Assembly (NCBI GenBank): GCA_964444045.1 | Contig: CAYUFQ010000001.1 | Location: 1 to 48,697 of the forward strand | DNA length: 48,697 nt | Origin: an uncultured Bacteroides sp. | GTDB taxonomy: Bacteria > Bacteroidota > Bacteroidia > Bacteroidales > Muribaculaceae | Reading direction: 5' to 3' | Shown: positions 1 through 48,697 of the stretch, piece after piece | How the letters are laid out: each line of letters opens with the position of its first letter | How positions within the stretch are numbered: position 1 is the stretch's first letter | Notes under the pieces: model-generated | Told to the model about the DNA's origin: nothing | Seen by the model: only the letters and a program-made list of their open reading frames with translations | The model's database searches: none | Translations under genes and position numbers: made by a program

Positions 1-467
1 TGGCCGTGGTGCTCTTCTTGCGCCGAGTGATGGAAAACACCGAAATCAAGGTCTACGGCGATAAGCTCGATGCTGCCGCCAACACCGACCTTTCCACCCA
101 CGAGGAGCTGAATCTGGCGCCCGGAGTGCAGGTGTATGAGATTGACGGGCCCTTCTTCTTCGGTGTGGCCACGAAATTCGACGAAATGATGCGCACCACT
201 GTGGGCGAGGTGAAGCCCAAGGTGAGGATTATCCGCATGCGCAAGGTGCCGTTTATCGACTCAACCGGCCTCCACAACCTCGAGATACTCATCCGCTCGA
301 GCCGCTCCGACGGCATCGACGTGGTGCTGTCGGGCGTTCGCGAGGAGGTGCGTGCCGTGCTCCACAAGAGCGCTATCGACTCCCTGATCGGCGCCGACCA
401 TATATGCAACCACATATCCAGCGCCGTGGTCAAGGCAAACAAAATAGCGGAGACGGCCACTGCATGA
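1..467 (+). CDS. SulP-family anion transporter, C-terminal STAS domain (5' end lies outside the window)
   Basis: The reading frame is open from the window edge, so the GTG at 6 is only an artefact of the cut. The translation shows a STAS-like pattern (VYEIDGPFFFGVATKF...RMRKVPFIDSTGLHNLE...VVLSGV). Stop TGA at 465-467. Confidence 0.75.
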   Translation, partial: AVVLFLRRVMENTEIKVYGDKLDAAANTDLSTHEELNLAPGVQVYEIDGPFFFGVATKFDEMMRTTVGEVKPKVRIIRMRKVPFIDSTGLHNLEILIRSSRSDGIDVVLSGVREEVRAVLHKSAIDSLIGADHICNHISSAVVKANKIAETATA

Positions 468-2470
468 GGTGCCGGGGGCTGCATATGATCCTCATTGCGG
501 TGCTGGTGGCCGCGCAGGGCGCGATGGCCCAGCTCAACACCGACCGCATAATCCAGGTGGGGCGCAATGCGCTATACTTTCAGGACTATATGCTTGCCAT
601 ACGCCACTTCAACCGCGTGATCGATAACCGGCCATATCTGGCCGAGCCATACTATCTGCGCGCAATCGCCAAGTATAATCTCGAGGACTATGCCGGGGCG
701 CTGACCGATGCCTCGGCCGCCGTTGAGCTGAATCCGTTCCTGCCCGATGCCTGGGAGGTAAGGGGAGTGGCCAATCACTGCCTTGAAAACTATGCCGCTG
801 CCGTGAGCGACTACTCGCGGGCGCTCGACCTGCTCCCCTACAACCGGCAGATTCTCTTCAACAAGGCGGTGGCTCAGGAGCGCGCCGGAATGTATGCCGA
901 CGCCGACTCCACCTATGCCGCGCTGTTCAGGGCCTATCCGCGCTTCGACGCCGCAAGGGTGGGGCACGCGCAGCTCAACCTGCAGCGGGGCGACACTCTG
1001 GCCGCCCGCGCCGACCTCGGCGCCGCCCTTGAAATCAACCCCAACTCGGTCGAGGCGCTGACCCTGCGCGCCTCGCTGAGCGCCGACGACCCCAAGGCCG
1101 CCCTGGCCGATATGGAGCGCGCCGTGAAGATTCAGCCCGACAGGGCCTATCTGCGCGTCAACAGGGCCGTGGCCCGCTATCTCAACTTCGATTTCAACGG
1201 GGCGCTCGATGATTTCGACTACGTGCTGCAGCAAGACCCGATGAACTACACCGCCCTGTTTAACCGCGCCATGATACGCGCCGAAATCAAGGATAACGAC
1301 CGCGCCCTGCAAGACCTCGACCTGGCTCTGAAGCTGCGCCCTGACGACGTCCGCGCCAAGTTCAACCGCGCCCTGATTCTGTCGGAGAAACATCAGTGGG
1401 ACGATGCGCTGGCCGATGCCGATGCCGTGGTGGCCGCTTATCCCGAAATGTTTGCCGGCTATGCCCTCAGGGCGCAGATTAACCGCCAGGCAGGACGCGA
1501 AAGCGCTGCCGCGGCCGACTATCGCCGCTCAATGCAGATTGCCCGCCGCGACGTGGCTCCCGATGCCTCAGGAGCCTCCGACGGCATGGCGCCCGATGCC
1601 GATGCCGATGCCGCCGACCGCACGGCCGCCACCATCAACCGCTTCAAAACGCTGCAGACCATACAGGACGAATCGGCCACGGCCCAGACCTTCAATGCCG
1701 AGGGGCTGCGCGCAAGGGTGGAGGAGCGCCACGACGCCATCGAGCCGCAGCCGATTTATCAGCTCAGCTACTACACGGCCGATGCCGACGATGAATCCGC
1801 CGTGTTCGACCGCGAAATCAACGCCATCAACTCGGCCCGGATGCTGCCGTTCGTGGTGTTTCTAACCAACAATCTGCCGCAGATGACCCTCGACTCCGAT
1901 GCCTCGCGCCATTTCGAAGACATTCAGCGGCTCGGCGCCCTGGTCAATGCCGGCAACGCATCGCCGCTCGACTATTTTGCGCGCGCCATGGACTACATGA
2001 CCCTCAAGGACTATACTCCTGCCATAGCCGACCTCGACGCGCTGCTGGCGGCGCGGCCCGACTTCGCTCCGGGCTATCTGATGCGCGCTGCCGCCCGCTA
2101 CCGCCTCATGGAGTCGCAGCGCGGCCGGGTGATGATCGGCGCCGACGCGGCGGCCCTCAATTCGGGGCTGGCCATGGACGCTGCCCGGATACGGTCTGAC
2201 CTCGACATGGCGCTGAACTATAATCCGGCCATGGCCGTTGCCGTCTACAACAAGGGGGTGCTGGCCATGCAGGCCGGCGATTACGATGAGGCGTCGGCCG
2301 ACTTTACCCGCGCCATCAGCCTGAATCCCGACCTGGGGGCGGCCTACTTCAACCGCGGATTCATCCACTTCAGCCGCGGCAACCGCGATGATGCCGAGCG
2401 CGACGTTTCGCGTGCCGGCCAGCTCGGCGTGCGCGCAGCCTATTCGCTGCTGCGCCGCATGAAAGAGTAA
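464..2470 (+). CDS. secreted tetratricopeptide (TPR) repeat protein
   Basis: The ATG at 464 overlaps the upstream stop (ATGA). The N-terminus MRCRGLHMILIAVLVAAQGAMAQ looks like a signal peptide. The body consists of repeated ~34-aa TPR-like units (A..Y..AL.L.P...A...RG). The track start at 404 lies inside the upstream gene. Confidence 0.8.
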   Translation: MRCRGLHMILIAVLVAAQGAMAQLNTDRIIQVGRNALYFQDYMLAIRHFNRVIDNRPYLAEPYYLRAIAKYNLEDYAGALTDASAAVELNPFLPDAWEVRGVANHCLENYAAAVSDYSRALDLLPYNRQILFNKAVAQERAGMYADADSTYAALFRAYPRFDAARVGHAQLNLQRGDTLAARADLGAALEINPNSVEALTLRASLSADDPKAALADMERAVKIQPDRAYLRVNRAVARYLNFDFNGALDDFDYVLQQDPMNYTALFNRAMIRAEIKDNDRALQDLDLALKLRPDDVRAKFNRALILSEKHQWDDALADADAVVAAYPEMFAGYALRAQINRQAGRESAAAADYRRSMQIARRDVAPDASGASDGMAPDADADAADRTAATINRFKTLQTIQDESATAQTFNAEGLRARVEERHDAIEPQPIYQLSYYTADADDESAVFDREINAINSARMLPFVVFLTNNLPQMTLDSDASRHFEDIQRLGALVNAGNASPLDYFARAMDYMTLKDYTPAIADLDALLAARPDFAPGYLMRAAARYRLMESQRGRVMIGADAAALNSGLAMDAARIRSDLDMALNYNPAMAVAVYNKGVLAMQAGDYDEASADFTRAISLNPDLGAAYFNRGFIHFSRGNRDDAERDVSRAGQLGVRAAYSLLRRMKE

Positions 2471-2497
2471 GCGGGCGGCATCTCCTGCCCTGATTCC

Positions 2498-3730
2498 TTA
2501 TTTGCTGCGGCGCCTGCGCTGCCGGCCGCCCCTGCGGCGTCGGCGTTTCGTCGGCGTTTCATCCCCGTCTTTCTTCTTATCCTTGCCCGTGTTGTAGGCC
2601 GACATCCCTTTTGCCTCGAGCTCCGCGCAGGCCCGGCGCAGCGCCTGCGCCGCGTCGGGGGCTCCGAGGGCGGTCATGAACTCAACCAGCAGCTCCATGC
2701 GCTGCGGCGTGCCGGCCAGATTCTGCATGGCGCGCACATAGCGCGGATTTGCCAGATTGGCCTTGTCAACTCCTGAATAAAGCACCAGAAACACCACGTC
2801 GCTCACTATCGGGCGGTCAAACCTCAGCGTCTGCATGATGCCGCGGGTGGTCTTGGCCGCCTCGGCCGCCTTTGGTGCCAGGCTGATAAAGAGCGATGCC
2901 AGCCTCATGCGGGTGGGGGCGTCGGGCCGGTTGGCTATAACCTGGCGCAGGCGGCCTATGGCCACATTCCAGCTCTTTCGGTCGCCGGCCATGCGGCTCA
3001 TCTCCGGAATCATCACGGCCAGCGCCCCGGTTGAGCGCAGCGTCTCCATGATTCCGGCGGGGTCGGGTCCGTTGAGCATCTTGCACAGCTCGGAGTGCAC
3101 CCGCTCGCGGCTCACTATCTCTATGCGGTGAATGTGGCGCAGCAGCGCCTCCATCACCGGCGGGTCAATGGTCCAGCCGAAGCGGTTGGCAAAGCGCAGG
3201 CCGCGGAGAATGCGCACCGGGTCGTCGTTGAAGGTCTCGTCGGGGTCCATCGGCGTGCGCAGCAGGCCGGCCTTCATGTCGGCTATGCCCAGGCCGGTAA
3301 TGTCAACCATCTCGCGCCGCGTAATGTCGTAATAGAGCGAATTGACCGTGAAGTCGCGTCGGAAGCAGTCTTCCTCAATCGTGCCGAAGGCCACTTCGGG
3401 GCATCGCGACGTTTCGCGCGTGTATTGCTCGCGCCGGGTCTGCACCAGCTCAATCTCGTCGTCGCGAAAGCGGCGCAGACGCAGTTTCGCCGTGCCGTAT
3501 TTGATAAAGAATACGGGGCGTCCGGTGGTCAGGCGCTTGTTTTGCAGCCAGCGCGCAAACTTCACTCCTCCCATCGGCAGGTCAACGGCCAGGTCGAGGT
3601 CTTTAATCTCAAAGCCCATGAGCTCATCGCGGCAACAACCGCCAACGGCGAAGACGTGGCCCTCCCATTGGGTGCCCTCGATGAGGTCGCGAATCCATTC
3701 GCATATTACGTGATAGAGCTTTGTAGTCAT
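2498..3730 (-). CDS. cca: CCA-adding enzyme / poly(A) polymerase-family tRNA nucleotidyltransferase with an Arg/Lys-rich C-terminal tail
   Basis: ATG at 3730. The nucleotidyltransferase head motif is present (VFAVGGCCRDELMG...KDLDLAV, RRDFTVNSLYY, DPVRILRGLRFA). The C-terminus is KRRRRRGGRQRRRRSK. Confidence 0.75.
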   Translation of the reverse strand: MTTKLYHVICEWIRDLIEGTQWEGHVFAVGGCCRDELMGFEIKDLDLAVDLPMGGVKFARWLQNKRLTTGRPVFFIKYGTAKLRLRRFRDDEIELVQTRREQYTRETSRCPEVAFGTIEEDCFRRDFTVNSLYYDITRREMVDITGLGIADMKAGLLRTPMDPDETFNDDPVRILRGLRFANRFGWTIDPPVMEALLRHIHRIEIVSRERVHSELCKMLNGPDPAGIMETLRSTGALAVMIPEMSRMAGDRKSWNVAIGRLRQVIANRPDAPTRMRLASLFISLAPKAAEAAKTTRGIMQTLRFDRPIVSDVVFLVLYSGVDKANLANPRYVRAMQNLAGTPQRMELLVEFMTALGAPDAAQALRRACAELEAKGMSAYNTGKDKKKDGDETPTKRRRRRGGRQRRRRSK

Positions 3731-3740
3731 AATTCAACCG

Positions 3741-3748
3741 CAAAGTTA
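3741..3748 (-). promoter_or_regulatory. Bacteroidota -7 box (TAACTTTG on the minus strand) upstream of cca
   Basis: The plus strand reads caaagtta. The box lies 10 nt upstream of the ATG at 3730. Confidence 0.45.
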
Positions 3749-3804
3749 CGAAAAAATTTTTGAAACGGATTTTTGCACCTCTTTGCGCCACTTTTCCCGG
3801 GTTT

Positions 3805-4032
3805 TCTTGGCGGGGACGGGCGGAATTTTGGGAAATAAAAATAAATCTGTATATTTGCAAATCGGTAAACTCCTTTGAGATTTTTGCAGACATAATGCAA
3901 GTATTTGACAGACTGCCAATTACCCCCCCCTATGCGCGCGTGAGCAGCGTGCGCAGATAGTCTGTACCCCTAAATTCCGACCTAACCACGGCCGTCCGGG
4001 CATCCGCCCGGGCGCCTTCCGTCATGCCCATA
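3805..4032 (+). repeat. copy 1 of a ~229-bp repeated element (promoter plus structured 5' leader) upstream of the T9SS cargo gene
   Basis: It aligns by hand to 7816-8044 at roughly 85% identity. Shared blocks include cggaattttggg..ataaaaataaat.tgtatatttgc, gacagactgc.aattacccccccctatgcgcg.gtgagcagcgtgcgc and ggccgtccgggcatccgcccggg.gccttccgtcatg.ccata. Confidence 0.85.
3827..3857 (+). promoter_or_regulatory. canonical Bacteroidota promoter (-33 TTTG, 19-nt spacer, -7 TATATTTG) inside repeat copy 1
   Basis: TTTG at 3827-3830 and TATATTTG at 3850-3857. It would give a ~215-nt leader before the ATG at 4078. Confidence 0.6.
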
Positions 4033-4077
4033 TCTCAAAAATTAATAAATAATAATAAAATCACTATCAAATTAGCA

Positions 4078-7000
4078 ATGAGAAAAACATTACTTTGTTT
4101 GACTTTTGGCCTGACCGCCTTCCTGGCGGTTCCAAAGGCATCGGCCGAGCATAAGGTCGAGGTGGAGCTTGACAGGGCCGCCTGGACCGTCAGAGGCTGC
4201 TCGGAGCATAATGCAAACAGCGGCGACGGCGGATTCCGTCATATCACGGACGGAAATACTTCGACGTTCTGGCACAGTGAGTACGGCAACAGCAACCATG
4301 ACACGACATGCCCCCACTATTTCGTGATTGACCGCGGCGAGAACGCCTCGGAGGTGCCGTTTTCCACATTCGGTTTTCTGCCGCGTCAAGCCGCCGGCAA
4401 TGGTTTCGTACAGAATTACCGTCTTTATGTACTCGATGACGTTTCGGGCCTCAACGTGGCTGCGGCAGCTGCCAACGGCAGTGCGTCCATCGTGTCTGAC
4501 AATCACGCATCGTTGACAACATTTCTCGAAAACAAGACGCCCACATTGCAGGGAAATCTTGACCGCGTGTATAATGACGCAACCAAACGGACCCTTGTAA
4601 AGGTGGATTTTCCATCGGAGCAGACAGGGCGTTATGTGCTTTTTGTAATCGACAGCACCTCAAGTTCTGCCGGCAATGACCTGCATGCCAATTGTGCGGA
4701 GTTCTATCTTTATTCGTCTATTGATGTTGACTATCCTTACTACATCAGGCTCACTGAGGCAGAAAACACGTATCTTCAGCTCGAATCGAGTTCGAACGGC
4801 ACGAAAGCCGAGGTGTCGACCGAAGTCAAGACGCCGGTGTTTCTCGTTCCCGGTACGGGAGATAATGACGGTAAATTCGCGATAATGAATGCCCAAACCG
4901 GCAAGTATTTTTCGAGCGACACCGGTTGGACCTCAACCTACAACAATAGCAGTATCTACTACTGGAGATTCAGAGAGCTGGACGATGGCAATTTCGTTAT
5001 CGCCCAGAGTGGAAATGCCTCCAACCTTGCAGGCACACAGGCCGATAACATCGTGTGGACCGACAACTACGTTGGCCGCACGCAGAACGGATGGACCGCA
5101 AAGGTGAAGTGGGCGCTCGAGGTATGTAACGACTGGATAATTTCGGCCGATATAAATAATCCCGGATATGTACTGATTAAGAATGTGCGCACTACCGGAC
5201 GCGATGGCGTTACTTATGCCGTGACTCCGGGCAGCAGCGGCCAGCTGGAACTGAAGCTTGACGATGAGCTGAATATCGGCGACCGCTATGATGTGGGAGC
5301 CTTGTGGTATATGCAGCAGGCCGGCGCTGTCGATGCCGAAGGCTATGTGCCTGTCAGAATATATAATGCCTATACCACCGAAGCCATAACCAATCCGGCT
5401 ACCGGCAGCTGGGCAACGTCGGGCGACGACATCATATGGTATCTCAAGAAAAACAGCCAGGGCGACTATAGCGGATTCAATATACTTCATGCCAAAGACC
5501 TAACCGATACGAACGTTGCATGGAATGATTTTCAGGGCTCCGGCACCCGCGTAGGCTATTGGAATGGAAATGATGCCGGTTCTATCTGGTCCGTCGAGCT
5601 GGCTGAAGTGGATAAGGCGGAGGCCACCCTTAATGAAATCAATGCGGCATATGCCGCCGAGCGTAAGGCGTACGTGGACTTAATCAATTCGTATATTGAA
5701 AACGGCATGTTCGCATTCTCGGAGGAGCAGCAGGCCGCATGGACCACCGCAGCAAGCGCAGGCATAAAGAACTCCGATCATTTAAATCAGCTGATGGCTA
5801 CTCTTCACCAGCTGGTTGACGATGCTTTCTCCGGTCAGGTTGCTGACGGTCATAACAGCCACGTGCAGTTCCTGCACGACCAGCGTCCGGTCTACATAGG
5901 CAAGACTTCCGACGGAGTGAGGCGCGGCGGCGATGAGGGCACACGCACCTTTACCCTCAAGAATGCGGAAGATGGCTCGGGCTTCTACATTTTCCATGAG
6001 TACAGCAACCAATACGTGAAACATCCTACCGCTGACAACACAAACATATCGTTGGTGTCGGACCAGAGCGAGGCTTCGATTTATAACTTTGACCTTTCGA
6101 ACGCAAGCAAGGGACTGGTGGGTGTGAAGGTAGTCGGTCCCGAGGGTCATGTCAACAGCAATTGCTACTGGCATAGCAACAGCACCGGCGACGTTACCAA
6201 CGTGGTAAGATGGGTAAAGGGCGACAATTCAGCCTGGTATATCTGCTTTGTCGACGAAGCTCAGGCCGCCACCGAATATCTTGCCGGAGCAATCAATATC
6301 TCGGGCTCTCTGCCTGAATCGAGCGATGAGGTCGGCTTCCTCAAGATCAGCTCGGCTGATGAGGCAAAAGCGGCCCATGAGGCAGCCGTGGCCCTGGCTG
6401 ACGATGCTGTGGCCTCGGAGAAGCGTGCCGCCGCAGATGCAATCTACAGCGCTATGGCCTCGATGGAGGTAGTTCTCAATTATCCCCGGAGTGGCGAAAT
6501 TTACACCATTACCTGCCCTGAAGCGAGCCGCGGCGCCCTGACGGCCAATCTCGATGCCGGCAATCAGTATGTATGGTCAAGCGGCAAATCAGGCTCTAAT
6601 GCCGATGCCAACAAGTGGGCGGTGGTTGAGAAAGATGGCAGGAGTTATCTCTATAACGTTGCCGTCGGCAAGTTTGTCAATGCCTATGGCTTCCTGTCTA
6701 ACTCGAGCAATAAAAGCCTGGAGGGGGTTGCGTATGCATGGATGTTCGGCGACGTGGCCACTGAGGTGACGTTCAACGGCGAAATCTTCACTCAACCCAC
6801 CGACGGCACTACCCGTAAGTTCGTCATCGCCGGCGGCGAGGATACCACCGGCAAGAATCGTCCGGGCATGATGGTGATTGACTGGCTTGACTCACCTATC
6901 CCCGCTATTGCCGGTTTTAGCGATGAGCAAGACGGTTGCGGCTTCAGGTTCGTGAAGGTTGAAGATGCCTCGGAAGAGCTGATGGCCACCATCAACGCCG

Positions 7001-7749
7001 CTCTCAACAATATGGAGGCCGTGGCCGCCGCCACCCTCGAGGCCGCCGAGGCCGCCGTTGCCGACCTGCCCGAGAATCATTCCGACATAGTGAACCACTA
7101 CAGCGGGGAGGGCGTTGCGCTCTTCAATGAGCGGATGGCGCTGATTGATGAGAATGCCGCGGCCGATAAGGCGTATGGCATAAGCCTGCAATCCCTGAAT
7201 GCGCTCACCGGCACCATGAGCCTGGATATGACCGACGGCTTCTGCTATAGCATCGCCTTAGCCGCCGACGGCAAGAAGTATCATGCGTTCTACGGCAAGG
7301 CGTCGACCGATGAGTTCACCCCCGACGAGGGCGATGAAATTGAAAACATCTACAACTGGCGCTGCACTATCGAAGGGAACATAGCCAGCTTCAGGCACGA
7401 GCTCAATAGCGAGAACATCAAGTTCATGCTTGGCGAGGCCGAGCTGTTTACCGTGTCGGCCGGTTCGAAGGCCGGTCAGGTCAAGCTGACTCCGTTTGCC
7501 GAGGCCACCGAGGCTACTGCGCGCCGCGTTGCCGCTCTCAGCGAAGAGGAAGAGGCCGGTGAAGCTGAGCCGGAATACGTGCTTACCTCGATGGGAGAGG
7601 ACGCCGGCCACAAATCCACCACCGCCATCACCGAGATTACGGCTGCGGATGATGCCGTGAAGGTGGTTTATGACCTGCAGGGGCGGCGGTTGGCCACTCC
7701 CGTCAAGGGCATAAATATCATCAACGGCAAGAAAGTCGTTGTTAAATAA
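4078..7749 (+). CDS. large T9SS-secreted surface protein with an N-terminal F5/8 type C (discoidin)-like domain and a C-terminal T9SS sorting domain
   Basis: The ATG at 4078 gives the signal peptide MRKTLLCLTFGLTAFLAVPKASA; the track start at 4024 lies inside the repeated leader. A discoidin-like pattern is present (HITDGNTSTFWHSEYG...HYFVIDRG...YRLYV). The C-terminus VKVVYDLQGRRLATPVKGINIINGKKVVVK matches the T9SS CTD pattern. Confidence 0.8.
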   Translation: MRKTLLCLTFGLTAFLAVPKASAEHKVEVELDRAAWTVRGCSEHNANSGDGGFRHITDGNTSTFWHSEYGNSNHDTTCPHYFVIDRGENASEVPFSTFGFLPRQAAGNGFVQNYRLYVLDDVSGLNVAAAAANGSASIVSDNHASLTTFLENKTPTLQGNLDRVYNDATKRTLVKVDFPSEQTGRYVLFVIDSTSSSAGNDLHANCAEFYLYSSIDVDYPYYIRLTEAENTYLQLESSSNGTKAEVSTEVKTPVFLVPGTGDNDGKFAIMNAQTGKYFSSDTGWTSTYNNSSIYYWRFRELDDGNFVIAQSGNASNLAGTQADNIVWTDNYVGRTQNGWTAKVKWALEVCNDWIISADINNPGYVLIKNVRTTGRDGVTYAVTPGSSGQLELKLDDELNIGDRYDVGALWYMQQAGAVDAEGYVPVRIYNAYTTEAITNPATGSWATSGDDIIWYLKKNSQGDYSGFNILHAKDLTDTNVAWNDFQGSGTRVGYWNGNDAGSIWSVELAEVDKAEATLNEINAAYAAERKAYVDLINSYIENGMFAFSEEQQAAWTTAASAGIKNSDHLNQLMATLHQLVDDAFSGQVADGHNSHVQFLHDQRPVYIGKTSDGVRRGGDEGTRTFTLKNAEDGSGFYIFHEYSNQYVKHPTADNTNISLVSDQSEASIYNFDLSNASKGLVGVKVVGPEGHVNSNCYWHSNSTGDVTNVVRWVKGDNSAWYICFVDEAQAATEYLAGAINISGSLPESSDEVGFLKISSADEAKAAHEAAVALADDAVASEKRAAADAIYSAMASMEVVLNYPRSGEIYTITCPEASRGALTANLDAGNQYVWSSGKSGSNADANKWAVVEKDGRSYLYNVAVGKFVNAYGFLSNSSNKSLEGVAYAWMFGDVATEVTFNGEIFTQPTDGTTRKFVIAGGEDTTGKNRPGMMVIDWLDSPIPAIAGFSDEQDGCGFRFVKVEDASEELMATINAALNNMEAVAAATLEAAEAAVADLPENHSDIVNHYSGEGVALFNERMALIDENAAADKAYGISLQSLNALTGTMSLDMTDGFCYSIALAADGKKYHAFYGKASTDEFTPDEGDEIENIYNWRCTIEGNIASFRHELNSENIKFMLGEAELFTVSAGSKAGQVKLTPFAEATEATARRVAALSEEEEAGEAEPEYVLTSMGEDAGHKSTTAITEITAADDAVKVVYDLQGRRLATPVKGINIINGKKVVVK

Positions 7750-7778
7750 GCAGATAGATTTAGATTGATATGAAAAAG

Positions 7779-7813
7779 AAAGACGGCGGTCCGTGAGGGT
7801 CGCCGTCTTTTTT
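7779..7813 (+). terminator. rho-independent terminator of the T9SS cargo gene
   Basis: A 10-bp stem (aaagacggcg 7779-7788 / cgccgtcttt 7801-7810) with a 12-nt loop, followed by a T-run. Confidence 0.75.
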
Positions 7814-7815
7814 AA

Positions 7816-8044
7816 TCTTGGCGCGGGGCGGGCGGAATTTTGGGGAATAAAAATAAATATGTATATTTGCATATCGGTAAACTCTTTTGGAAATTTTGTA
7901 GAAGCCGTGCAAATGTTTGACAGACTGCTAATTACCCCCCCCTATGCGCGTGTGAGCAGCGTGCGCGGGTAGTCTGTACCCCTAAATTTACGTCTGAATA
8001 TGGCCGTCCGGGCATCCGCCCGGGTGCCTTCCGTCATGTCCATA
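7816..8044 (+). repeat. copy 2 of the ~229-bp promoter/leader element
   Basis: See copy 1. It begins 3 nt after the preceding terminator, so the two cassettes are in tandem. Confidence 0.85.
7839..7869 (+). promoter_or_regulatory. canonical Bacteroidota promoter inside repeat copy 2
   Basis: TTTG at 7839-7842, a 19-nt spacer, then TATATTTG at 7862-7869. The geometry is identical to copy 1. Confidence 0.6.
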
Positions 8045-8134
8045 CTGAAAAAACACATACAATTTTTTTTGACATCAATCTATCTATCAATATTATTGCC
8101 GGAATGACCGCATACAGGTGATAAAGTGAAAAAA

Positions 8135-8199
8135 CAGATTTTAAATTGATATGATGAAAAGACGGCTGTCCGTGATGGATCGCCGTCTGTTTTTTTTTT
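8135..8199 (+). terminator. second copy of the 3' end/terminator segment of the T9SS cassette
   Basis: cagattttaaattgatatgatgaaaagacggctgtccgtgatggatcgccgtctg plus T10 aligns to 7751-7813. The stem is agacggc 8160-8166 / gccgtct 8182-8188, followed by T10 at 8190-8199. Confidence 0.65.
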
Positions 8200-8243
8200 C
8201 ACATTCCGCACGAAATCTACGGTGGGGAGGTGGAGCGGGGGCG

Positions 8244-8251
8244 TAATTTTG
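8244..8251 (+). promoter_or_regulatory. -7 box TAATTTTG upstream of the capsid-like cluster
   Basis: Motif match 36 nt upstream of the ATG at 8288. I saw no clear -33 TTTG. Confidence 0.45.
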
Positions 8252-8287
8252 CAGCGTGTTTTTTAAATAAACCTATAGCAAAGCATT

Positions 8288-8494
8288 ATGGAAAACGAAG
8301 AAGAGAAGAGCCTTGAGCAGCAGCTTGCCGAGGCCGAGGAGCGGGGCTATCGCCGCGGCCTCAATGAGCAGATTGAGCAGAAGATGCATGAGCCGGGAGT
8401 GTGGGAGGGCGCTGAGGCGCCGGCGCCGGCCGAAACGCCACCGGCAGAGTTTCAGATTCTGGGCAATATGCGCGAATCGATATGGGATAGATAA
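8288..8494 (+). CDS. small acidic, predicted helical protein in the position of a phage scaffolding protein
   Basis: 68 aa: MENEEEKSLEQQLAEAEERGYRRGLNEQIEQKM... It is the first gene of the co-oriented cluster. I recognise no family. Confidence 0.5.
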   Translation: MENEEEKSLEQQLAEAEERGYRRGLNEQIEQKMHEPGVWEGAEAPAPAETPPAEFQILGNMRESIWDR

Positions 8495-8539
8495 CTGATT
8501 TATTAACCATTCTTTAATCTTATTTTTTTTTTACACACT

Positions 8540-9763
8540 ATGAGTATCGGAATCACGGGTGAACCGCTTACCACCCTTAATGCAAGCGAGAATGTTCCCG
8601 AACTGTTGCGTAGCGACGTTGACCAGCGCATCACGAAGCTGCGCCCCATGGCCACTCCGGTTGACCAGCTGAGCCGCTATGCGTCGTCGAGGCCGTGTCG
8701 GAGCATGGTGGTGGACTATTATGCCGTGGCCACGCGCCAGGGGCAGACCACAGTGGCCAAATCAGCGGATAATATGGTTGTGAGCGACCCCGCGCGCGGC
8801 TTTTTTGAGATAGAGGTGGCCGACGAGGGGCTTTTTGACCCGTCGGAGACGGTGATTCTGCCCGACAGCCTCACTCCGGCCGGGGAGCCGATGGTGTTTT
8901 ACGTGACGTCGGGCTCGGGGAAGAAGCTGACCCTGCGCGGCATCAACGGCGCCATCGATGCCTCGGGGGCTATGAGGATGGGGGCGGTGAAGGCCGGCGA
9001 CAGAGTGGTGCGCATGGGGCGTGCGGCCGGCGAGCTCGACGTGCAGACCGCCCAGTATGAGGCTCTGCCCGAGAAGAAGCAGAATTACTGCCAGATATTC
9101 AAGGCGCAGATAGAGCAGAGCACTCTGATGCGCGCGGCCAACAAGGAGGTGGGCTGGACCTTTTCGGACCAGGAGGAGGTGGCCATCTACGATATGCGCC
9201 TGAACATGGAGCGGAGCTTCCTCTTCGGCCACCGCACGCGCTTTACCGACCCCGGGAAGAAGAGCGAGATATTCCTTACCGGCGGCATATGGAACCAGGC
9301 GGGCAAGCAGGTTGACTATCCTGCCGGAAAACTGACGGGCGCCGACTGGATAGGGGTGATGAGCGCGGCGTTTACGGGTCATGCCGGCTCGGCGCGCAAG
9401 ATTCTGATAGCGGGCACGGGGCTGATAGAGCAGCTGAGTCTGCTCGACGGCAATCAGCGGGTGATGCTGCCGGGCGACGTGGTGAGCCGCTGGGGTCTGG
9501 ACTTCACCGAGATGCACTCGAAGTTCGGCACTCTCTACGTGATTCACTCCGAGGTGCTCGACAGTTGCGGCCATTCGGCCGACGGCCTGATTATCGACCC
9601 CGAGTATCTTACCAAGTATGTCCACGTGCCATTCTCGGCCAATACGCTCGACCTGCGCAGCTCGGGTCAGCGCAACACGGAGGCAGTGGTGCTCACCGAG
9701 GTGAGCTGCCTGGTGCTCCGTTATCCTGAGGCTCACGTGAGGGTAGTGGCGAGCGGCATATGA
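8540..9763 (+). CDS. phage major capsid protein-like (HK97 fold, DUF5309/SU10-MCP-like pattern)
   Basis: 407 aa. The motifs ITKLRPMATPVDQLSR and EKKQNYCQIFKAQIEQSTLMRAAN...EEVAIYDMRLNMERSFLFG match, from memory, the N-arm and P-domain pattern of this capsid family. The antisense ORF 8762..9736 is Arg/His/Pro-rich shadow. Confidence 0.7.
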   Translation: MSIGITGEPLTTLNASENVPELLRSDVDQRITKLRPMATPVDQLSRYASSRPCRSMVVDYYAVATRQGQTTVAKSADNMVVSDPARGFFEIEVADEGLFDPSETVILPDSLTPAGEPMVFYVTSGSGKKLTLRGINGAIDASGAMRMGAVKAGDRVVRMGRAAGELDVQTAQYEALPEKKQNYCQIFKAQIEQSTLMRAANKEVGWTFSDQEEVAIYDMRLNMERSFLFGHRTRFTDPGKKSEIFLTGGIWNQAGKQVDYPAGKLTGADWIGVMSAAFTGHAGSARKILIAGTGLIEQLSLLDGNQRVMLPGDVVSRWGLDFTEMHSKFGTLYVIHSEVLDSCGHSADGLIIDPEYLTKYVHVPFSANTLDLRSSGQRNTEAVVLTEVSCLVLRYPEAHVRVVASGI

Positions 9764-10278
9764 AGCGAAACCTGACTAAGAGCGCCATGCTGGAGCTCTG
9801 GAAAACGATGCGTGCGGGCGAGCCACTGAGGCTCGACTGCACGCTGACCCGCACGGACGGGGCCGACTATGACCGCGCGCTCGAGGCCGAGATGCGCGCC
9901 TGGTATCTGCATCTGCTCGACTGCGGCGACGAGTCGATGCTCGCGCCGATAGAGATGGGCGCGGCGGCCGAGGTGAGCCCCGGCGCCACGGGGCTTGCCG
10001 TGGTGAGGGCGCCGGAGGGGGTGAGGCGCATATTGCGCATGCGGTTCGAGGGGTGGGATGGGGCGATTGCGCCCGATGCCGACGAGGCCACGGTGCGTGC
10101 CTGCGCGGCCAATCCGTTCTGCCGCCGGCCGCTTGCGGCGCGCATATCGCCCGGAGCGGTCATTGCCTCGGGGGCGTCGGGCCGGCTCGTTGAGCTGACG
10201 TGCGCTATGGATTTCGGCGAGGATAGTTATGTTTTTGACGATAAAGCAATAAAATCGATGATTGATTATGGAGCTTAG
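9760..10278 (+). CDS. hypothetical protein of the capsid-like cluster
   Basis: 172 aa. The ATG at 9760 overlaps the capsid gene stop (ATGA), which suggests translational coupling. I recognise no family. Confidence 0.55.
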   Translation: MKRNLTKSAMLELWKTMRAGEPLRLDCTLTRTDGADYDRALEAEMRAWYLHLLDCGDESMLAPIEMGAAAEVSPGATGLAVVRAPEGVRRILRMRFEGWDGAIAPDADEATVRACAANPFCRRPLAARISPGAVIASGASGRLVELTCAMDFGEDSYVFDDKAIKSMIDYGA

Positions 10279-11590
10279 AACTGATATATTGCAGGCGGCC
10301 GGCGATAAGTATGACCGGCTGGCCGGGTTCAGGGCTGCCCGGCGGCGCTTCAAGGAGTTTACGTATGGCAAGCAGTGGGGCGACGTTGTCACCACCCCCT
10401 CGGGCGAGCGCATGACCGAGGGGGAACTGGCCTCGAAGAGCGGCCGCATGCCGCTGACCAACAATATGATAAACCGGCTGGTGAAGACCATAGTGGGGCA
10501 CTTTCGCAGTAGCGGCGGCTCTGATGATAAGGCTGACCCCAACCGGCTCGGCGAACTCGACGCGAGGCTGTTTGAGGAATATCTGGTCAGCGGGTGTGCG
10601 GTGCAGCGGGTGAGCGTGGAGCGGCGCCCGGGGGCGTCGGGTACCCTGTGGGTCGACAATGTGAGCGCCGACAGGTTTTTCTGCAGCGAGATACGCGACC
10701 CCCGCAGCCTTGACGCGGAGCTGGTGGGGATGTATCACGACTGGTCGTTGCCCGAAACGATAGGGCGCTTTGCCGGCGGGTCGAGGGCCCGGGCCGGGGA
10801 GATCAGGCGGGCATATGCCGGAACGGCTGAAAACGGAGGGCGCTGCCGGGTGGCTGAGGTGTGGACTCTTGAGGCCGCCGAGCAGCTGCGCTGTCACGAC
10901 CCGTTGACGGCGAGCCTATATTGCGTGGCGGCCAACCGCGAAGGGGAGATTGCGGCAATGAACCGCCGGCGTGCAAAGCGCGGTCAGCCTCGCGTGCAGA
11001 CGCGCTATGAGTACGTTACCTCATGGTGCGGACGGTTTCTGACTCCTCACGGGCATGTGCTGGCCGAGCAGACGGCGCCGACGCATCCGTTTGCGGTTAA
11101 GTTCTATCCGCTGATCGACGGCGAGATACACCCGTTTGTGGAGGGGCTGATTGATCAGCAGAAGTATATCAACCGACTGATAACGCTGATTGACAACATG
11201 ATGTCGACCTCGGCCAAGGGGGTGCTGCTGTTTCCGGAAGATGAGATATGCGACCAGCTGAGCTGGGCCGACATACGCGCCATGTGGGCGAGCTACGACG
11301 GGGTGATTCCCTATAATCCGCGGCCGGGTTCGCCTGGGCCGCATCAGGTGGTTACGAATCCGGCCACGGGGGGAGCCTACGAGCTGGTGAATCTGGAGAT
11401 GAAGCTGTTTGAGCAGGCGGCCGGAGTGAGCGAGTCGCTTCAGGGTCGGCTCAATGCGGCCACGGGCAATTCGGCCACGCTGTTTGACGCTCAGACGCGC
11501 GCCTCGATGGCGTCGCTTGCCGATATCTTCGGCAGCTTCAACGACTTCATTGCCCGGCGCGACGCCCTGCTCGCGGCGCGAACGCGGTGA
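10268..11590 (+). CDS. phage portal protein-like
   Basis: The ATG at 10268 overlaps the upstream gene by 11 nt; the track start at 10262 is a TTG. An N-terminal FTYGKQWGD and a core GLIDQQKYINRLITLIDNMMSTSAKGVLLFPEDEI resemble P22 gp1 landmarks ([43 protein letters not shown]). Confidence 0.6.
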   Translation: MELRTDILQAAGDKYDRLAGFRAARRRFKEFTYGKQWGDVVTTPSGERMTEGELASKSGRMPLTNNMINRLVKTIVGHFRSSGGSDDKADPNRLGELDARLFEEYLVSGCAVQRVSVERRPGASGTLWVDNVSADRFFCSEIRDPRSLDAELVGMYHDWSLPETIGRFAGGSRARAGEIRRAYAGTAENGGRCRVAEVWTLEAAEQLRCHDPLTASLYCVAANREGEIAAMNRRRAKRGQPRVQTRYEYVTSWCGRFLTPHGHVLAEQTAPTHPFAVKFYPLIDGEIHPFVEGLIDQQKYINRLITLIDNMMSTSAKGVLLFPEDEICDQLSWADIRAMWASYDGVIPYNPRPGSPGPHQVVTNPATGGAYELVNLEMKLFEQAAGVSESLQGRLNAATGNSATLFDAQTRASMASLADIFGSFNDFIARRDALLAARTR

Positions 11591-11597
11591 GGGGGGT

Positions 11598-11689
11598 GAA
11601 TTATGAATTATCAATTATGAATTATCAATTTTTTTCTTCACTCAATCCATAATTCATAATTGATAATTCATAATTTATAATTGATAATT
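11598..11689. repeat. AT-rich inverted array of heptamer repeats, likely a bidirectional terminator hairpin between convergent genes
   Basis: A perfect 25-bp inverted repeat: aattatgaattatcaattatgaatt at 11599-11623 and aattcataattgataattcataatt at 11651-11675. Both arms are tandem 7-mers (AATTATN / ATAATTN), so several pairing registers are possible. Confidence 0.8.
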
Positions 11690-11694
11690 AAAAA

Positions 11695-13305
11695 TTACCA
11701 GATGTCGTCGGGCGACTTGGGGCGGATTGAGTCTTCCCAGCGGAATTTGGGGAGCTTGAGCAGGCTGCGCTTGGCAAGATAGAGTGGGGTGACGGTGCCC
11801 GTGGTTTCATTCCATAGCTTTGCGCGCTCGAGTTCGCGGGTTTTGAAGATGGCGGAAAGGAACGATGACTCCACGTTTGCAATTTTATTGTAGGTGGAGT
11901 CTTCTTCTTGCGGCAGCATAATGGCCTGCACGGAGCCGTTGACGTCGAGCTGGCGCAGCTCGCCGTTGTTGAACAGGGCAATCATCTCCTTGCCGCTGAG
12001 CTGATTGTAGTAGGGGTCTTCAATCAGCTCGGCCATGAAGCCGAAGTCGGGAAGAATGGCCTTGTCGATGGTTGAATCATTGAGGTGCACGATGATGCGG
12101 TTGCCGAATATCTGGCGGTTGTCGCTCCATACGATGGGGTCGTAGTCCATGCGCAGGGTTGAGTCGGAGCTGACAAACGTCATGGAGTCGCATACGCCCT
12201 GTAGGTCGGTGCGCCAGAAGCGCACGCGCGGGTTGACGATGGTGAGGCGGGTTGAGTCGGGGGTGGTGAACATGCGTATTTCCCGGCCGTGGAGATAAAG
12301 CACCTCGGGTTGCGAATATTCCATCAGGCGCGCGTGGCCGGTGCAGTAGGCGCTGTCGGTGAGCTCGCTGTAAAAGCCGTAATCACCTTCGACGCTCATC
12401 TGGCGCACCGAGTCGGTGAGCACCATCCGGCCGAAGGCCTCGCCGATGCCGGTGTTGCTGTCGTAGACAATAGAGTCGCCGGTGAGGGTGTTTCCTTTGT
12501 TGGTGTGAACGCGCGAGCGGTCAAGCAGAATCGCCGTGTTGAGGCCGGTGTTGAACGTGCCGTTGGTGGTGTAGATGTCGCCGTCGTTGCCGATAATGCG
12601 GGCACTGACGGGGAGCTCGGCAATGCGGGTGTCGGTGTTGTAGAGCAGGGTGTCGGTGTAGACCCATATGCTGTCGCCGCGGTCGCTGACGCCCTGCAGG
12701 CGCACCCGGCGGTAGAAGTTGGCCTCTTTGGTTGGCGGGGCGTATTCGCCTTCGAGCGAGGTCAGGCGGTTCCTTGGGTCGGTCAGGGTGCCGCCGTTGT
12801 CGTAGAATCCGAGCTCCATGGCCATTGAATAGTAGAGCACTGGGGCGGTGAGGGTTACGTCGCGGTTGATGAGCCTGACGTCCTGCTCGTCGCTGCCCCA
12901 CACGGTGGCGAGTTCCTGCGAGCCGGAGTATTCCATGGCGTCGCCGAAGAGGAAGAGGGTGTCGCCCTGCTCCATGCGTATGTGGCCGAACGCCTCCATC
13001 GAGTCGGCCGGGAGGGTGGGGGAGGTGTAGAATCGGGCGCTGTCGCAGTACATGAACATGTCGCCCCGGCGGAATATGACGTTGCCTACTACTATCTGCA
13101 CGTCGGGCTCGAGGGGGCTTACCGTCAGCGAGTCGGCCTGTTCGAGAAAAATCCGGCCGGGGGTGTGGCGGTTGGCGGCCGGAATCTGAGGCACGATTGG
13201 CGTTGAATCGGGCACTGAGAGCGGATTGCGGGCAAACATTGCCGCAGTGACGGCCATGATGGCCGCCACCGGCACAATCAGACGCTTGGCGCGACGGCTG
13301 GCCAT
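11695..13305 (-). CDS. membrane-anchored OstA/LptD-N (LptA-like) domain protein
   Basis: N-terminal anchor MASRRAKRLIVPVAAIMAVTAAMFA. An OstA_N-like pattern follows (FLEQADSLTV...VGNVIFRRGDMFMYCDSARFY). The start overlaps the stop of the upstream surA-like gene (TAATG). Confidence 0.6.
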   Translation of the reverse strand: MASRRAKRLIVPVAAIMAVTAAMFARNPLSVPDSTPIVPQIPAANRHTPGRIFLEQADSLTVSPLEPDVQIVVGNVIFRRGDMFMYCDSARFYTSPTLPADSMEAFGHIRMEQGDTLFLFGDAMEYSGSQELATVWGSDEQDVRLINRDVTLTAPVLYYSMAMELGFYDNGGTLTDPRNRLTSLEGEYAPPTKEANFYRRVRLQGVSDRGDSIWVYTDTLLYNTDTRIAELPVSARIIGNDGDIYTTNGTFNTGLNTAILLDRSRVHTNKGNTLTGDSIVYDSNTGIGEAFGRMVLTDSVRQMSVEGDYGFYSELTDSAYCTGHARLMEYSQPEVLYLHGREIRMFTTPDSTRLTIVNPRVRFWRTDLQGVCDSMTFVSSDSTLRMDYDPIVWSDNRQIFGNRIIVHLNDSTIDKAILPDFGFMAELIEDPYYNQLSGKEMIALFNNGELRQLDVNGSVQAIMLPQEEDSTYNKIANVESSFLSAIFKTRELERAKLWNETTGTVTPLYLAKRSLLKLPKFRWEDSIRPKSPDDIW

Positions 13306-14678
13306 TATTTCTTCATCCAGTTATGTTTCCAGTCGGGGCAGTCCTGCCAGCCCGGCTCGATGCGGATGTAGGTGTTGGCGATTTTTTTGTCGACCCAGTC
13401 GGTGAGGATGCGTTCCTGCTCGGCTTCGGTGGCCATGTCGCGGATGAGCTGATAGTCGCTCGTCAGGTTGGCGCGATGGGCCTCGATGCGGTCTTTGAGC
13501 TTCACTATCGCCACCTTGTCGAGGCCGTTCTTGGGGTCTTTCATGAAGAAGGCCGGGCTAATCTGGCCGGGCTTCAGCTCGGCCACCGCGCGGGCCACTT
13601 CGGCAGGCAGTTCGCTCATCTGGAAGAGCGATGTGTTGCCGCCCGATACGGTGGTCTGCGACATCAGGCCGTGGTTATTGCGCGTGTCTTTATCCTGGCT
13701 CAGCACTTCGGTCGCTTCGTCGAAGGTGAAGTTGCCGTCGAGAATGTCGGCGCGAATCGAGTCGAGCCTCATGCGGGCGGCGTCGAGGTCTTTGTCGTCA
13801 ACCCTGGGCTTGAGCAGAATCTGGCGGGTGTTGACTCTCTCGCCGCGTTTTTCGATGAGCTGGATTATGTGGAAGCCGTCTTCGGTTTCGATTACCGCCG
13901 ACGCCTTCTTGGGGTCGTTGAGGTTGAAGGCGGCGGTGGCGTATTCGGGGAGCATCTGCGCGCGGCTGAGCAGGCCCATCTCGCCGCCGTTGGTCGATGA
14001 GGGGTGCTCGCTGTACATCACCGCCAGGGTGGAGAAGTTGGCCGTGCCGTTATTGACGCGTTCGGCCATTTCGCGCAGGCGGTTCTTCACCGCGTCGGTT
14101 TCCTCGCGGGATATTGCGGGGTTGAGCGTCATGATCTGCACCTCCACCTGAGTGGGGATATAGGGAATCGAGTCGGCGGGCAGGCGGTCGAAGTAGCGGC
14201 GCACCTGCGAGGGGGTGAGCTTCACTTTGCTGACGAGGTTTTTCTGCACCTCGCTCATGCGGAAGCGGTTGGTCATGCTCTCGGTCATGTAGCGGCGCAG
14301 CTCGGGCAGCGACTTGTGCATATATATTTCGAGCGCCTCGCGCGAGCCGGCCTGGGCCATCCATTCGTTAATCTGCATGTCTACCTGGGCCATTACCCTG
14401 CCCGGGGGCACTTCGATGGTGTCGATATCGGCCTGGTGGAGATATATCCGCTCAAGGGCTATGCGTTCGGGCACGAAGCAGTAGGGGTCGCCCACGATGT
14501 TGACCCGCTCCTGCTTCATCTGCGTCCAGAGGTCTTCGACCTCCGAGCGCCATATGGGCTGGTCGCCGATCATCCATACCACTTCTTCGGCCACGTTGTC
14601 TTCAGGGCCGGCGGCGTTCAGGGCACATGCGGCCGCAAGCGCCCCGGAGTATAGCAAAGTTCTTAGTTTCACTTTCAT
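13305..14678 (-). CDS. SurA-like periplasmic chaperone / parvulin-type peptidyl-prolyl isomerase
   Basis: Signal peptide MKVKLRTLLYSGALAAACALNAA. The parvulin core is present (FSTLAVMYSEHPSSTNGGEMGLL...FNLNDPKKASAVIETEDGFHIIQLIEKRG). Confidence 0.75.
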   Translation of the reverse strand: MKVKLRTLLYSGALAAACALNAAGPEDNVAEEVVWMIGDQPIWRSEVEDLWTQMKQERVNIVGDPYCFVPERIALERIYLHQADIDTIEVPPGRVMAQVDMQINEWMAQAGSREALEIYMHKSLPELRRYMTESMTNRFRMSEVQKNLVSKVKLTPSQVRRYFDRLPADSIPYIPTQVEVQIMTLNPAISREETDAVKNRLREMAERVNNGTANFSTLAVMYSEHPSSTNGGEMGLLSRAQMLPEYATAAFNLNDPKKASAVIETEDGFHIIQLIEKRGERVNTRQILLKPRVDDKDLDAARMRLDSIRADILDGNFTFDEATEVLSQDKDTRNNHGLMSQTTVSGGNTSLFQMSELPAEVARAVAELKPGQISPAFFMKDPKNGLDKVAIVKLKDRIEAHRANLTSDYQLIRDMATEAEQERILTDWVDKKIANTYIRIEPGWQDCPDWKHNWMKK

Positions 14679-14694
14679 CGATGTTTAATTTGCG

Positions 14695-14702
14695 CAAATT
14701 TA
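14695..14702 (-). promoter_or_regulatory. -7 box TAAATTTG (minus strand) upstream of the surA-like gene
   Basis: The plus strand reads caaattta. The box lies 16 nt upstream of the ATG at 14678. Confidence 0.45.
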
Positions 14703-14746
14703 AGCATTTTTTTGCGTAACATAAGGTATTTCACATTTTTTATTGT

Positions 14747-14754
14747 TATTTTTG
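14747..14754 (+). promoter_or_regulatory. -7 box TATTTTTG upstream of the GH123-like gene
   Basis: It lies 21 nt upstream of the ATG at 14776, which supports that start over the track start at 14743. Confidence 0.45.
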
Positions 14755-14775
14755 CACAAAATTTCCTTGAATCTG

Positions 14776-16371
14776 ATGCGATTACTTCATTCGATAGCCC
14801 TTTCATTGGCCGCGCTGCCGATGTTTGCCGGCGGCGACGTGATTGCCGGCTGGACCTCATCCGACGTGATTCATTCCGCCACCGAGCTGCCATCCGCGCC
14901 GCTTCTGCCGGCCGATACGCTCACTGCGTGGCGCGGCGAGAAGGTAAGCGCCGAGGCGCTGCTCTATGCCGCCGAGGGCACCGACAGTCCGCTGACCCTC
15001 AGCCTCGAAGGGGGATATGCGAGATATATGGACTATGTGCTGACCGACGACCAGCGCTCGTGCGGCCGGCACAACTTCGACCTCACCCCCTGGCCGGTGG
15101 CCGACATTATCGGCCTTGACTGGGAGCGGGCGCTCGAGCCGCGCAAGGTGCAGCCCGTGTGGGCAAGCATCAAGGTGCCGGCCGATGCCGCCGAGGGCTT
15201 TCATGACTACACGCTGCGCATCACCGACGATGCCGGCAACCTCGTGGCCGCGCTTCCGCTCGTAGTCGACGTGAAGCCCCGCACTCTGCCCGAACCCCGG
15301 GAGTGGGCGTTTCATCTCGACTTCTGGCAGCAGCCCTATGCCGTGAGCCGCTATTACGGGCTGGAGCGCTGGAGCCCCGAACACTTCGAGGCGCTCAGGC
15401 CCTATATGCGCGCCCTGGCCGATGCCGGGCAGAAGGTGGTCACCGCCATATTGTTCTATGAGCCCTGGGGAGTGCAGAGCCACGACAAGTTTGACCCGAT
15501 GGTGCAGACAGTGCGACGCGCCGACGGAGCGTGGCAGTTTGACTTCGACATATTCGACCGCTACGTGGAGATGATGGCCGGGTGCGGCATCGACCGGCAG
15601 ATCAACTGCTATTCGATGGTGCCCTGGGATATGAGTTTCCGCTATTTCGACGAAGCGACGCAGCAGTTTCAGACGCTCGACTCCCCCACCGGCACCGAGG
15701 CCTACGATGACCTTTGGGGCGACTTTCTGCGCAGCTTCGCCGCCCATCTGCGCGCCAAGGGCTGGTTTGACAAGACCTGCATAGCCATGGACGAGCGCGG
15801 CCTGCAGTCGATGATGGACGCCAAGGCGCTGGTGGAGCGCACCGTGCCCGACATGAAGATGTCGCTCGCCGGCAACCGTCACCCCGAGCTGACCGACTAT
15901 CTGTATGACTACTGCATCCCCTACGGCCACAGCTTCACGGCCGAGGAGCTGGCGGCCCGCCGCGGGCGCCGACAGGTGAGCACCGTCTATACATGCTGCA
16001 TCGAGGCCGAGCCCAACATTCTGAGCAACAATAATCCGGGCGATGGCGCCTATCTGCCCCTCTATGCCGTGGCCAACGGCTTCGACGGCTATCTGCACTG
16101 GTCGTGGATCAACTGGCCCGACAATCCGCTCGACGACTCGAGGTTCGAGCTGTTCAGCGCCGGCGATACCTATCTGTTTTATCCCGGCCCCCGCTCGTCG
16201 GCCCGCTTCGAGAAGATAATCGAGGGGATACAGATGGCGGAGAAAATCCGTCTGCTCCGCGAGTCCGGCGCCGACATGACCGCCATCGACGCCGCCCTGG
16301 CCGCCTTGCCTGACCTGGCGCCGGCCCAGGCCGTGGCGGCCACACGCAATGCAATCAATTCAACAAAATAA
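14776..16371 (+). CDS. DUF4091 / GH123-like glycoside hydrolase (possible beta-N-acetylgalactosaminidase family)
   Basis: Signal peptide MRLLHSIALSLAALPMFA. The central block WQQPYAVSRYYGLERWSPEHFEALRPYMRALADAGQKV...FYEPWG...FDIFDRYVE matches my recollection of DUF4091. Confidence 0.6.
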   Translation: MRLLHSIALSLAALPMFAGGDVIAGWTSSDVIHSATELPSAPLLPADTLTAWRGEKVSAEALLYAAEGTDSPLTLSLEGGYARYMDYVLTDDQRSCGRHNFDLTPWPVADIIGLDWERALEPRKVQPVWASIKVPADAAEGFHDYTLRITDDAGNLVAALPLVVDVKPRTLPEPREWAFHLDFWQQPYAVSRYYGLERWSPEHFEALRPYMRALADAGQKVVTAILFYEPWGVQSHDKFDPMVQTVRRADGAWQFDFDIFDRYVEMMAGCGIDRQINCYSMVPWDMSFRYFDEATQQFQTLDSPTGTEAYDDLWGDFLRSFAAHLRAKGWFDKTCIAMDERGLQSMMDAKALVERTVPDMKMSLAGNRHPELTDYLYDYCIPYGHSFTAEELAARRGRRQVSTVYTCCIEAEPNILSNNNPGDGAYLPLYAVANGFDGYLHWSWINWPDNPLDDSRFELFSAGDTYLFYPGPRSSARFEKIIEGIQMAEKIRLLRESGADMTAIDAALAALPDLAPAQAVAATRNAINSTK

Positions 16372-16391
16372 TAAATCATTTAAAACCAATC

Positions 16392-19211
16392 ATGAACAAA
16401 TTCTGTAAACTTTTCAGCGCGGCGGCATTGACCCTATGGGCAGTGCCCGCCATGCAGGCAGAGACCGTTCCCGCCACCACGGGTGCCGGCATCATCCAGC
16501 TCTCGGAGCTCGATGGGCTTGAAAAAATCACGTTCTTCGATGGCGAGCACGTAGTGGCCAACCTCTCGACCAACAGCAACCCCATCACCATCATGGGCAC
16601 CGTGTATGAGAGCGGCGTGGGCACCCATGCCCCCTCGGTGGCCATCATTGAGCTCAACGGCGCCACGTCGTTTCACTCGGTTCTGGGCGTCGACGACGAA
16701 GCCGACCTCAAGCCCGACCATGGCATCGTTGACTATATCGTAACGCTCTATGGCGACTCGAAATCGGCCACTACCACCGTATGCTCCGGCACGTTCAACC
16801 GCCAGACCAGCTCCTATTCCTACACTCTCGACATCCCCGACCTGAGCGGCTATAAATATCTCAAGCTCGAATATGCCAAGGGTGCACAGCCCTGGGCCGA
16901 CCATGCCGACTGGGCCGACGCCCGTTTCACCTATTCCGGCACGGCGCCCCGCTTCGTGACCGAGAGCGAGATGTTTACCGCAGGTGGCGGCGAAACCGAC
17001 CCCGGAGTGGTGAACCTGCCCACCGAACCGACGACCGAAGGCGCCCAGATAGTTCCCCTGAGCACTCTCGACATCAACCTCTGCACCAACGGCTGGGGCA
17101 CTATCAAAGCCAACAAGAGCATCGACGGCCGCCCCATCACCATCAAGGGCGTGAAGTATACCAGCGGCGTAGGCCTGCATGCCACTGCCAAGGTGGTGGT
17201 GAAGCTCAACGGCGCCACCACCAAGTTCCATGCCGTGCTCGGCAATGACGACGAAGTGGCTTCGTACTGCACGTCGGCCAACGGCTATTCGCGGGTGGCC
17301 TACGACGTTATTCTGCGCGATGCCGCCGGCAAGGAACACTCGATGATGTCGGGCACCACCAGCGTTCTCGACTCCGAACCCGTCACCATCGACCTCGACG
17401 GCCTCACCGACTATAAATATCTCATCATCGCAATCGATAACTACAACGGCGACGCCTACGACCACGTTGACCTCGGCAACGCCTACTTCGAATATCTCTA
17501 TCAGAACTCCAACGCGCCCGAAATAGTCAGCGAGTCGGAGCTCGACACCAAGCTCTTTGCCGCCACAACCGTGTTCTCGCAGCCCGGAGTCAAATTCATG
17601 CAGAAGCTGCGCTGCCAGGCCGACGACGCCGTAATCACCGTGAAAGACCTTCCCGCCGGCCTCACCTTCAACGAAGAGCGCTGCCTGGTTGAAGGCATCA
17701 TTGAGGAAGAGGGCGTTTACACCTACACCGTTGGAATCGACCTGGGCGAAGCAAGCAGCGAAACGGTAGTGACCCTCACCGTAAGCTCCCACCTGCAGCA
17801 GCCCACTCCCTTCATGGGTTGGATCAGCTGGAACGTGGTTCAGGGCGAGATATCCAACTCCGTAATCGAAACCGTTTCCGACGCTATGGCCAGCAGCGGC
17901 CTGCGCGATGCCGGCTATAACTACCTGGTTATCGACGACCTCTGGCACGCATCGTCGCGCAAAGCCGACGGCACTCCCGTTGAAAGCCCCACCAAGTTCC
18001 CCAAGGGTATGAAGGCCGCTGCCGACTATGTTCACTCCAAGGGCATGAAGTTCGGCATCTATTCCGACGCCGCCAATAAGACCTGCGCCAACGCCTACGG
18101 CTCGCTCGGCTACGAAACCAAGGATGCCAACCAGTATGCCGCATGGGGTGTTGACCTGCTGAAATATGACTACTGCGGCGCTCCCGCCGACGTTGAGACC
18201 GCCAAGACCCGCTACAAGACCATGGGCGATGCCCTCAAGGCCAGCGGACGCGACATTATCCTCTACGTATGCGAATGGGGCGTGCGCGAACCCTGGAAGT
18301 GGGGCGCGGAAGTGGGCGGCACCTGCTGGCGCGCCACCTACGATACCCGCGACTGCTGGAACGGCGCCACCGGCGGCATCGGCATCCTGCAGTCTATCGC
18401 CGGGATGAAAAACATCTGGCCCTACAACGGCGTGAACCGCTGGAACGATGCCGACATGATGTGCGTAGGCATCCACGGAACCGGCAAGAGCTCGTCTGAC
18501 CTCTGCGCCTCGGGCGCCGGCATGACCATGGACGAATATGCCACGCAGTTCTCGCTCTGGTGCATGTGGAGCTCGCCGCTGACCCTCAGCTTCGACCTGC
18601 GCAAGGCCATCAGCGATGCCGACCTCGCCCTGCTGACCAACTCTGAACTCATCGCCATCAATCAGGACCGCATGGGTCAGGCCGCCGAACTGATTGAAGA
18701 AAACACCAATTTCGTCGTCTTTGCAAAAGACCTCGAGAATGGCGACGTGGCCGTTTCGGTGACCAACCTCTCTACCGCCAAGCGCGACTACACCATCGAT
18801 TTCTCCGTAATTCCCGCCCTGAATACCGCCGACACATATCTGGTGCGCGACGTGGTTAACCACGCCGACCTCGACCCTGTGACCGGCAGCCTTGAGTGCG
18901 CCAAGATTGCCAAACACGCCACCGTGGTTTACCGCCTGAGCAAGAAGGAAGAGAGCGGCATCAACGAAGTGGTCGCATCGAAGGCCCTCGACGGCATGAC
19001 CGCCGTTGCCGACAGCACCGGAGTGCGCGTTTGCCTGCCCGGCACTGACGGCGTGGCCAAGCGCCTGCTCATCAGCGACCTCGACGGCCGCGTTGTTGCC
19101 AACGCCAACGGCAACGACGAGTGCTTCACCTTCAGCGTTCCCGCCAAAGGCATCTACGTGGTCAACGCCACCTGCGCCGGCCGCAGCCACTCGCTCAAAC
19201 TCACCATCTGA
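16392..19211 (+). CDS. GH27 alpha-galactosidase / alpha-N-acetylgalactosaminidase with two NPCBM-like modules and a T9SS C-terminal sorting domain
   Basis: Signal peptide MNKFCKLFSAAALTLWAVPAMQA. NPCBM-like blocks (GTVYESGVGTHAPS; GVKYTSGVGLHATA). GH27 signatures (FMGWISWN, VIDDLWH, KFGIYSDA, LKYDYCG, CEWG). CTD-like end GIYVVNATCAGRSHSLKLTI. Confidence 0.85.
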   Translation: MNKFCKLFSAAALTLWAVPAMQAETVPATTGAGIIQLSELDGLEKITFFDGEHVVANLSTNSNPITIMGTVYESGVGTHAPSVAIIELNGATSFHSVLGVDDEADLKPDHGIVDYIVTLYGDSKSATTTVCSGTFNRQTSSYSYTLDIPDLSGYKYLKLEYAKGAQPWADHADWADARFTYSGTAPRFVTESEMFTAGGGETDPGVVNLPTEPTTEGAQIVPLSTLDINLCTNGWGTIKANKSIDGRPITIKGVKYTSGVGLHATAKVVVKLNGATTKFHAVLGNDDEVASYCTSANGYSRVAYDVILRDAAGKEHSMMSGTTSVLDSEPVTIDLDGLTDYKYLIIAIDNYNGDAYDHVDLGNAYFEYLYQNSNAPEIVSESELDTKLFAATTVFSQPGVKFMQKLRCQADDAVITVKDLPAGLTFNEERCLVEGIIEEEGVYTYTVGIDLGEASSETVVTLTVSSHLQQPTPFMGWISWNVVQGEISNSVIETVSDAMASSGLRDAGYNYLVIDDLWHASSRKADGTPVESPTKFPKGMKAAADYVHSKGMKFGIYSDAANKTCANAYGSLGYETKDANQYAAWGVDLLKYDYCGAPADVETAKTRYKTMGDALKASGRDIILYVCEWGVREPWKWGAEVGGTCWRATYDTRDCWNGATGGIGILQSIAGMKNIWPYNGVNRWNDADMMCVGIHGTGKSSSDLCASGAGMTMDEYATQFSLWCMWSSPLTLSFDLRKAISDADLALLTNSELIAINQDRMGQAAELIEENTNFVVFAKDLENGDVAVSVTNLSTAKRDYTIDFSVIPALNTADTYLVRDVVNHADLDPVTGSLECAKIAKHATVVYRLSKKEESGINEVVASKALDGMTAVADSTGVRVCLPGTDGVAKRLLISDLDGRVVANANGNDECFTFSVPAKGIYVVNATCAGRSHSLKLTI

Positions 19212-19226
19212 TATATCCGCACACAC

Positions 19227-19266
19227 AAAGTCCCCGGCAAGAGCCTCGCGCCCTGCCGGGGACTTT
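19227..19266. terminator. bidirectional terminator hairpin between convergent genes
   Basis: A 13-bp perfect stem (aaagtccccggca 19227-19239 / tgccggggacttt 19254-19266). Confidence 0.75.
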
Positions 19267-19293
19267 CTGTTTCCACATCCTCACTCTCCACTC

Positions 19294-20502
19294 TTACAGG
19301 TCGGAGAGGATGCGGAGGTGTTTGGGCAGGAGATTGTTGGCTCGCGAGCCGAGGTTGTTGACCCAGCCGAGTGGGCGGGCGCCGAAGGTGAGCAGCACCT
19401 GGCCGCGGGGGGTGCCTGCGGGGAGCGTGAGGGCATCGCGATGGAGGAAGCGCAAGGCGTCGTCGCGGCCCACTTCGACCTGCGGCCACCGGTCGTCGGG
19501 GCGGAAGTCGCTTCGCAGGGCCAGGGCATGGGAGGGGATGCGCGTGCGCCCTTTCAGCTCATATTCCTCGCCGGTAGATTTCTGAATCAGATTCGCTTTC
19601 GATAGGTCGGGGCGTCGGGCCGGTTCGTTGCCGGGCTTGCGGAGCAGGGCCATGTAGAGCCCTTCGCCGCGCACAAGGTGGGGGTAGAAGTGACCGCCAA
19701 CCACTCCGGGCATCGGCGGCAGCGGCATCTGCTCGGCTCCGAGTTCGGCGGCCATGCGTTCAACTATGGCCTCATCTTCGGCGCGCGAAAAGGTGCAGGT
19801 GGAGTAGATGAAGTAACCGCCGGGGCGCAGCAGCGGCCACAGCGACTCGACGATTTCCCACTGCAGCCGCGCGCAACTATCAACGAGGCCCGGAGTCCAC
19901 TGCCCTACGGCCTTGGGGTCTTTGCGCATCATTCCCTCGCCCGAGCAGGGCACGTCGGCGGCCACTATGTCGAAGCAGCCGCGGGGCATCCGGGCGAGGC
20001 GCTGGGCGGGGCCGAGGGCTACGGCCACGTTGGCATAGCCCCATTTCATCAGATTCTGGCAGAGTGCGGAGGCGCGGCCGGGGTCGGCTTCGTTGGCCAG
20101 CACGAAGCTGCCGGGGGGCAGGGCGTCGATTGCCGCGGTGGTTTTGCCGCCTGGGGCGGCGCATGAGTCGAGATAGCTTACAGGCTCCGTGAGCCCGAGG
20201 CTTTCAATCACGGCCGCGATGGCCATCGACGACGGGTCTTGCACATAATATAGCCCCTGGTGAAAGCGGGGGTCCATGGTGAAGTTGGGGCGCTCGGCAA
20301 GATATTCGCCCGAGCTGCACCAGCTCACGGCATCTGCGCCGTCGGGGCGCGCGCACCCCTTGGTCAGATTATGGCGAATAGCAACGCAAGGGCTGCCCGA
20401 CGCCAGCGCGTCGAGCAGCCCCTGGGGGTCGGGAATGGAAGAGTCGGCGAGTATGCGCCCGACGAACTCCGGGGGCAGGGCGATGGGGCGTTTAGTTTCC
20501 AC
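19294..20502 (-). CDS. NOL1/NOP2/Sun-family rRNA cytosine-C5 methyltransferase (RsmF/RsmB-like)
   Basis: Motifs LDSCAAPGGKT, DVPCSGEGMMRKDP and YSTCTFSRAEDE. I place the start at the GTG at 20502, which overlaps the slyD stop. The track's 40-aa Ala-rich extension to 20622 lies inside slyD. Confidence 0.75.
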   Translation of the reverse strand: METKRPIALPPEFVGRILADSSIPDPQGLLDALASGSPCVAIRHNLTKGCARPDGADAVSWCSSGEYLAERPNFTMDPRFHQGLYYVQDPSSMAIAAVIESLGLTEPVSYLDSCAAPGGKTTAAIDALPPGSFVLANEADPGRASALCQNLMKWGYANVAVALGPAQRLARMPRGCFDIVAADVPCSGEGMMRKDPKAVGQWTPGLVDSCARLQWEIVESLWPLLRPGGYFIYSTCTFSRAEDEAIVERMAAELGAEQMPLPPMPGVVGGHFYPHLVRGEGLYMALLRKPGNEPARRPDLSKANLIQKSTGEEYELKGRTRIPSHALALRSDFRPDDRWPQVEVGRDDALRFLHRDALTLPAGTPRGQVLLTFGARPLGWVNNLGSRANNLLPKHLRILSDL

Positions 20503-21073
20503 AGCCGCCGTCGCATCCGCAGTCGCCGCAGCTGCCGCCGCAATTGCCTCCGCCGCAGCCACAGCTGCTTTGGGCGGCACAGGCCGCCAGCTCTTCGGCT
20601 GAGGCCTGGCGCACCTCTTCAACCTTGCCCTTGAGCTTCACGGTGCGGCCGGCCAGCGGATGGTTGAAGTCAACCTTCACGCTGACGGTGTCGGGGTTAA
20701 CCTCGAGCACCACTGCGGGCACGTCCTGGCCGAAGTTGGTCTGCAGGTAAATCTGCGCTCCGGGATAGATTTTCTCTTCATCGAGCTTGCCGTCGGCCTC
20801 GAAGATTTCGCGCGGCAGGGTTTCGGTGCGGAGCATCTCGTCGTTGTATTCGCCGAAGCCTTCGGCCGGGCTTACCGTGGCAACGAAGTCGTCGCCTTTT
20901 TTCAGCCCCTTGATGGCTTCCATAAGCGGTTCGATAACGGAGGGGGTGACGCCATAGACCATCTTCTCGGGGTCAGTAGGCGGCACCTGGTGGAGCAGCG
21001 TTTCCTTGCCGTCGGTTATGTCGTAGAGGTCGTAGCTGAGAGCCACGAACTTTCCGGGTTCAATTATTTCCAT
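20492..21073 (-). CDS. slyD: FKBP-type peptidyl-prolyl isomerase SlyD with a Cys/Gly-rich C-terminal tail
   Basis: ATG at 21073. SlyD-like FKBP and IF domain pattern (VALSYDLY...NHPLAGRTVKLKGKVEEV). The tail is SSCGCGGGNCGGSCGDCGCDGGCGN. Confidence 0.8.
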   Translation of the reverse strand: MEIIEPGKFVALSYDLYDITDGKETLLHQVPPTDPEKMVYGVTPSVIEPLMEAIKGLKKGDDFVATVSPAEGFGEYNDEMLRTETLPREIFEADGKLDEEKIYPGAQIYLQTNFGQDVPAVVLEVNPDTVSVKVDFNHPLAGRTVKLKGKVEEVRQASAEELAACAAQSSCGCGGGNCGGSCGDCGCDGGCGN

Positions 21074-21115
21074 AGATTCTGTTTTTTTGATGTGTGGGTT
21101 ATGTTAGTATTAGTG

Positions 21116-23152
21116 TTACCAAATGATTACGCGCTCGTTCTCGGGGCGATACATCGGGTCGCCTTCCTTCATGCCGAATGCCTTGAAGAAGGGTTCGAGG
21201 TTGCGCAGGCTAACGTTGACGCGCAGGTTGCCGAGCGAGTGAACGTCGCCCATGGTGAGCGAGCGGATTTCTTCGTCGCGGATGTTCTGTGCCCAAAGGT
21301 TAGCGTAGTTCATGTAGAAAATCTGCGCGGGCGAATAGCCTTGAATCTTCTGCGACTCGTCATCTATGTCAACGCCTTTCTTTGCCTGAGAGTTCAGGAA
21401 TGCGGTCATGGCCACCCGCAGGCCGCCCTGGTCGGCGATGTTCTCGCCGAGGGTGTAGGTGCCGTTGGCGTGCAGGCCCGGAAGCACCTCTACGGCATCA
21501 AACTGCCCCACGAGCCCCTTGGTCATGGCCTCGAACGCTTCGGCGTCCTCGGGAGTCCACCAGTTAATCATGTTGCCGTCTTTGTCGAAGTTGCGCCCCT
21601 GGTCGTCAAAGCCGTGGGTCATTTCGTGGCCTATCACCACTCCTATGCCGCCATAGTTCTCGGCGTCGGTTGCGTCGGGGTCGAAAAACGGTGCCTGCAG
21701 AATCGCCGCCGGAAACACTATTTCGTTGGCCGTGGGGTTATAGTAGGCATTGACGGTTTGCGGCGTCATGCCCCATTCGGTCTTGTCGACCGGTTTGCCC
21801 CATTTCGAGTAGATTTCGTTCTGGTGCCACATGGCGGCGTTGTGCATATTCTCGTAGTAGCTCAGCTCGGGGTCGATTTTCATTGTGGAGTAGTCTTTCC
21901 ACTTGTCGGGATAGCCTATCTTCACGGTGAATGCTGCGAGCTTCTCGCGGGCGTTGGCCTTGGTGGCGTCGCTCATCCAGGCCAGGTTGTCGATGTGCTG
22001 GCCAAGGGCCTCGCGCAGATTCTCGACGAGATTGACCATGTATTCCTTTGAGCTGGCGGGGAAGTATTTTGCAACGTAGAGCTCGCCGATGGCCTCGCCG
22101 AGGGTGCTCTCGGTGGCGTTGAGGGCGCGCTTCCAGCGCGGTTTCTGCTCGGTTACGCCGCTCATCACCTTGCTGAACTCAAAGTTGGCGTTGGTGAAGT
22201 CGTCGCTGAGCATCGACGATGCGCCGCTCACCAGTTTCCACAGGTAGTAGTCCTTGAGCTCGCGGTCGGTGGCGGCGGCCATCAGTTCCATGCCGCGCTT
22301 AACCGGCTCAATCTCCGTCACAATCACGTTTTCCGGGGCCTCGATGCCCATGGTTTCGGGGAAGAAGCGCTTCCAGTTGAGCTGAGGATACATTTCCTCA
22401 AGCTCGGCGAGGGTGCGGGGGTTATACATTGCCACTATGTTGCGGCTCTCCTCGCGGGTCCATGCCTTTTCGGCCAGCGCGGTTTCGATTTTCATCACGT
22501 TCTGCATTATGCGCTCGGCATCGGCCTGAGAATATCCGGCATTCTGCATCTGAGCCACGATCAGGGCCTTGTAGGCGTTGCGCACCTCGGTGTTGCGCTC
22601 GTCGTCGAGCAGATAGTAGTCGCGGTCGCCCAGCCCCATGCCTCCGCTGCTCACGTACATGGCATATTCATTGCTGTTCATCAGGTTCTCCATCGGGCCG
22701 GCGCCGAAGAAGGGGCTGGCATAGCTTGCGTGAATCCACATGAACAGCGAGTCCATCTCGTCGGCCGTTGCGTTCTCGACCTTGGCGAGCAGGGGCGCTA
22801 TCGGGGCTGCACCTTCGGCGTTGCGGCGCACTGAGTCCATGGCCTGATTGTAGATGGTGGCAACCTTGTGGGCCACGGTGCCTGACGCGGGATTTGATGC
22901 GGCCACGTCGAGCACCAGGCTGCGCACCTGCTCCTGGGCGGTGTCGCGCAGCAGGTCGAAGTTGCCGAAGCGGGCATACTCGCCGGTGAGCGGATGCTCC
23001 TGCATCCACGTTTGATTCACAAAGAGATAGAAGTCGTCGCCGGGCTTTACGTCCTTGCTCACTTTCGTGAGGTCAAGGCTCTTGGTGTGGGGTGCCTGGG
23101 CGAGTCCTGAAGCAGCAAACAGCATAGCGATAGCAAAGTTTACAATTTTCAT
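21116..23152 (-). CDS. pepO: M13-family zinc metallopeptidase (PepO / endothelin-converting-enzyme-like)
   Basis: HEMTHGFDDQG zinc motif and an ENIADQGG block. The ATG at 23152 gives the signal peptide MKIVNFAIAMLFAASGLAQA. The track start at 23161 is a TTG three codons upstream. Confidence 0.85.
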   Translation of the reverse strand: MKIVNFAIAMLFAASGLAQAPHTKSLDLTKVSKDVKPGDDFYLFVNQTWMQEHPLTGEYARFGNFDLLRDTAQEQVRSLVLDVAASNPASGTVAHKVATIYNQAMDSVRRNAEGAAPIAPLLAKVENATADEMDSLFMWIHASYASPFFGAGPMENLMNSNEYAMYVSSGGMGLGDRDYYLLDDERNTEVRNAYKALIVAQMQNAGYSQADAERIMQNVMKIETALAEKAWTREESRNIVAMYNPRTLAELEEMYPQLNWKRFFPETMGIEAPENVIVTEIEPVKRGMELMAAATDRELKDYYLWKLVSGASSMLSDDFTNANFEFSKVMSGVTEQKPRWKRALNATESTLGEAIGELYVAKYFPASSKEYMVNLVENLREALGQHIDNLAWMSDATKANAREKLAAFTVKIGYPDKWKDYSTMKIDPELSYYENMHNAAMWHQNEIYSKWGKPVDKTEWGMTPQTVNAYYNPTANEIVFPAAILQAPFFDPDATDAENYGGIGVVIGHEMTHGFDDQGRNFDKDGNMINWWTPEDAEAFEAMTKGLVGQFDAVEVLPGLHANGTYTLGENIADQGGLRVAMTAFLNSQAKKGVDIDDESQKIQGYSPAQIFYMNYANLWAQNIRDEEIRSLTMGDVHSLGNLRVNVSLRNLEPFFKAFGMKEGDPMYRPENERVIIW

Positions 23153-23192
23153 TTTTCGCAAAAAATTGATTTTTTTTATAGGTTTTAAAACG

Positions 23193-23200
23193 CAAATTTA
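23193..23200 (-). promoter_or_regulatory. -7 box TAAATTTG (minus strand) upstream of the M13 peptidase gene
   Basis: The plus strand reads caaattta, about 40 nt upstream of the ATG at 23152. Confidence 0.4.
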
Positions 23201-23244
23201 CGCAAAATTCTGAAAATCTCGGGAATTTGAGCTAACTTTGTGGT

Positions 23245-24561
23245 ATGATAAAGAAAGGAAAATTTTTATTGGCGGCTATTGCGGTCGCCTTTGCGCAGGG
23301 GCGGGCCGAGGTGCCCGCCGAAGTTATCGATGAATTTCGCGGCGCCGTGGCCCTCGGGGCCGACGCCCTGACGGCTGATAATCTCGATGCCGCCCGCGCG
23401 GAGGTGTGGCGTGCCTGGTGTGAGGCCAACCGGTCTGAATCCGAGGCCTGCCGTCTGCCCGGACTTCAACCGCTCACCGACTCGATAACCCCCGCCGCAT
23501 GGCATATTCCGCCCGAACTTGAGCCGGATGCCGTGATGCCGTTCTACTATGGGTTCAAGGGCGAATCTGACGCTCCGCTCCCTCTGTTCATCTACCTGCA
23601 TGGCTCGGGCCCCAAGGCCGGCGAATGGTCAACCGGACTTAAGCTGGCCGGGCGCTTTGACGACGCTCCGTCGGCCTACTTCATTCCGCAGATTCCCAAC
23701 GAGGGCGAATACTATCGCTGGTGGCAGCGCGGCAAGCAGTTTGCCTGGGAGCGGCTGCTGCGTCTGGCGCTCGCATCGGGCGCTATCGACCCCGACCGCA
23801 TCTACCTTTTCGGCATATCCGAAGGGGGATATGGCAGTCAGCGCCTCGCTTCGTTCTATGCCGACTATCTTGCCGGAGCCGGTCCGATGGCCGGCGGCGA
23901 GCCTTTGAAAAACGCCCCGGCCGAAAATTTGCGCAACACTGCCTTCTCGCTTCGCACCGGCAGCCTCGACCGCGGCTTTTACCGCAATATGCTCACCCGG
24001 CGCACCGCCGCCGAGCTCGATAGCCTGCAGGCGCTCTATGGCGACTTTACCCACAGCGTAGAGCTCGTGGCTGATGCCGGCCACGCCATAGACTATTCGC
24101 CCACAACCCCCTGGCTGAGCCGATTCAGGCGCAACTATGCCCCCACGCGTGTCAGCTGGGAGGACTTCGACATGGATGGCCGTCACCGCACCGGCTTCTA
24201 CAATCTGCTCGTCGAAGAGCGTCCGGCCGAGCGCACGCGCTATGACCTCGATGTGTGTGGCAACCGGGTGAACCTCAGGGTCGATACCGTCAGCTACCGC
24301 ACCACAGTCACCGATCCTCACTGGGGCATTGCCCTCGACTTTGAGCGCAGCTATGCGCGGGCCGACCGCGGCTGCGTCACCATTTTCCTTGGCCCGGAAC
24401 TCGTTGACCTGTCGCAACCGGTCGAGGTGACGGTCAATGACCGTACGGTCTTCACCGGGCTCCTGCCCCTGTCGGCCGATAACCTGATGCGCAGCTGCGA
24501 GGCCTACTTCGACCCCCGCCGCCTCTACCCGGCCGCCGTCACCGTCACTCTCCACCCCTGA
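23245..24561 (+). CDS. secreted alpha/beta-hydrolase-fold esterase-like protein
   Basis: Signal peptide MIKKGKFLLAAIAVAFAQG. LFIYLHGSGPK is oxyanion-region-like, and FGISEGGYG is a GxSxG nucleophile elbow. Confidence 0.6.
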   Translation: MIKKGKFLLAAIAVAFAQGRAEVPAEVIDEFRGAVALGADALTADNLDAARAEVWRAWCEANRSESEACRLPGLQPLTDSITPAAWHIPPELEPDAVMPFYYGFKGESDAPLPLFIYLHGSGPKAGEWSTGLKLAGRFDDAPSAYFIPQIPNEGEYYRWWQRGKQFAWERLLRLALASGAIDPDRIYLFGISEGGYGSQRLASFYADYLAGAGPMAGGEPLKNAPAENLRNTAFSLRTGSLDRGFYRNMLTRRTAAELDSLQALYGDFTHSVELVADAGHAIDYSPTTPWLSRFRRNYAPTRVSWEDFDMDGRHRTGFYNLLVEERPAERTRYDLDVCGNRVNLRVDTVSYRTTVTDPHWGIALDFERSYARADRGCVTIFLGPELVDLSQPVEVTVNDRTVFTGLLPLSADNLMRSCEAYFDPRRLYPAAVTVTLHP

Positions 24562-24565
24562 TTTT

Positions 24566-24664
24566 CAGAAAAAGTGTAAGTTTTTACCCTCTGAAAATCG
24601 GAAAAAGTGTATATTTTGCTTGCTGAATTTTTGGAAAAAGTGTAATTTTGCATCTGGATAATAA
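24566..24664 (+). repeat. three tandem degenerate 33-nt units, each starting (C/T)(A/G)GAAAAAGTGTA
   Basis: The units span 24566-24598, 24599-24631 and 24632-24664. The shared core GAAAAAGTGTA starts at 24568, 24601 and 24634. Confidence 0.75.
24643..24650 (+). promoter_or_regulatory. -7 box TAATTTTG inside repeat unit 3, upstream of the AAA+ gene
   Basis: It lies 23 nt upstream of the ATG at 24674. Confidence 0.45.
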
Positions 24665-24673
24665 GGTAAGCAT

Positions 24674-25993
24674 ATGCTGTACAGAAAAATAGAATCGTCT
24701 ATACGCGAATACCTGCAAGGCCCACGAAACAGGGTGCTTGTAGTGCAGGGCGCGCGTCAGATTGGCAAGTCGTATATAATACGTCATGTTGCGTCGCAGC
24801 TTTTCCCTAACTATATAGAACTGAACCTCGTTGAGGATAAGGAGGGTAATCGTCAGTTTGCCGGAGTTCACACGGTTGAAGATTTTTATCTGAGGCTGAG
24901 TTTGGTCGCCGGTGATAAAATGACCGGAGATCGTGAGAATACTGTTGTGTTTCTCGATGAAATTCAGGAGTATCCGCAGCTGCTTACTCTGTTGAAGTTT
25001 CTGAACGCCGACGGCCGGTTTACGTATGTGGCTTCGGGTTCGCTGCTTGGTATCGTGTTGCGCTCCACCACCTCCATCCCGGTTGGGAGTTTGCGCATAA
25101 TGGATATGTATCCGCTTGATTTCGCTGAATTTATGCGGGCTAATTCTGTGGGGGAGTTCGCTATTGACGTTTTGCGCGATAAGTTCCGTCGGGGTGAGAC
25201 TCTTGACGAGGCGATGCACGCCCGTTTGCTTTCGCTTTGGAAAAAATATCTGCTTGTGGGTGGTCTGCCTGACGCTGTCAATGCATATGTCGAAACGAAC
25301 AATATCGTTGAGGTGCGTAACATTCAGCATGATATAATAAGGCTTTACGCAGCCGATGCTTCAAAGTATGATGAAGAGCACAGGCTGGTGATAAAGCGGG
25401 TCTACGACCTCATTCCTTCCAACATGGAAAACAAACTGAAAAGGGTGGTTTTGCGCGATATCGAGAACAAGGTGGGCGTGCGTTATGCCAGCTATATGGA
25501 GGAATTTGAATATCTGATATCATCCGGTATCGCTTTAGAGGTCATGGCCGTAAGCAATCCAAAGTATCCCCTGTCGGAAAGCATGACAAAGAATCTGCTC
25601 AAACTCTATCTTAACGATCCGGGACTGCTGAGCGCAATACTTTATGGCCGCGATGCGCAGGCGGTTCTTGATGACAAGCTGTCGGTAAATCTTGGTTCGC
25701 TTTATGAGAGCGGTGTGGCGGCGCAGCTCAAGGCTTTAGGATATAGGCTGTTCTATTACGACAATAAGAAAAAAGGAGAAGTTGATTTTTTGATAAACGA
25801 CCGGGAGCGTCAGTCAATCCTGCCGTTGGAAATCAAGTCGGGAAAAGACTATAAAGTGCATAGCGCCATAGACAATTTTGTCAATACGCCCGATTATGGC
25901 ATAGAGCGGGCCATTGTGTTTTCCAACAATCGCGAAATCAATCGGATAGGTAAAGTTATTCATTGTCCGATTTATTTCACTCCGTTCCTGTAG
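24674..25993 (+). CDS. AAA+ ATPase with a DUF4143-type C-terminal domain
   Basis: P-loop VVQGARQIGKSY, Walker B VVFLDEIQ, and overall resemblance to the AAA_14/DUF4143 family. GC is visibly lower than in the neighbours. Confidence 0.75.
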   Translation: MLYRKIESSIREYLQGPRNRVLVVQGARQIGKSYIIRHVASQLFPNYIELNLVEDKEGNRQFAGVHTVEDFYLRLSLVAGDKMTGDRENTVVFLDEIQEYPQLLTLLKFLNADGRFTYVASGSLLGIVLRSTTSIPVGSLRIMDMYPLDFAEFMRANSVGEFAIDVLRDKFRRGETLDEAMHARLLSLWKKYLLVGGLPDAVNAYVETNNIVEVRNIQHDIIRLYAADASKYDEEHRLVIKRVYDLIPSNMENKLKRVVLRDIENKVGVRYASYMEEFEYLISSGIALEVMAVSNPKYPLSESMTKNLLKLYLNDPGLLSAILYGRDAQAVLDDKLSVNLGSLYESGVAAQLKALGYRLFYYDNKKKGEVDFLINDRERQSILPLEIKSGKDYKVHSAIDNFVNTPDYGIERAIVFSNNREINRIGKVIHCPIYFTPFL

Positions 25994-26051
25994 CCGTATT
26001 GTTGACGGGCAGGGCAATTTTTGGGGGCGGGGGTGCGTTAGATAGGTAGCT

Positions 26052-31769
<5,718 letters not shown>

Positions 31770-31773
<4 letters not shown>

Positions 31774-33002
31774 GTGAAGAAGAGGTAGGCGGCGAGTATG
31801 CCGGCGATGGAGCCGGTGATGTCGGCCAGCAGGCCGTAGGTCACGGCGTAGCGGGTGCGTCGCACTCCGACCGAGCCGAAGTAGACGGCCAGCACGTAGA
31901 ACAGGGTGTCGGTGCTCCCCTGGATGGCGGCGCTGACGCGTGCCACGAATGAATCGGCGCCATATGTGTTCATCAGGTCAACCATCATGCCCCGGGAGCC
32001 GCTGCCGCTCATGGGCTTCATGATGGCCGTCGGCAGTGCGCCCACCCAATCGGTGTCGAATCCGAGCGAGGCAAAGAGCCGCGTCAGTCCGTCGGTGATG
32101 AAATCCATGGCGCCCGAGGCGCGAAACATGCCTATGGCCACGAGTATGGCCACCAGATAGGGAATAATCTTCACGGCCGTCTGAAAGCCCTCTTTCGCCC
32201 CTTCGATGAAGGTTTCGTAGAGGTTGAACCGCTTGCGCAGACCGCAGACAAGAAACATCACTATCACGCCAAACAGCAGGAAGTTGGCAATGAACGAGCT
32301 GTAGGTCTGCACCTTCTCCGGCGGAAGCGACGAGAAGAACCACACCATCCCTCCTACCAGCGCCGTCAGTCCTCCTATCCAGCCTATCAGCACGGGGTCT
32401 TTGAGCGATATGCGCTGCTTCAGGCACAGGGCTATGATGCCGACGAGGGTAGCCACGAAGGTGGCCACGAGTATGGGCAGGAACACGTCGGTGGGGTTCG
32501 TGGCGCCCGCCTGCGCTCTGTACATGATTATGCTTATCGGAATCAGGCAAAGCCCCGAGGCGTTGAGCACCAGAAACATAATCATGGCGTCGGTGGCGCG
32601 GTCTTTCTCCTTGTTGAGCGTCTGCAGTTCCTGCATTGCCTTGAGCCCGAGGGGAGTGGCGGCGTTGTCGAGCCCGAGCATGTTGGCCGACACGTTCATG
32701 AATATCGAGCCCATGGCCGGATGGTCTTTCGGCACTCCGGGAAACAGACGGCAGAACAGCGGGCTGACCAGACGGCCGAATGCGCGGATAACTCCCGCCC
32801 GCTCGCCTATCTTCATCAGGCCGAGCCAAAGGGCCAGTATGCCTGTTAGGCCGATTGATAGTTCGAAGGCCGTTGCTGCCGACGAGAAAGAGGCCGACAT
32901 GATGTCGGACCACACAGCGAGATTCCCGTCAATGAGCGTCTGACCGACGGCGGCGAGAAATGCCACGAGGAAAAATGCAATCCAGATATAGTTCAGTACC
33001 AT
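31770..33002 (-). CDS. nucleoside-recognition-domain membrane protein (SpmA/SpmB-like fusion)
   Basis: A polytopic membrane protein. Its N-terminus MVLNYIWIAFFLVAF...GLTGILALWLGLMKIGERAGVI is typical of SpmA-like proteins. Confidence 0.7.
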
Positions 33003-33005
33003 GCG

Positions 33006-33584
33006 CTACCGGGTTATGGCGATAAGGGTTTCGGGCCCGAGGTTGAAAATCATGTCGAGGATGCTCAGATGCGGTATGAAGCCGAGCTTGTCGGCGCGCA
33101 CCTGCCAGTAGGGGGCGGGAGTGAACGGCTCGATGGCGGCGGGAATGCTGCCCGCAGGGGCTATCGCCGGCTCGACATTCAGGCCGATGGCCCGGCGGAT
33201 GGCGCGGTCGAACTGCAGGTTGAGCTCTGCCACGGTGGTAAACCGGTAGGGGTCAGAGAGCAACGGCACGAAATCATCGGCATAGAACTCAAAATAGGGG
33301 GTGCGGCCATAAGCGCTCTCAAGGGCATTGACCGCGATTTCCCACCAGCGGCCGTGTAGGCTCACCCTGGTGTCGGCCCATGTGCGTCCGTAGGGCTTTT
33401 CGATAGGCACGGTGATTTCCATCACTCCGCGCACGTCGGCCACCCGCGTGCGATGCGCCTCCTTGCAGCGCTTGTTAAACCGCTCGCCGGCGCAGATGCT
33501 CACCGGCCCCTGATGCAGCGCCATCATGCGGTAATAGGCCGGCTCTGGCGCGAATCTGCACGGCAGAATCAGAGTGTCAGTCAT
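33006..33584 (-). CDS. WbqC-family protein
   Basis: 192 aa. It shows a WbqC-like pattern (PEPAYYRMM...ERFNKRCKEAHRTRV...ITVPIEKP). Confidence 0.6.
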   Translation of the reverse strand: MTDTLILPCRFAPEPAYYRMMALHQGPVSICAGERFNKRCKEAHRTRVADVRGVMEITVPIEKPYGRTWADTRVSLHGRWWEIAVNALESAYGRTPYFEFYADDFVPLLSDPYRFTTVAELNLQFDRAIRRAIGLNVEPAIAPAGSIPAAIEPFTPAPYWQVRADKLGFIPHLSILDMIFNLGPETLIAITR

Positions 33585-34041
33585 CGAGCGAGCGCGAAAA
33601 GCTCACCATGGCCATGGCCGTATGGGCGGCCTCGATGCCTTTGTGGCCGGCAGGGCCTCCGCAGCGGTCGAGCGCCTGCTGCTCGTTAAGCACGGTAAGC
33701 ACGCCGAAAATCACCGGCACGGGGCCGTCGGCGTTGAGTGAGGTGACACCCTGGGTGACGCTCTGACACACGTAGTCGAAGTGGGGTGTATCTCCCTTTA
33801 TTACGCAGCCGAACACTATCACGGCATCGTAGGCCTCGGTGTCGCTGAGCCGCTGGGCAGCATAGGTCAGTTCCACAGCTCCGGGCACTACGAACGTATC
33901 CACGTCGGCTCCGGCCTCCCGGAGGGTCGCTTCCGCCCCTTCGGCAAGACGCGAGGTGATATGCTCGTTCCACTGGGTGCGCACTATGGCAATCGACATG
34001 CCTTCGCCGCTCAGCTTTTCAGGGTTATAGCCGTTTTTCAT
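33577..34041 (-). CDS. ribH: 6,7-dimethyl-8-ribityllumazine synthase
   Basis: IAIVRTQWNEHI, VVPGAVELTYAAQRL, FGCVIKGDTPHFDYV and PVIFGVLT are classic RibH blocks. Confidence 0.9.
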   Translation of the reverse strand: MKNGYNPEKLSGEGMSIAIVRTQWNEHITSRLAEGAEATLREAGADVDTFVVPGAVELTYAAQRLSDTEAYDAVIVFGCVIKGDTPHFDYVCQSVTQGVTSLNADGPVPVIFGVLTVLNEQQALDRCGGPAGHKGIEAAHTAMAMVSFSRSLDD

Positions 34042-34045
34042 AATC

Positions 34046-34657
34046 TTAATGGACTTCTCCGCGCAGTTTCTCGCCGAGCGAGCCGCCCTGATGGCGCACT
34101 GCGTATTGCTCGCGCGTAAATCCGGTGCGCAGCATCATGCCTATGATGAGCAGATGGCCTATTACGGTCATGGTGGTTATGGAGGTGGTGGGCGTCAGGC
34201 CGAGCGGGCACACCTCGTCGGGATTGCCCGTGAATATGCCTATCACATCGGGCATCGCTGCCAGCGGACAGTGCTCTCCGGCGGTAATCACCACGGCGCG
34301 CATCTTCGGGTAGAGCATGCGGGCCAGCTCATAGAGGCGCAGAATCTCGTCGGTGCGTCCGGAGTTGGAGATAAGCAGCAAAACGTCGTTGGGCTGCAGC
34401 ACGCCGAGGTCGCCATGTTGCGCTTCGGCCGGGTTGATGCACACTGCGGGAATGCCTGTCGACGCAAAAGTCGAGGCGATATTCGAAGCTATCTGACCGG
34501 CCTTGCCCATGCCGGAGGCAACTATTTTGCCCCCTTTGTTACACACCTGCTCCTGAATAAGGTCAAGTGCCGCAGAGTATTGCGGAGTGACGGGTACGGC
34601 CGATACTGCGCGCGATTCGGCCTCAAGAATATTGCTTAACGTCCGGATTTCGTCCAT
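34046..34657 (-). CDS. SIS-domain sugar-phosphate isomerase (KpsF/GutQ-like core, no CBS pair)
   Basis: GKIVASGMGKAGQIASNIASTFASTGIPA...AQHGDLG...LISNSGRTDE. I take the ATG at 34657 as the start because a -7 box lies inside the longer track ORF. Confidence 0.7.
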   Translation of the reverse strand: MDEIRTLSNILEAESRAVSAVPVTPQYSAALDLIQEQVCNKGGKIVASGMGKAGQIASNIASTFASTGIPAVCINPAEAQHGDLGVLQPNDVLLLISNSGRTDEILRLYELARMLYPKMRAVVITAGEHCPLAAMPDVIGIFTGNPDEVCPLGLTPTTSITTMTVIGHLLIIGMMLRTGFTREQYAVRHQGGSLGEKLRGEVH

Positions 34658-34689
34658 TGTAAACGTAGTGATGATTGAAATTTCGCCTG

Positions 34690-34697
34690 CAAAGGTA
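34690..34697 (-). promoter_or_regulatory. -7 box TACCTTTG (minus strand) upstream of the SIS gene
   Basis: The plus strand reads caaaggta. The box lies 32 nt upstream of the ATG at 34657. Confidence 0.45.
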
Positions 34698-34725
34698 CGC
34701 ATTTTCCGTGAATTTGGCAATAAGT

Positions 34726-34996
34726 AGAGTGGAAAGTGGATGGTGGAGTAGTGGAGAGAGCGGAAATGGCAATATTTACATAAATTAACATCGCCGGGCC
34801 GTAATCTTGCTCATTTGCCGGCTAATTTCGCAGCCGAGTACAGCAATTGTGCTCCCCGAAACCCCCAATCCGCACGCAAAATGTCAGTTCTGATAATAGT
34901 AATCTGCTTCTTCGCATGGCTCGGTCAAGCCCTTAAAAACGGCGCCAACCTCAAATAACCCATACACTCCACTCTCCACCCTCCACCCTCCACTCT
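34726..34996. repeat. pair of inverted GTGGAG-type heptamer arrays bracketing ~200 bp of non-coding sequence
   Basis: The left arm is agagtggaaagtggatggtggagtagtggagagag (34726-34760). The reverse complement of the right arm (34963-34996) is agagtggagggtggagggtggagagtggagtgta. About 27 of 31 aligned positions match. Confidence 0.75.
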
Positions 34997-35000
34997 CTGG

Positions 35001-35918
35001 TTAGCAGAGGGAGCGGAATGAGGCGGGAACGGGGGTGGTGAAGGCCATGAGGCGGCGGGTGACGGGGTGGACGAAGTTGAGGCTCTGGGCATGGAGCGCC
35101 ATGCGGTGAATGGGCGAGGGGTGTCCGCCGTAGCGTCTGTCGCCGCTGATGGGGCAGCCGAGTTGCTTCATGTGCACGCGAATCTGGTTTTTGCGGCCGG
35201 TGTCGAGTTCGCACTCCACCAGTGAGTAGCCGCCGCGGCTCTGCAGGGTGCGATAGCGGGTAACGGCCGGTTTGCCTCCCTGCGAGTCATCGGCCACGGA
35301 GTAGACCTCATGGCGCGAGTTTTCGAGCAGATAGCTGCTCACGGTGCCCTCTGCGGGCTCGGGAGCTCCCTCGACCACGCAGACGTATTTCCGTTCGAGC
35401 ACCATGTTGTTCCAGTTGTGTTGCAGCGCCTCCTTGGCTTGTATGGTCTTGGCAAAGAGCATCAGTCCGGAGGTGTCGCGGTCGAGCCGGTGCACGATAA
35501 AGAGCTTGTTGCCCGGGTGCTCTTTCTTCAGGTAGTCGCGCAGAATGGAGTAGGCCGTTTCGGTGCCGCGGGCCGAGTCGTCGGCCATCGACAGCAGGCC
35601 GTAGCCTTTGTGGATTACTATGATGGAGTCGTCTTCGTGGACTATGCGCAGGCGGCGGTGATAAAACTCGCGGAATTCGCGCGTGAGGTTCACCTCCACC
35701 TTCTCGCCGGCCTGAAGCGGGCGGGTGGCCTGACTGACTATGTTGCCGCTCACTTTCACCTGACGGTGGGCAAGCATCTGCTTCAGCGCGGTGCGCTTGA
35801 TATGAGGCAGTTTTTCGGCCAGAAACGCCAGGAGCTGCACCTCTTCGGCGGCATCGCCCGCGGCGGGGGCGGTGAACTCCACTATGCGGTCGGTTTTTAT
35901 CGGCGAGTTGAATTTCAT
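35001..35918 (-). CDS. RluA-family pseudouridine synthase with an S4-like N-terminal domain
   Basis: Catalytic motif HRLDRDTSGLMLFAK. The ATG at 35918 overlaps the topA stop (ATGA). The track start at 35987 lies inside topA. Confidence 0.8.
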   Translation of the reverse strand: MKFNSPIKTDRIVEFTAPAAGDAAEEVQLLAFLAEKLPHIKRTALKQMLAHRQVKVSGNIVSQATRPLQAGEKVEVNLTREFREFYHRRLRIVHEDDSIIVIHKGYGLLSMADDSARGTETAYSILRDYLKKEHPGNKLFIVHRLDRDTSGLMLFAKTIQAKEALQHNWNNMVLERKYVCVVEGAPEPAEGTVSSYLLENSRHEVYSVADDSQGGKPAVTRYRTLQSRGGYSLVECELDTGRKNQIRVHMKQLGCPISGDRRYGGHPSPIHRMALHAQSLNFVHPVTRRLMAFTTPVPASFRSLC

Positions 35919-38257
35919 GCTTTCTTGCTTCGTGAGGTTGACTTCCTGGCCGTTTTTGCCGGCTGGGCGGCTATGATTTCGCGACATTCCCCGAGGGTGA
36001 GCGCTGCGGGGTCGGCAATGGTTTTCGGAATTTTGTAGTTATTCTTCTGCCATGCTATGTAGGGACCGAAGCGGCCGTTGAGAATCTGCATGTCGGGTTC
36101 TTCGTCGAAGCTCTTGACCAGACGGTTGGCCTCGGCCTGACGCTTGGCTTCGATAAGGGCTATGGCTTCGTCGATGGTGATTTCGGCGGGCGCGGTGCCT
36201 GAGGGGATGGAAACGAACTTGCCGTCGTGCTTCACGTAAGGGCCGAAACGGCCGATGGCCACGGTGACGTCCTTGCCCTCGAATTCGCCTATGGTGCGCG
36301 GGAATTCAAAGAGTTTCAGCGCCTCGTCGAGGGTGATGGTGGCCAGCGACTGCCCTTTGAGCAGCGATGCGAACTGCGGCTTTTCGTCGCTCTCCGATTC
36401 GCCTATCTGCACCAGCGGGCCGAATCGGCCTATCTTCACCGAAACGGGCTTGCCCGTGCCGGGCTGGATGCCGAGCACTCGCTCGCCCACCTTGTGTTCG
36501 AGGCGCACGTTCATGGCTTTGTCTACTTCGGGGTGGAAGCGGTCGTAGAAGTCGCCTATCTCGTTGTGCCACTCCGATTTTCCCTCGGCAATGTCGTCAA
36601 ACTTCTCTTCGACCGACGCCGTGAAGTTATAGTCGAGAATGTCGGGGAAATATTCGGCCAGGAAGTCGTTGACCACGGTGCCGGTGTCGGTTGGCAGCAG
36701 CTTGCCGCGGTCGGCGCCGACCGATTCGGTGCGCTCGGTGCGCGAAATCTTGCCGTCGGCCGGATTGAGCGCCAGGCGTGCGATGGTGTGGACGGTGCCT
36801 TCGCGGTCGCCTTTCTCAACGTATTCGCGCTGCTGGATGGTGGAGATGGTGGGCGCGTAGGTCGACGGGCGGCCGATGCCGAGCTCTTCCATCTTCTTCA
36901 CGAGCGAGGCTTCGGTGTAGCGCGGCGGATGCGCGGTGAAGCGCTCGGTGGCGGTGATTTCGGCCGGGGCTACGGGCTCGCCTTCGGTGAGGTGGGGCAG
37001 AATGCTCTCGCGCTCTGATTCGGCCTCATCGTCGCGGCTTTCGAGATACACTTTCAGGAAGCCGTCGAACTTAATCACCTCGCCCTGGGCCGAGAAGTGT
37101 TCGGGGCGGGTGGATATGCTTATGTCGGCAGTGGTGCGCTCGAGTTCGGCGGCGGCCATCTGCGAGGCTATTGCCCGGCGGCGAATCAGGGCATACAGCC
37201 GCTTTTCGCGGTCGGAGCCCTCGATGGTTTCTTTGTCGAGATATGTGGGGCGGATTGCCTCGTGGGCCTCCTGGGCGCCCTTGGTGCCGGTGTGGTACTG
37301 GCGGGTGCATACGTATTCGGCCCCGAGCTTGTCGGTGATTACCTTGGCAATGGCGTTGAGGGCGAAGTTCGACAGGTTTACCGAGTCGGTTCGCATATAC
37401 GTTATGTGGCCGGCCTCATAGAGGTCTTGGGCAATGCGCATGGTCTGCGACACCGAGTAGCCCAGCTTGCGGGCTGCCTCCTGCTGCAGGGTGGAGGTGG
37501 TGAATGGGGGTGCGGGATTCTTTTTCAGCGGCTTCGTTTCGATGCGGCTCACGGCAAACGTGGCTCCGCTGCAGGCCTCGAGCAGCTCGCGGGCGGCCTG
37601 TTCAGTGGCCGGGCGCCGGCTCAGGCTTGCCGCGAAGCGCGAGCCGTCGGCAGTGGCAAACTTGCCGTCGACGCGAAAGTATTGCTCTGATTTGAATGCC
37701 TTTATCTCGTTCTCGCGGTCAACTATCAGCCTCACGGCAACGCTTTGCACGCGGCCGGCGCTCAGGGCTGGCTTGATTTTTTTCCACAGCACCGGGCTCA
37801 GCTCAAAGCCCACTATGCGGTCGAGCACGCGGCGTGCCTGCTGGGCGTTGACGCGGTCGATGTCGATGCCCCGCGGGTTGGCTATGGCGTTGAGGATAGC
37901 CTCCTTGGTGATTTCGTGAAACACTATGCGGCGGGTCTTTTCGGGTTTGAGGCCGAGCACTTCGTAGAGGTGCCAGGCGATGGCTTCGCCTTCGCGGTCT
38001 TCATCGGACGCGAGCCATACCATCGATGCCTTTTTGGCGGCGGCTTTGAGTTCGCGCACCTGCTCTTTCTTCTCGTCGGGAATTTCGTAGTTGGGCGTGA
38101 AGTCGCGCATGCCGTCGGTGGTCTTCTCGATGAAGCTCTTTTTGGCGAGGTCGCGTATGTGTCCGCGGCTCGACATCACCGTGTAGTCGGGACCGAGAAA
38201 CTTTTCAATGGTCTTGGCCTTGGCCGGAGACTCAACTATTACCAGATTCTGAGCCAT
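35915..38257 (-). CDS. topA: DNA topoisomerase I
   Basis: The ATG at 38257 gives MAQNLVIVESPAKAKTIEKFLG (Toprim). ITYMRTDS is the active-site Tyr region. The C-terminus has repeated topo-I C-terminal-type modules (GRFGPY..., three times). Confidence 0.9.
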   Translation of the reverse strand: MAQNLVIVESPAKAKTIEKFLGPDYTVMSSRGHIRDLAKKSFIEKTTDGMRDFTPNYEIPDEKKEQVRELKAAAKKASMVWLASDEDREGEAIAWHLYEVLGLKPEKTRRIVFHEITKEAILNAIANPRGIDIDRVNAQQARRVLDRIVGFELSPVLWKKIKPALSAGRVQSVAVRLIVDRENEIKAFKSEQYFRVDGKFATADGSRFAASLSRRPATEQAARELLEACSGATFAVSRIETKPLKKNPAPPFTTSTLQQEAARKLGYSVSQTMRIAQDLYEAGHITYMRTDSVNLSNFALNAIAKVITDKLGAEYVCTRQYHTGTKGAQEAHEAIRPTYLDKETIEGSDREKRLYALIRRRAIASQMAAAELERTTADISISTRPEHFSAQGEVIKFDGFLKVYLESRDDEAESERESILPHLTEGEPVAPAEITATERFTAHPPRYTEASLVKKMEELGIGRPSTYAPTISTIQQREYVEKGDREGTVHTIARLALNPADGKISRTERTESVGADRGKLLPTDTGTVVNDFLAEYFPDILDYNFTASVEEKFDDIAEGKSEWHNEIGDFYDRFHPEVDKAMNVRLEHKVGERVLGIQPGTGKPVSVKIGRFGPLVQIGESESDEKPQFASLLKGQSLATITLDEALKLFEFPRTIGEFEGKDVTVAIGRFGPYVKHDGKFVSIPSGTAPAEITIDEAIALIEAKRQAEANRLVKSFDEEPDMQILNGRFGPYIAWQKNNYKIPKTIADPAALTLGECREIIAAQPAKTARKSTSRSKKA

Positions 38258-38310
38258 TGTGTTCTTCTGTTGAGATTTTTGTGTGTATGTGGAGTTTTGA
38301 ATGCCTCGGC

Positions 38311-39267
38311 TTAGAGCTCGAGGGCCACGTTGTCGACCCACAGCTCCATGCCCAGCTGCCCTTCGAAAGCAACTCCGCTGCCGGCCGAAAACATCATTAT
38401 CATGTGGGTGGGCGTGGCGTCGGCGTTATCCCAGCCCTCTTCGTGCACCGGCACCATCTTGCCCTTCGAGTTGCGGGCATAGTAGGCGCGGTCGCCGTCG
38501 AGCAGTTGCATATAGGGTTTATAGTATGAGGTTTTGGTTATGTCGCCGTAGTGAATGGGCATCTTGTAGGCTTCCTTCCAGTCGCTGTTGCCGGTGAAGC
38601 GCTGGCGGGCGGTGCCCACGCGCTTGGCGTGGATATTGCCCTTCTCATCTTCCCAGCGGCGCTGAAGGTAGATGAACACGTCGGCGCTGTCGTCGCCCTT
38701 GTGGGTGCTCCTGGAGCCGGTGGTGGCGCGGGTTATGATGCCCGTGCCCGGATCGATGACCTTATAGTCAAACACCAGTGCCTGCGGGCGCAGGGTGTAG
38801 GGGATGCCCATCTCCATCTTGCTGTAGGGCGACGAGGTGTTGGCTATCGGTTCGTTCATCTTGCCCAGGAAAATCGAGCCGCTGACGAGCACTTCGATGT
38901 TGACTATGCCGATGGCCTTGCAGCTTTCGAGGCAGGTGGTGAGGCGGGCACACTTGCCGTGGCCTTTGTGTTCGGCCGGAAACACGGCGTTGGAGGTCTT
39001 GACTATGCCGGCCACTTTGGCATAGACGTTCGACGAACCCCACGGCGAACCGCCCTGCGGCTCGTATGCCTTGGCGCCGTCGATGGTCGATGTCGGTCCG
39101 ATTTCATATATCGTCTTTTCTTTACCTCCTATGAGTTTCGACTCCTTGATATTGCGGGTGACCCATTGGTCCATATTGCCGTACTTCAGCGGCGTCACTT
39201 TGGCCTGGGCCGCCAGCGAGGTTGCCAGCGAGGCCGATGCAATCAGCAGTGTTGCTATTTTGTTCAT
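38311..39267 (-). CDS. secreted PCMD-like (putative carbohydrate metabolism domain) protein
   Basis: Signal peptide MNKIATLLIASASLATSLAAQA. The N-terminal YGNMDQWVTRNIKESKLIGG block recalls the PCMD family; this assignment is from memory. Confidence 0.5.
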   Translation of the reverse strand: MNKIATLLIASASLATSLAAQAKVTPLKYGNMDQWVTRNIKESKLIGGKEKTIYEIGPTSTIDGAKAYEPQGGSPWGSSNVYAKVAGIVKTSNAVFPAEHKGHGKCARLTTCLESCKAIGIVNIEVLVSGSIFLGKMNEPIANTSSPYSKMEMGIPYTLRPQALVFDYKVIDPGTGIITRATTGSRSTHKGDDSADVFIYLQRRWEDEKGNIHAKRVGTARQRFTGNSDWKEAYKMPIHYGDITKTSYYKPYMQLLDGDRAYYARNSKGKMVPVHEEGWDNADATPTHMIMMFSAGSGVAFEGQLGMELWVDNVALEL

Positions 39268-39326
39268 ATCAGTCAGATAGTCTTTTGGTTGCGGTTAGTG
39301 TGGGAGGGTGCTGTGCGGTGGGCGTG

Positions 39327-40526
39327 TCAGGCCGACCAGGTGTGATATTCCGTGCGGCGGTGGCGGCTGCGCATGCGGGCCAGCAGATTGGTCAGCGGGC
39401 GGCGCAGCATCATGGGCAGCACCATCGGCATTGCCGGCAGGCAGCGCAGGGCCTTGAGAGTGCGCCGCCAGGTAAGGCCGAGCACTATGATGCAGAGCAG
39501 CAGCGCGAACGCATATGCGCCGAGGGCTATCCAGTTACGCAGCAGGGCTGCCAGGGCGATTCCGGCCACGGAACCGACGGTCATGACCCAGGCCATCAGC
39601 GACGAGAATCCGCAGAAGCGATGAGCCGCGTGCGAGAGCGGGCGCTCGGTGTAGACTCGCGCGGCGCGGCCGCGGTTGAATTCGCTGCGCGAGTCGGGCT
39701 GCGGGTAGCGCACGGCCGCCTGAGCCGCGCATACCACTGCCGTTTGCCCCTGACGGGCTATTTTGCTGATGAAAATGTCGTCGTCGCCTTCGCGCAGGTT
39801 CAGTGCGCCCTCGAAGCCGCCCGCGTTGAAGAATGCGTCGGCTCTGAAGGCCATGTTCATGCGGTGGGCGCGATACGGCTTGCCGCGCAGGGCGGCAGCG
39901 AGCCAGCGGGTGGCGTCGGCGCCGTGGGTGAACGACCGGTAGCGGCGGCCGCGCCCGCGGTCGTATTTCGCGCCGGGTAATGCCGTGCCGGCCACCAGCG
40001 TGACCTCTTCGCGGCCAAAGGGCTCCATCATCCGTGCCAGCCATTGCGTCGAGAAGATGCGCGACTGCTCGGTGAGCGACAGTATCACCGGATGGTGCGC
40101 CGCCTTGATGCCAAGGGTCAGCGCCAGCTTGCGGTGCGACACGTTGCGCAGCCCCGGCGGGGTGAACGTGATGTAGAGGTTGGGTCGGTGCTGAAGGTGC
40201 TTTATGCGGGTCACCACGTCTTTCACGTCGTCGTTCTTGCCGTCGTTGACCACCACCACCTCCATCTCCCCGGCATATTCCTGCTCGAAGAGCCGGGCAA
40301 GCAGCCGCTCGAGCGCCGGAGCGTCATCGCCGGCCACTATCACCACCGATGCGCCCGGCGGGGTGGGGCGCGGGTCGGGATTGAACGGTGCGGCCGTCTG
40401 CTCCCTTATGGCTTTGCCCACGGAGGCCACCCGGGCCCTGTAATACGTGAGCAGCCATGCCGCGGCTATGGCCACAGGCGCTCCGAGCCAAATCATTATG
40501 TCGGTCAGGGGCAGTTGAGTTGTCAT
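39327..40526 (-). CDS. membrane-bound family 2 glycosyltransferase
   Basis: GT2 pattern SVVIVAGDDAPALERLL...EVVVVNDGKNDD with flanking TM segments. The ATG overlaps the lgt stop (ATGA). Confidence 0.7.
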   Translation of the reverse strand: MTTQLPLTDIMIWLGAPVAIAAAWLLTYYRARVASVGKAIREQTAAPFNPDPRPTPPGASVVIVAGDDAPALERLLARLFEQEYAGEMEVVVVNDGKNDDVKDVVTRIKHLQHRPNLYITFTPPGLRNVSHRKLALTLGIKAAHHPVILSLTEQSRIFSTQWLARMMEPFGREEVTLVAGTALPGAKYDRGRGRRYRSFTHGADATRWLAAALRGKPYRAHRMNMAFRADAFFNAGGFEGALNLREGDDDIFISKIARQGQTAVVCAAQAAVRYPQPDSRSEFNRGRAARVYTERPLSHAAHRFCGFSSLMAWVMTVGSVAGIALAALLRNWIALGAYAFALLLCIIVLGLTWRRTLKALRCLPAMPMVLPMMLRRPLTNLLARMRSRHRRTEYHTWSA

Positions 40527-41584
40527 TTCTTCGAATCGGTGTCAGCGAACTTGTTGGGGAACGTCATGGCCAGGCGCGGACGCTTCATAGCGCGCCACAC
40601 GAGAATCACCCCGGCCACTATGAACGGAACGCTCAGCAGTTGCCCCATGTTCAATATCATGTTGTTTTCAAACTCCTCCTGCGGATTTTTCACGAATTCA
40701 ATCAGCAGCCGGCTCAGGAACACACCTATAAAGAATATGCCCAGCAGCAGTCCGGGGCGCTCTTCGGCGTTTTTGCGCCAGTAGAGCCACATCAGCAGGC
40801 CGAACAGCAGCAGATAGGTTCCGGCCTCATAGAGCTGCGTGGGGTGGCACGGAATCTCCGACCCGTTGAAACGGAAGCCCCATGGCAGCGAGGTCGGATG
40901 GCCGTAAATCTCGGAATTGAACAGGTTGCCCAGGCGAATCAGACAGGCCACCAGCGCCACCGGCACGCACAGACGGTCAAACGACCACAGGGGCGACTTC
41001 TTGGTGACAAACGCCGAGTAGAGGAATATGGCCAGAATTATGCCTATCGTGCCGCCGTGGCTGGCCAGGCCCCCCTCCCACACCGCGAGAATCTTGGCCG
41101 GGTGGGCCGAATAGTAATCCCATTTATAGAAGAAGCAGTGGCCCAGGCGGGCGCCTACGATGGTGGCCACGAGCACGTAGATGAGCATCGACGGCAGCCA
41201 CTGCTCGCGCGCTCCTTCGTGGCGGAACATGTGCCACATGATGCGATAGCCCGCTATGAAGCCGATGAGAAACATCAGCCCGTACCAGCGCACGCTCAGC
41301 GGCCCTACCGTCAGCCCCGCCGGATTGTGGATGCGCAGCGCCAGAAGCACCGCGCCGATCAGTGCGGCCATCAGAGTGCCGTTCCAGCCGTCCTGAGGCT
41401 TGGCGGCGGCCTTTGCTCCGGCTTCCTTCCATTTTTTCAGCGCTTTGGCCGAGCGCAGATGGTCGGCCAAAGCCCACGCCGCGCATATGAAGATGCCGAG
41501 CAGCAACATGCCCGGTGACACGTTGAAAGGTCCGGCCGAAAACAGCACCGGATCCCAGGTCCAGGTGATAAAACTGAATATCAT
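40523..41584 (-). CDS. lgt: prolipoprotein diacylglyceryl transferase with a duplicated or extended N-terminal segment
   Basis: GPLSVRWYGLMFLIGF, GGLASHGG and HPTQLYEAGTYLLLF are Lgt signatures. I take the ATG at 41584 as the start because a -7 box sits directly upstream; the track start at 41803 overlaps the TatD-like gene. Confidence 0.8.
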   Translation of the reverse strand: MIFSFITWTWDPVLFSAGPFNVSPGMLLLGIFICAAWALADHLRSAKALKKWKEAGAKAAAKPQDGWNGTLMAALIGAVLLALRIHNPAGLTVGPLSVRWYGLMFLIGFIAGYRIMWHMFRHEGAREQWLPSMLIYVLVATIVGARLGHCFFYKWDYYSAHPAKILAVWEGGLASHGGTIGIILAIFLYSAFVTKKSPLWSFDRLCVPVALVACLIRLGNLFNSEIYGHPTSLPWGFRFNGSEIPCHPTQLYEAGTYLLLFGLLMWLYWRKNAEERPGLLLGIFFIGVFLSRLLIEFVKNPQEEFENNMILNMGQLLSVPFIVAGVILVWRAMKRPRLAMTFPNKFADTDSKK

Positions 41585-41589
41585 GGCGG

Positions 41590-41597
41590 CAAAGTTA
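41590..41597 (-). promoter_or_regulatory. -7 box TAACTTTG (minus strand) 5 nt upstream of the lgt ATG
   Basis: The plus strand reads caaagtta. Confidence 0.4.
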
Positions 41598-41669
41598 CGC
41601 AAAAAATACAACCCCGACAAAATCCCTTCTCCCTTTTCGCCAACCTTCCAGCCATTCCGGCCATTACAA

Positions 41670-42173
41670 TCAGTCGGTTTCGTGGAGCAGGCGGTCGGGG
41701 GGAATGACCGCGGTGGCTGCGGGATTATGCTTCTGACCGACAGAGATATGGAAGCCAGCCCTGACGAGCTGCGCGGCCAGAGCCGGCTTGCCGCGGAAGC
41801 CATGGATTATCCAGGGCTGCGCAGGGTTCATCTGCTTGCGCAGGGCCATGATTTCGCCCCATGCGCCCACTATGTGGAGAATCAGTGGCTTCCCGGTCCG
41901 CTCCGCCAGCAGGGCATGGCGGCGGGTCAGTTCAATCTGGGCGTCGACCGGGCCGGCTCCGCGCAGCTTGTCGATGCCACATTCGCCAATCAGCGCCACC
42001 TGCGGATGTTCGGCCATACGCTCCACCCACTCCATGTCGGCTCCGGGCTGCCACGGGTGCCACCCCACGCTATACAGCGCGCCGGGGCGCATGGCCATGC
42101 CGGGCTCGAGGTTTATAACGGCATCGGTGGCCTCGGGATTATGGGTGTGGATGTCGGCTACCGGCGGTATCAC
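41670..42173 (-). CDS. short TatD-family metal-dependent hydrolase-like protein
   Basis: The GTG start overlaps the prfA stop (GTGA). Motifs DIHTHN, IGECGIDK and a terminal HETD are present. At 167 aa it is shorter than classical TatD. Confidence 0.55.
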   Translation of the reverse strand: MIPPVADIHTHNPEATDAVINLEPGMAMRPGALYSVGWHPWQPGADMEWVERMAEHPQVALIGECGIDKLRGAGPVDAQIELTRRHALLAERTGKPLILHIVGAWGEIMALRKQMNPAQPWIIHGFRGKPALAAQLVRAGFHISVGQKHNPAATAVIPPDRLLHETD

Positions 42174-43273
42174 TGCTGCGCTGACTCGAGCTTGGCGGCG
42201 TTTTCGGCAATGGTCAGCTTGTCGATGACCTCCTGGATGTCGCCGCCGAGAAATGCCGGCAGATTATATATGGTGTAGTTGATGCGATGGTCGGTGATGC
42301 GCCCCTGCGGGAAGTTGTAGGTGCGGATTTTGGCCGAACGGTCGCCGGTGCTCACGAGGGTTTTGCGGCGCGAGGCAATGTCGTCGACATATTTCTGATG
42401 CTCGCGGTCGTAGATGAACGTGCGCAGGCGGCTCAGGGCGCGCTCTTTGTTTTTGGGCTGGTCGCGCGTCTCGGTGCATTCTATCAGAATCTCCTCGCTC
42501 ACGCCGGTGACAGGGTTTTTCCACATATAGCGCAGGCGCACGCCCGACTCCACCTTGTTGACGTTCTGACCGCCGGCACCGCCCGAGCGGAAAGTGTCCC
42601 ATTTGATTTCGCCCTCGTTGATTTCAACGTCGAACTCTTCGGCTTCGGGCAATACGGCCACTGTGGCTGCCGACGTGTGCACCCGGCCCTGGGTTTCGGT
42701 GGCCGGCACGCGCTGCACCCGGTGCACTCCGCTCTCATATTTAAGAGTGCCGTACACGTCGGTGCCGCTCACTGCAAACACAATCTCCTTGAATCCGCCG
42801 GCCGCCCCCTCGCTGACCGAGGTGATGGCCACCGTCCACCCCTTGCTCTCGCAATATCTGGCATACATCTTGAAAAGGTCGCCGGCGAAGAGCGCGGCCT
42901 CATCGCCGCCCGTGCCGCCGCGAATCTCCACTATGGCGTTCTTGGCATCTTCGGGGTCGGCCGGAATGAGCAGAATCTTTATTTCCTCCTCGAGGGCGGG
43001 CAGGGCGGCCGTGGCCTCGTCGAGTTCCTCGCGGGCCAGCAGGCGCAGGTCTTCATCGCGCTCGGATTCGAGCACGGCCTTTGCCTCGGCCTCGTTGGCC
43101 AGCAGGGTGCGATAGCGGCGCATGGCGCCGGTGAGCCGCTCAAGCTCTTTATACTCCTTTGTCAGAGCCACATATCGCTTCATGTCGGCAATCACATCGG
43201 GGTCGGTTATGAGCGTCGAGACCTCCTCAAAGCGCTCCTCAACCCCGTCAAGACGGGTCAATAAATCGTTCAT
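42170..43273 (-). CDS. prfA: peptide chain release factor 1
   Basis: GGQ motif (SGGAGGQNVNKVES) and the RF1-type PAT tripeptide (RVPATETQGR). Confidence 0.9.
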   Translation of the reverse strand: MNDLLTRLDGVEERFEEVSTLITDPDVIADMKRYVALTKEYKELERLTGAMRRYRTLLANEAEAKAVLESERDEDLRLLAREELDEATAALPALEEEIKILLIPADPEDAKNAIVEIRGGTGGDEAALFAGDLFKMYARYCESKGWTVAITSVSEGAAGGFKEIVFAVSGTDVYGTLKYESGVHRVQRVPATETQGRVHTSAATVAVLPEAEEFDVEINEGEIKWDTFRSGGAGGQNVNKVESGVRLRYMWKNPVTGVSEEILIECTETRDQPKNKERALSRLRTFIYDREHQKYVDDIASRRKTLVSTGDRSAKIRTYNFPQGRITDHRINYTIYNLPAFLGGDIQEVIDKLTIAENAAKLESAQQ

Positions 43274-43277
43274 GATG

Positions 43278-43285
43278 CAAAGTTA
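43278..43285 (-). promoter_or_regulatory. -7 box TAACTTTG (minus strand) 4 nt upstream of the prfA ATG
   Basis: The plus strand reads caaagtta. Confidence 0.4.
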
Positions 43286-43426
43286 CGAAAATTTTTACAG
43301 AATTTTTTGAACTTTCCGGCGCAGGTCTGTGTTATATTTTCAAAACAACGAAACAACAACGATTCAACAACAACAACGATTCAACTTTAAATTCACATTA
43401 TATAACTCAATTCAACTACTACCGTT

Positions 43427-44488
43427 ATGAAAAAGGCACTTTTAATGATGGCCGTTCTCCTTGGAGGCATGACCGCCGTCGCACAGTCAATCGACAAGAA
43501 CGAGCTCAAGCAGCTCAAGTCGTTCCTCACTCAGACCTCTGCTGAAGAAGGAAAAACCAATGCCGAAGTTCTGAAAATCACTGACCTGACCAAACCCGCC
43601 ACTTGGGAGGGCGTCACAGTAGCCGACGGCCACGTGACCGAAATCAAGTGGAGCGACAAGAAACTTGCAGGCGATTTCACCGCCACCGGATTCTCAGCGC
43701 TGACCTCAGCCGACATTTCGCGCAACAGCATTTCATCGGCCAACTTCGACGGCTCGGCCGCAGTGACCACCATCAATGCTTACCGCAACAAGCTCACGGC
43801 GTTCTCGGCCGACGGATGTACCGCCCTGCAGAAACTGAATATCTACCGCAACCGCCTGACCGATATCGATATCAACGGCACCCCGATGCTGCAAACCCTC
43901 AACGTCAGCAACAACAACTTCGTTGAATTCTCGGTTGCCAACAGCGCTAACCTCCGCACTCTCAACTGTCAGGGTTGCCACATCGAACGCCTCGACATCA
44001 GCGGATGCACTGCCCTGAAACACCTCTATGCCGGCTACAACAAGCTCACCGAACTTGAACTCGTGGGAGTTGAAAGCCTCCAGAACATCAACATTGATAG
44101 CAACGACATGAAGACGCTGATTATCAGCAATCTGCCCTCGCTTGGCACCCTGCTCTGCTCCGACAACCAGCTCACCTCGCTCACTGTTCGCGAATGTCCC
44201 GTGATGCTCGACCTCGTTTGCTCCTACAATGACCTTACCTCTCTGCAAGTTGCATCTTGCCCTCAGCTCCAATACGTTGACTGCTCTTACAACGACCTGA
44301 CCGAGCTCTACCTCGACAACTTCAACTTCCTCCAGCGCGTGATTTGCAATAACAACCAGCTGCAGACTCTCTCAGTCACCTTCGACGATGCTCTCCGCTA
44401 CATCAACTGCCGCTACAACCAAATCACCGACTTCCGCACCACAGGCTCTAACGACATTCAGCAGGTTGCCTGCCAGTGGAACTACTAA
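43427..44488 (+). CDS. secreted leucine-rich repeat (LRR) protein
   Basis: Signal peptide MKKALLMMAVLLGGMTAVAQS, followed by about 12 units of ~22 aa of the form L..L.C..N.LT.LD...C..L. Confidence 0.8.
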   Translation: MKKALLMMAVLLGGMTAVAQSIDKNELKQLKSFLTQTSAEEGKTNAEVLKITDLTKPATWEGVTVADGHVTEIKWSDKKLAGDFTATGFSALTSADISRNSISSANFDGSAAVTTINAYRNKLTAFSADGCTALQKLNIYRNRLTDIDINGTPMLQTLNVSNNNFVEFSVANSANLRTLNCQGCHIERLDISGCTALKHLYAGYNKLTELELVGVESLQNINIDSNDMKTLIISNLPSLGTLLCSDNQLTSLTVRECPVMLDLVCSYNDLTSLQVASCPQLQYVDCSYNDLTELYLDNFNFLQRVICNNNQLQTLSVTFDDALRYINCRYNQITDFRTTGSNDIQQVACQWNY

Positions 44489-44534
44489 TACGACGGTTGA
44501 ATTAAGTTAATATATCCCGTCCGATTCTCGGATC

Positions 44535-44565
44535 GATGCCGGCCCCTCAAAGGCCGGCATCTTTT
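44535..44565 (+). terminator. rho-independent terminator of the LRR gene
   Basis: A 10-bp stem (gatgccggcc 44535-44544 / ggccggcatc 44552-44561) followed by TTTT. Confidence 0.8.
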
Positions 44566-45136
44566 GCACATATAGTAGAACGTCGTTATTTTTGTAGAAT
44601 AAATTGCTCACAAGAGCGTCAATCTCAAATATATTTGCTAACTTTGTGCTATCCGATGGAGGAGAAATACCGTCGGAGAAGAAAAGTGTCAAACTTTCTT
44701 TCTCAGCAAGACGAATCGCCAATTCAATAACAGACTGAGATGGAGTGAGATTAGACGCTCTTTCTGTCTTTGTCAAGCCTAACCGGTGGCCTATGATGCT
44801 GCTACTTAGCATAGACAAATTCAGAGGGGCAGTTTATTCTACCCTCATATATCATTCAGTCTGTAGGCTTTGGCGAGCCTGTCTTGCTATGATAGAGGTG
44901 CGATAAATTCCCCTCTTTTCTTGTACCCATATCAAACCGCCGAATTAGGGAGTCAAGAGGCAAAAAACTATAATTAACGTGAAAAGACGGTTATCTATAC
45001 AATTACCACTAATGGCAAAAGTTGGGAAGAAACAAGAGTCCTTTGAGATGGCACAAAGATTACACGTAATATAATAAAATATCAATTGATAACGTTATAT
45101 TTAAATTTAATTTTTTAACTATATGTTTAAAAAACC

Positions 45137-46321
45137 ATGACATTCAAAACCACGCCTAAAAATGTAACAAAGCTTTCCAAATGTGAGATATTTGTTTTTG
45201 GTAGTAATATTTTAGGAGAACATACTGGTGGCGCTTCTCTTACTGCTTATAAAAAATTTGGTGCAGAATGGGGAATAGGCTTTGGACCTACAGGACAATG
45301 TTACGCTATACCAACTATGCAAGGTGATATAGAGTCCATAAGGCCTTATGTAGACAAATTTATAGAGTATGCCAAAACACATCCTAATAATCGTTTTCTT
45401 GTCACTCGTTTAGGATGTGGATATGCCGGATTTTCCGATGATGAAATGGCACCACTGTTCACCGATGCGTTTGATTTGCCAAATGTTCATTTACCTGAAA
45501 AGTGGCGTAATATTATCTTTGCCCCTCGCTTTATGGATGCGTTATTTGGGAGTGTATCTGTTAATAAATCAGTAGAAATTCCTCCTGTCATTACCGAACA
45601 AGACCTGATTCGTCTTTGTGATGAATATAAGTATATAATTGGGGCTGGCATAAAAACTGTCTCAAAACCTCATATTAGAATTCGTTATGTGATTGATAAT
45701 AACCGTTTTGGTTATGCTAACTTCGGTGATTTCTTTTTCTTTGGTGATGACGACCTATATGTATGGACACGAAAAAAAGAATTTGAAGAATACCATAATC
45801 AAGATGTCGTGGAAGGATATTTTAACGATGAATGCACAGGGCGTGGTTTCTGCCATAGAGTGATATTTGCGGGTGTTAAAACTCCGTATTATGATTCCAA
45901 AGGGGAGCCGATCTTCACCGGCGATGTGCTTAAGATACTTACTATCGGTTTTGATGGCAAAAAAGATGTCTCTGATAAAGAATTTGAAGATAGGTCTGAA
46001 ATTCTTGCTTTTGGCACACTTGGCGAAAACACTAAAGATAGTTCAGCTGCCTATTGTTTCCCATTAGATAATCATTGTATAACACCTGAAATGGTAGCCC
46101 GCTGGGAGCGAATCGGAACTGTGTTTTATCAACTTGATCATAACGAAAAGCTAATTCCGATTACAGAAAGATGTTTTGAATTTCAAGACATATATCATAT
46201 GGGCCTTGATAAGGAGAAAAAGAGAATAATGGCGCGATATACTCCTAATTCCGATAAAGAAGTCTGGAAGTATCTTGCATTAGAACTTATTGGGTGCGAG
46301 GAATATAAATGGAGAAAATAA
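45137..46321 (+). CDS. phage-type protein: N-terminal A1S_2505-like (FVFGSN...GxxGG...IPT...GCGYAG) domain fused to a YopX-like C-terminal region
   Basis: 394 aa, AT-rich. The N-terminus EIFVFGSNILGEHTGGASLTAYKKFGAEWG...QCYAIPT...FLVTRLGCGYAGFSDDEMAPLF matches a phage non-structural protein family I recall from memory. The C-terminal YYDSKGEPIFTGDVLKIL...WERIGTVFYQL resembles the YopX pattern. Confidence 0.65.
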   Translation: MTFKTTPKNVTKLSKCEIFVFGSNILGEHTGGASLTAYKKFGAEWGIGFGPTGQCYAIPTMQGDIESIRPYVDKFIEYAKTHPNNRFLVTRLGCGYAGFSDDEMAPLFTDAFDLPNVHLPEKWRNIIFAPRFMDALFGSVSVNKSVEIPPVITEQDLIRLCDEYKYIIGAGIKTVSKPHIRIRYVIDNNRFGYANFGDFFFFGDDDLYVWTRKKEFEEYHNQDVVEGYFNDECTGRGFCHRVIFAGVKTPYYDSKGEPIFTGDVLKILTIGFDGKKDVSDKEFEDRSEILAFGTLGENTKDSSAAYCFPLDNHCITPEMVARWERIGTVFYQLDHNEKLIPITERCFEFQDIYHMGLDKEKKRIMARYTPNSDKEVWKYLALELIGCEEYKWRK

Positions 46322-46353
46322 TTCAAATCTAATTAATTACATAATTAAATCTT

Positions 46354-46893
46354 ATGAATCAATCATCAAAACAATCATTAGGAGCAAGCGGGGAATATGA
46401 GGTAATATCACGTCTTATATTACAAGGTTGGGACGCTTGCATTTCAAATCTGACAAAAAACAATTTCAAGTTAATAGATGTTTTTTGTCATAACCCCGAA
46501 CTAAGCAAATTAGTTGGAATTCAGGTCAAGACTACAACAAAAAACATTTTTCCCATTGGAATGACTATCGGAGATATAAGAAGCGGTAATTGGCATTCCA
46601 AGATTTTAGGCCCATGGATTTTTGTGCAAGTTAAAGGTACAATTACGAAACCAGATTTTAGATTCTTCATTCTTTCGCGTTCTGAAATGATTAAAATGGT
46701 TGAAGTTACGCATGATTGGTACATTAATCAATGGAATCGGACTAAACCTCTATCGGATAGAGGAGTTGTATGTATCTATTTGAAATGGCTGGAAAAAATA
46801 GATGAAAAGGCAAAGTTTAGCGTTCATCCACAATGTATAATTCCTTTAAAAGAATCTGCAGAGAATCAATGGTCAAAACTTTGGGATGACTAA
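46354..46893 (+). CDS. PD-(D/E)xK nuclease-superfamily-like protein
   Basis: 179 aa, starting 32 nt after the upstream gene. GASGEYEVISRLILQGW...KLIDVFCHNP...VGIQVKTT fits an E...D...(Q/E)xK nuclease core, as in Hjc or restriction-endonuclease-like folds. Confidence 0.6.
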   Translation: MNQSSKQSLGASGEYEVISRLILQGWDACISNLTKNNFKLIDVFCHNPELSKLVGIQVKTTTKNIFPIGMTIGDIRSGNWHSKILGPWIFVQVKGTITKPDFRFFILSRSEMIKMVEVTHDWYINQWNRTKPLSDRGVVCIYLKWLEKIDEKAKFSVHPQCIIPLKESAENQWSKLWDD

Positions 46894-46968
46894 TTATTTT
46901 TGCGTATTAAAGCACTGATTTAATTAGGGCATTGAAAAAGTCTTTCTTGGGCTAAGGCATTAAATTAG

Positions 46969-47012
46969 TCGGCATATATTCAGGCAATTGTTTGTATATA
47001 TGCCGATTTTTG
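46969..47012 (+). terminator. rho-independent terminator ending the two-gene island operon
   Basis: An 11-bp perfect stem (tcggcatatat 46969-46979 / atatatgccga 46996-47006) with a 16-nt loop, followed by TTTTT. Confidence 0.8.
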
Positions 47013-47156
47013 TTCTCCCGATATGGGCATAATCTAACGGGTACAAGCCCCGAGTGCGCCCTGATGGTGGGAGATACATAGTGTTACCTCCTACTCGATT
47101 GCGCATTACAGAACGAGAAGTGTATGAGTGATATTTGGATTGTGGAGAAAATGCAC

Positions 47157-47164
47157 TAACTTTG
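47157..47164 (+). promoter_or_regulatory. orphan -7 box TAACTTTG with no convincing downstream gene
   Basis: Motif match. Downstream there is only a weak 88-codon GTG ORF (47128..47394) and a small hairpin (ctttcg/cgaaag). Confidence 0.3.
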
Positions 47165-47419
47165 CAAAAAAGAAAGTACAGCTTTCGATTTTCGAAAGTG
47201 CAACTTTAGAATTTTACGGCAGCGGATTGCATCTGTTTGAAATAACGGCGGCAAGGACTCTCAAACCCGAGTTTACCGCTAATATGAAAGCGGTTTCGGC
47301 TTCAGTGGGCGGAGTCAGGACGTCGACGGTTATATACGATGGAGAGGATTTTCCGCCGCTGGCGGTGAAATTTCGTCATGTTATCGAGGTGTAGTGCAGG
47401 GAATCTGCAAAAAAATTCT

Positions 47420-47427
47420 TATCTTTG
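47420..47427 (+). promoter_or_regulatory. -7 box TATCTTTG upstream of purH
   Basis: It lies 27 nt upstream of the ATG at 47455. Confidence 0.5.
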
Positions 47428-47454
47428 CGGTGTTCTTAAGAATTTACACCATAT

Positions 47455-48697
47455 ATGGCAAACGACATCCGCAAGATTGGCACTGCGCTGATCTCTGTCT
47501 ATCACAAAGATGGACTTGATGAATTATTGGCCTTGCTCCATAAGGCCGGAGTTAAGTTTCTGAGCACCGGCGGCACCCGCTCTTTCATTGAGGGGCTGGG
47601 ATATGAGTGCGACGCCGTTGAAGACCTCACCGGCTATCCGTCGATTCTCGGCGGCCGCGTCAAGACGCTGCATCCCAAGGTGTTCGGCGGTATTCTTAAC
47701 CGCCGCGACAACGAAGGCGACCGAGAGCAGATAGCCAAATACGAAATACCCGGAATTGACCTTGTGATAGTTGACCTCTATCCGTTTGAGGCCACCGTCG
47801 CTTCGGGCGCTTCGGATGCTGATATTATAGAAAAGATTGATATAGGCGGCATTTCGCTCATACGCGGTGCGGCCAAGAACTGGAAAGACGTTGTAATCGT
47901 TGCCTCGAAGGCCCAGTATGCTCCGCTCACCGAGATTATCAAGGCCCAGGGCGCCGAAACCACCGGAGCCCAGCGCCGATGGTTCGCCAAGGAGGCCTTC
48001 GCAGTGAGCAGCCACTACGACAGCGCTATTTTCAACTATTTCGACGGCGATGCCGAGGAGCCCTCGGCCCTGCGGGTGGCCGTTGACGGCATCAAGCCTA
48101 TGCGCTATGGCGAGAATCCTCATCAGCGCGGCTATTTCTTCGGCAATTTCAATGAAATGTTTACCCAGCTTCACGGCAAGGAGATAAGCTATAACAACCT
48201 GCTCGACATCGATGCCGCCGTTAGCCTGATGGCTGACTTTACCGACACTACGTTTGCCGTGCTCAAGCACAACAATGCATGCGGAGTGGCCTCGCGCCCC
48301 ACTGTGGCCGAGGCCTGGCGCGATGCCCTTGCCGGCGACCCCGTCAGCGCCTTTGGCGGTGTGCTCATCACCAACCGCAAGGTCACTGCCGAAGCCGCCA
48401 AGGAGATTAACAGCATCTTCTTCGAGGTGATTATCGCTCCCGGCTATGAGGATGAGGCGCTTGAGGTGCTTAAGAGCAAGAAGAACCGCATCATTCTGGT
48501 GCAGCACGCTCCGGCGGCCGCGACCATGAGCTTCCGTTCGTGTCTGAACGGCGCTTTGGTGCAGGCCCGCGACCTGAAGGTGGAAACCGCGCAGGATCTC
48601 ACTCCGGCCACCAACACCCCCGTAGACCCCTCGCAGATTGAAGACCTGCTGTTTGCCAACAAAATCGTGAAGCACTCCAAGAGCAACGCCATAGTGC
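47455..48697 (+). CDS. purH: bifunctional AICAR transformylase / IMP cyclohydrolase (3' end lies outside the window)
   Basis: I translated this by hand; it is absent from the ORF track because no stop codon falls within the window. MANDIRKIGTALISVYHKDGLDELLALLHKAGVKFLSTGGTRSFIEGLGYECDAVEDLTGYPSILGGRVKTLHPKVFGGIL...KHNNACGVA... is classic PurH, open to the last base. Confidence 0.9.
   Translation, partial: MANDIRKIGTALISVYHKDGLDELLALLHKAGVKFLSTGGTRSFIEGLGYECDAVEDLTGYPSILGGRVKTLHPKVFGGILNRRDNEGDREQIAKYEIPGIDLVIVDLYPFEATVASGASDADIIEKIDIGGISLIRGAAKNWKDVVIVASKAQYAPLTEIIKAQGAETTGAQRRWFAKEAFAVSSHYDSAIFNYFDGDAEEPSALRVAVDGIKPMRYGENPHQRGYFFGNFNEMFTQLHGKEISYNNLLDIDAAVSLMADFTDTTFAVLKHNNACGVASRPTVAEAWRDALAGDPVSAFGGVLITNRKVTAEAAKEINSIFFEVIIAPGYEDEALEVLKSKKNRIILVQHAPAAATMSFRSCLNGALVQARDLKVETAQDLTPATNTPVDPSQIEDLLFANKIVKHSKSNAIV

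Follow-up and report, generated by a model that had tools for sequence, protein, structure and literature searches.

The four-gene block at 8288-11590 on the + strand of the 48.7-kb stretch of DNA analysed here (the window) is probably the head operon of a tailed phage that was domesticated long ago, and would belong to a multi-locus, host-regulated particle system of GTA-like character. The system is passed on vertically in a broad set of gut Bacteroidales, made up of the Muribaculaceae and related uncultured lineages, with its genes scattered over chromosomal loci. No earlier description of it was found in the literature searched, in which no GTA has been described for Bacteroidota either.

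A phage head block among cellular genes

The block consists of four intact, co-oriented genes in the ORF list, namely g1, the major capsid protein (MCP), g3 and the portal, all on the + strand and all where the first-pass annotation had placed them. The two overlaps it had described are likewise present, as the MCP stop and the g3 start share ATGA at 9760-9763, and the g3 stop (TAG, 10276-10278) lies beyond the portal ATG at 10268, giving an overlap of 11 nt. The product of g1 (8288..8494, +) is, as had been claimed, an acidic protein of 68 aa encoded at the scaffold position, with 17 acidic and 7 basic residues and a pI of 4.39. Like g3, it has no significant family match in Pfam or PHROGs; it is kept 5' of the MCP in most loci and appears to be related, in shortened form, to the phage gene directly 5' of the MCP, to which its HMM finds a weak match (E 4e-4 to 1e-3). 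The MCP (8540..9763, +) had been assigned to the HK97 class and the SU10/DUF5309 type, and this assignment is supported by a match of residues 15-402 to SU10_MCP (PF17236; E 2.9e-48, 165.3 bits against a cutoff of 24.1), which places it in that family, and by phrog_26635 (4e-80). Its nearest solved relative, found both by sequence profile and by Foldseek with a poor structure model (pLDDT 58), is the Vibrio phage VP1 capsid (9in6). The protein has 2734 homologues, and is 37% identical to the MCP of the Bacteroides phages BF1-TP2, BKO1-TP3 and BS-TP4 (PMC12694917).

The third gene, g3 (9760..10278, +), encodes 172 aa and had been set down as unknown; it is instead a conserved phage structural gene of the BS-TP4 gp13 family, its HMM matching the gp13-position ORF in ~20 phage loci with E down to 4e-22. 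Its AF2 model (pLDDT 88.6) comprises three helices and a beta-sandwich, and its top PDB match is a tail-barrel chain of phicrAss001 (7qoj_D; prob 0.99, TM 0.43), while its BFVD matches are structural proteins of crAss-like phages and podoviruses, the fold similarity being moderate (TM 0.43-0.58). The protein is probably a head-to-tail ring or adaptor, and the ring-protein fold has been described (PMC10172136). The portal (10268..11590, +) is of the P22 type, as the first-pass annotation proposed, matching P22_portal (PF16510; E 5.6e-15, 55.3 bits against a cutoff of 26.1, within the family) and phrog_156 (3e-27), with a weak profile match to the solved portal 8jov. It is a short form, aligning to profile positions ~148-432 of 594 only; residues 6-429 align at 33% identity to 42-522 of the 657 residues of the BS-TP4 portal, and the C-terminal ~135 aa present in related phage portals are missing. 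Median portal length is 470 aa in hosts versus 661 aa in phages.

The flanks are cellular, as had been noted, with genes for a TPR protein, a cca-type PolyA_pol, a 1241-aa F5/8-type-C protein, OstA_2, a PPIC rotamase, GH123 and a melibiase, and the remainder of the 48.7-kb window is cellular as well. For the upstream T9SS cargo of the earlier reading, the sorting domain has no support in Pfam, and the C-terminal ~40 residues alone resemble another such tail. No tRNA genes or Rfam families were found in the window, and sensitive six-frame HMM searches of its 48.7 kb recovered no remnants of terminase, g5 or g6 (two genes that come after the portal in many other loci), in keeping with the claim that it holds no further phage genes. 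Composition is host-like as suggested by eye, with GC3 at 0.77-0.80 in the block (g1 0.68) and 0.76-0.83 in housekeeping neighbours. A perfect 30-bp AT-rich hairpin at 11596-11678 (no strand assigned) separates the stop codons of the portal and of the convergent OstA-like gene; its folding energy is -34.8 kcal/mol (z-score -6.2), with 0/200 shuffles folding as well, and it is probably a bidirectional terminator.

Inheritance in place and purifying selection

Among GTDB species representatives of the Bacteroidales, 269 loci match the block, and in the best 80 of these the g1-MCP-g3-portal order is kept in ~70 species-level genomes, with the ORFs intact. The position of the block on the chromosome repeats in relatives, and its flanks are as diverged as the block itself: between the window and syntenic relatives, identity is 69-75% for cca/OstA/SurA, 73-77% for the MCP and 71-72% for the portal. 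The block genes evolve at dN/dS 0.046-0.193 and dS 0.55-0.77 (g1 0.105, MCP 0.046, g3 0.19, portal 0.105), so that comparison across related Bacteroidales gives a picture of inheritance in place under purifying selection. In addition, the host sequences of the MCP (81), portal (72) and TerL (25) fall, protein by protein, into a single pure clade separate from phage, which suggests a single domestication.

These data bear on two simpler accounts of the block. With just four phage genes in the window, it could be taken for an ordinary decaying prophage remnant; however, its ORFs are intact in most species, GC3 is fully ameliorated, and the promoter-like motif described below is kept across relatives whose synonymous sites are saturated. 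None of the relaxed selection, pseudogenes, patchy strain-specific presence or foreign composition of a cryptic remnant was found. Because of the ~70/80 conservation, the synteny, dN/dS of 0.05-0.19 and the single host clade, the first-pass reading of a domesticated particle-forming module rather than a decaying prophage holds up, and the remnant account, refuted by the conservation data, has practically nothing left to recommend it.

The second account, offered by the first-pass annotation as a satellite-type module, would make the block a mobile phage satellite or a piece of a larger mobile element with no integrase in the window. Its gene content does resemble the morphogenetic module of capsid-forming satellites, and a few loci are listed as viral in IMG/VR (e.g., L088), but the window contains no integrase, excisionase, replication genes or att-like repeats, and neither integrase nor replication genes occur in the flanks of ~80 loci. 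The satellite alternative fails because there is no integrase or att, because block and flanks have diverged equally at the same chromosomal position, and because the block is not strain-specific; the host-like composition, the single host clade and the dispersal of single genes amid core genes such as rpoBC also argue against it. This reading is highly improbable and was largely refuted by synteny, composition, clade structure and gene dispersal.

Partner genes and a shared promoter-like motif

The earlier picture of a self-contained minimal gene set with neither terminase nor lysis genes is misleading, as relatives reveal a multi-locus system with a common promoter motif. TerL, g0 (a large unknown protein), g5, g6 and a lysis cassette were found in relatives or in metagenome contigs, outside the 48.7-kb window. 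The large terminase TerL (phrog_2) adjoins the block in ~9 loci (including L016, L017, L019, L024, L045, L066, L074 and L082), and is solitary amid cellular genes in GCA_023666055.1, an assembly bearing a 73%-identical block, and in L172, L175, L176 and L177. One dispersed single-gene site lies beside the core genes rpoBC, and two orphan TerL loci adjoin defence-type genes. Divergences of TerL, MCP and portal are correlated (Spearman 0.64-0.89), and host and phage TerL do not differ in their P-loop, Walker B, coupling and nuclease motifs; judged by its sequence, TerL in relatives is catalytically intact. Of the genes that follow the portal, g5 resembles phage gp9 and is a candidate small terminase. 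By extension from its relatives, the genome of the window would itself carry terminase and lysis loci.

The Bacteroidota -7 box that had been noted in front of the block (TAATTTTG, 8244-8251) is the end of a longer conserved bipartite motif, TCTACGG-N20(G-rich)-GTAATTTTG, at 8216-8251 on the + strand, 36 nt 5' of the g1 ATG. The consensus is TCTACGG-N20-GTAAYTTTGC, with a mostly G-rich spacer, and the window has a single copy of the motif, where chance would give 0.00. Both boxes stand at a fixed 22-nt spacing 5' of g1 in 16 loci and also 5' of unlinked TerL, and the motif is found ahead of the portal and, in gut metagenome contigs selected by the motif, ahead of g0 and the lysis cassette. The exact form is limited to the clade of the window; most Muribaculaceae-type loci do not match, and L045 alone shows a variant. 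With its G-rich spacer the motif has 0 matches in 1.13 Mb of phage loci, and a search of 2.9 million viral contigs gave 3 chance-like matches only. The absence of the motif from related phages points to host control rather than phage-triggered expression, although the latter may still occur. The common motif suggests one dedicated promoter for the dispersed loci, through which the scattered genes would be co-regulated and stay functionally linked.

The cassette encodes a 62-aa membrane protein, a Phage_lysozyme (E 2.6e-36; phrog_7 6e-47) and a lipoprotein that has a TM segment at its C-terminal end, and is predicted to be a holin-endolysin-spanin set. It was found on 5 contigs that represent at least 3 species, amid HPPK, Tex and ProRS genes, and its lysozyme is 44% identical to that of L092, a phage-type contig with related head genes. 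The lysis and g0 contigs are separate assemblies, tied to block carriers by the motif, by similarity to the phage lineage and by co-occurrence in one metagenome. The motif is also borne by a phage-type replication module (primase/DUF6291) on short metagenome contigs, which is atypical for most GTAs.

With terminase and lysis genes in view, a role for the block as a nanocompartment (a shell of encapsulin type, its portal serving as the pore), or some other function of a co-opted capsid that does not involve DNA, is very unlikely. The window by itself would allow it, having shell-forming genes and no packaging enzyme, and co-option of HK97-fold shells as encapsulins has happened repeatedly (10.1101/2025.06.18.659913). 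Encapsulins do share with the block an HK97-class shell protein in a cellular genome with no complete virus; however, they lack a portal, an adaptor and a terminase, and cargo enzymes are linked to them. In the present system the portal and adaptor are present and kept under selection, a TerL that diverges in step with the head genes and keeps its ATPase and nuclease motifs unchanged stands behind the same promoter motif, as does the lysis cassette, and no conserved cargo-type enzyme linked to the block was found in 80 loci.

Known particle systems and a proposed mechanism

The preferred reading, a domesticated GTA-like system, is best judged against the GTAs already described (RcGTA, BaGTA, CcGTA, VSH-1, Dd1 and VTA; also termed viriforms). 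Like these, it consists of phage-derived structural and packaging genes that are vertically inherited under purifying selection, shows no integration functions in the window or in the flanks of ~80 loci, is dispersed on the chromosome, as RcGTA and BaGTA are, over several loci, and would have a dedicated regulatory signal common to its loci, with a lysis module in the same regulon as far as the motif indicates. Unlike them, it would go back to a separate domestication of a phage from a Bacteroides-infecting lineage whose capsid is of the SU10 type and whose portal is of the P22 type, and its dispersal goes down to single orphan loci such as the solitary TerL. In no locus of the system could a gene for a tail, nozzle, fibre or receptor-binding protein be recognised, so that the tail or delivery device of a GTA was not found; g0 and g6 are candidate tail genes with no supporting homology. 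GTA particles package quasi-random host DNA, in pieces too short to encode the system itself, and deliver it to recipients; for the present system, particles of this kind are a prediction.

A related head module is seen in BS-TP4, BF1-TP2, BKO1-TP3 and related IMG/VR contigs, in which homologs exist for g1 (the gp10-position gene), the MCP, g3 (gp13), the portal, g5 (gp9), TerL (33-40%) and the endolysin. These phages differ from the system in their size of 64-68 kb, in their giant proteins and tail genes, in a longer portal (~660 aa) and scaffold-position protein (~260 aa), in having portal and terminase upstream on separate strands, and in the absence of the bipartite promoter. Another point of comparison is the capsid-forming PICIs (cf-PICIs), which Alqurainy et al. 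reportedly described in 2023; their genes, too, are limited to forming the head and packaging DNA (capsid, portal, connector, terminase), and tail genes are lacking. Unlike the block, these islands are mobile and inducible; they carry integrase, regulator and replication modules and package themselves. None of those modules lies near the block, which is syntenic, vertical and separated from scattered partner genes, and neither regulation or replication modules of its own in the window nor a strain-variable distribution was found.

A domesticated analogue of cf-PICIs is nonetheless conceivable, in which the host makes and fills heads of its own and a head-only system uses the tails of an infecting or resident BS-TP4-like phage, the g3 ring docking phage tails for the spread of host DNA, for phage sabotage (tail theft as defence), or for both. 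The kept genes are exactly those of head and packaging (scaffold-like, MCP, adaptor, portal, gp9-like and TerL), related phages infect Bacteroidaceae today (PMC12694917), and the orphan TerL loci beside defence-type genes would suit such a role; moreover, purifying selection on the adaptor-like g3 implies that something docks on the portal vertex. However, tail compatibility is doubtful because host and phage adaptor and portal are just ~25-35% identical, related phages do not carry the promoter motif, a dedicated lysis cassette under that motif suggests autonomous release, and tail genes may be unrecognised (g0, g6) or unlinked. Tail borrowing is therefore an unlikely account, yet it is the one among the rivals with the most in its favour.

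Under the preferred GTA-like reading, a host activator or alternative sigma factor would presumably read TCTACGG-N20-GTAAYTTTGC and switch on the regulon, whereupon g1 would direct assembly of the capsid protein around a portal dodecamer. The unlinked large terminase would then pump DNA into the head, helped in many lineages by g5, the g3 ring would close or extend the portal vertex, and the holin-endolysin-spanin cassette, expressed from the same promoter, would lyse the producer cell. Particle formation, packaging of host DNA and lytic release are all predictions from gene content. A broader proposal, tentative and on balance doubtful, is that hundreds of gut Bacteroidales species carry an unrecognised viriform, with a regulon derived from one ancient phage, split into single-gene and small-operon loci (head, terminase, lysis and possibly replication) under a unique promoter, forming DNA-filled heads that are tail-less or unconventionally tailed.

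Bacteroidales dominate mammalian gut communities and have high rates of gene exchange. If the broader proposal is correct, Bacteroidota would gain their first GTA-type system, and a head-only design with an adaptor ring and extreme dispersal would be unlike every characterised GTA, with delivery perhaps by borrowed phage tails or by a new route. The system would also illustrate the extent to which a domesticated virus may be taken apart, down to single genes beside rpoBC or tRNA synthetase genes. The motif can be used to enumerate the components of the system and to find its regulator. Experiments are feasible, since there is at least one carrier in culture, such as Muribaculaceae Isolate-002.

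A separate observation concerns virus-like particles (VLPs) of the mouse gut, where Muribaculaceae DNA makes up ~19% of baseline VLP-carried bacterial DNA and Duncaniella contigs display an unexplained uniform coverage (10.64898/2026.07.08.737213). These findings are circumstantial for the system; VLP sequencing studies report plentiful Muribaculaceae DNA inside particles, for which no mechanism is known, and a head-packaging-lysis regulon under host control, passed on vertically in hundreds of species, would offer a concrete candidate.

The head block and its phage relatives

The block comprises g1 (8288-8494), the gene for the major capsid protein (MCP, 8540-9763), g3 (9760-10278) and the portal gene (10268-11590), all on the + strand; the four reading frames lie exactly where the first-pass annotation had placed them, and the two junction overlaps it described, by ATGA and by 11 nt, are both real. 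The proposed HK97-type identity of the 407 aa MCP is confirmed by Pfam SU10_MCP/DUF5309 (E 2.9e-48), by phrog_26635 (4e-80) and by the match of the family profile to the solved capsid of Vibrio phage VP1. The VP1 capsid is also the top Foldseek match of the MCP AF2 model; as this model is poor (pLDDT 58), only its top match was used, which agrees with the sequence-profile search. The portal identity of the 440 aa fourth protein is likewise borne out (Pfam P22_portal, E 5.6e-15; portal phrog_156, 3e-27), and a single-sequence portal search against the PDB gave no informative match.

Among cultured phages, Bacteroides phages BF1-TP2, BKO1-TP3 and BS-TP4 (64-68 kb) come nearest; their MCP and portal are 37% and 33% identical to those of the window. 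Host (cellular) portals are consistently shorter than phage portals (medians 470 and 661 aa), as the C-terminal ~135-190 residues are missing. The 68 aa g1 protein, with 17 acidic and 7 basic residues (pI 4.39), has no significant Pfam or PHROG match; its earlier description as scaffold-like holds in that it is acidic and its HMM finds the ORF directly upstream of the phage MCP, but this match is weak (E ~4e-4). The sequence comparison fits a shortened scaffold-position protein, 68 aa against ~260 aa in the phages.

The 172 aa g3 protein had been called unknown, which stands insofar as it has no significant Pfam or PHROG match, but an HMM built from the host genes places it in the phage gp13 family (E down to 4e-22), gp13 being the second gene after the MCP. 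Its AF2 model (pLDDT 88.6) consists of three helices and a beta-sandwich. The best solved match is the phicrAss001 tail-barrel chain 7qoj_D (probability 0.99, TM 0.43), and among predicted structures it matches crAss-like and podovirus structural proteins best, entries named 'tail tubular protein A' and 'head to tail adaptor' ranking lower; the g3 profile had no meaningful match among PDB sequences. As crAss ring proteins contain three conserved helices and a beta-sandwich and are related to head-tail joining factors (PMC10172136), g3 can be assigned with moderate confidence as a candidate portal-docking ring or adaptor protein, at TM scores of 0.43-0.58.

In GC3 the block (0.77-0.80; g1 0.68) matches its housekeeping neighbours (0.76-0.83), in agreement with the host-like composition first noted by eye. 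The cellular surroundings were also described correctly, gene annotation and six-frame HMM searches for terminase having revealed no other phage gene in the window. The remainder of the 48.7 kb is cellular throughout, encoding TPR, cca-type nucleotidyltransferase, 1241-aa F5/8-type-C surface, OstA-like and SurA-like proteins, GH123, melibiase, RsmB, M13 peptidase, GH2, topoisomerase I, Lgt and RF-1; tRNA and Rfam scans of the window were both empty.

Three further features were seen in the window. A 229-nt direct repeat (3813-4041 and 7825-8053, 85% identity) flanks the gene for the 1241-aa surface protein and covers its 5' region, first codons included; the second copy lies between near-identical terminator-like hairpins (7763-7820 and 8146-8200) within the 540-nt intergenic stretch before g1. 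As the nearest relative (locus L169) has one hairpin only and lacks the second repeat copy, a recent duplication or cassette insertion beside the block is suggested. A low-GC island at ~44500-47500 (GC 0.34-0.37; GC3 0.27 against ~0.8 elsewhere), whose ORFs 45137-46321 and 46354-46893 have no Pfam matches and adjoin an LRR protein gene, is probably recently acquired foreign DNA. An AAA_14/DUF4143 ATPase gene (24674-25993) lies in a lower-GC stretch (25-26 kb, GC 0.47).

Conservation, selection and descent

Homologues of the MCP number 2734, many on chromosome-sized contigs, and GTDB species representatives encode a relative at 269 loci. The best 80 of these 269 all come from Bacteroidales (MAGs or isolates), chiefly from Muribaculaceae and from unnamed 'Porphyromonadaceae/Bacteroides sp.' MAGs. 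In tblastn searches with the four window proteins, the order g1-MCP-g3-portal was kept in ~70 of the best 80 loci, with identities of 48-77% (MCP), 39-72% (portal), 21-60% (g3) and 27-76% (g1). Against the nearest relative (MCP identity 95%), dS was 0.55-0.77 and dN/dS was 0.046 for MCP, 0.105 for g1, 0.193 for g3 and 0.105 for portal. The block is conserved in gene order across Bacteroidales and not strain-specific, and its dN/dS against the nearest relative is low.

Gene maps of the relatives show the block isolated amid cellular genes that differ between lineages; in the closest lineages the neighbourhood is that of the window (cca, block, OstA, SurA). Between the window and these syntenic relatives, flanking genes are 69-75% identical, MCP 73-77% and portal 71-72%. 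In simple neighbour-joining trees, host MCPs (81), portals (72) and terminases (25) each form a single pure-host clade apart from the phage sequences, which, together with the equally diverged flanks, fits the prediction of one ancient domestication followed by vertical descent. A decaying prophage, already disfavoured in the first-pass annotation, is ruled out by the retained gene order, the dN/dS values and the host clades. The satellite-type alternative raised at the same time, in which the block would be mobile, is ruled out by its syntenic inheritance with equally diverged flanks and by the single host clades. Two divergent block copies are present in MAG RGIG6431 (L049, L077), and a second g1-like ORF lies ~2 kb upstream of the first in several Muribaculaceae loci (L042, L044, L048, L049, L059).

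Terminase, companion genes and a shared promoter-like motif

The block had been regarded as an orphan module without a terminase. Six-frame HMM searches found no terminase trace in the window, and the large terminase (TerL) and the companion genes g0, g5 and g6 are all absent from its 48.7 kb; in relatives, however, TerL is either adjacent or solitary. A full-length TerL (phrog_2) related to phage TerL adjoins the block in eight loci (L016, L017, L019, L024, L045, L066, L074, L082), lying between rodA and g1 in L017; what looks like an ORF separating portal from TerL in L019 is really the antisense of a TPR gene. In GCA_023666055.1, the four-gene block is on contig 1 (73% identical to that of the window) and a solitary TerL is on contig 2, where its neighbours are SusC/D-like genes on one side and a RecD-like helicase on the other; four further genomes carry a solitary TerL among core genes, e.g. 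adjoining TamB/Omp85 or rpoBC. Pairwise identities of TerL, MCP and portal are correlated (Spearman 0.64-0.89), unlinked TerL included, and the motifs common to host TerLs and the functional phage enzyme are all kept (RQWG[GC]ST, HLSE, ESTAN, VDVGG, ESN, HDD..MTRA).

Some solitary TerL genes adjoin defence-type genes, namely a YafQ-family toxin (L176) and an MvaI/BcnI restriction-modification pair (L177, where TerL is also directly beside rpoC/rpoB). The orphan TerL of L172 is flanked by melibiase, PNPase, SIS, DMRL synthase, WbqC and RF-1; as the same gene set lies downstream of the block in the window (16-43 kb), head locus and TerL may once have shared one chromosomal neighbourhood.

Clustering of all ORFs in the best 80 loci identified the companion genes. 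Muribaculaceae-type loci have two further conserved genes downstream of portal, g5 (~130-165 aa, 37 loci) and g6 (~160 aa, 30 loci). The former is homologous to phage gp9 (E down to 8e-27), first gene of the gp9-gp8-TerL operon, and is by its position a candidate small terminase; g6 has no Pfam, PHROG or phage-locus match. In ~11 loci g0 (630-895 aa, without a signal peptide) lies directly upstream of g1 (L002, L020, L022, L023, L025) or TerL (L045, L074, L082), and it is unlinked in L202 and L267. It has no Pfam or PDB match, a weak phrog_32516 match only, and no counterpart in the phage loci compared. This presumably cytoplasmic protein is repeatedly linked to the system and its gene bears the motif; it is a candidate for a missing tail or nozzle component.

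The motif was found by aligning regions upstream of g1 (13 loci) and of unlinked TerL (six genes). It consists of TCTACGG, 20 mostly G-rich bases and GTAAYTTTGC, often with the start codon 3-6 nt after; the Bacteroidota -7 box noticed before the block is real and forms part of the second box of this longer conserved element. Sigma-70 promoter predictions in the window were discounted, as that model is not applicable to Bacteroidota promoters. The motif occurs once in the window (8216-8251; chance expectation 0.00) and 28 times in 2.39 Mb of compared sequence: 16 before g1, nine before TerL, one before portal and two at one and the same hisS promoter, where the spacer is AT-rich. A relaxed pattern with spacer GC >= 0.65 gave 22 matches in 1.26 Mb of host loci against none in 1.13 Mb of phage loci, and the three matches of the strict pattern among 2.9 million viral contigs all lacked both a G-rich spacer and an adjacent start codon. 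In L045, a variant precedes both g0-TerL and g1. From this conservation and position, the motif is likely a shared, system-specific promoter. In L016, L017 and L191, portal lies ~190 nt from g3 with its own motif copy, and one contig of this lineage has three copies (before TerL, g1 and portal).

A putative dispersed particle system

Matches listed from a motif scan of metagenome contigs were mostly chance, and the G-rich-spacer subset was examined. Among the matches listed, it includes g1, one 68 aa copy matching that of the window over the 50 residues shown, and an unlinked g0 adjoining LptF/G. It also holds a three-gene cassette in at least five contigs, whose identities of 74-100% indicate at least three species. 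Behind the motif are a 62-aa membrane protein, a lysozyme (Phage_lysozyme, E 2.6e-36; endolysin phrog_7, 6e-47) and a lipoprotein laid out like a unimolecular spanin, with its transmembrane segment at the C-terminus. The cassette is bordered by HPPK/Tex and other housekeeping genes, and divergent copies have altered spacer sequence with both boxes and the 22-nt spacing retained. Its lysozyme is 44% identical to that of L092, a phage-type contig with related TerL, gp9, gp10, MCP and gp13. The cassette is provisionally tied to the system by the motif, by this phage-lineage similarity and by co-occurrence with block-bearing contigs in metagenome WFLX01, on separate contigs.

The best explanation of the window block is a head operon belonging to a domesticated particle system of phage origin that is spread over several loci and would be under dedicated host control. 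The head would be built from g1, MCP, g3 and portal, plus g5 and g6 in many lineages, TerL would serve as the DNA-packaging motor and the lysis cassette would provide release; the TerL, g0 and lysis loci are putatively placed in the system from relatives and motif-selected metagenome contigs rather than from the window's own genome. An encapsulin reading was considered and rejected. Capsid-forming PICIs are alike in gene content (head and packaging, no tail), but their mobility features are all absent from the window. Of the known categories, the gene transfer agent (GTA) comes closest: GTA loci are as a rule dispersed, vertically inherited and regulated by the host, and the particles are released by lysis. 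Unusual for a GTA-like domesticated phage would be the extreme dispersal of the genes, the dedicated bipartite promoter and a structural repertoire apparently confined to the head. As no tail genes were recognised in the system's loci, the tail either escaped recognition (g0, g6) or is encoded at an unlinked locus, or the particles lack tails or borrow them. Literature searches covering DUF5309, domesticated capsids or portals in Bacteroidales or Muribaculaceae, and GTAs in Bacteroidota turned up no account of this system, nor of a GTA from that phylum. The only functional hint, a circumstantial one, is that Muribaculaceae DNA made up ~19% of particle-carried bacterial DNA in a mouse virus-like particle study, which also reports unexplained uniform Duncaniella coverage (10.64898/2026.07.08.737213).

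In three short metagenome contigs (L231, L254, L283), TCTACGG-N20-GTAACTTTGC lies before the gene for a 58-aa basic protein; a DUF6291/primosomal-like protein and a Zn-finger primase/helicase fragment are encoded next. The set may be a domesticated replication module belonging to the regulon, for which the run-off replication of BaGTA offers a comparison, or an unrelated element using the promoter. In L254, the adjoining membrane-protein gene is presumably, by eye, of the polysaccharide-export (flippase) type.

Follow-up and report, generated by a model that had tools for sequence, protein, structure and literature searches.

A horizontally acquired gene pair encoding a predicted macrodomain-fold protein and a PD-(D/E)xK-like protein as a candidate defence system in a Muribaculaceae genome

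The window, that is, the whole stretch of 48,697 nucleotides analysed from the genome of an uncultured Muribaculaceae bacterium, harbours a horizontally acquired AT-rich segment with two genes, geneA and geneB, which form one operon and constitute a good candidate for a new defence system. The pair is read here as a defence-island cassette from a modular family that is mobile among gut Bacteroidales, a reading that is given about an even chance. An anti-phage role is suggested by the genomic context of the family, in which geneA is the constant element and the gene downstream of it a swappable one.

geneA (45137-46321, plus strand; 394 aa) and geneB (46354-46893, plus strand; 179 aa) are separated by a spacer of 32 nt (46322-46353, plus strand; -0.9 kcal/mol) that contains neither structure nor terminator, and a single strong terminator is located 3' of geneB at 46967-47013 of the plus strand (hairpin 46967-47008 followed by UUUUU; -21.9 kcal/mol, z -6.4), with a fold that none of 200 shuffles matched. 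The reading frames and this fold confirm that both genes constitute one operon, as had been anticipated by the original prediction, which was made from the letters of the window. A simple consensus terminator scan listed neither this hairpin nor that of the LRR gene upstream of the segment (44535-44565, plus strand; hairpin 44535-44561 followed by UUUU; -21.2 kcal/mol, z -3.9). Immediately 5' of geneA, a region at 45070-45136 of the plus strand is homologous to the closest geneA locus, L062, from 45070 onwards (86% identity), and includes a perfect palindrome, TATCAATTGATA, at approximately 45081-45092, which is kept in the alignment with L062 and could possibly represent an operator or promoter element. 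A repeat search picked up the palindromic region as well as the inverted repeat of the geneA-geneB terminator.

The protein encoded by geneA combines an N-terminal domain of macrodomain fold, according to its predicted structure, with a beta-rich C-terminal module of about 240 aa that has a remotely YopX-like core, and no transmembrane part is predicted in it. A word-index search recovered 833 relatives at E <= 0.001, the best 120 of which are nearly all full length, and the AlphaFold2 (AF2) model is confident (pLDDT 87.2, pTM 0.83). The N-terminal domain (45188-45505, plus strand; residues 18-123) matches the NCBIfam model NF049995 (A1S_2505_Nterm) over its full extent (model positions 1-109) with 133.7 bits and E 2.8e-39, well beyond the curated cut-off of 45 bits, and also phrog_2072 (5.7e-36); thus, the A1S_2505-like domain expected from the sequence is present. 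Moreover, the motifs FVFGSNxxGxH-G-GAA, CYAIPT, and VTxIGCGxAG are invariant in both phage and bacterial N-terminal domains. In Foldseek searches of the PDB with the model, the top matches of this domain were all macrodomains, including BT1257 (2fg1), 5e3b, alphavirus nsP3, TARG1, and DarG, and the top 50 consisted nearly throughout of macrodomains or macrodomain-scaffold proteins, with probabilities of 0.9-1.0 for almost all of them and a target-normalised TM of about 0.5, the E-values being only 1.7e-3 to 0.1. This assignment of a macrodomain fold is weakened by its reliance on a predicted structure, by Foldseek E-values in the range of 1e-3 to 1e-1, and by the lack of a match to Pfam Macro, since geneA has no Pfam match at E <= 1 and none of 37 relatives matches Pfam Macro at E <= 5. 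Plain sequence searches of geneA and geneB against PDB chains gave no match and profile searches only insignificant ones; geneA had 11 such sub-threshold profile matches, and four of them are the same macrodomains (E 0.35-1.5). Macrodomains as a class bind or hydrolyse ADP-ribose adducts. The conserved glycine-rich loops GSNxxGxH-GGAA and GCGxAG resemble their ligand loops, and geneA may have an ADP-ribose-type ligand.

The C-terminal module (45584-46318, plus strand; residues 150-394) retains invariant polar residues that include H220, D231, E232, C233, R236, D253, D263, D311, and N312. Its proposed likeness to YopX was upheld in a remote form, being weak in sequence and apparently clearer in structure: the window protein does not match Pfam YopX (PF09643) even at E <= 5 and stays below the gathering threshold, sub-threshold matches appear in 10 of 37 geneA relatives (best E 0.0019), and Foldseek against BFVD retrieves YopX-annotated proteins at E 3.7e-5 to 5e-2 with high RMSD and query-normalised TM of 0.13-0.24. 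However, the module is about twice the size of a YopX domain, and the resemblance explains little because YopX has, to our knowledge, no known function. Elsewhere, the module forms independent proteins of about 240 aa, and in the representative P0137 it is fused to WYL-WCX.

geneB was expected to encode a PD-(D/E)xK nuclease-like protein, and its AF2 model (pLDDT 90.9) together with Foldseek agrees with this, indicating a core fold like those of Hjc and DREN. Its best structural match in the PDB is one chain of the XauSPARDA filament entry (9qcc_M; 5e-4), a short-pAgo system with a DREN domain, and the Hjc resolvase 1gef (1.3e-3) comes next; I-Ssp6803I, EcoRV, and DpnI also appear. The probabilities of these matches are 0.6-1.0. 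In sequence, no PDB chain is matched significantly and Pfam NOV_C is matched weakly (E 0.012). The spacing of the motif E14..D42..Q57-V58-K59, in which D42, Q57, and K59 never vary and E14 hardly does, resembles that of the Hjc catalytic residues (E, D, ExK). However, in contrast to Hjc and SPARDA, geneB is a free-standing protein of 179 aa that has no Argonaute partner and continues at its C-terminus into an additional region of helices and beta structure. The position normally held by the second acidic residue is a Q throughout the family, so nuclease activity is not assured, and geneB is best regarded as a putative nuclease that may be catalytically active. The family is rare, with 15 clusters in a search of 5.8 billion proteins.

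The composition of the segment differs clearly from that of its surroundings. GC content is 0.366 at 44566-47130, 0.59 in the remainder of the window, and 0.579 in the entire window, and the lowest-GC stretch of 2565 nt in the entire 48.7 kb begins at 44651, which substantiates the AT-rich island and the sharp drop in GC that had been perceived by eye. The left edge coincides with the final base of the LRR-gene terminator (44565) and is a break in synteny: the closest relative contig, L200, is collinear with 36866-44565 of the window at 89.7% nucleotide identity, encodes an RF1 that is 98% identical to that of the window, and loses homology exactly at 44565, beyond which it carries unrelated genes and not purH. 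Another locus, L142, aligns with 44491-44546 and its contig then ends. For the right edge, a recovery of GC near 47130-47200 had been proposed; in contrast to the left edge, GC climbs gradually into purH there, with 0.40 at 46900-47199, 0.45-0.49 at 47050-47649, and 0.54 at 47500-47799, inside purH, whose ATG is at 47455. In geneA-geneB loci elsewhere, homology to the window ends at 46884-46897, and the transition zone 5' of purH (47014-47454; GC of about 0.41-0.47; TAnnTTTG motifs at 47157 and 47420) shows no similarity to related loci; on this side, the foreign segment ends at some point from approximately 46897 to 47454. At the other end, an AT-rich non-coding leader precedes geneA (44566-45069; GC 0.37 over 44566-45136) and contains three plus-strand TAnnTTTG motifs, at 44587, 44630, and 44639; in blastn and tblastx comparisons with all related loci examined, no match was found outside the first 58 and last 67 nt of the stretch compared, and the antisense reading frame at 44507-44818 is spurious and has no NCBIfam match.

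The break in composition and the left boundary point to a horizontally acquired segment. The closest geneA relative, in L062, is 86% identical, yet it occupies another chromosomal site with other flanks, and the GC content of geneA ranges from 0.37 to 0.57 across loci with host flanks of 0.32 to 0.59. A simple insertion between the LRR gene and purH, as had been proposed, is at most a possibility, because the only syntenic relative, L200, has different genes and not purH beyond the break. Hallmarks of site-specific recombination or transposition were not found: there is no integrase- or transposase-sized reading frame within or adjoining the island, no tRNA gene in the window, and no convincing direct repeats flanking the island, those detected being imperfect and resembling chance matches. 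Likewise, the flanks were searched for leftover pieces of neighbour proteins, WYL, UzuA, and transposase among them, and gave chance-level matches only, and an Rfam scan of 43000-48697 returned no credible RNA. A scan of metagenome contigs with the LRR protein, in search of an empty site, yielded 51 homolog loci, none of which carries prfA, lgt, purH, geneA, or geneB. Among relatives found through RF1, only L200 is syntenic, L201, L203, and L204 being rearranged, and no other contig encodes the exact RF1 protein of the window, so the strain is rare.

The pair recurs across gut Bacteroidales. geneB lies directly 3' of geneA in approximately 24-26 of 80 species-level Bacteroidales genomes, as well as directly downstream of it in L001, L008/L009, and L015/L016. 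In total, at least 29 loci carry both genes; the two invariably share one strand there and lie 11-89 nt apart, with identities to the window of 44-68% for geneA and 27-75% for geneB. However, about two thirds of the genomes have a geneA that stands alone or is joined to another partner, the closest locus L062 included, and geneB occurs without geneA in six loci (L002, L193, L195, L196, L197, and L199). Since each gene is found without the other, the pair is not obligate. The original prediction had asked whether both genes travel together, and in at least these 29 loci they do. The downstream partner changes between close geneA relatives, two metagenome-assembled genomes carry two geneA paralogs each, with different partners, and a solitary geneA, the widespread Duncaniella muricolitica allele P0055, is listed in 554 blocks of the collection. 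The family is better described as geneA plus a swappable downstream gene than as a fixed two-gene system.

The genes that surround geneA relatives point to defence. A WYL-WCX regulator is located immediately 5' of geneA in 24 of 80 loci, and the slot downstream of geneA is occupied by UzuA of Uzume in 13 loci (PADLOC 7e-74), by GmrSD in two, by Nmad2 in four, and, in seven, by a 238-aa putative nuclease that appears PD-(D/E)xK-like by eye; these occupants are on the same strand and, in most loci, separated from geneA by a few tens of bases. geneB homologs of L199, which lie apart from any geneA, are found among PLD-like, REase-ARP, and Mrr nucleases. The original prediction had proposed a small defence cassette and asked whether the genes sit in defence islands, and the presence of UzuA, GmrSD, and WYL regulators beside geneA relatives accords with it. 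In this cassette, geneA could recognise or remove an ADP-ribose-type ligand or adduct arising during infection or DNA invasion, and geneB could be the effector that cuts nucleic acid; both proteins may act together rather than side by side. The reading is weakened by the absence of a PADLOC match, by the non-obligate nature of the pair, and by the absence of a WYL regulator at the window copy, as well as by WYL-geneA units that lack a partner, a weak Spearman correlation, and partner switching. PADLOC assigned no family to geneA, geneB, or one distant geneA homolog, in keeping with the impression that the pairing is not a named defence system, and a literature search returned no description of it and nothing relevant on A1S_2505, YopX, or a macrodomain-YopX combination.

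The strongest competing explanation, somewhat unlikely but to be weighed seriously, is that geneA and geneB are independent genes in a variable hotspot, where the downstream slot collects mobile nuclease and defence genes and the short spacers merely reflect compact packing. It is favoured by the solitary geneA copies of P0055 and L062, by WYL-geneA units without a same-strand downstream partner (L079 and L121), by the six loci in which geneB is alone or has other neighbours, and by the switching of partners inside geneA clades. Moreover, UzuA and GmrSD, which share the slot, are each self-sufficient defence systems; since they work alone, their adjacency to geneA may reflect co-location in islands and not cooperation. 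Nevertheless, the rare geneB fills one third of the geneA downstream slots, on the same strand and at short distance, with no terminator between the genes, and close geneA-geneB pairs co-diverge, the pairwise distances of both genes giving a Mantel r of 0.79 that none of 2000 permutations reached, although the Spearman coefficient is only 0.24.

The occurrence of the N-terminal domain in phages bears on a further explanation, which is unlikely, namely that geneA is a protective or counter-defence enzyme stripping ADP-ribose adducts made by DarT-type or phage ADP-ribosyltransferases, with the YopX-like module holding it on nucleic acid, and that geneB and the other downstream nucleases are selfish free-standing (homing-type) or restriction genes that settled beside a conserved gene. 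The domain alone forms a small free-standing protein in 452 phage records (127 aa in phage Zuri), 38-59% identical to that of the window and with the same invariant motifs; in contrast to geneA, these A1S_2505/phrog_2072 proteins have neither the C-terminal module nor a geneB partner. In the N4-like phage Zuri, its gene is one of those that open the record and precedes those with an RNA polymerase annotation, and the depositor label 'DarT family' on gp22, which is unverified, belongs to the A1S_2505 homolog itself and not to a neighbour; a preprint on anti-defence genes of N4-like phages does not treat the A1S_2505 family. In crAss-like phages, fusions join the domain to an ART-PolyVal protein and to a helicase. 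These occurrences, together with DarG and TARG1 among the structural matches of geneA, would suit counter-defence, as would the alternation of nuclease families at one position, the weak match of the UzuA-like partner to the PADLOC 'HEase' model, and the structural resemblance of geneB to the homing endonuclease I-Ssp6803I, which is the sole support for a homing role of geneB. However, no ADP-ribosyltransferase gene was found in the island or identified among the scanned immediate neighbours, and the strong link to WYL regulators and validated defence genes suits host defence better. Homing requires a homologous recipient allele, and the location of geneA-geneB at unrelated chromosomal sites argues against it.

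Descent of the pair from a decayed phage, whose last two genes would have no present role in the host, is very improbable. In its favour, the N-terminal domain bears a phage-associated label in NCBIfam and PHROGs, the composition is AT-rich, and geneA in its full length is accompanied by geneB on two IMG/VR contigs. Against it, both reading frames are intact and keep all family-invariant residues; among 50,697 phage records, none matches full-length geneA and one, an unverified fragment, matches geneB; no phage genes are found nearby in the window, L001, L008, or L062; and on the scanned IMG/VR contig L016 the pair is flanked by an insertion sequence and by DUF3584 (SMC-like) and DUF7281 proteins, and not by virion genes. 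The idea of a phage moron left behind, raised in the original prediction, is thus not supported, and its observation that no mobility or phage genes accompany the pair in or beside the island holds. A toxin-antitoxin module with geneA as the antitoxin of geneB was also considered and rejected, because the nucleases found with geneA have unrelated folds and geneA also occurs by itself.

The defence cassette favoured here shares features with known systems without coinciding with any of them. As with DarTG, it is a compact two-gene mobile module with a putative macrodomain protein, and a nucleic acid-directed conflict would be common to both; however, no DarT (DUF4433) ADP-ribosyltransferase is adjacent, the partner being a protein of predicted PD-(D/E)xK nuclease fold, and geneA has a YopX-like module where DarG has its own C-terminal domain. 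As with type II Thoeris, a macrodomain could serve to sense the ligand in a small defence operon; in ThsA, the macrodomain binds His-ADPR, according to published work cited in the preprint on N4-like phages. In contrast to Thoeris, no TIR (ThsB) gene was found in the island or identified among the scanned immediate neighbours. Nor is geneA predicted to contain a transmembrane part, and a nuclease encoded by a gene of its own would be the effector. Finally, geneA relatives form WYL-geneA-UzuA or geneA-GmrSD operons, and geneB occupies the same slot as UzuA and GmrSD, but the window lacks UzuA, GmrSD, and WYL, the sequence of geneB is unrelated to those of UzuA and GmrSD, and Uzume and GmrSD, as described, have no geneA component, both being single-gene systems under WYL regulators of the BrxR/CapW type.

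In a bolder form of the defence reading, advanced tentatively and rather doubtful at present, geneA would be the conserved core, for sensing or for signal processing, of a modular defence family in gut Bacteroidales that had not been described before. Often wired to a WYL regulator, geneA would license interchangeable nucleases. Its ADP-ribose chemistry would detect or undo a modification or signal made by the phage, geneB, UzuA, GmrSD, and Nmad2-linked proteins would be the interchangeable effectors, and lytic phages would carry the bare macrodomain head as a counter-measure.

Catalogues of defence systems have been built mainly from Proteobacteria and Firmicutes, and gut Bacteroidales are poorly covered. 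The geneA family has more than 800 members, and its macrodomain head is modelled with confidence; it is linked to WYL regulators and rotating nucleases, and shares one of its domains with hundreds of lytic phages. If the cassette defends its host, immunity would gain an ADP-ribose-linked branch whose nuclease effectors can be exchanged, and two large families, the A1S_2505/phrog_2072 and the YopX-like proteins, would acquire a functional handle. If it does not, it still marks a recurrent variable hotspot that could be mined for defence genes in Muribaculaceae and Prevotellaceae and could help to explain differences in phage susceptibility between strains in the gut.

The segment at 44566-47130 is of foreign origin, with a GC content of 0.366 against 0.59 for the remainder and 0.579 for the window as a whole, and the lowest-GC stretch of 2565 nt in the 48.7 kb begins at 44651. 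Its two genes, both on the + strand, are geneA (45137-46321), an ORF of 394 aa, and geneB (46354-46893), an ORF of 179 aa, separated by a 32-nt spacer that is without structure on folding. The LRR gene on the left ends in a hairpin followed by UUUU at 44535-44561 (fold -21.2 kcal/mol, z -3.9), and another hairpin, followed by UUUUU, lies after geneB at 46967-47008 (fold -21.9 kcal/mol, z -6.4); neither was picked up by a simple consensus terminator scan. The sharp GC drop, the two terminators and the single two-gene operon of the original prediction are all borne out by these values. Further patches of lower GC occur at 4001-5000 (0.505) and 25001-26000 (0.473), the rest being roughly 0.6.

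The 67 nt ahead of the geneA ATG (45070-45136) are conserved in L062, the locus carrying the closest geneA relative, in which a perfect 12-bp palindrome, TATCAATTGATA, at 45081-45092 is kept together with its surrounding sequence. This palindrome could be an operator, although the island is without a regulator gene. TAnnTTTG, a -7 promoter motif of the Bacteroidetes type, occurs in the window more often than expected (28 copies vs 12.4), and three + strand copies are clustered at 44587-44646, directly past the LRR terminator and about 500 nt ahead of geneA. It is also found upstream of purH, at 47157-47164 and 47420-47427, the last copy ending 27 nt before the ATG at 47455. In the same upstream region, an 88-aa ORF (47128-47394) that gave no meaningful match to any family is unlikely to be a real gene.

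The host belongs to the Muribaculaceae, since RF1, encoded by prfA in the window, shares 85-92% identity with proteins of Muribaculaceae and Duncaniella. The nearest relative, L200, a single contig whose RF1 is 98% identical, is collinear with 36866-44565 when reverse-complemented (89.7% nucleotide identity), and its homology ends exactly at 44565, the final base of the LRR terminator, matching to the base the left boundary that had been proposed. Past this breakpoint, a flavodoxin-like gene and a Lumazine_bd_2 gene follow in L200, from which both the island and purH are absent. Thus, of the proposed insertion between the LRR gene and purH, the left edge stands, but a simple insertion cannot be shown. 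In L142, whose LRR protein is 78% identical, the alignment covers 44491-44546, where the contig runs out; more distant relatives are rearranged, and 49 other loci with LRR homologs have no flanking genes in common with the window. The lipoprotein-like LRR gene (43150-44488) has a GC of 0.537 and an AT-rich upstream region (about 0.39), and is itself poorly syntenic; since its flanks are common to L200 and L142 only, the variable zone may start directly after prfA. The right boundary is diffuse: homology to other loci with geneA and geneB stops at 46884-46897, and GC right of 46897 climbs gradually to reach 0.54 only within purH. The 504 nt at 44566-45069 found no match among the related loci compared. 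The window contains no tRNA, no direct repeats that flank the island are convincing, and, in line with the absence of such genes noted from the sequence, no remnant of an integrase or transposase was found in or around it.

Residues 18-123 of geneA match NCBIfam A1S_2505_Nterm (2.8e-39) and phrog_2072 (5.7e-36), while Pfam, PADLOC and PDB sequence searches returned nothing for this N-terminal domain. In the confident AlphaFold2 model of geneA, built with 37 homologs (pLDDT 87.2, pTM 0.83), the N-terminus retrieves macrodomains almost exclusively from the PDB with Foldseek, at a probability of about 1 and E values of only 1.7e-3 to 0.1, among them BT1257 (2fg1), a Streptomyces coelicolor protein (5e3b), alphavirus nsP3, TARG1, DarG, PARP14 and macroH2A. 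A profile from 29 phage and bacterial N-terminal domains found the same macrodomains below significance, and the motifs invariant in that alignment, FVFGSNxxGxH-G-GAA, CYAIPT and VTxIGCGxAG, resemble the two glycine-rich ligand loops of macrodomains. Residues about 150-394 are beta-rich; Pfam YopX is matched below threshold by 10 of 37 geneA relatives (best E 0.0019), and Foldseek against BFVD retrieves several phage proteins annotated as YopX (E from 3.7e-5), so that the label "YopX-like" is fair but remote. The many invariant polar residues in this C-terminal module (H220, D231, E232, C233, R236, D253, D263, D311 and N312) suggest a putative second active or binding site. In an exhaustive phmmer search, the module was also found on its own, in proteins of about 240 aa, and within other architectures. 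In P0137, a 454-aa protein of the representative library, WYL and WCX domains are fused straight to this module with the macrodomain head absent. This fusion might represent a Rosetta-stone link of the regulator with geneA, or an artefact of gene calling.

The PD-(D/E)xK-like assignment of geneB agrees with its confident structure model (pLDDT 90.9), which matches chain 9qcc_M of a SPARDA filament entry (5e-4), Hjc (1.3e-3), I-Ssp6803I, EcoRV and DpnI. Residues E14, D42 and Q57-V58-K59 are conserved in this small family (15 clusters), and the predicted motif is an Hjc-like arrangement with Q at the usual second acidic position.

A word-index search returned 833 geneA relatives at E <= 0.001, and a scan of one genome per species gave 204 geneA loci, of which the best 80, all from Bacteroidales (Muribaculaceae, Prevotella, Paludibacteraceae and the isolate Prevotellamassilia timonensis), were used for neighbour counts. 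Among these best 80 of 204, HMM scans placed an intact geneB homolog directly downstream of geneA in 24 cases, besides one remnant (L075) and one copy truncated where its contig stops (L094); an identical order is found in L001, L008/L009 and L015/L016. In every pair the two genes share a strand and are 11-89 nt apart, and in paired loci identity to the window is 44-68% for geneA and 27-75% for geneB. Pairwise distances of the two genes are correlated (Mantel r 0.79, 0 of 2000 permutations as high), with a weak Spearman value of 0.24. Thus, the two genes do travel together, but each also occurs without the other. L062, with 86% nucleotide identity confined to 45070-46344, has no geneB and lies at an unrelated site adjoining a large outer-membrane-receptor-like gene, a very common Duncaniella muricolitica geneA allele is solitary, and geneB stands without geneA in L002, L193, L195, L196, L197 and L199. 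In the two closest paired relatives, geneB is followed by a third gene, which encodes ~188 aa without a known domain (L008:2023-2589, L063:7213-8439) and is read with geneB as one 408-aa ORF in L063; this third gene is absent from the window, where the terminator occupies that position.

Immediate neighbours of geneA were clustered and scanned against Pfam and PADLOC over the same best 80 of 204 loci. Upstream, a WYL+WCX regulator on the same strand is found in 24 (Pfam WYL 9e-15, PADLOC WYL 5e-28), a DEDDh exonuclease in five and an NrtR-type Nudix regulator in three, both by Pfam, and a 91-aa protein with sub-threshold Pfam zinc-ribbon matches in two (L098, L100) and on the viral contigs L015 and L016. 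Downstream, geneB (24-26/80) shares the slot with UzuA of the Uzume system (13/80; PADLOC 7e-74, Pfam GIY-YIG), a 238-aa protein without database match that is PD-(D/E)xK-like by eye (7/80), Nmad2 (4/80) and GmrSD (2/80), both by Pfam, and, in several loci, small uncharacterised proteins without Pfam match. Partner types are interleaved inside geneA clades, and two MAGs hold two geneA paralogs each with differing partners: in RUG14513 (L089/L135) one copy has a REase-like partner and is preceded by a DEDDh exonuclease, whereas a UzuA-like gene lies upstream of the other, and in RGIG4159 (L086/L120) one copy lacks a recognised partner and the other is accompanied by geneB. The GC of geneA is 0.37-0.57 and that of host flanks 0.32-0.59. 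A constant geneA, a frequent WYL regulator and a swappable downstream slot are the habits of a defence-island gene.

With middling confidence, geneA and geneB are read as a defence-island cassette, with geneA proposed to handle an ADP-ribose-type ligand or adduct and geneB to serve as the nuclease effector. What the data show are the foreign origin of the segment, the operon layout, the protein folds, and the recurrence and neighbours of the pair, whereas its role in defence, the ligand and any cooperation of geneA with geneB are inferred. A less likely, though serious, alternative is that both occupy a variable hotspot independently of each other; the many solitary copies speak for it, as does the autonomous action of UzuA and GmrSD.

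The N-terminal domain occurs in 452 of 50,697 phage records, only as a small free-standing protein, with hosts including Pseudomonas, Vibrio, Escherichia and Klebsiella, and full-length geneA in none of the 452. In the N4-like phage Zuri the domain gene is among the first of the record, before genes annotated as RNA polymerase; its product, gp22 (L060), was labelled by the depositor "DarT ssDNA thymidine ADP-ribosyltransferase family", which probably stems from a distant match of macrodomain or DarG type, not from a transferase. In crAss-like phages the domain is found within an ART-PolyVal protein and within a helicase. That geneA might be a protective ADP-ribosyl-glycohydrolase like these phage homologs, with geneB and the other nucleases as selfish or restriction genes, seems distinctly improbable. 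Full-length geneA with geneB is present on two IMG/VR contigs, of which the one scanned, L016 (203-4698; same contig as L198), is catalogued as viral and carries a 1216-aa DUF3584 SMC-like ATPase and a DUF7281 protein, which may resemble a Wadjet-like JetC/JetD pair, then geneA-geneB and an IS transposase; it looks like a bacterial island. The only geneB match in phage records is an unverified 5.5-kb "phage" fragment. The suggestion of a phage moron left behind is thus weak, and a prophage remnant is very hard to credit. L199 (MT838246.1), an unverified "Bacteriophage sp." fragment with a row of nucleases at 538-4678 (PLD-like, PDDEXK_13/REase-ARP, a geneB homolog and Mrr_cat), also looks like a bacterial defence island. 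Since the nucleases found next to geneA have unrelated folds, and geneA also occurs by itself, a toxin-antitoxin reading was rejected.

Use of a macrodomain is the only resemblance of the cassette to DarTG and type II Thoeris, whose defining partners, DarT and TIR, respectively, are absent here; it shares a genomic slot with Uzume and GmrSD but is neither system. In agreement with the statement that the pair was not recognised as a named defence system, no PADLOC model is matched by geneA or geneB, and none of the papers searched deals with the pairing or with the geneA architecture. The main interest of the cassette is as a clearly delimited lead, open to testing, in a phylum that has been little explored.
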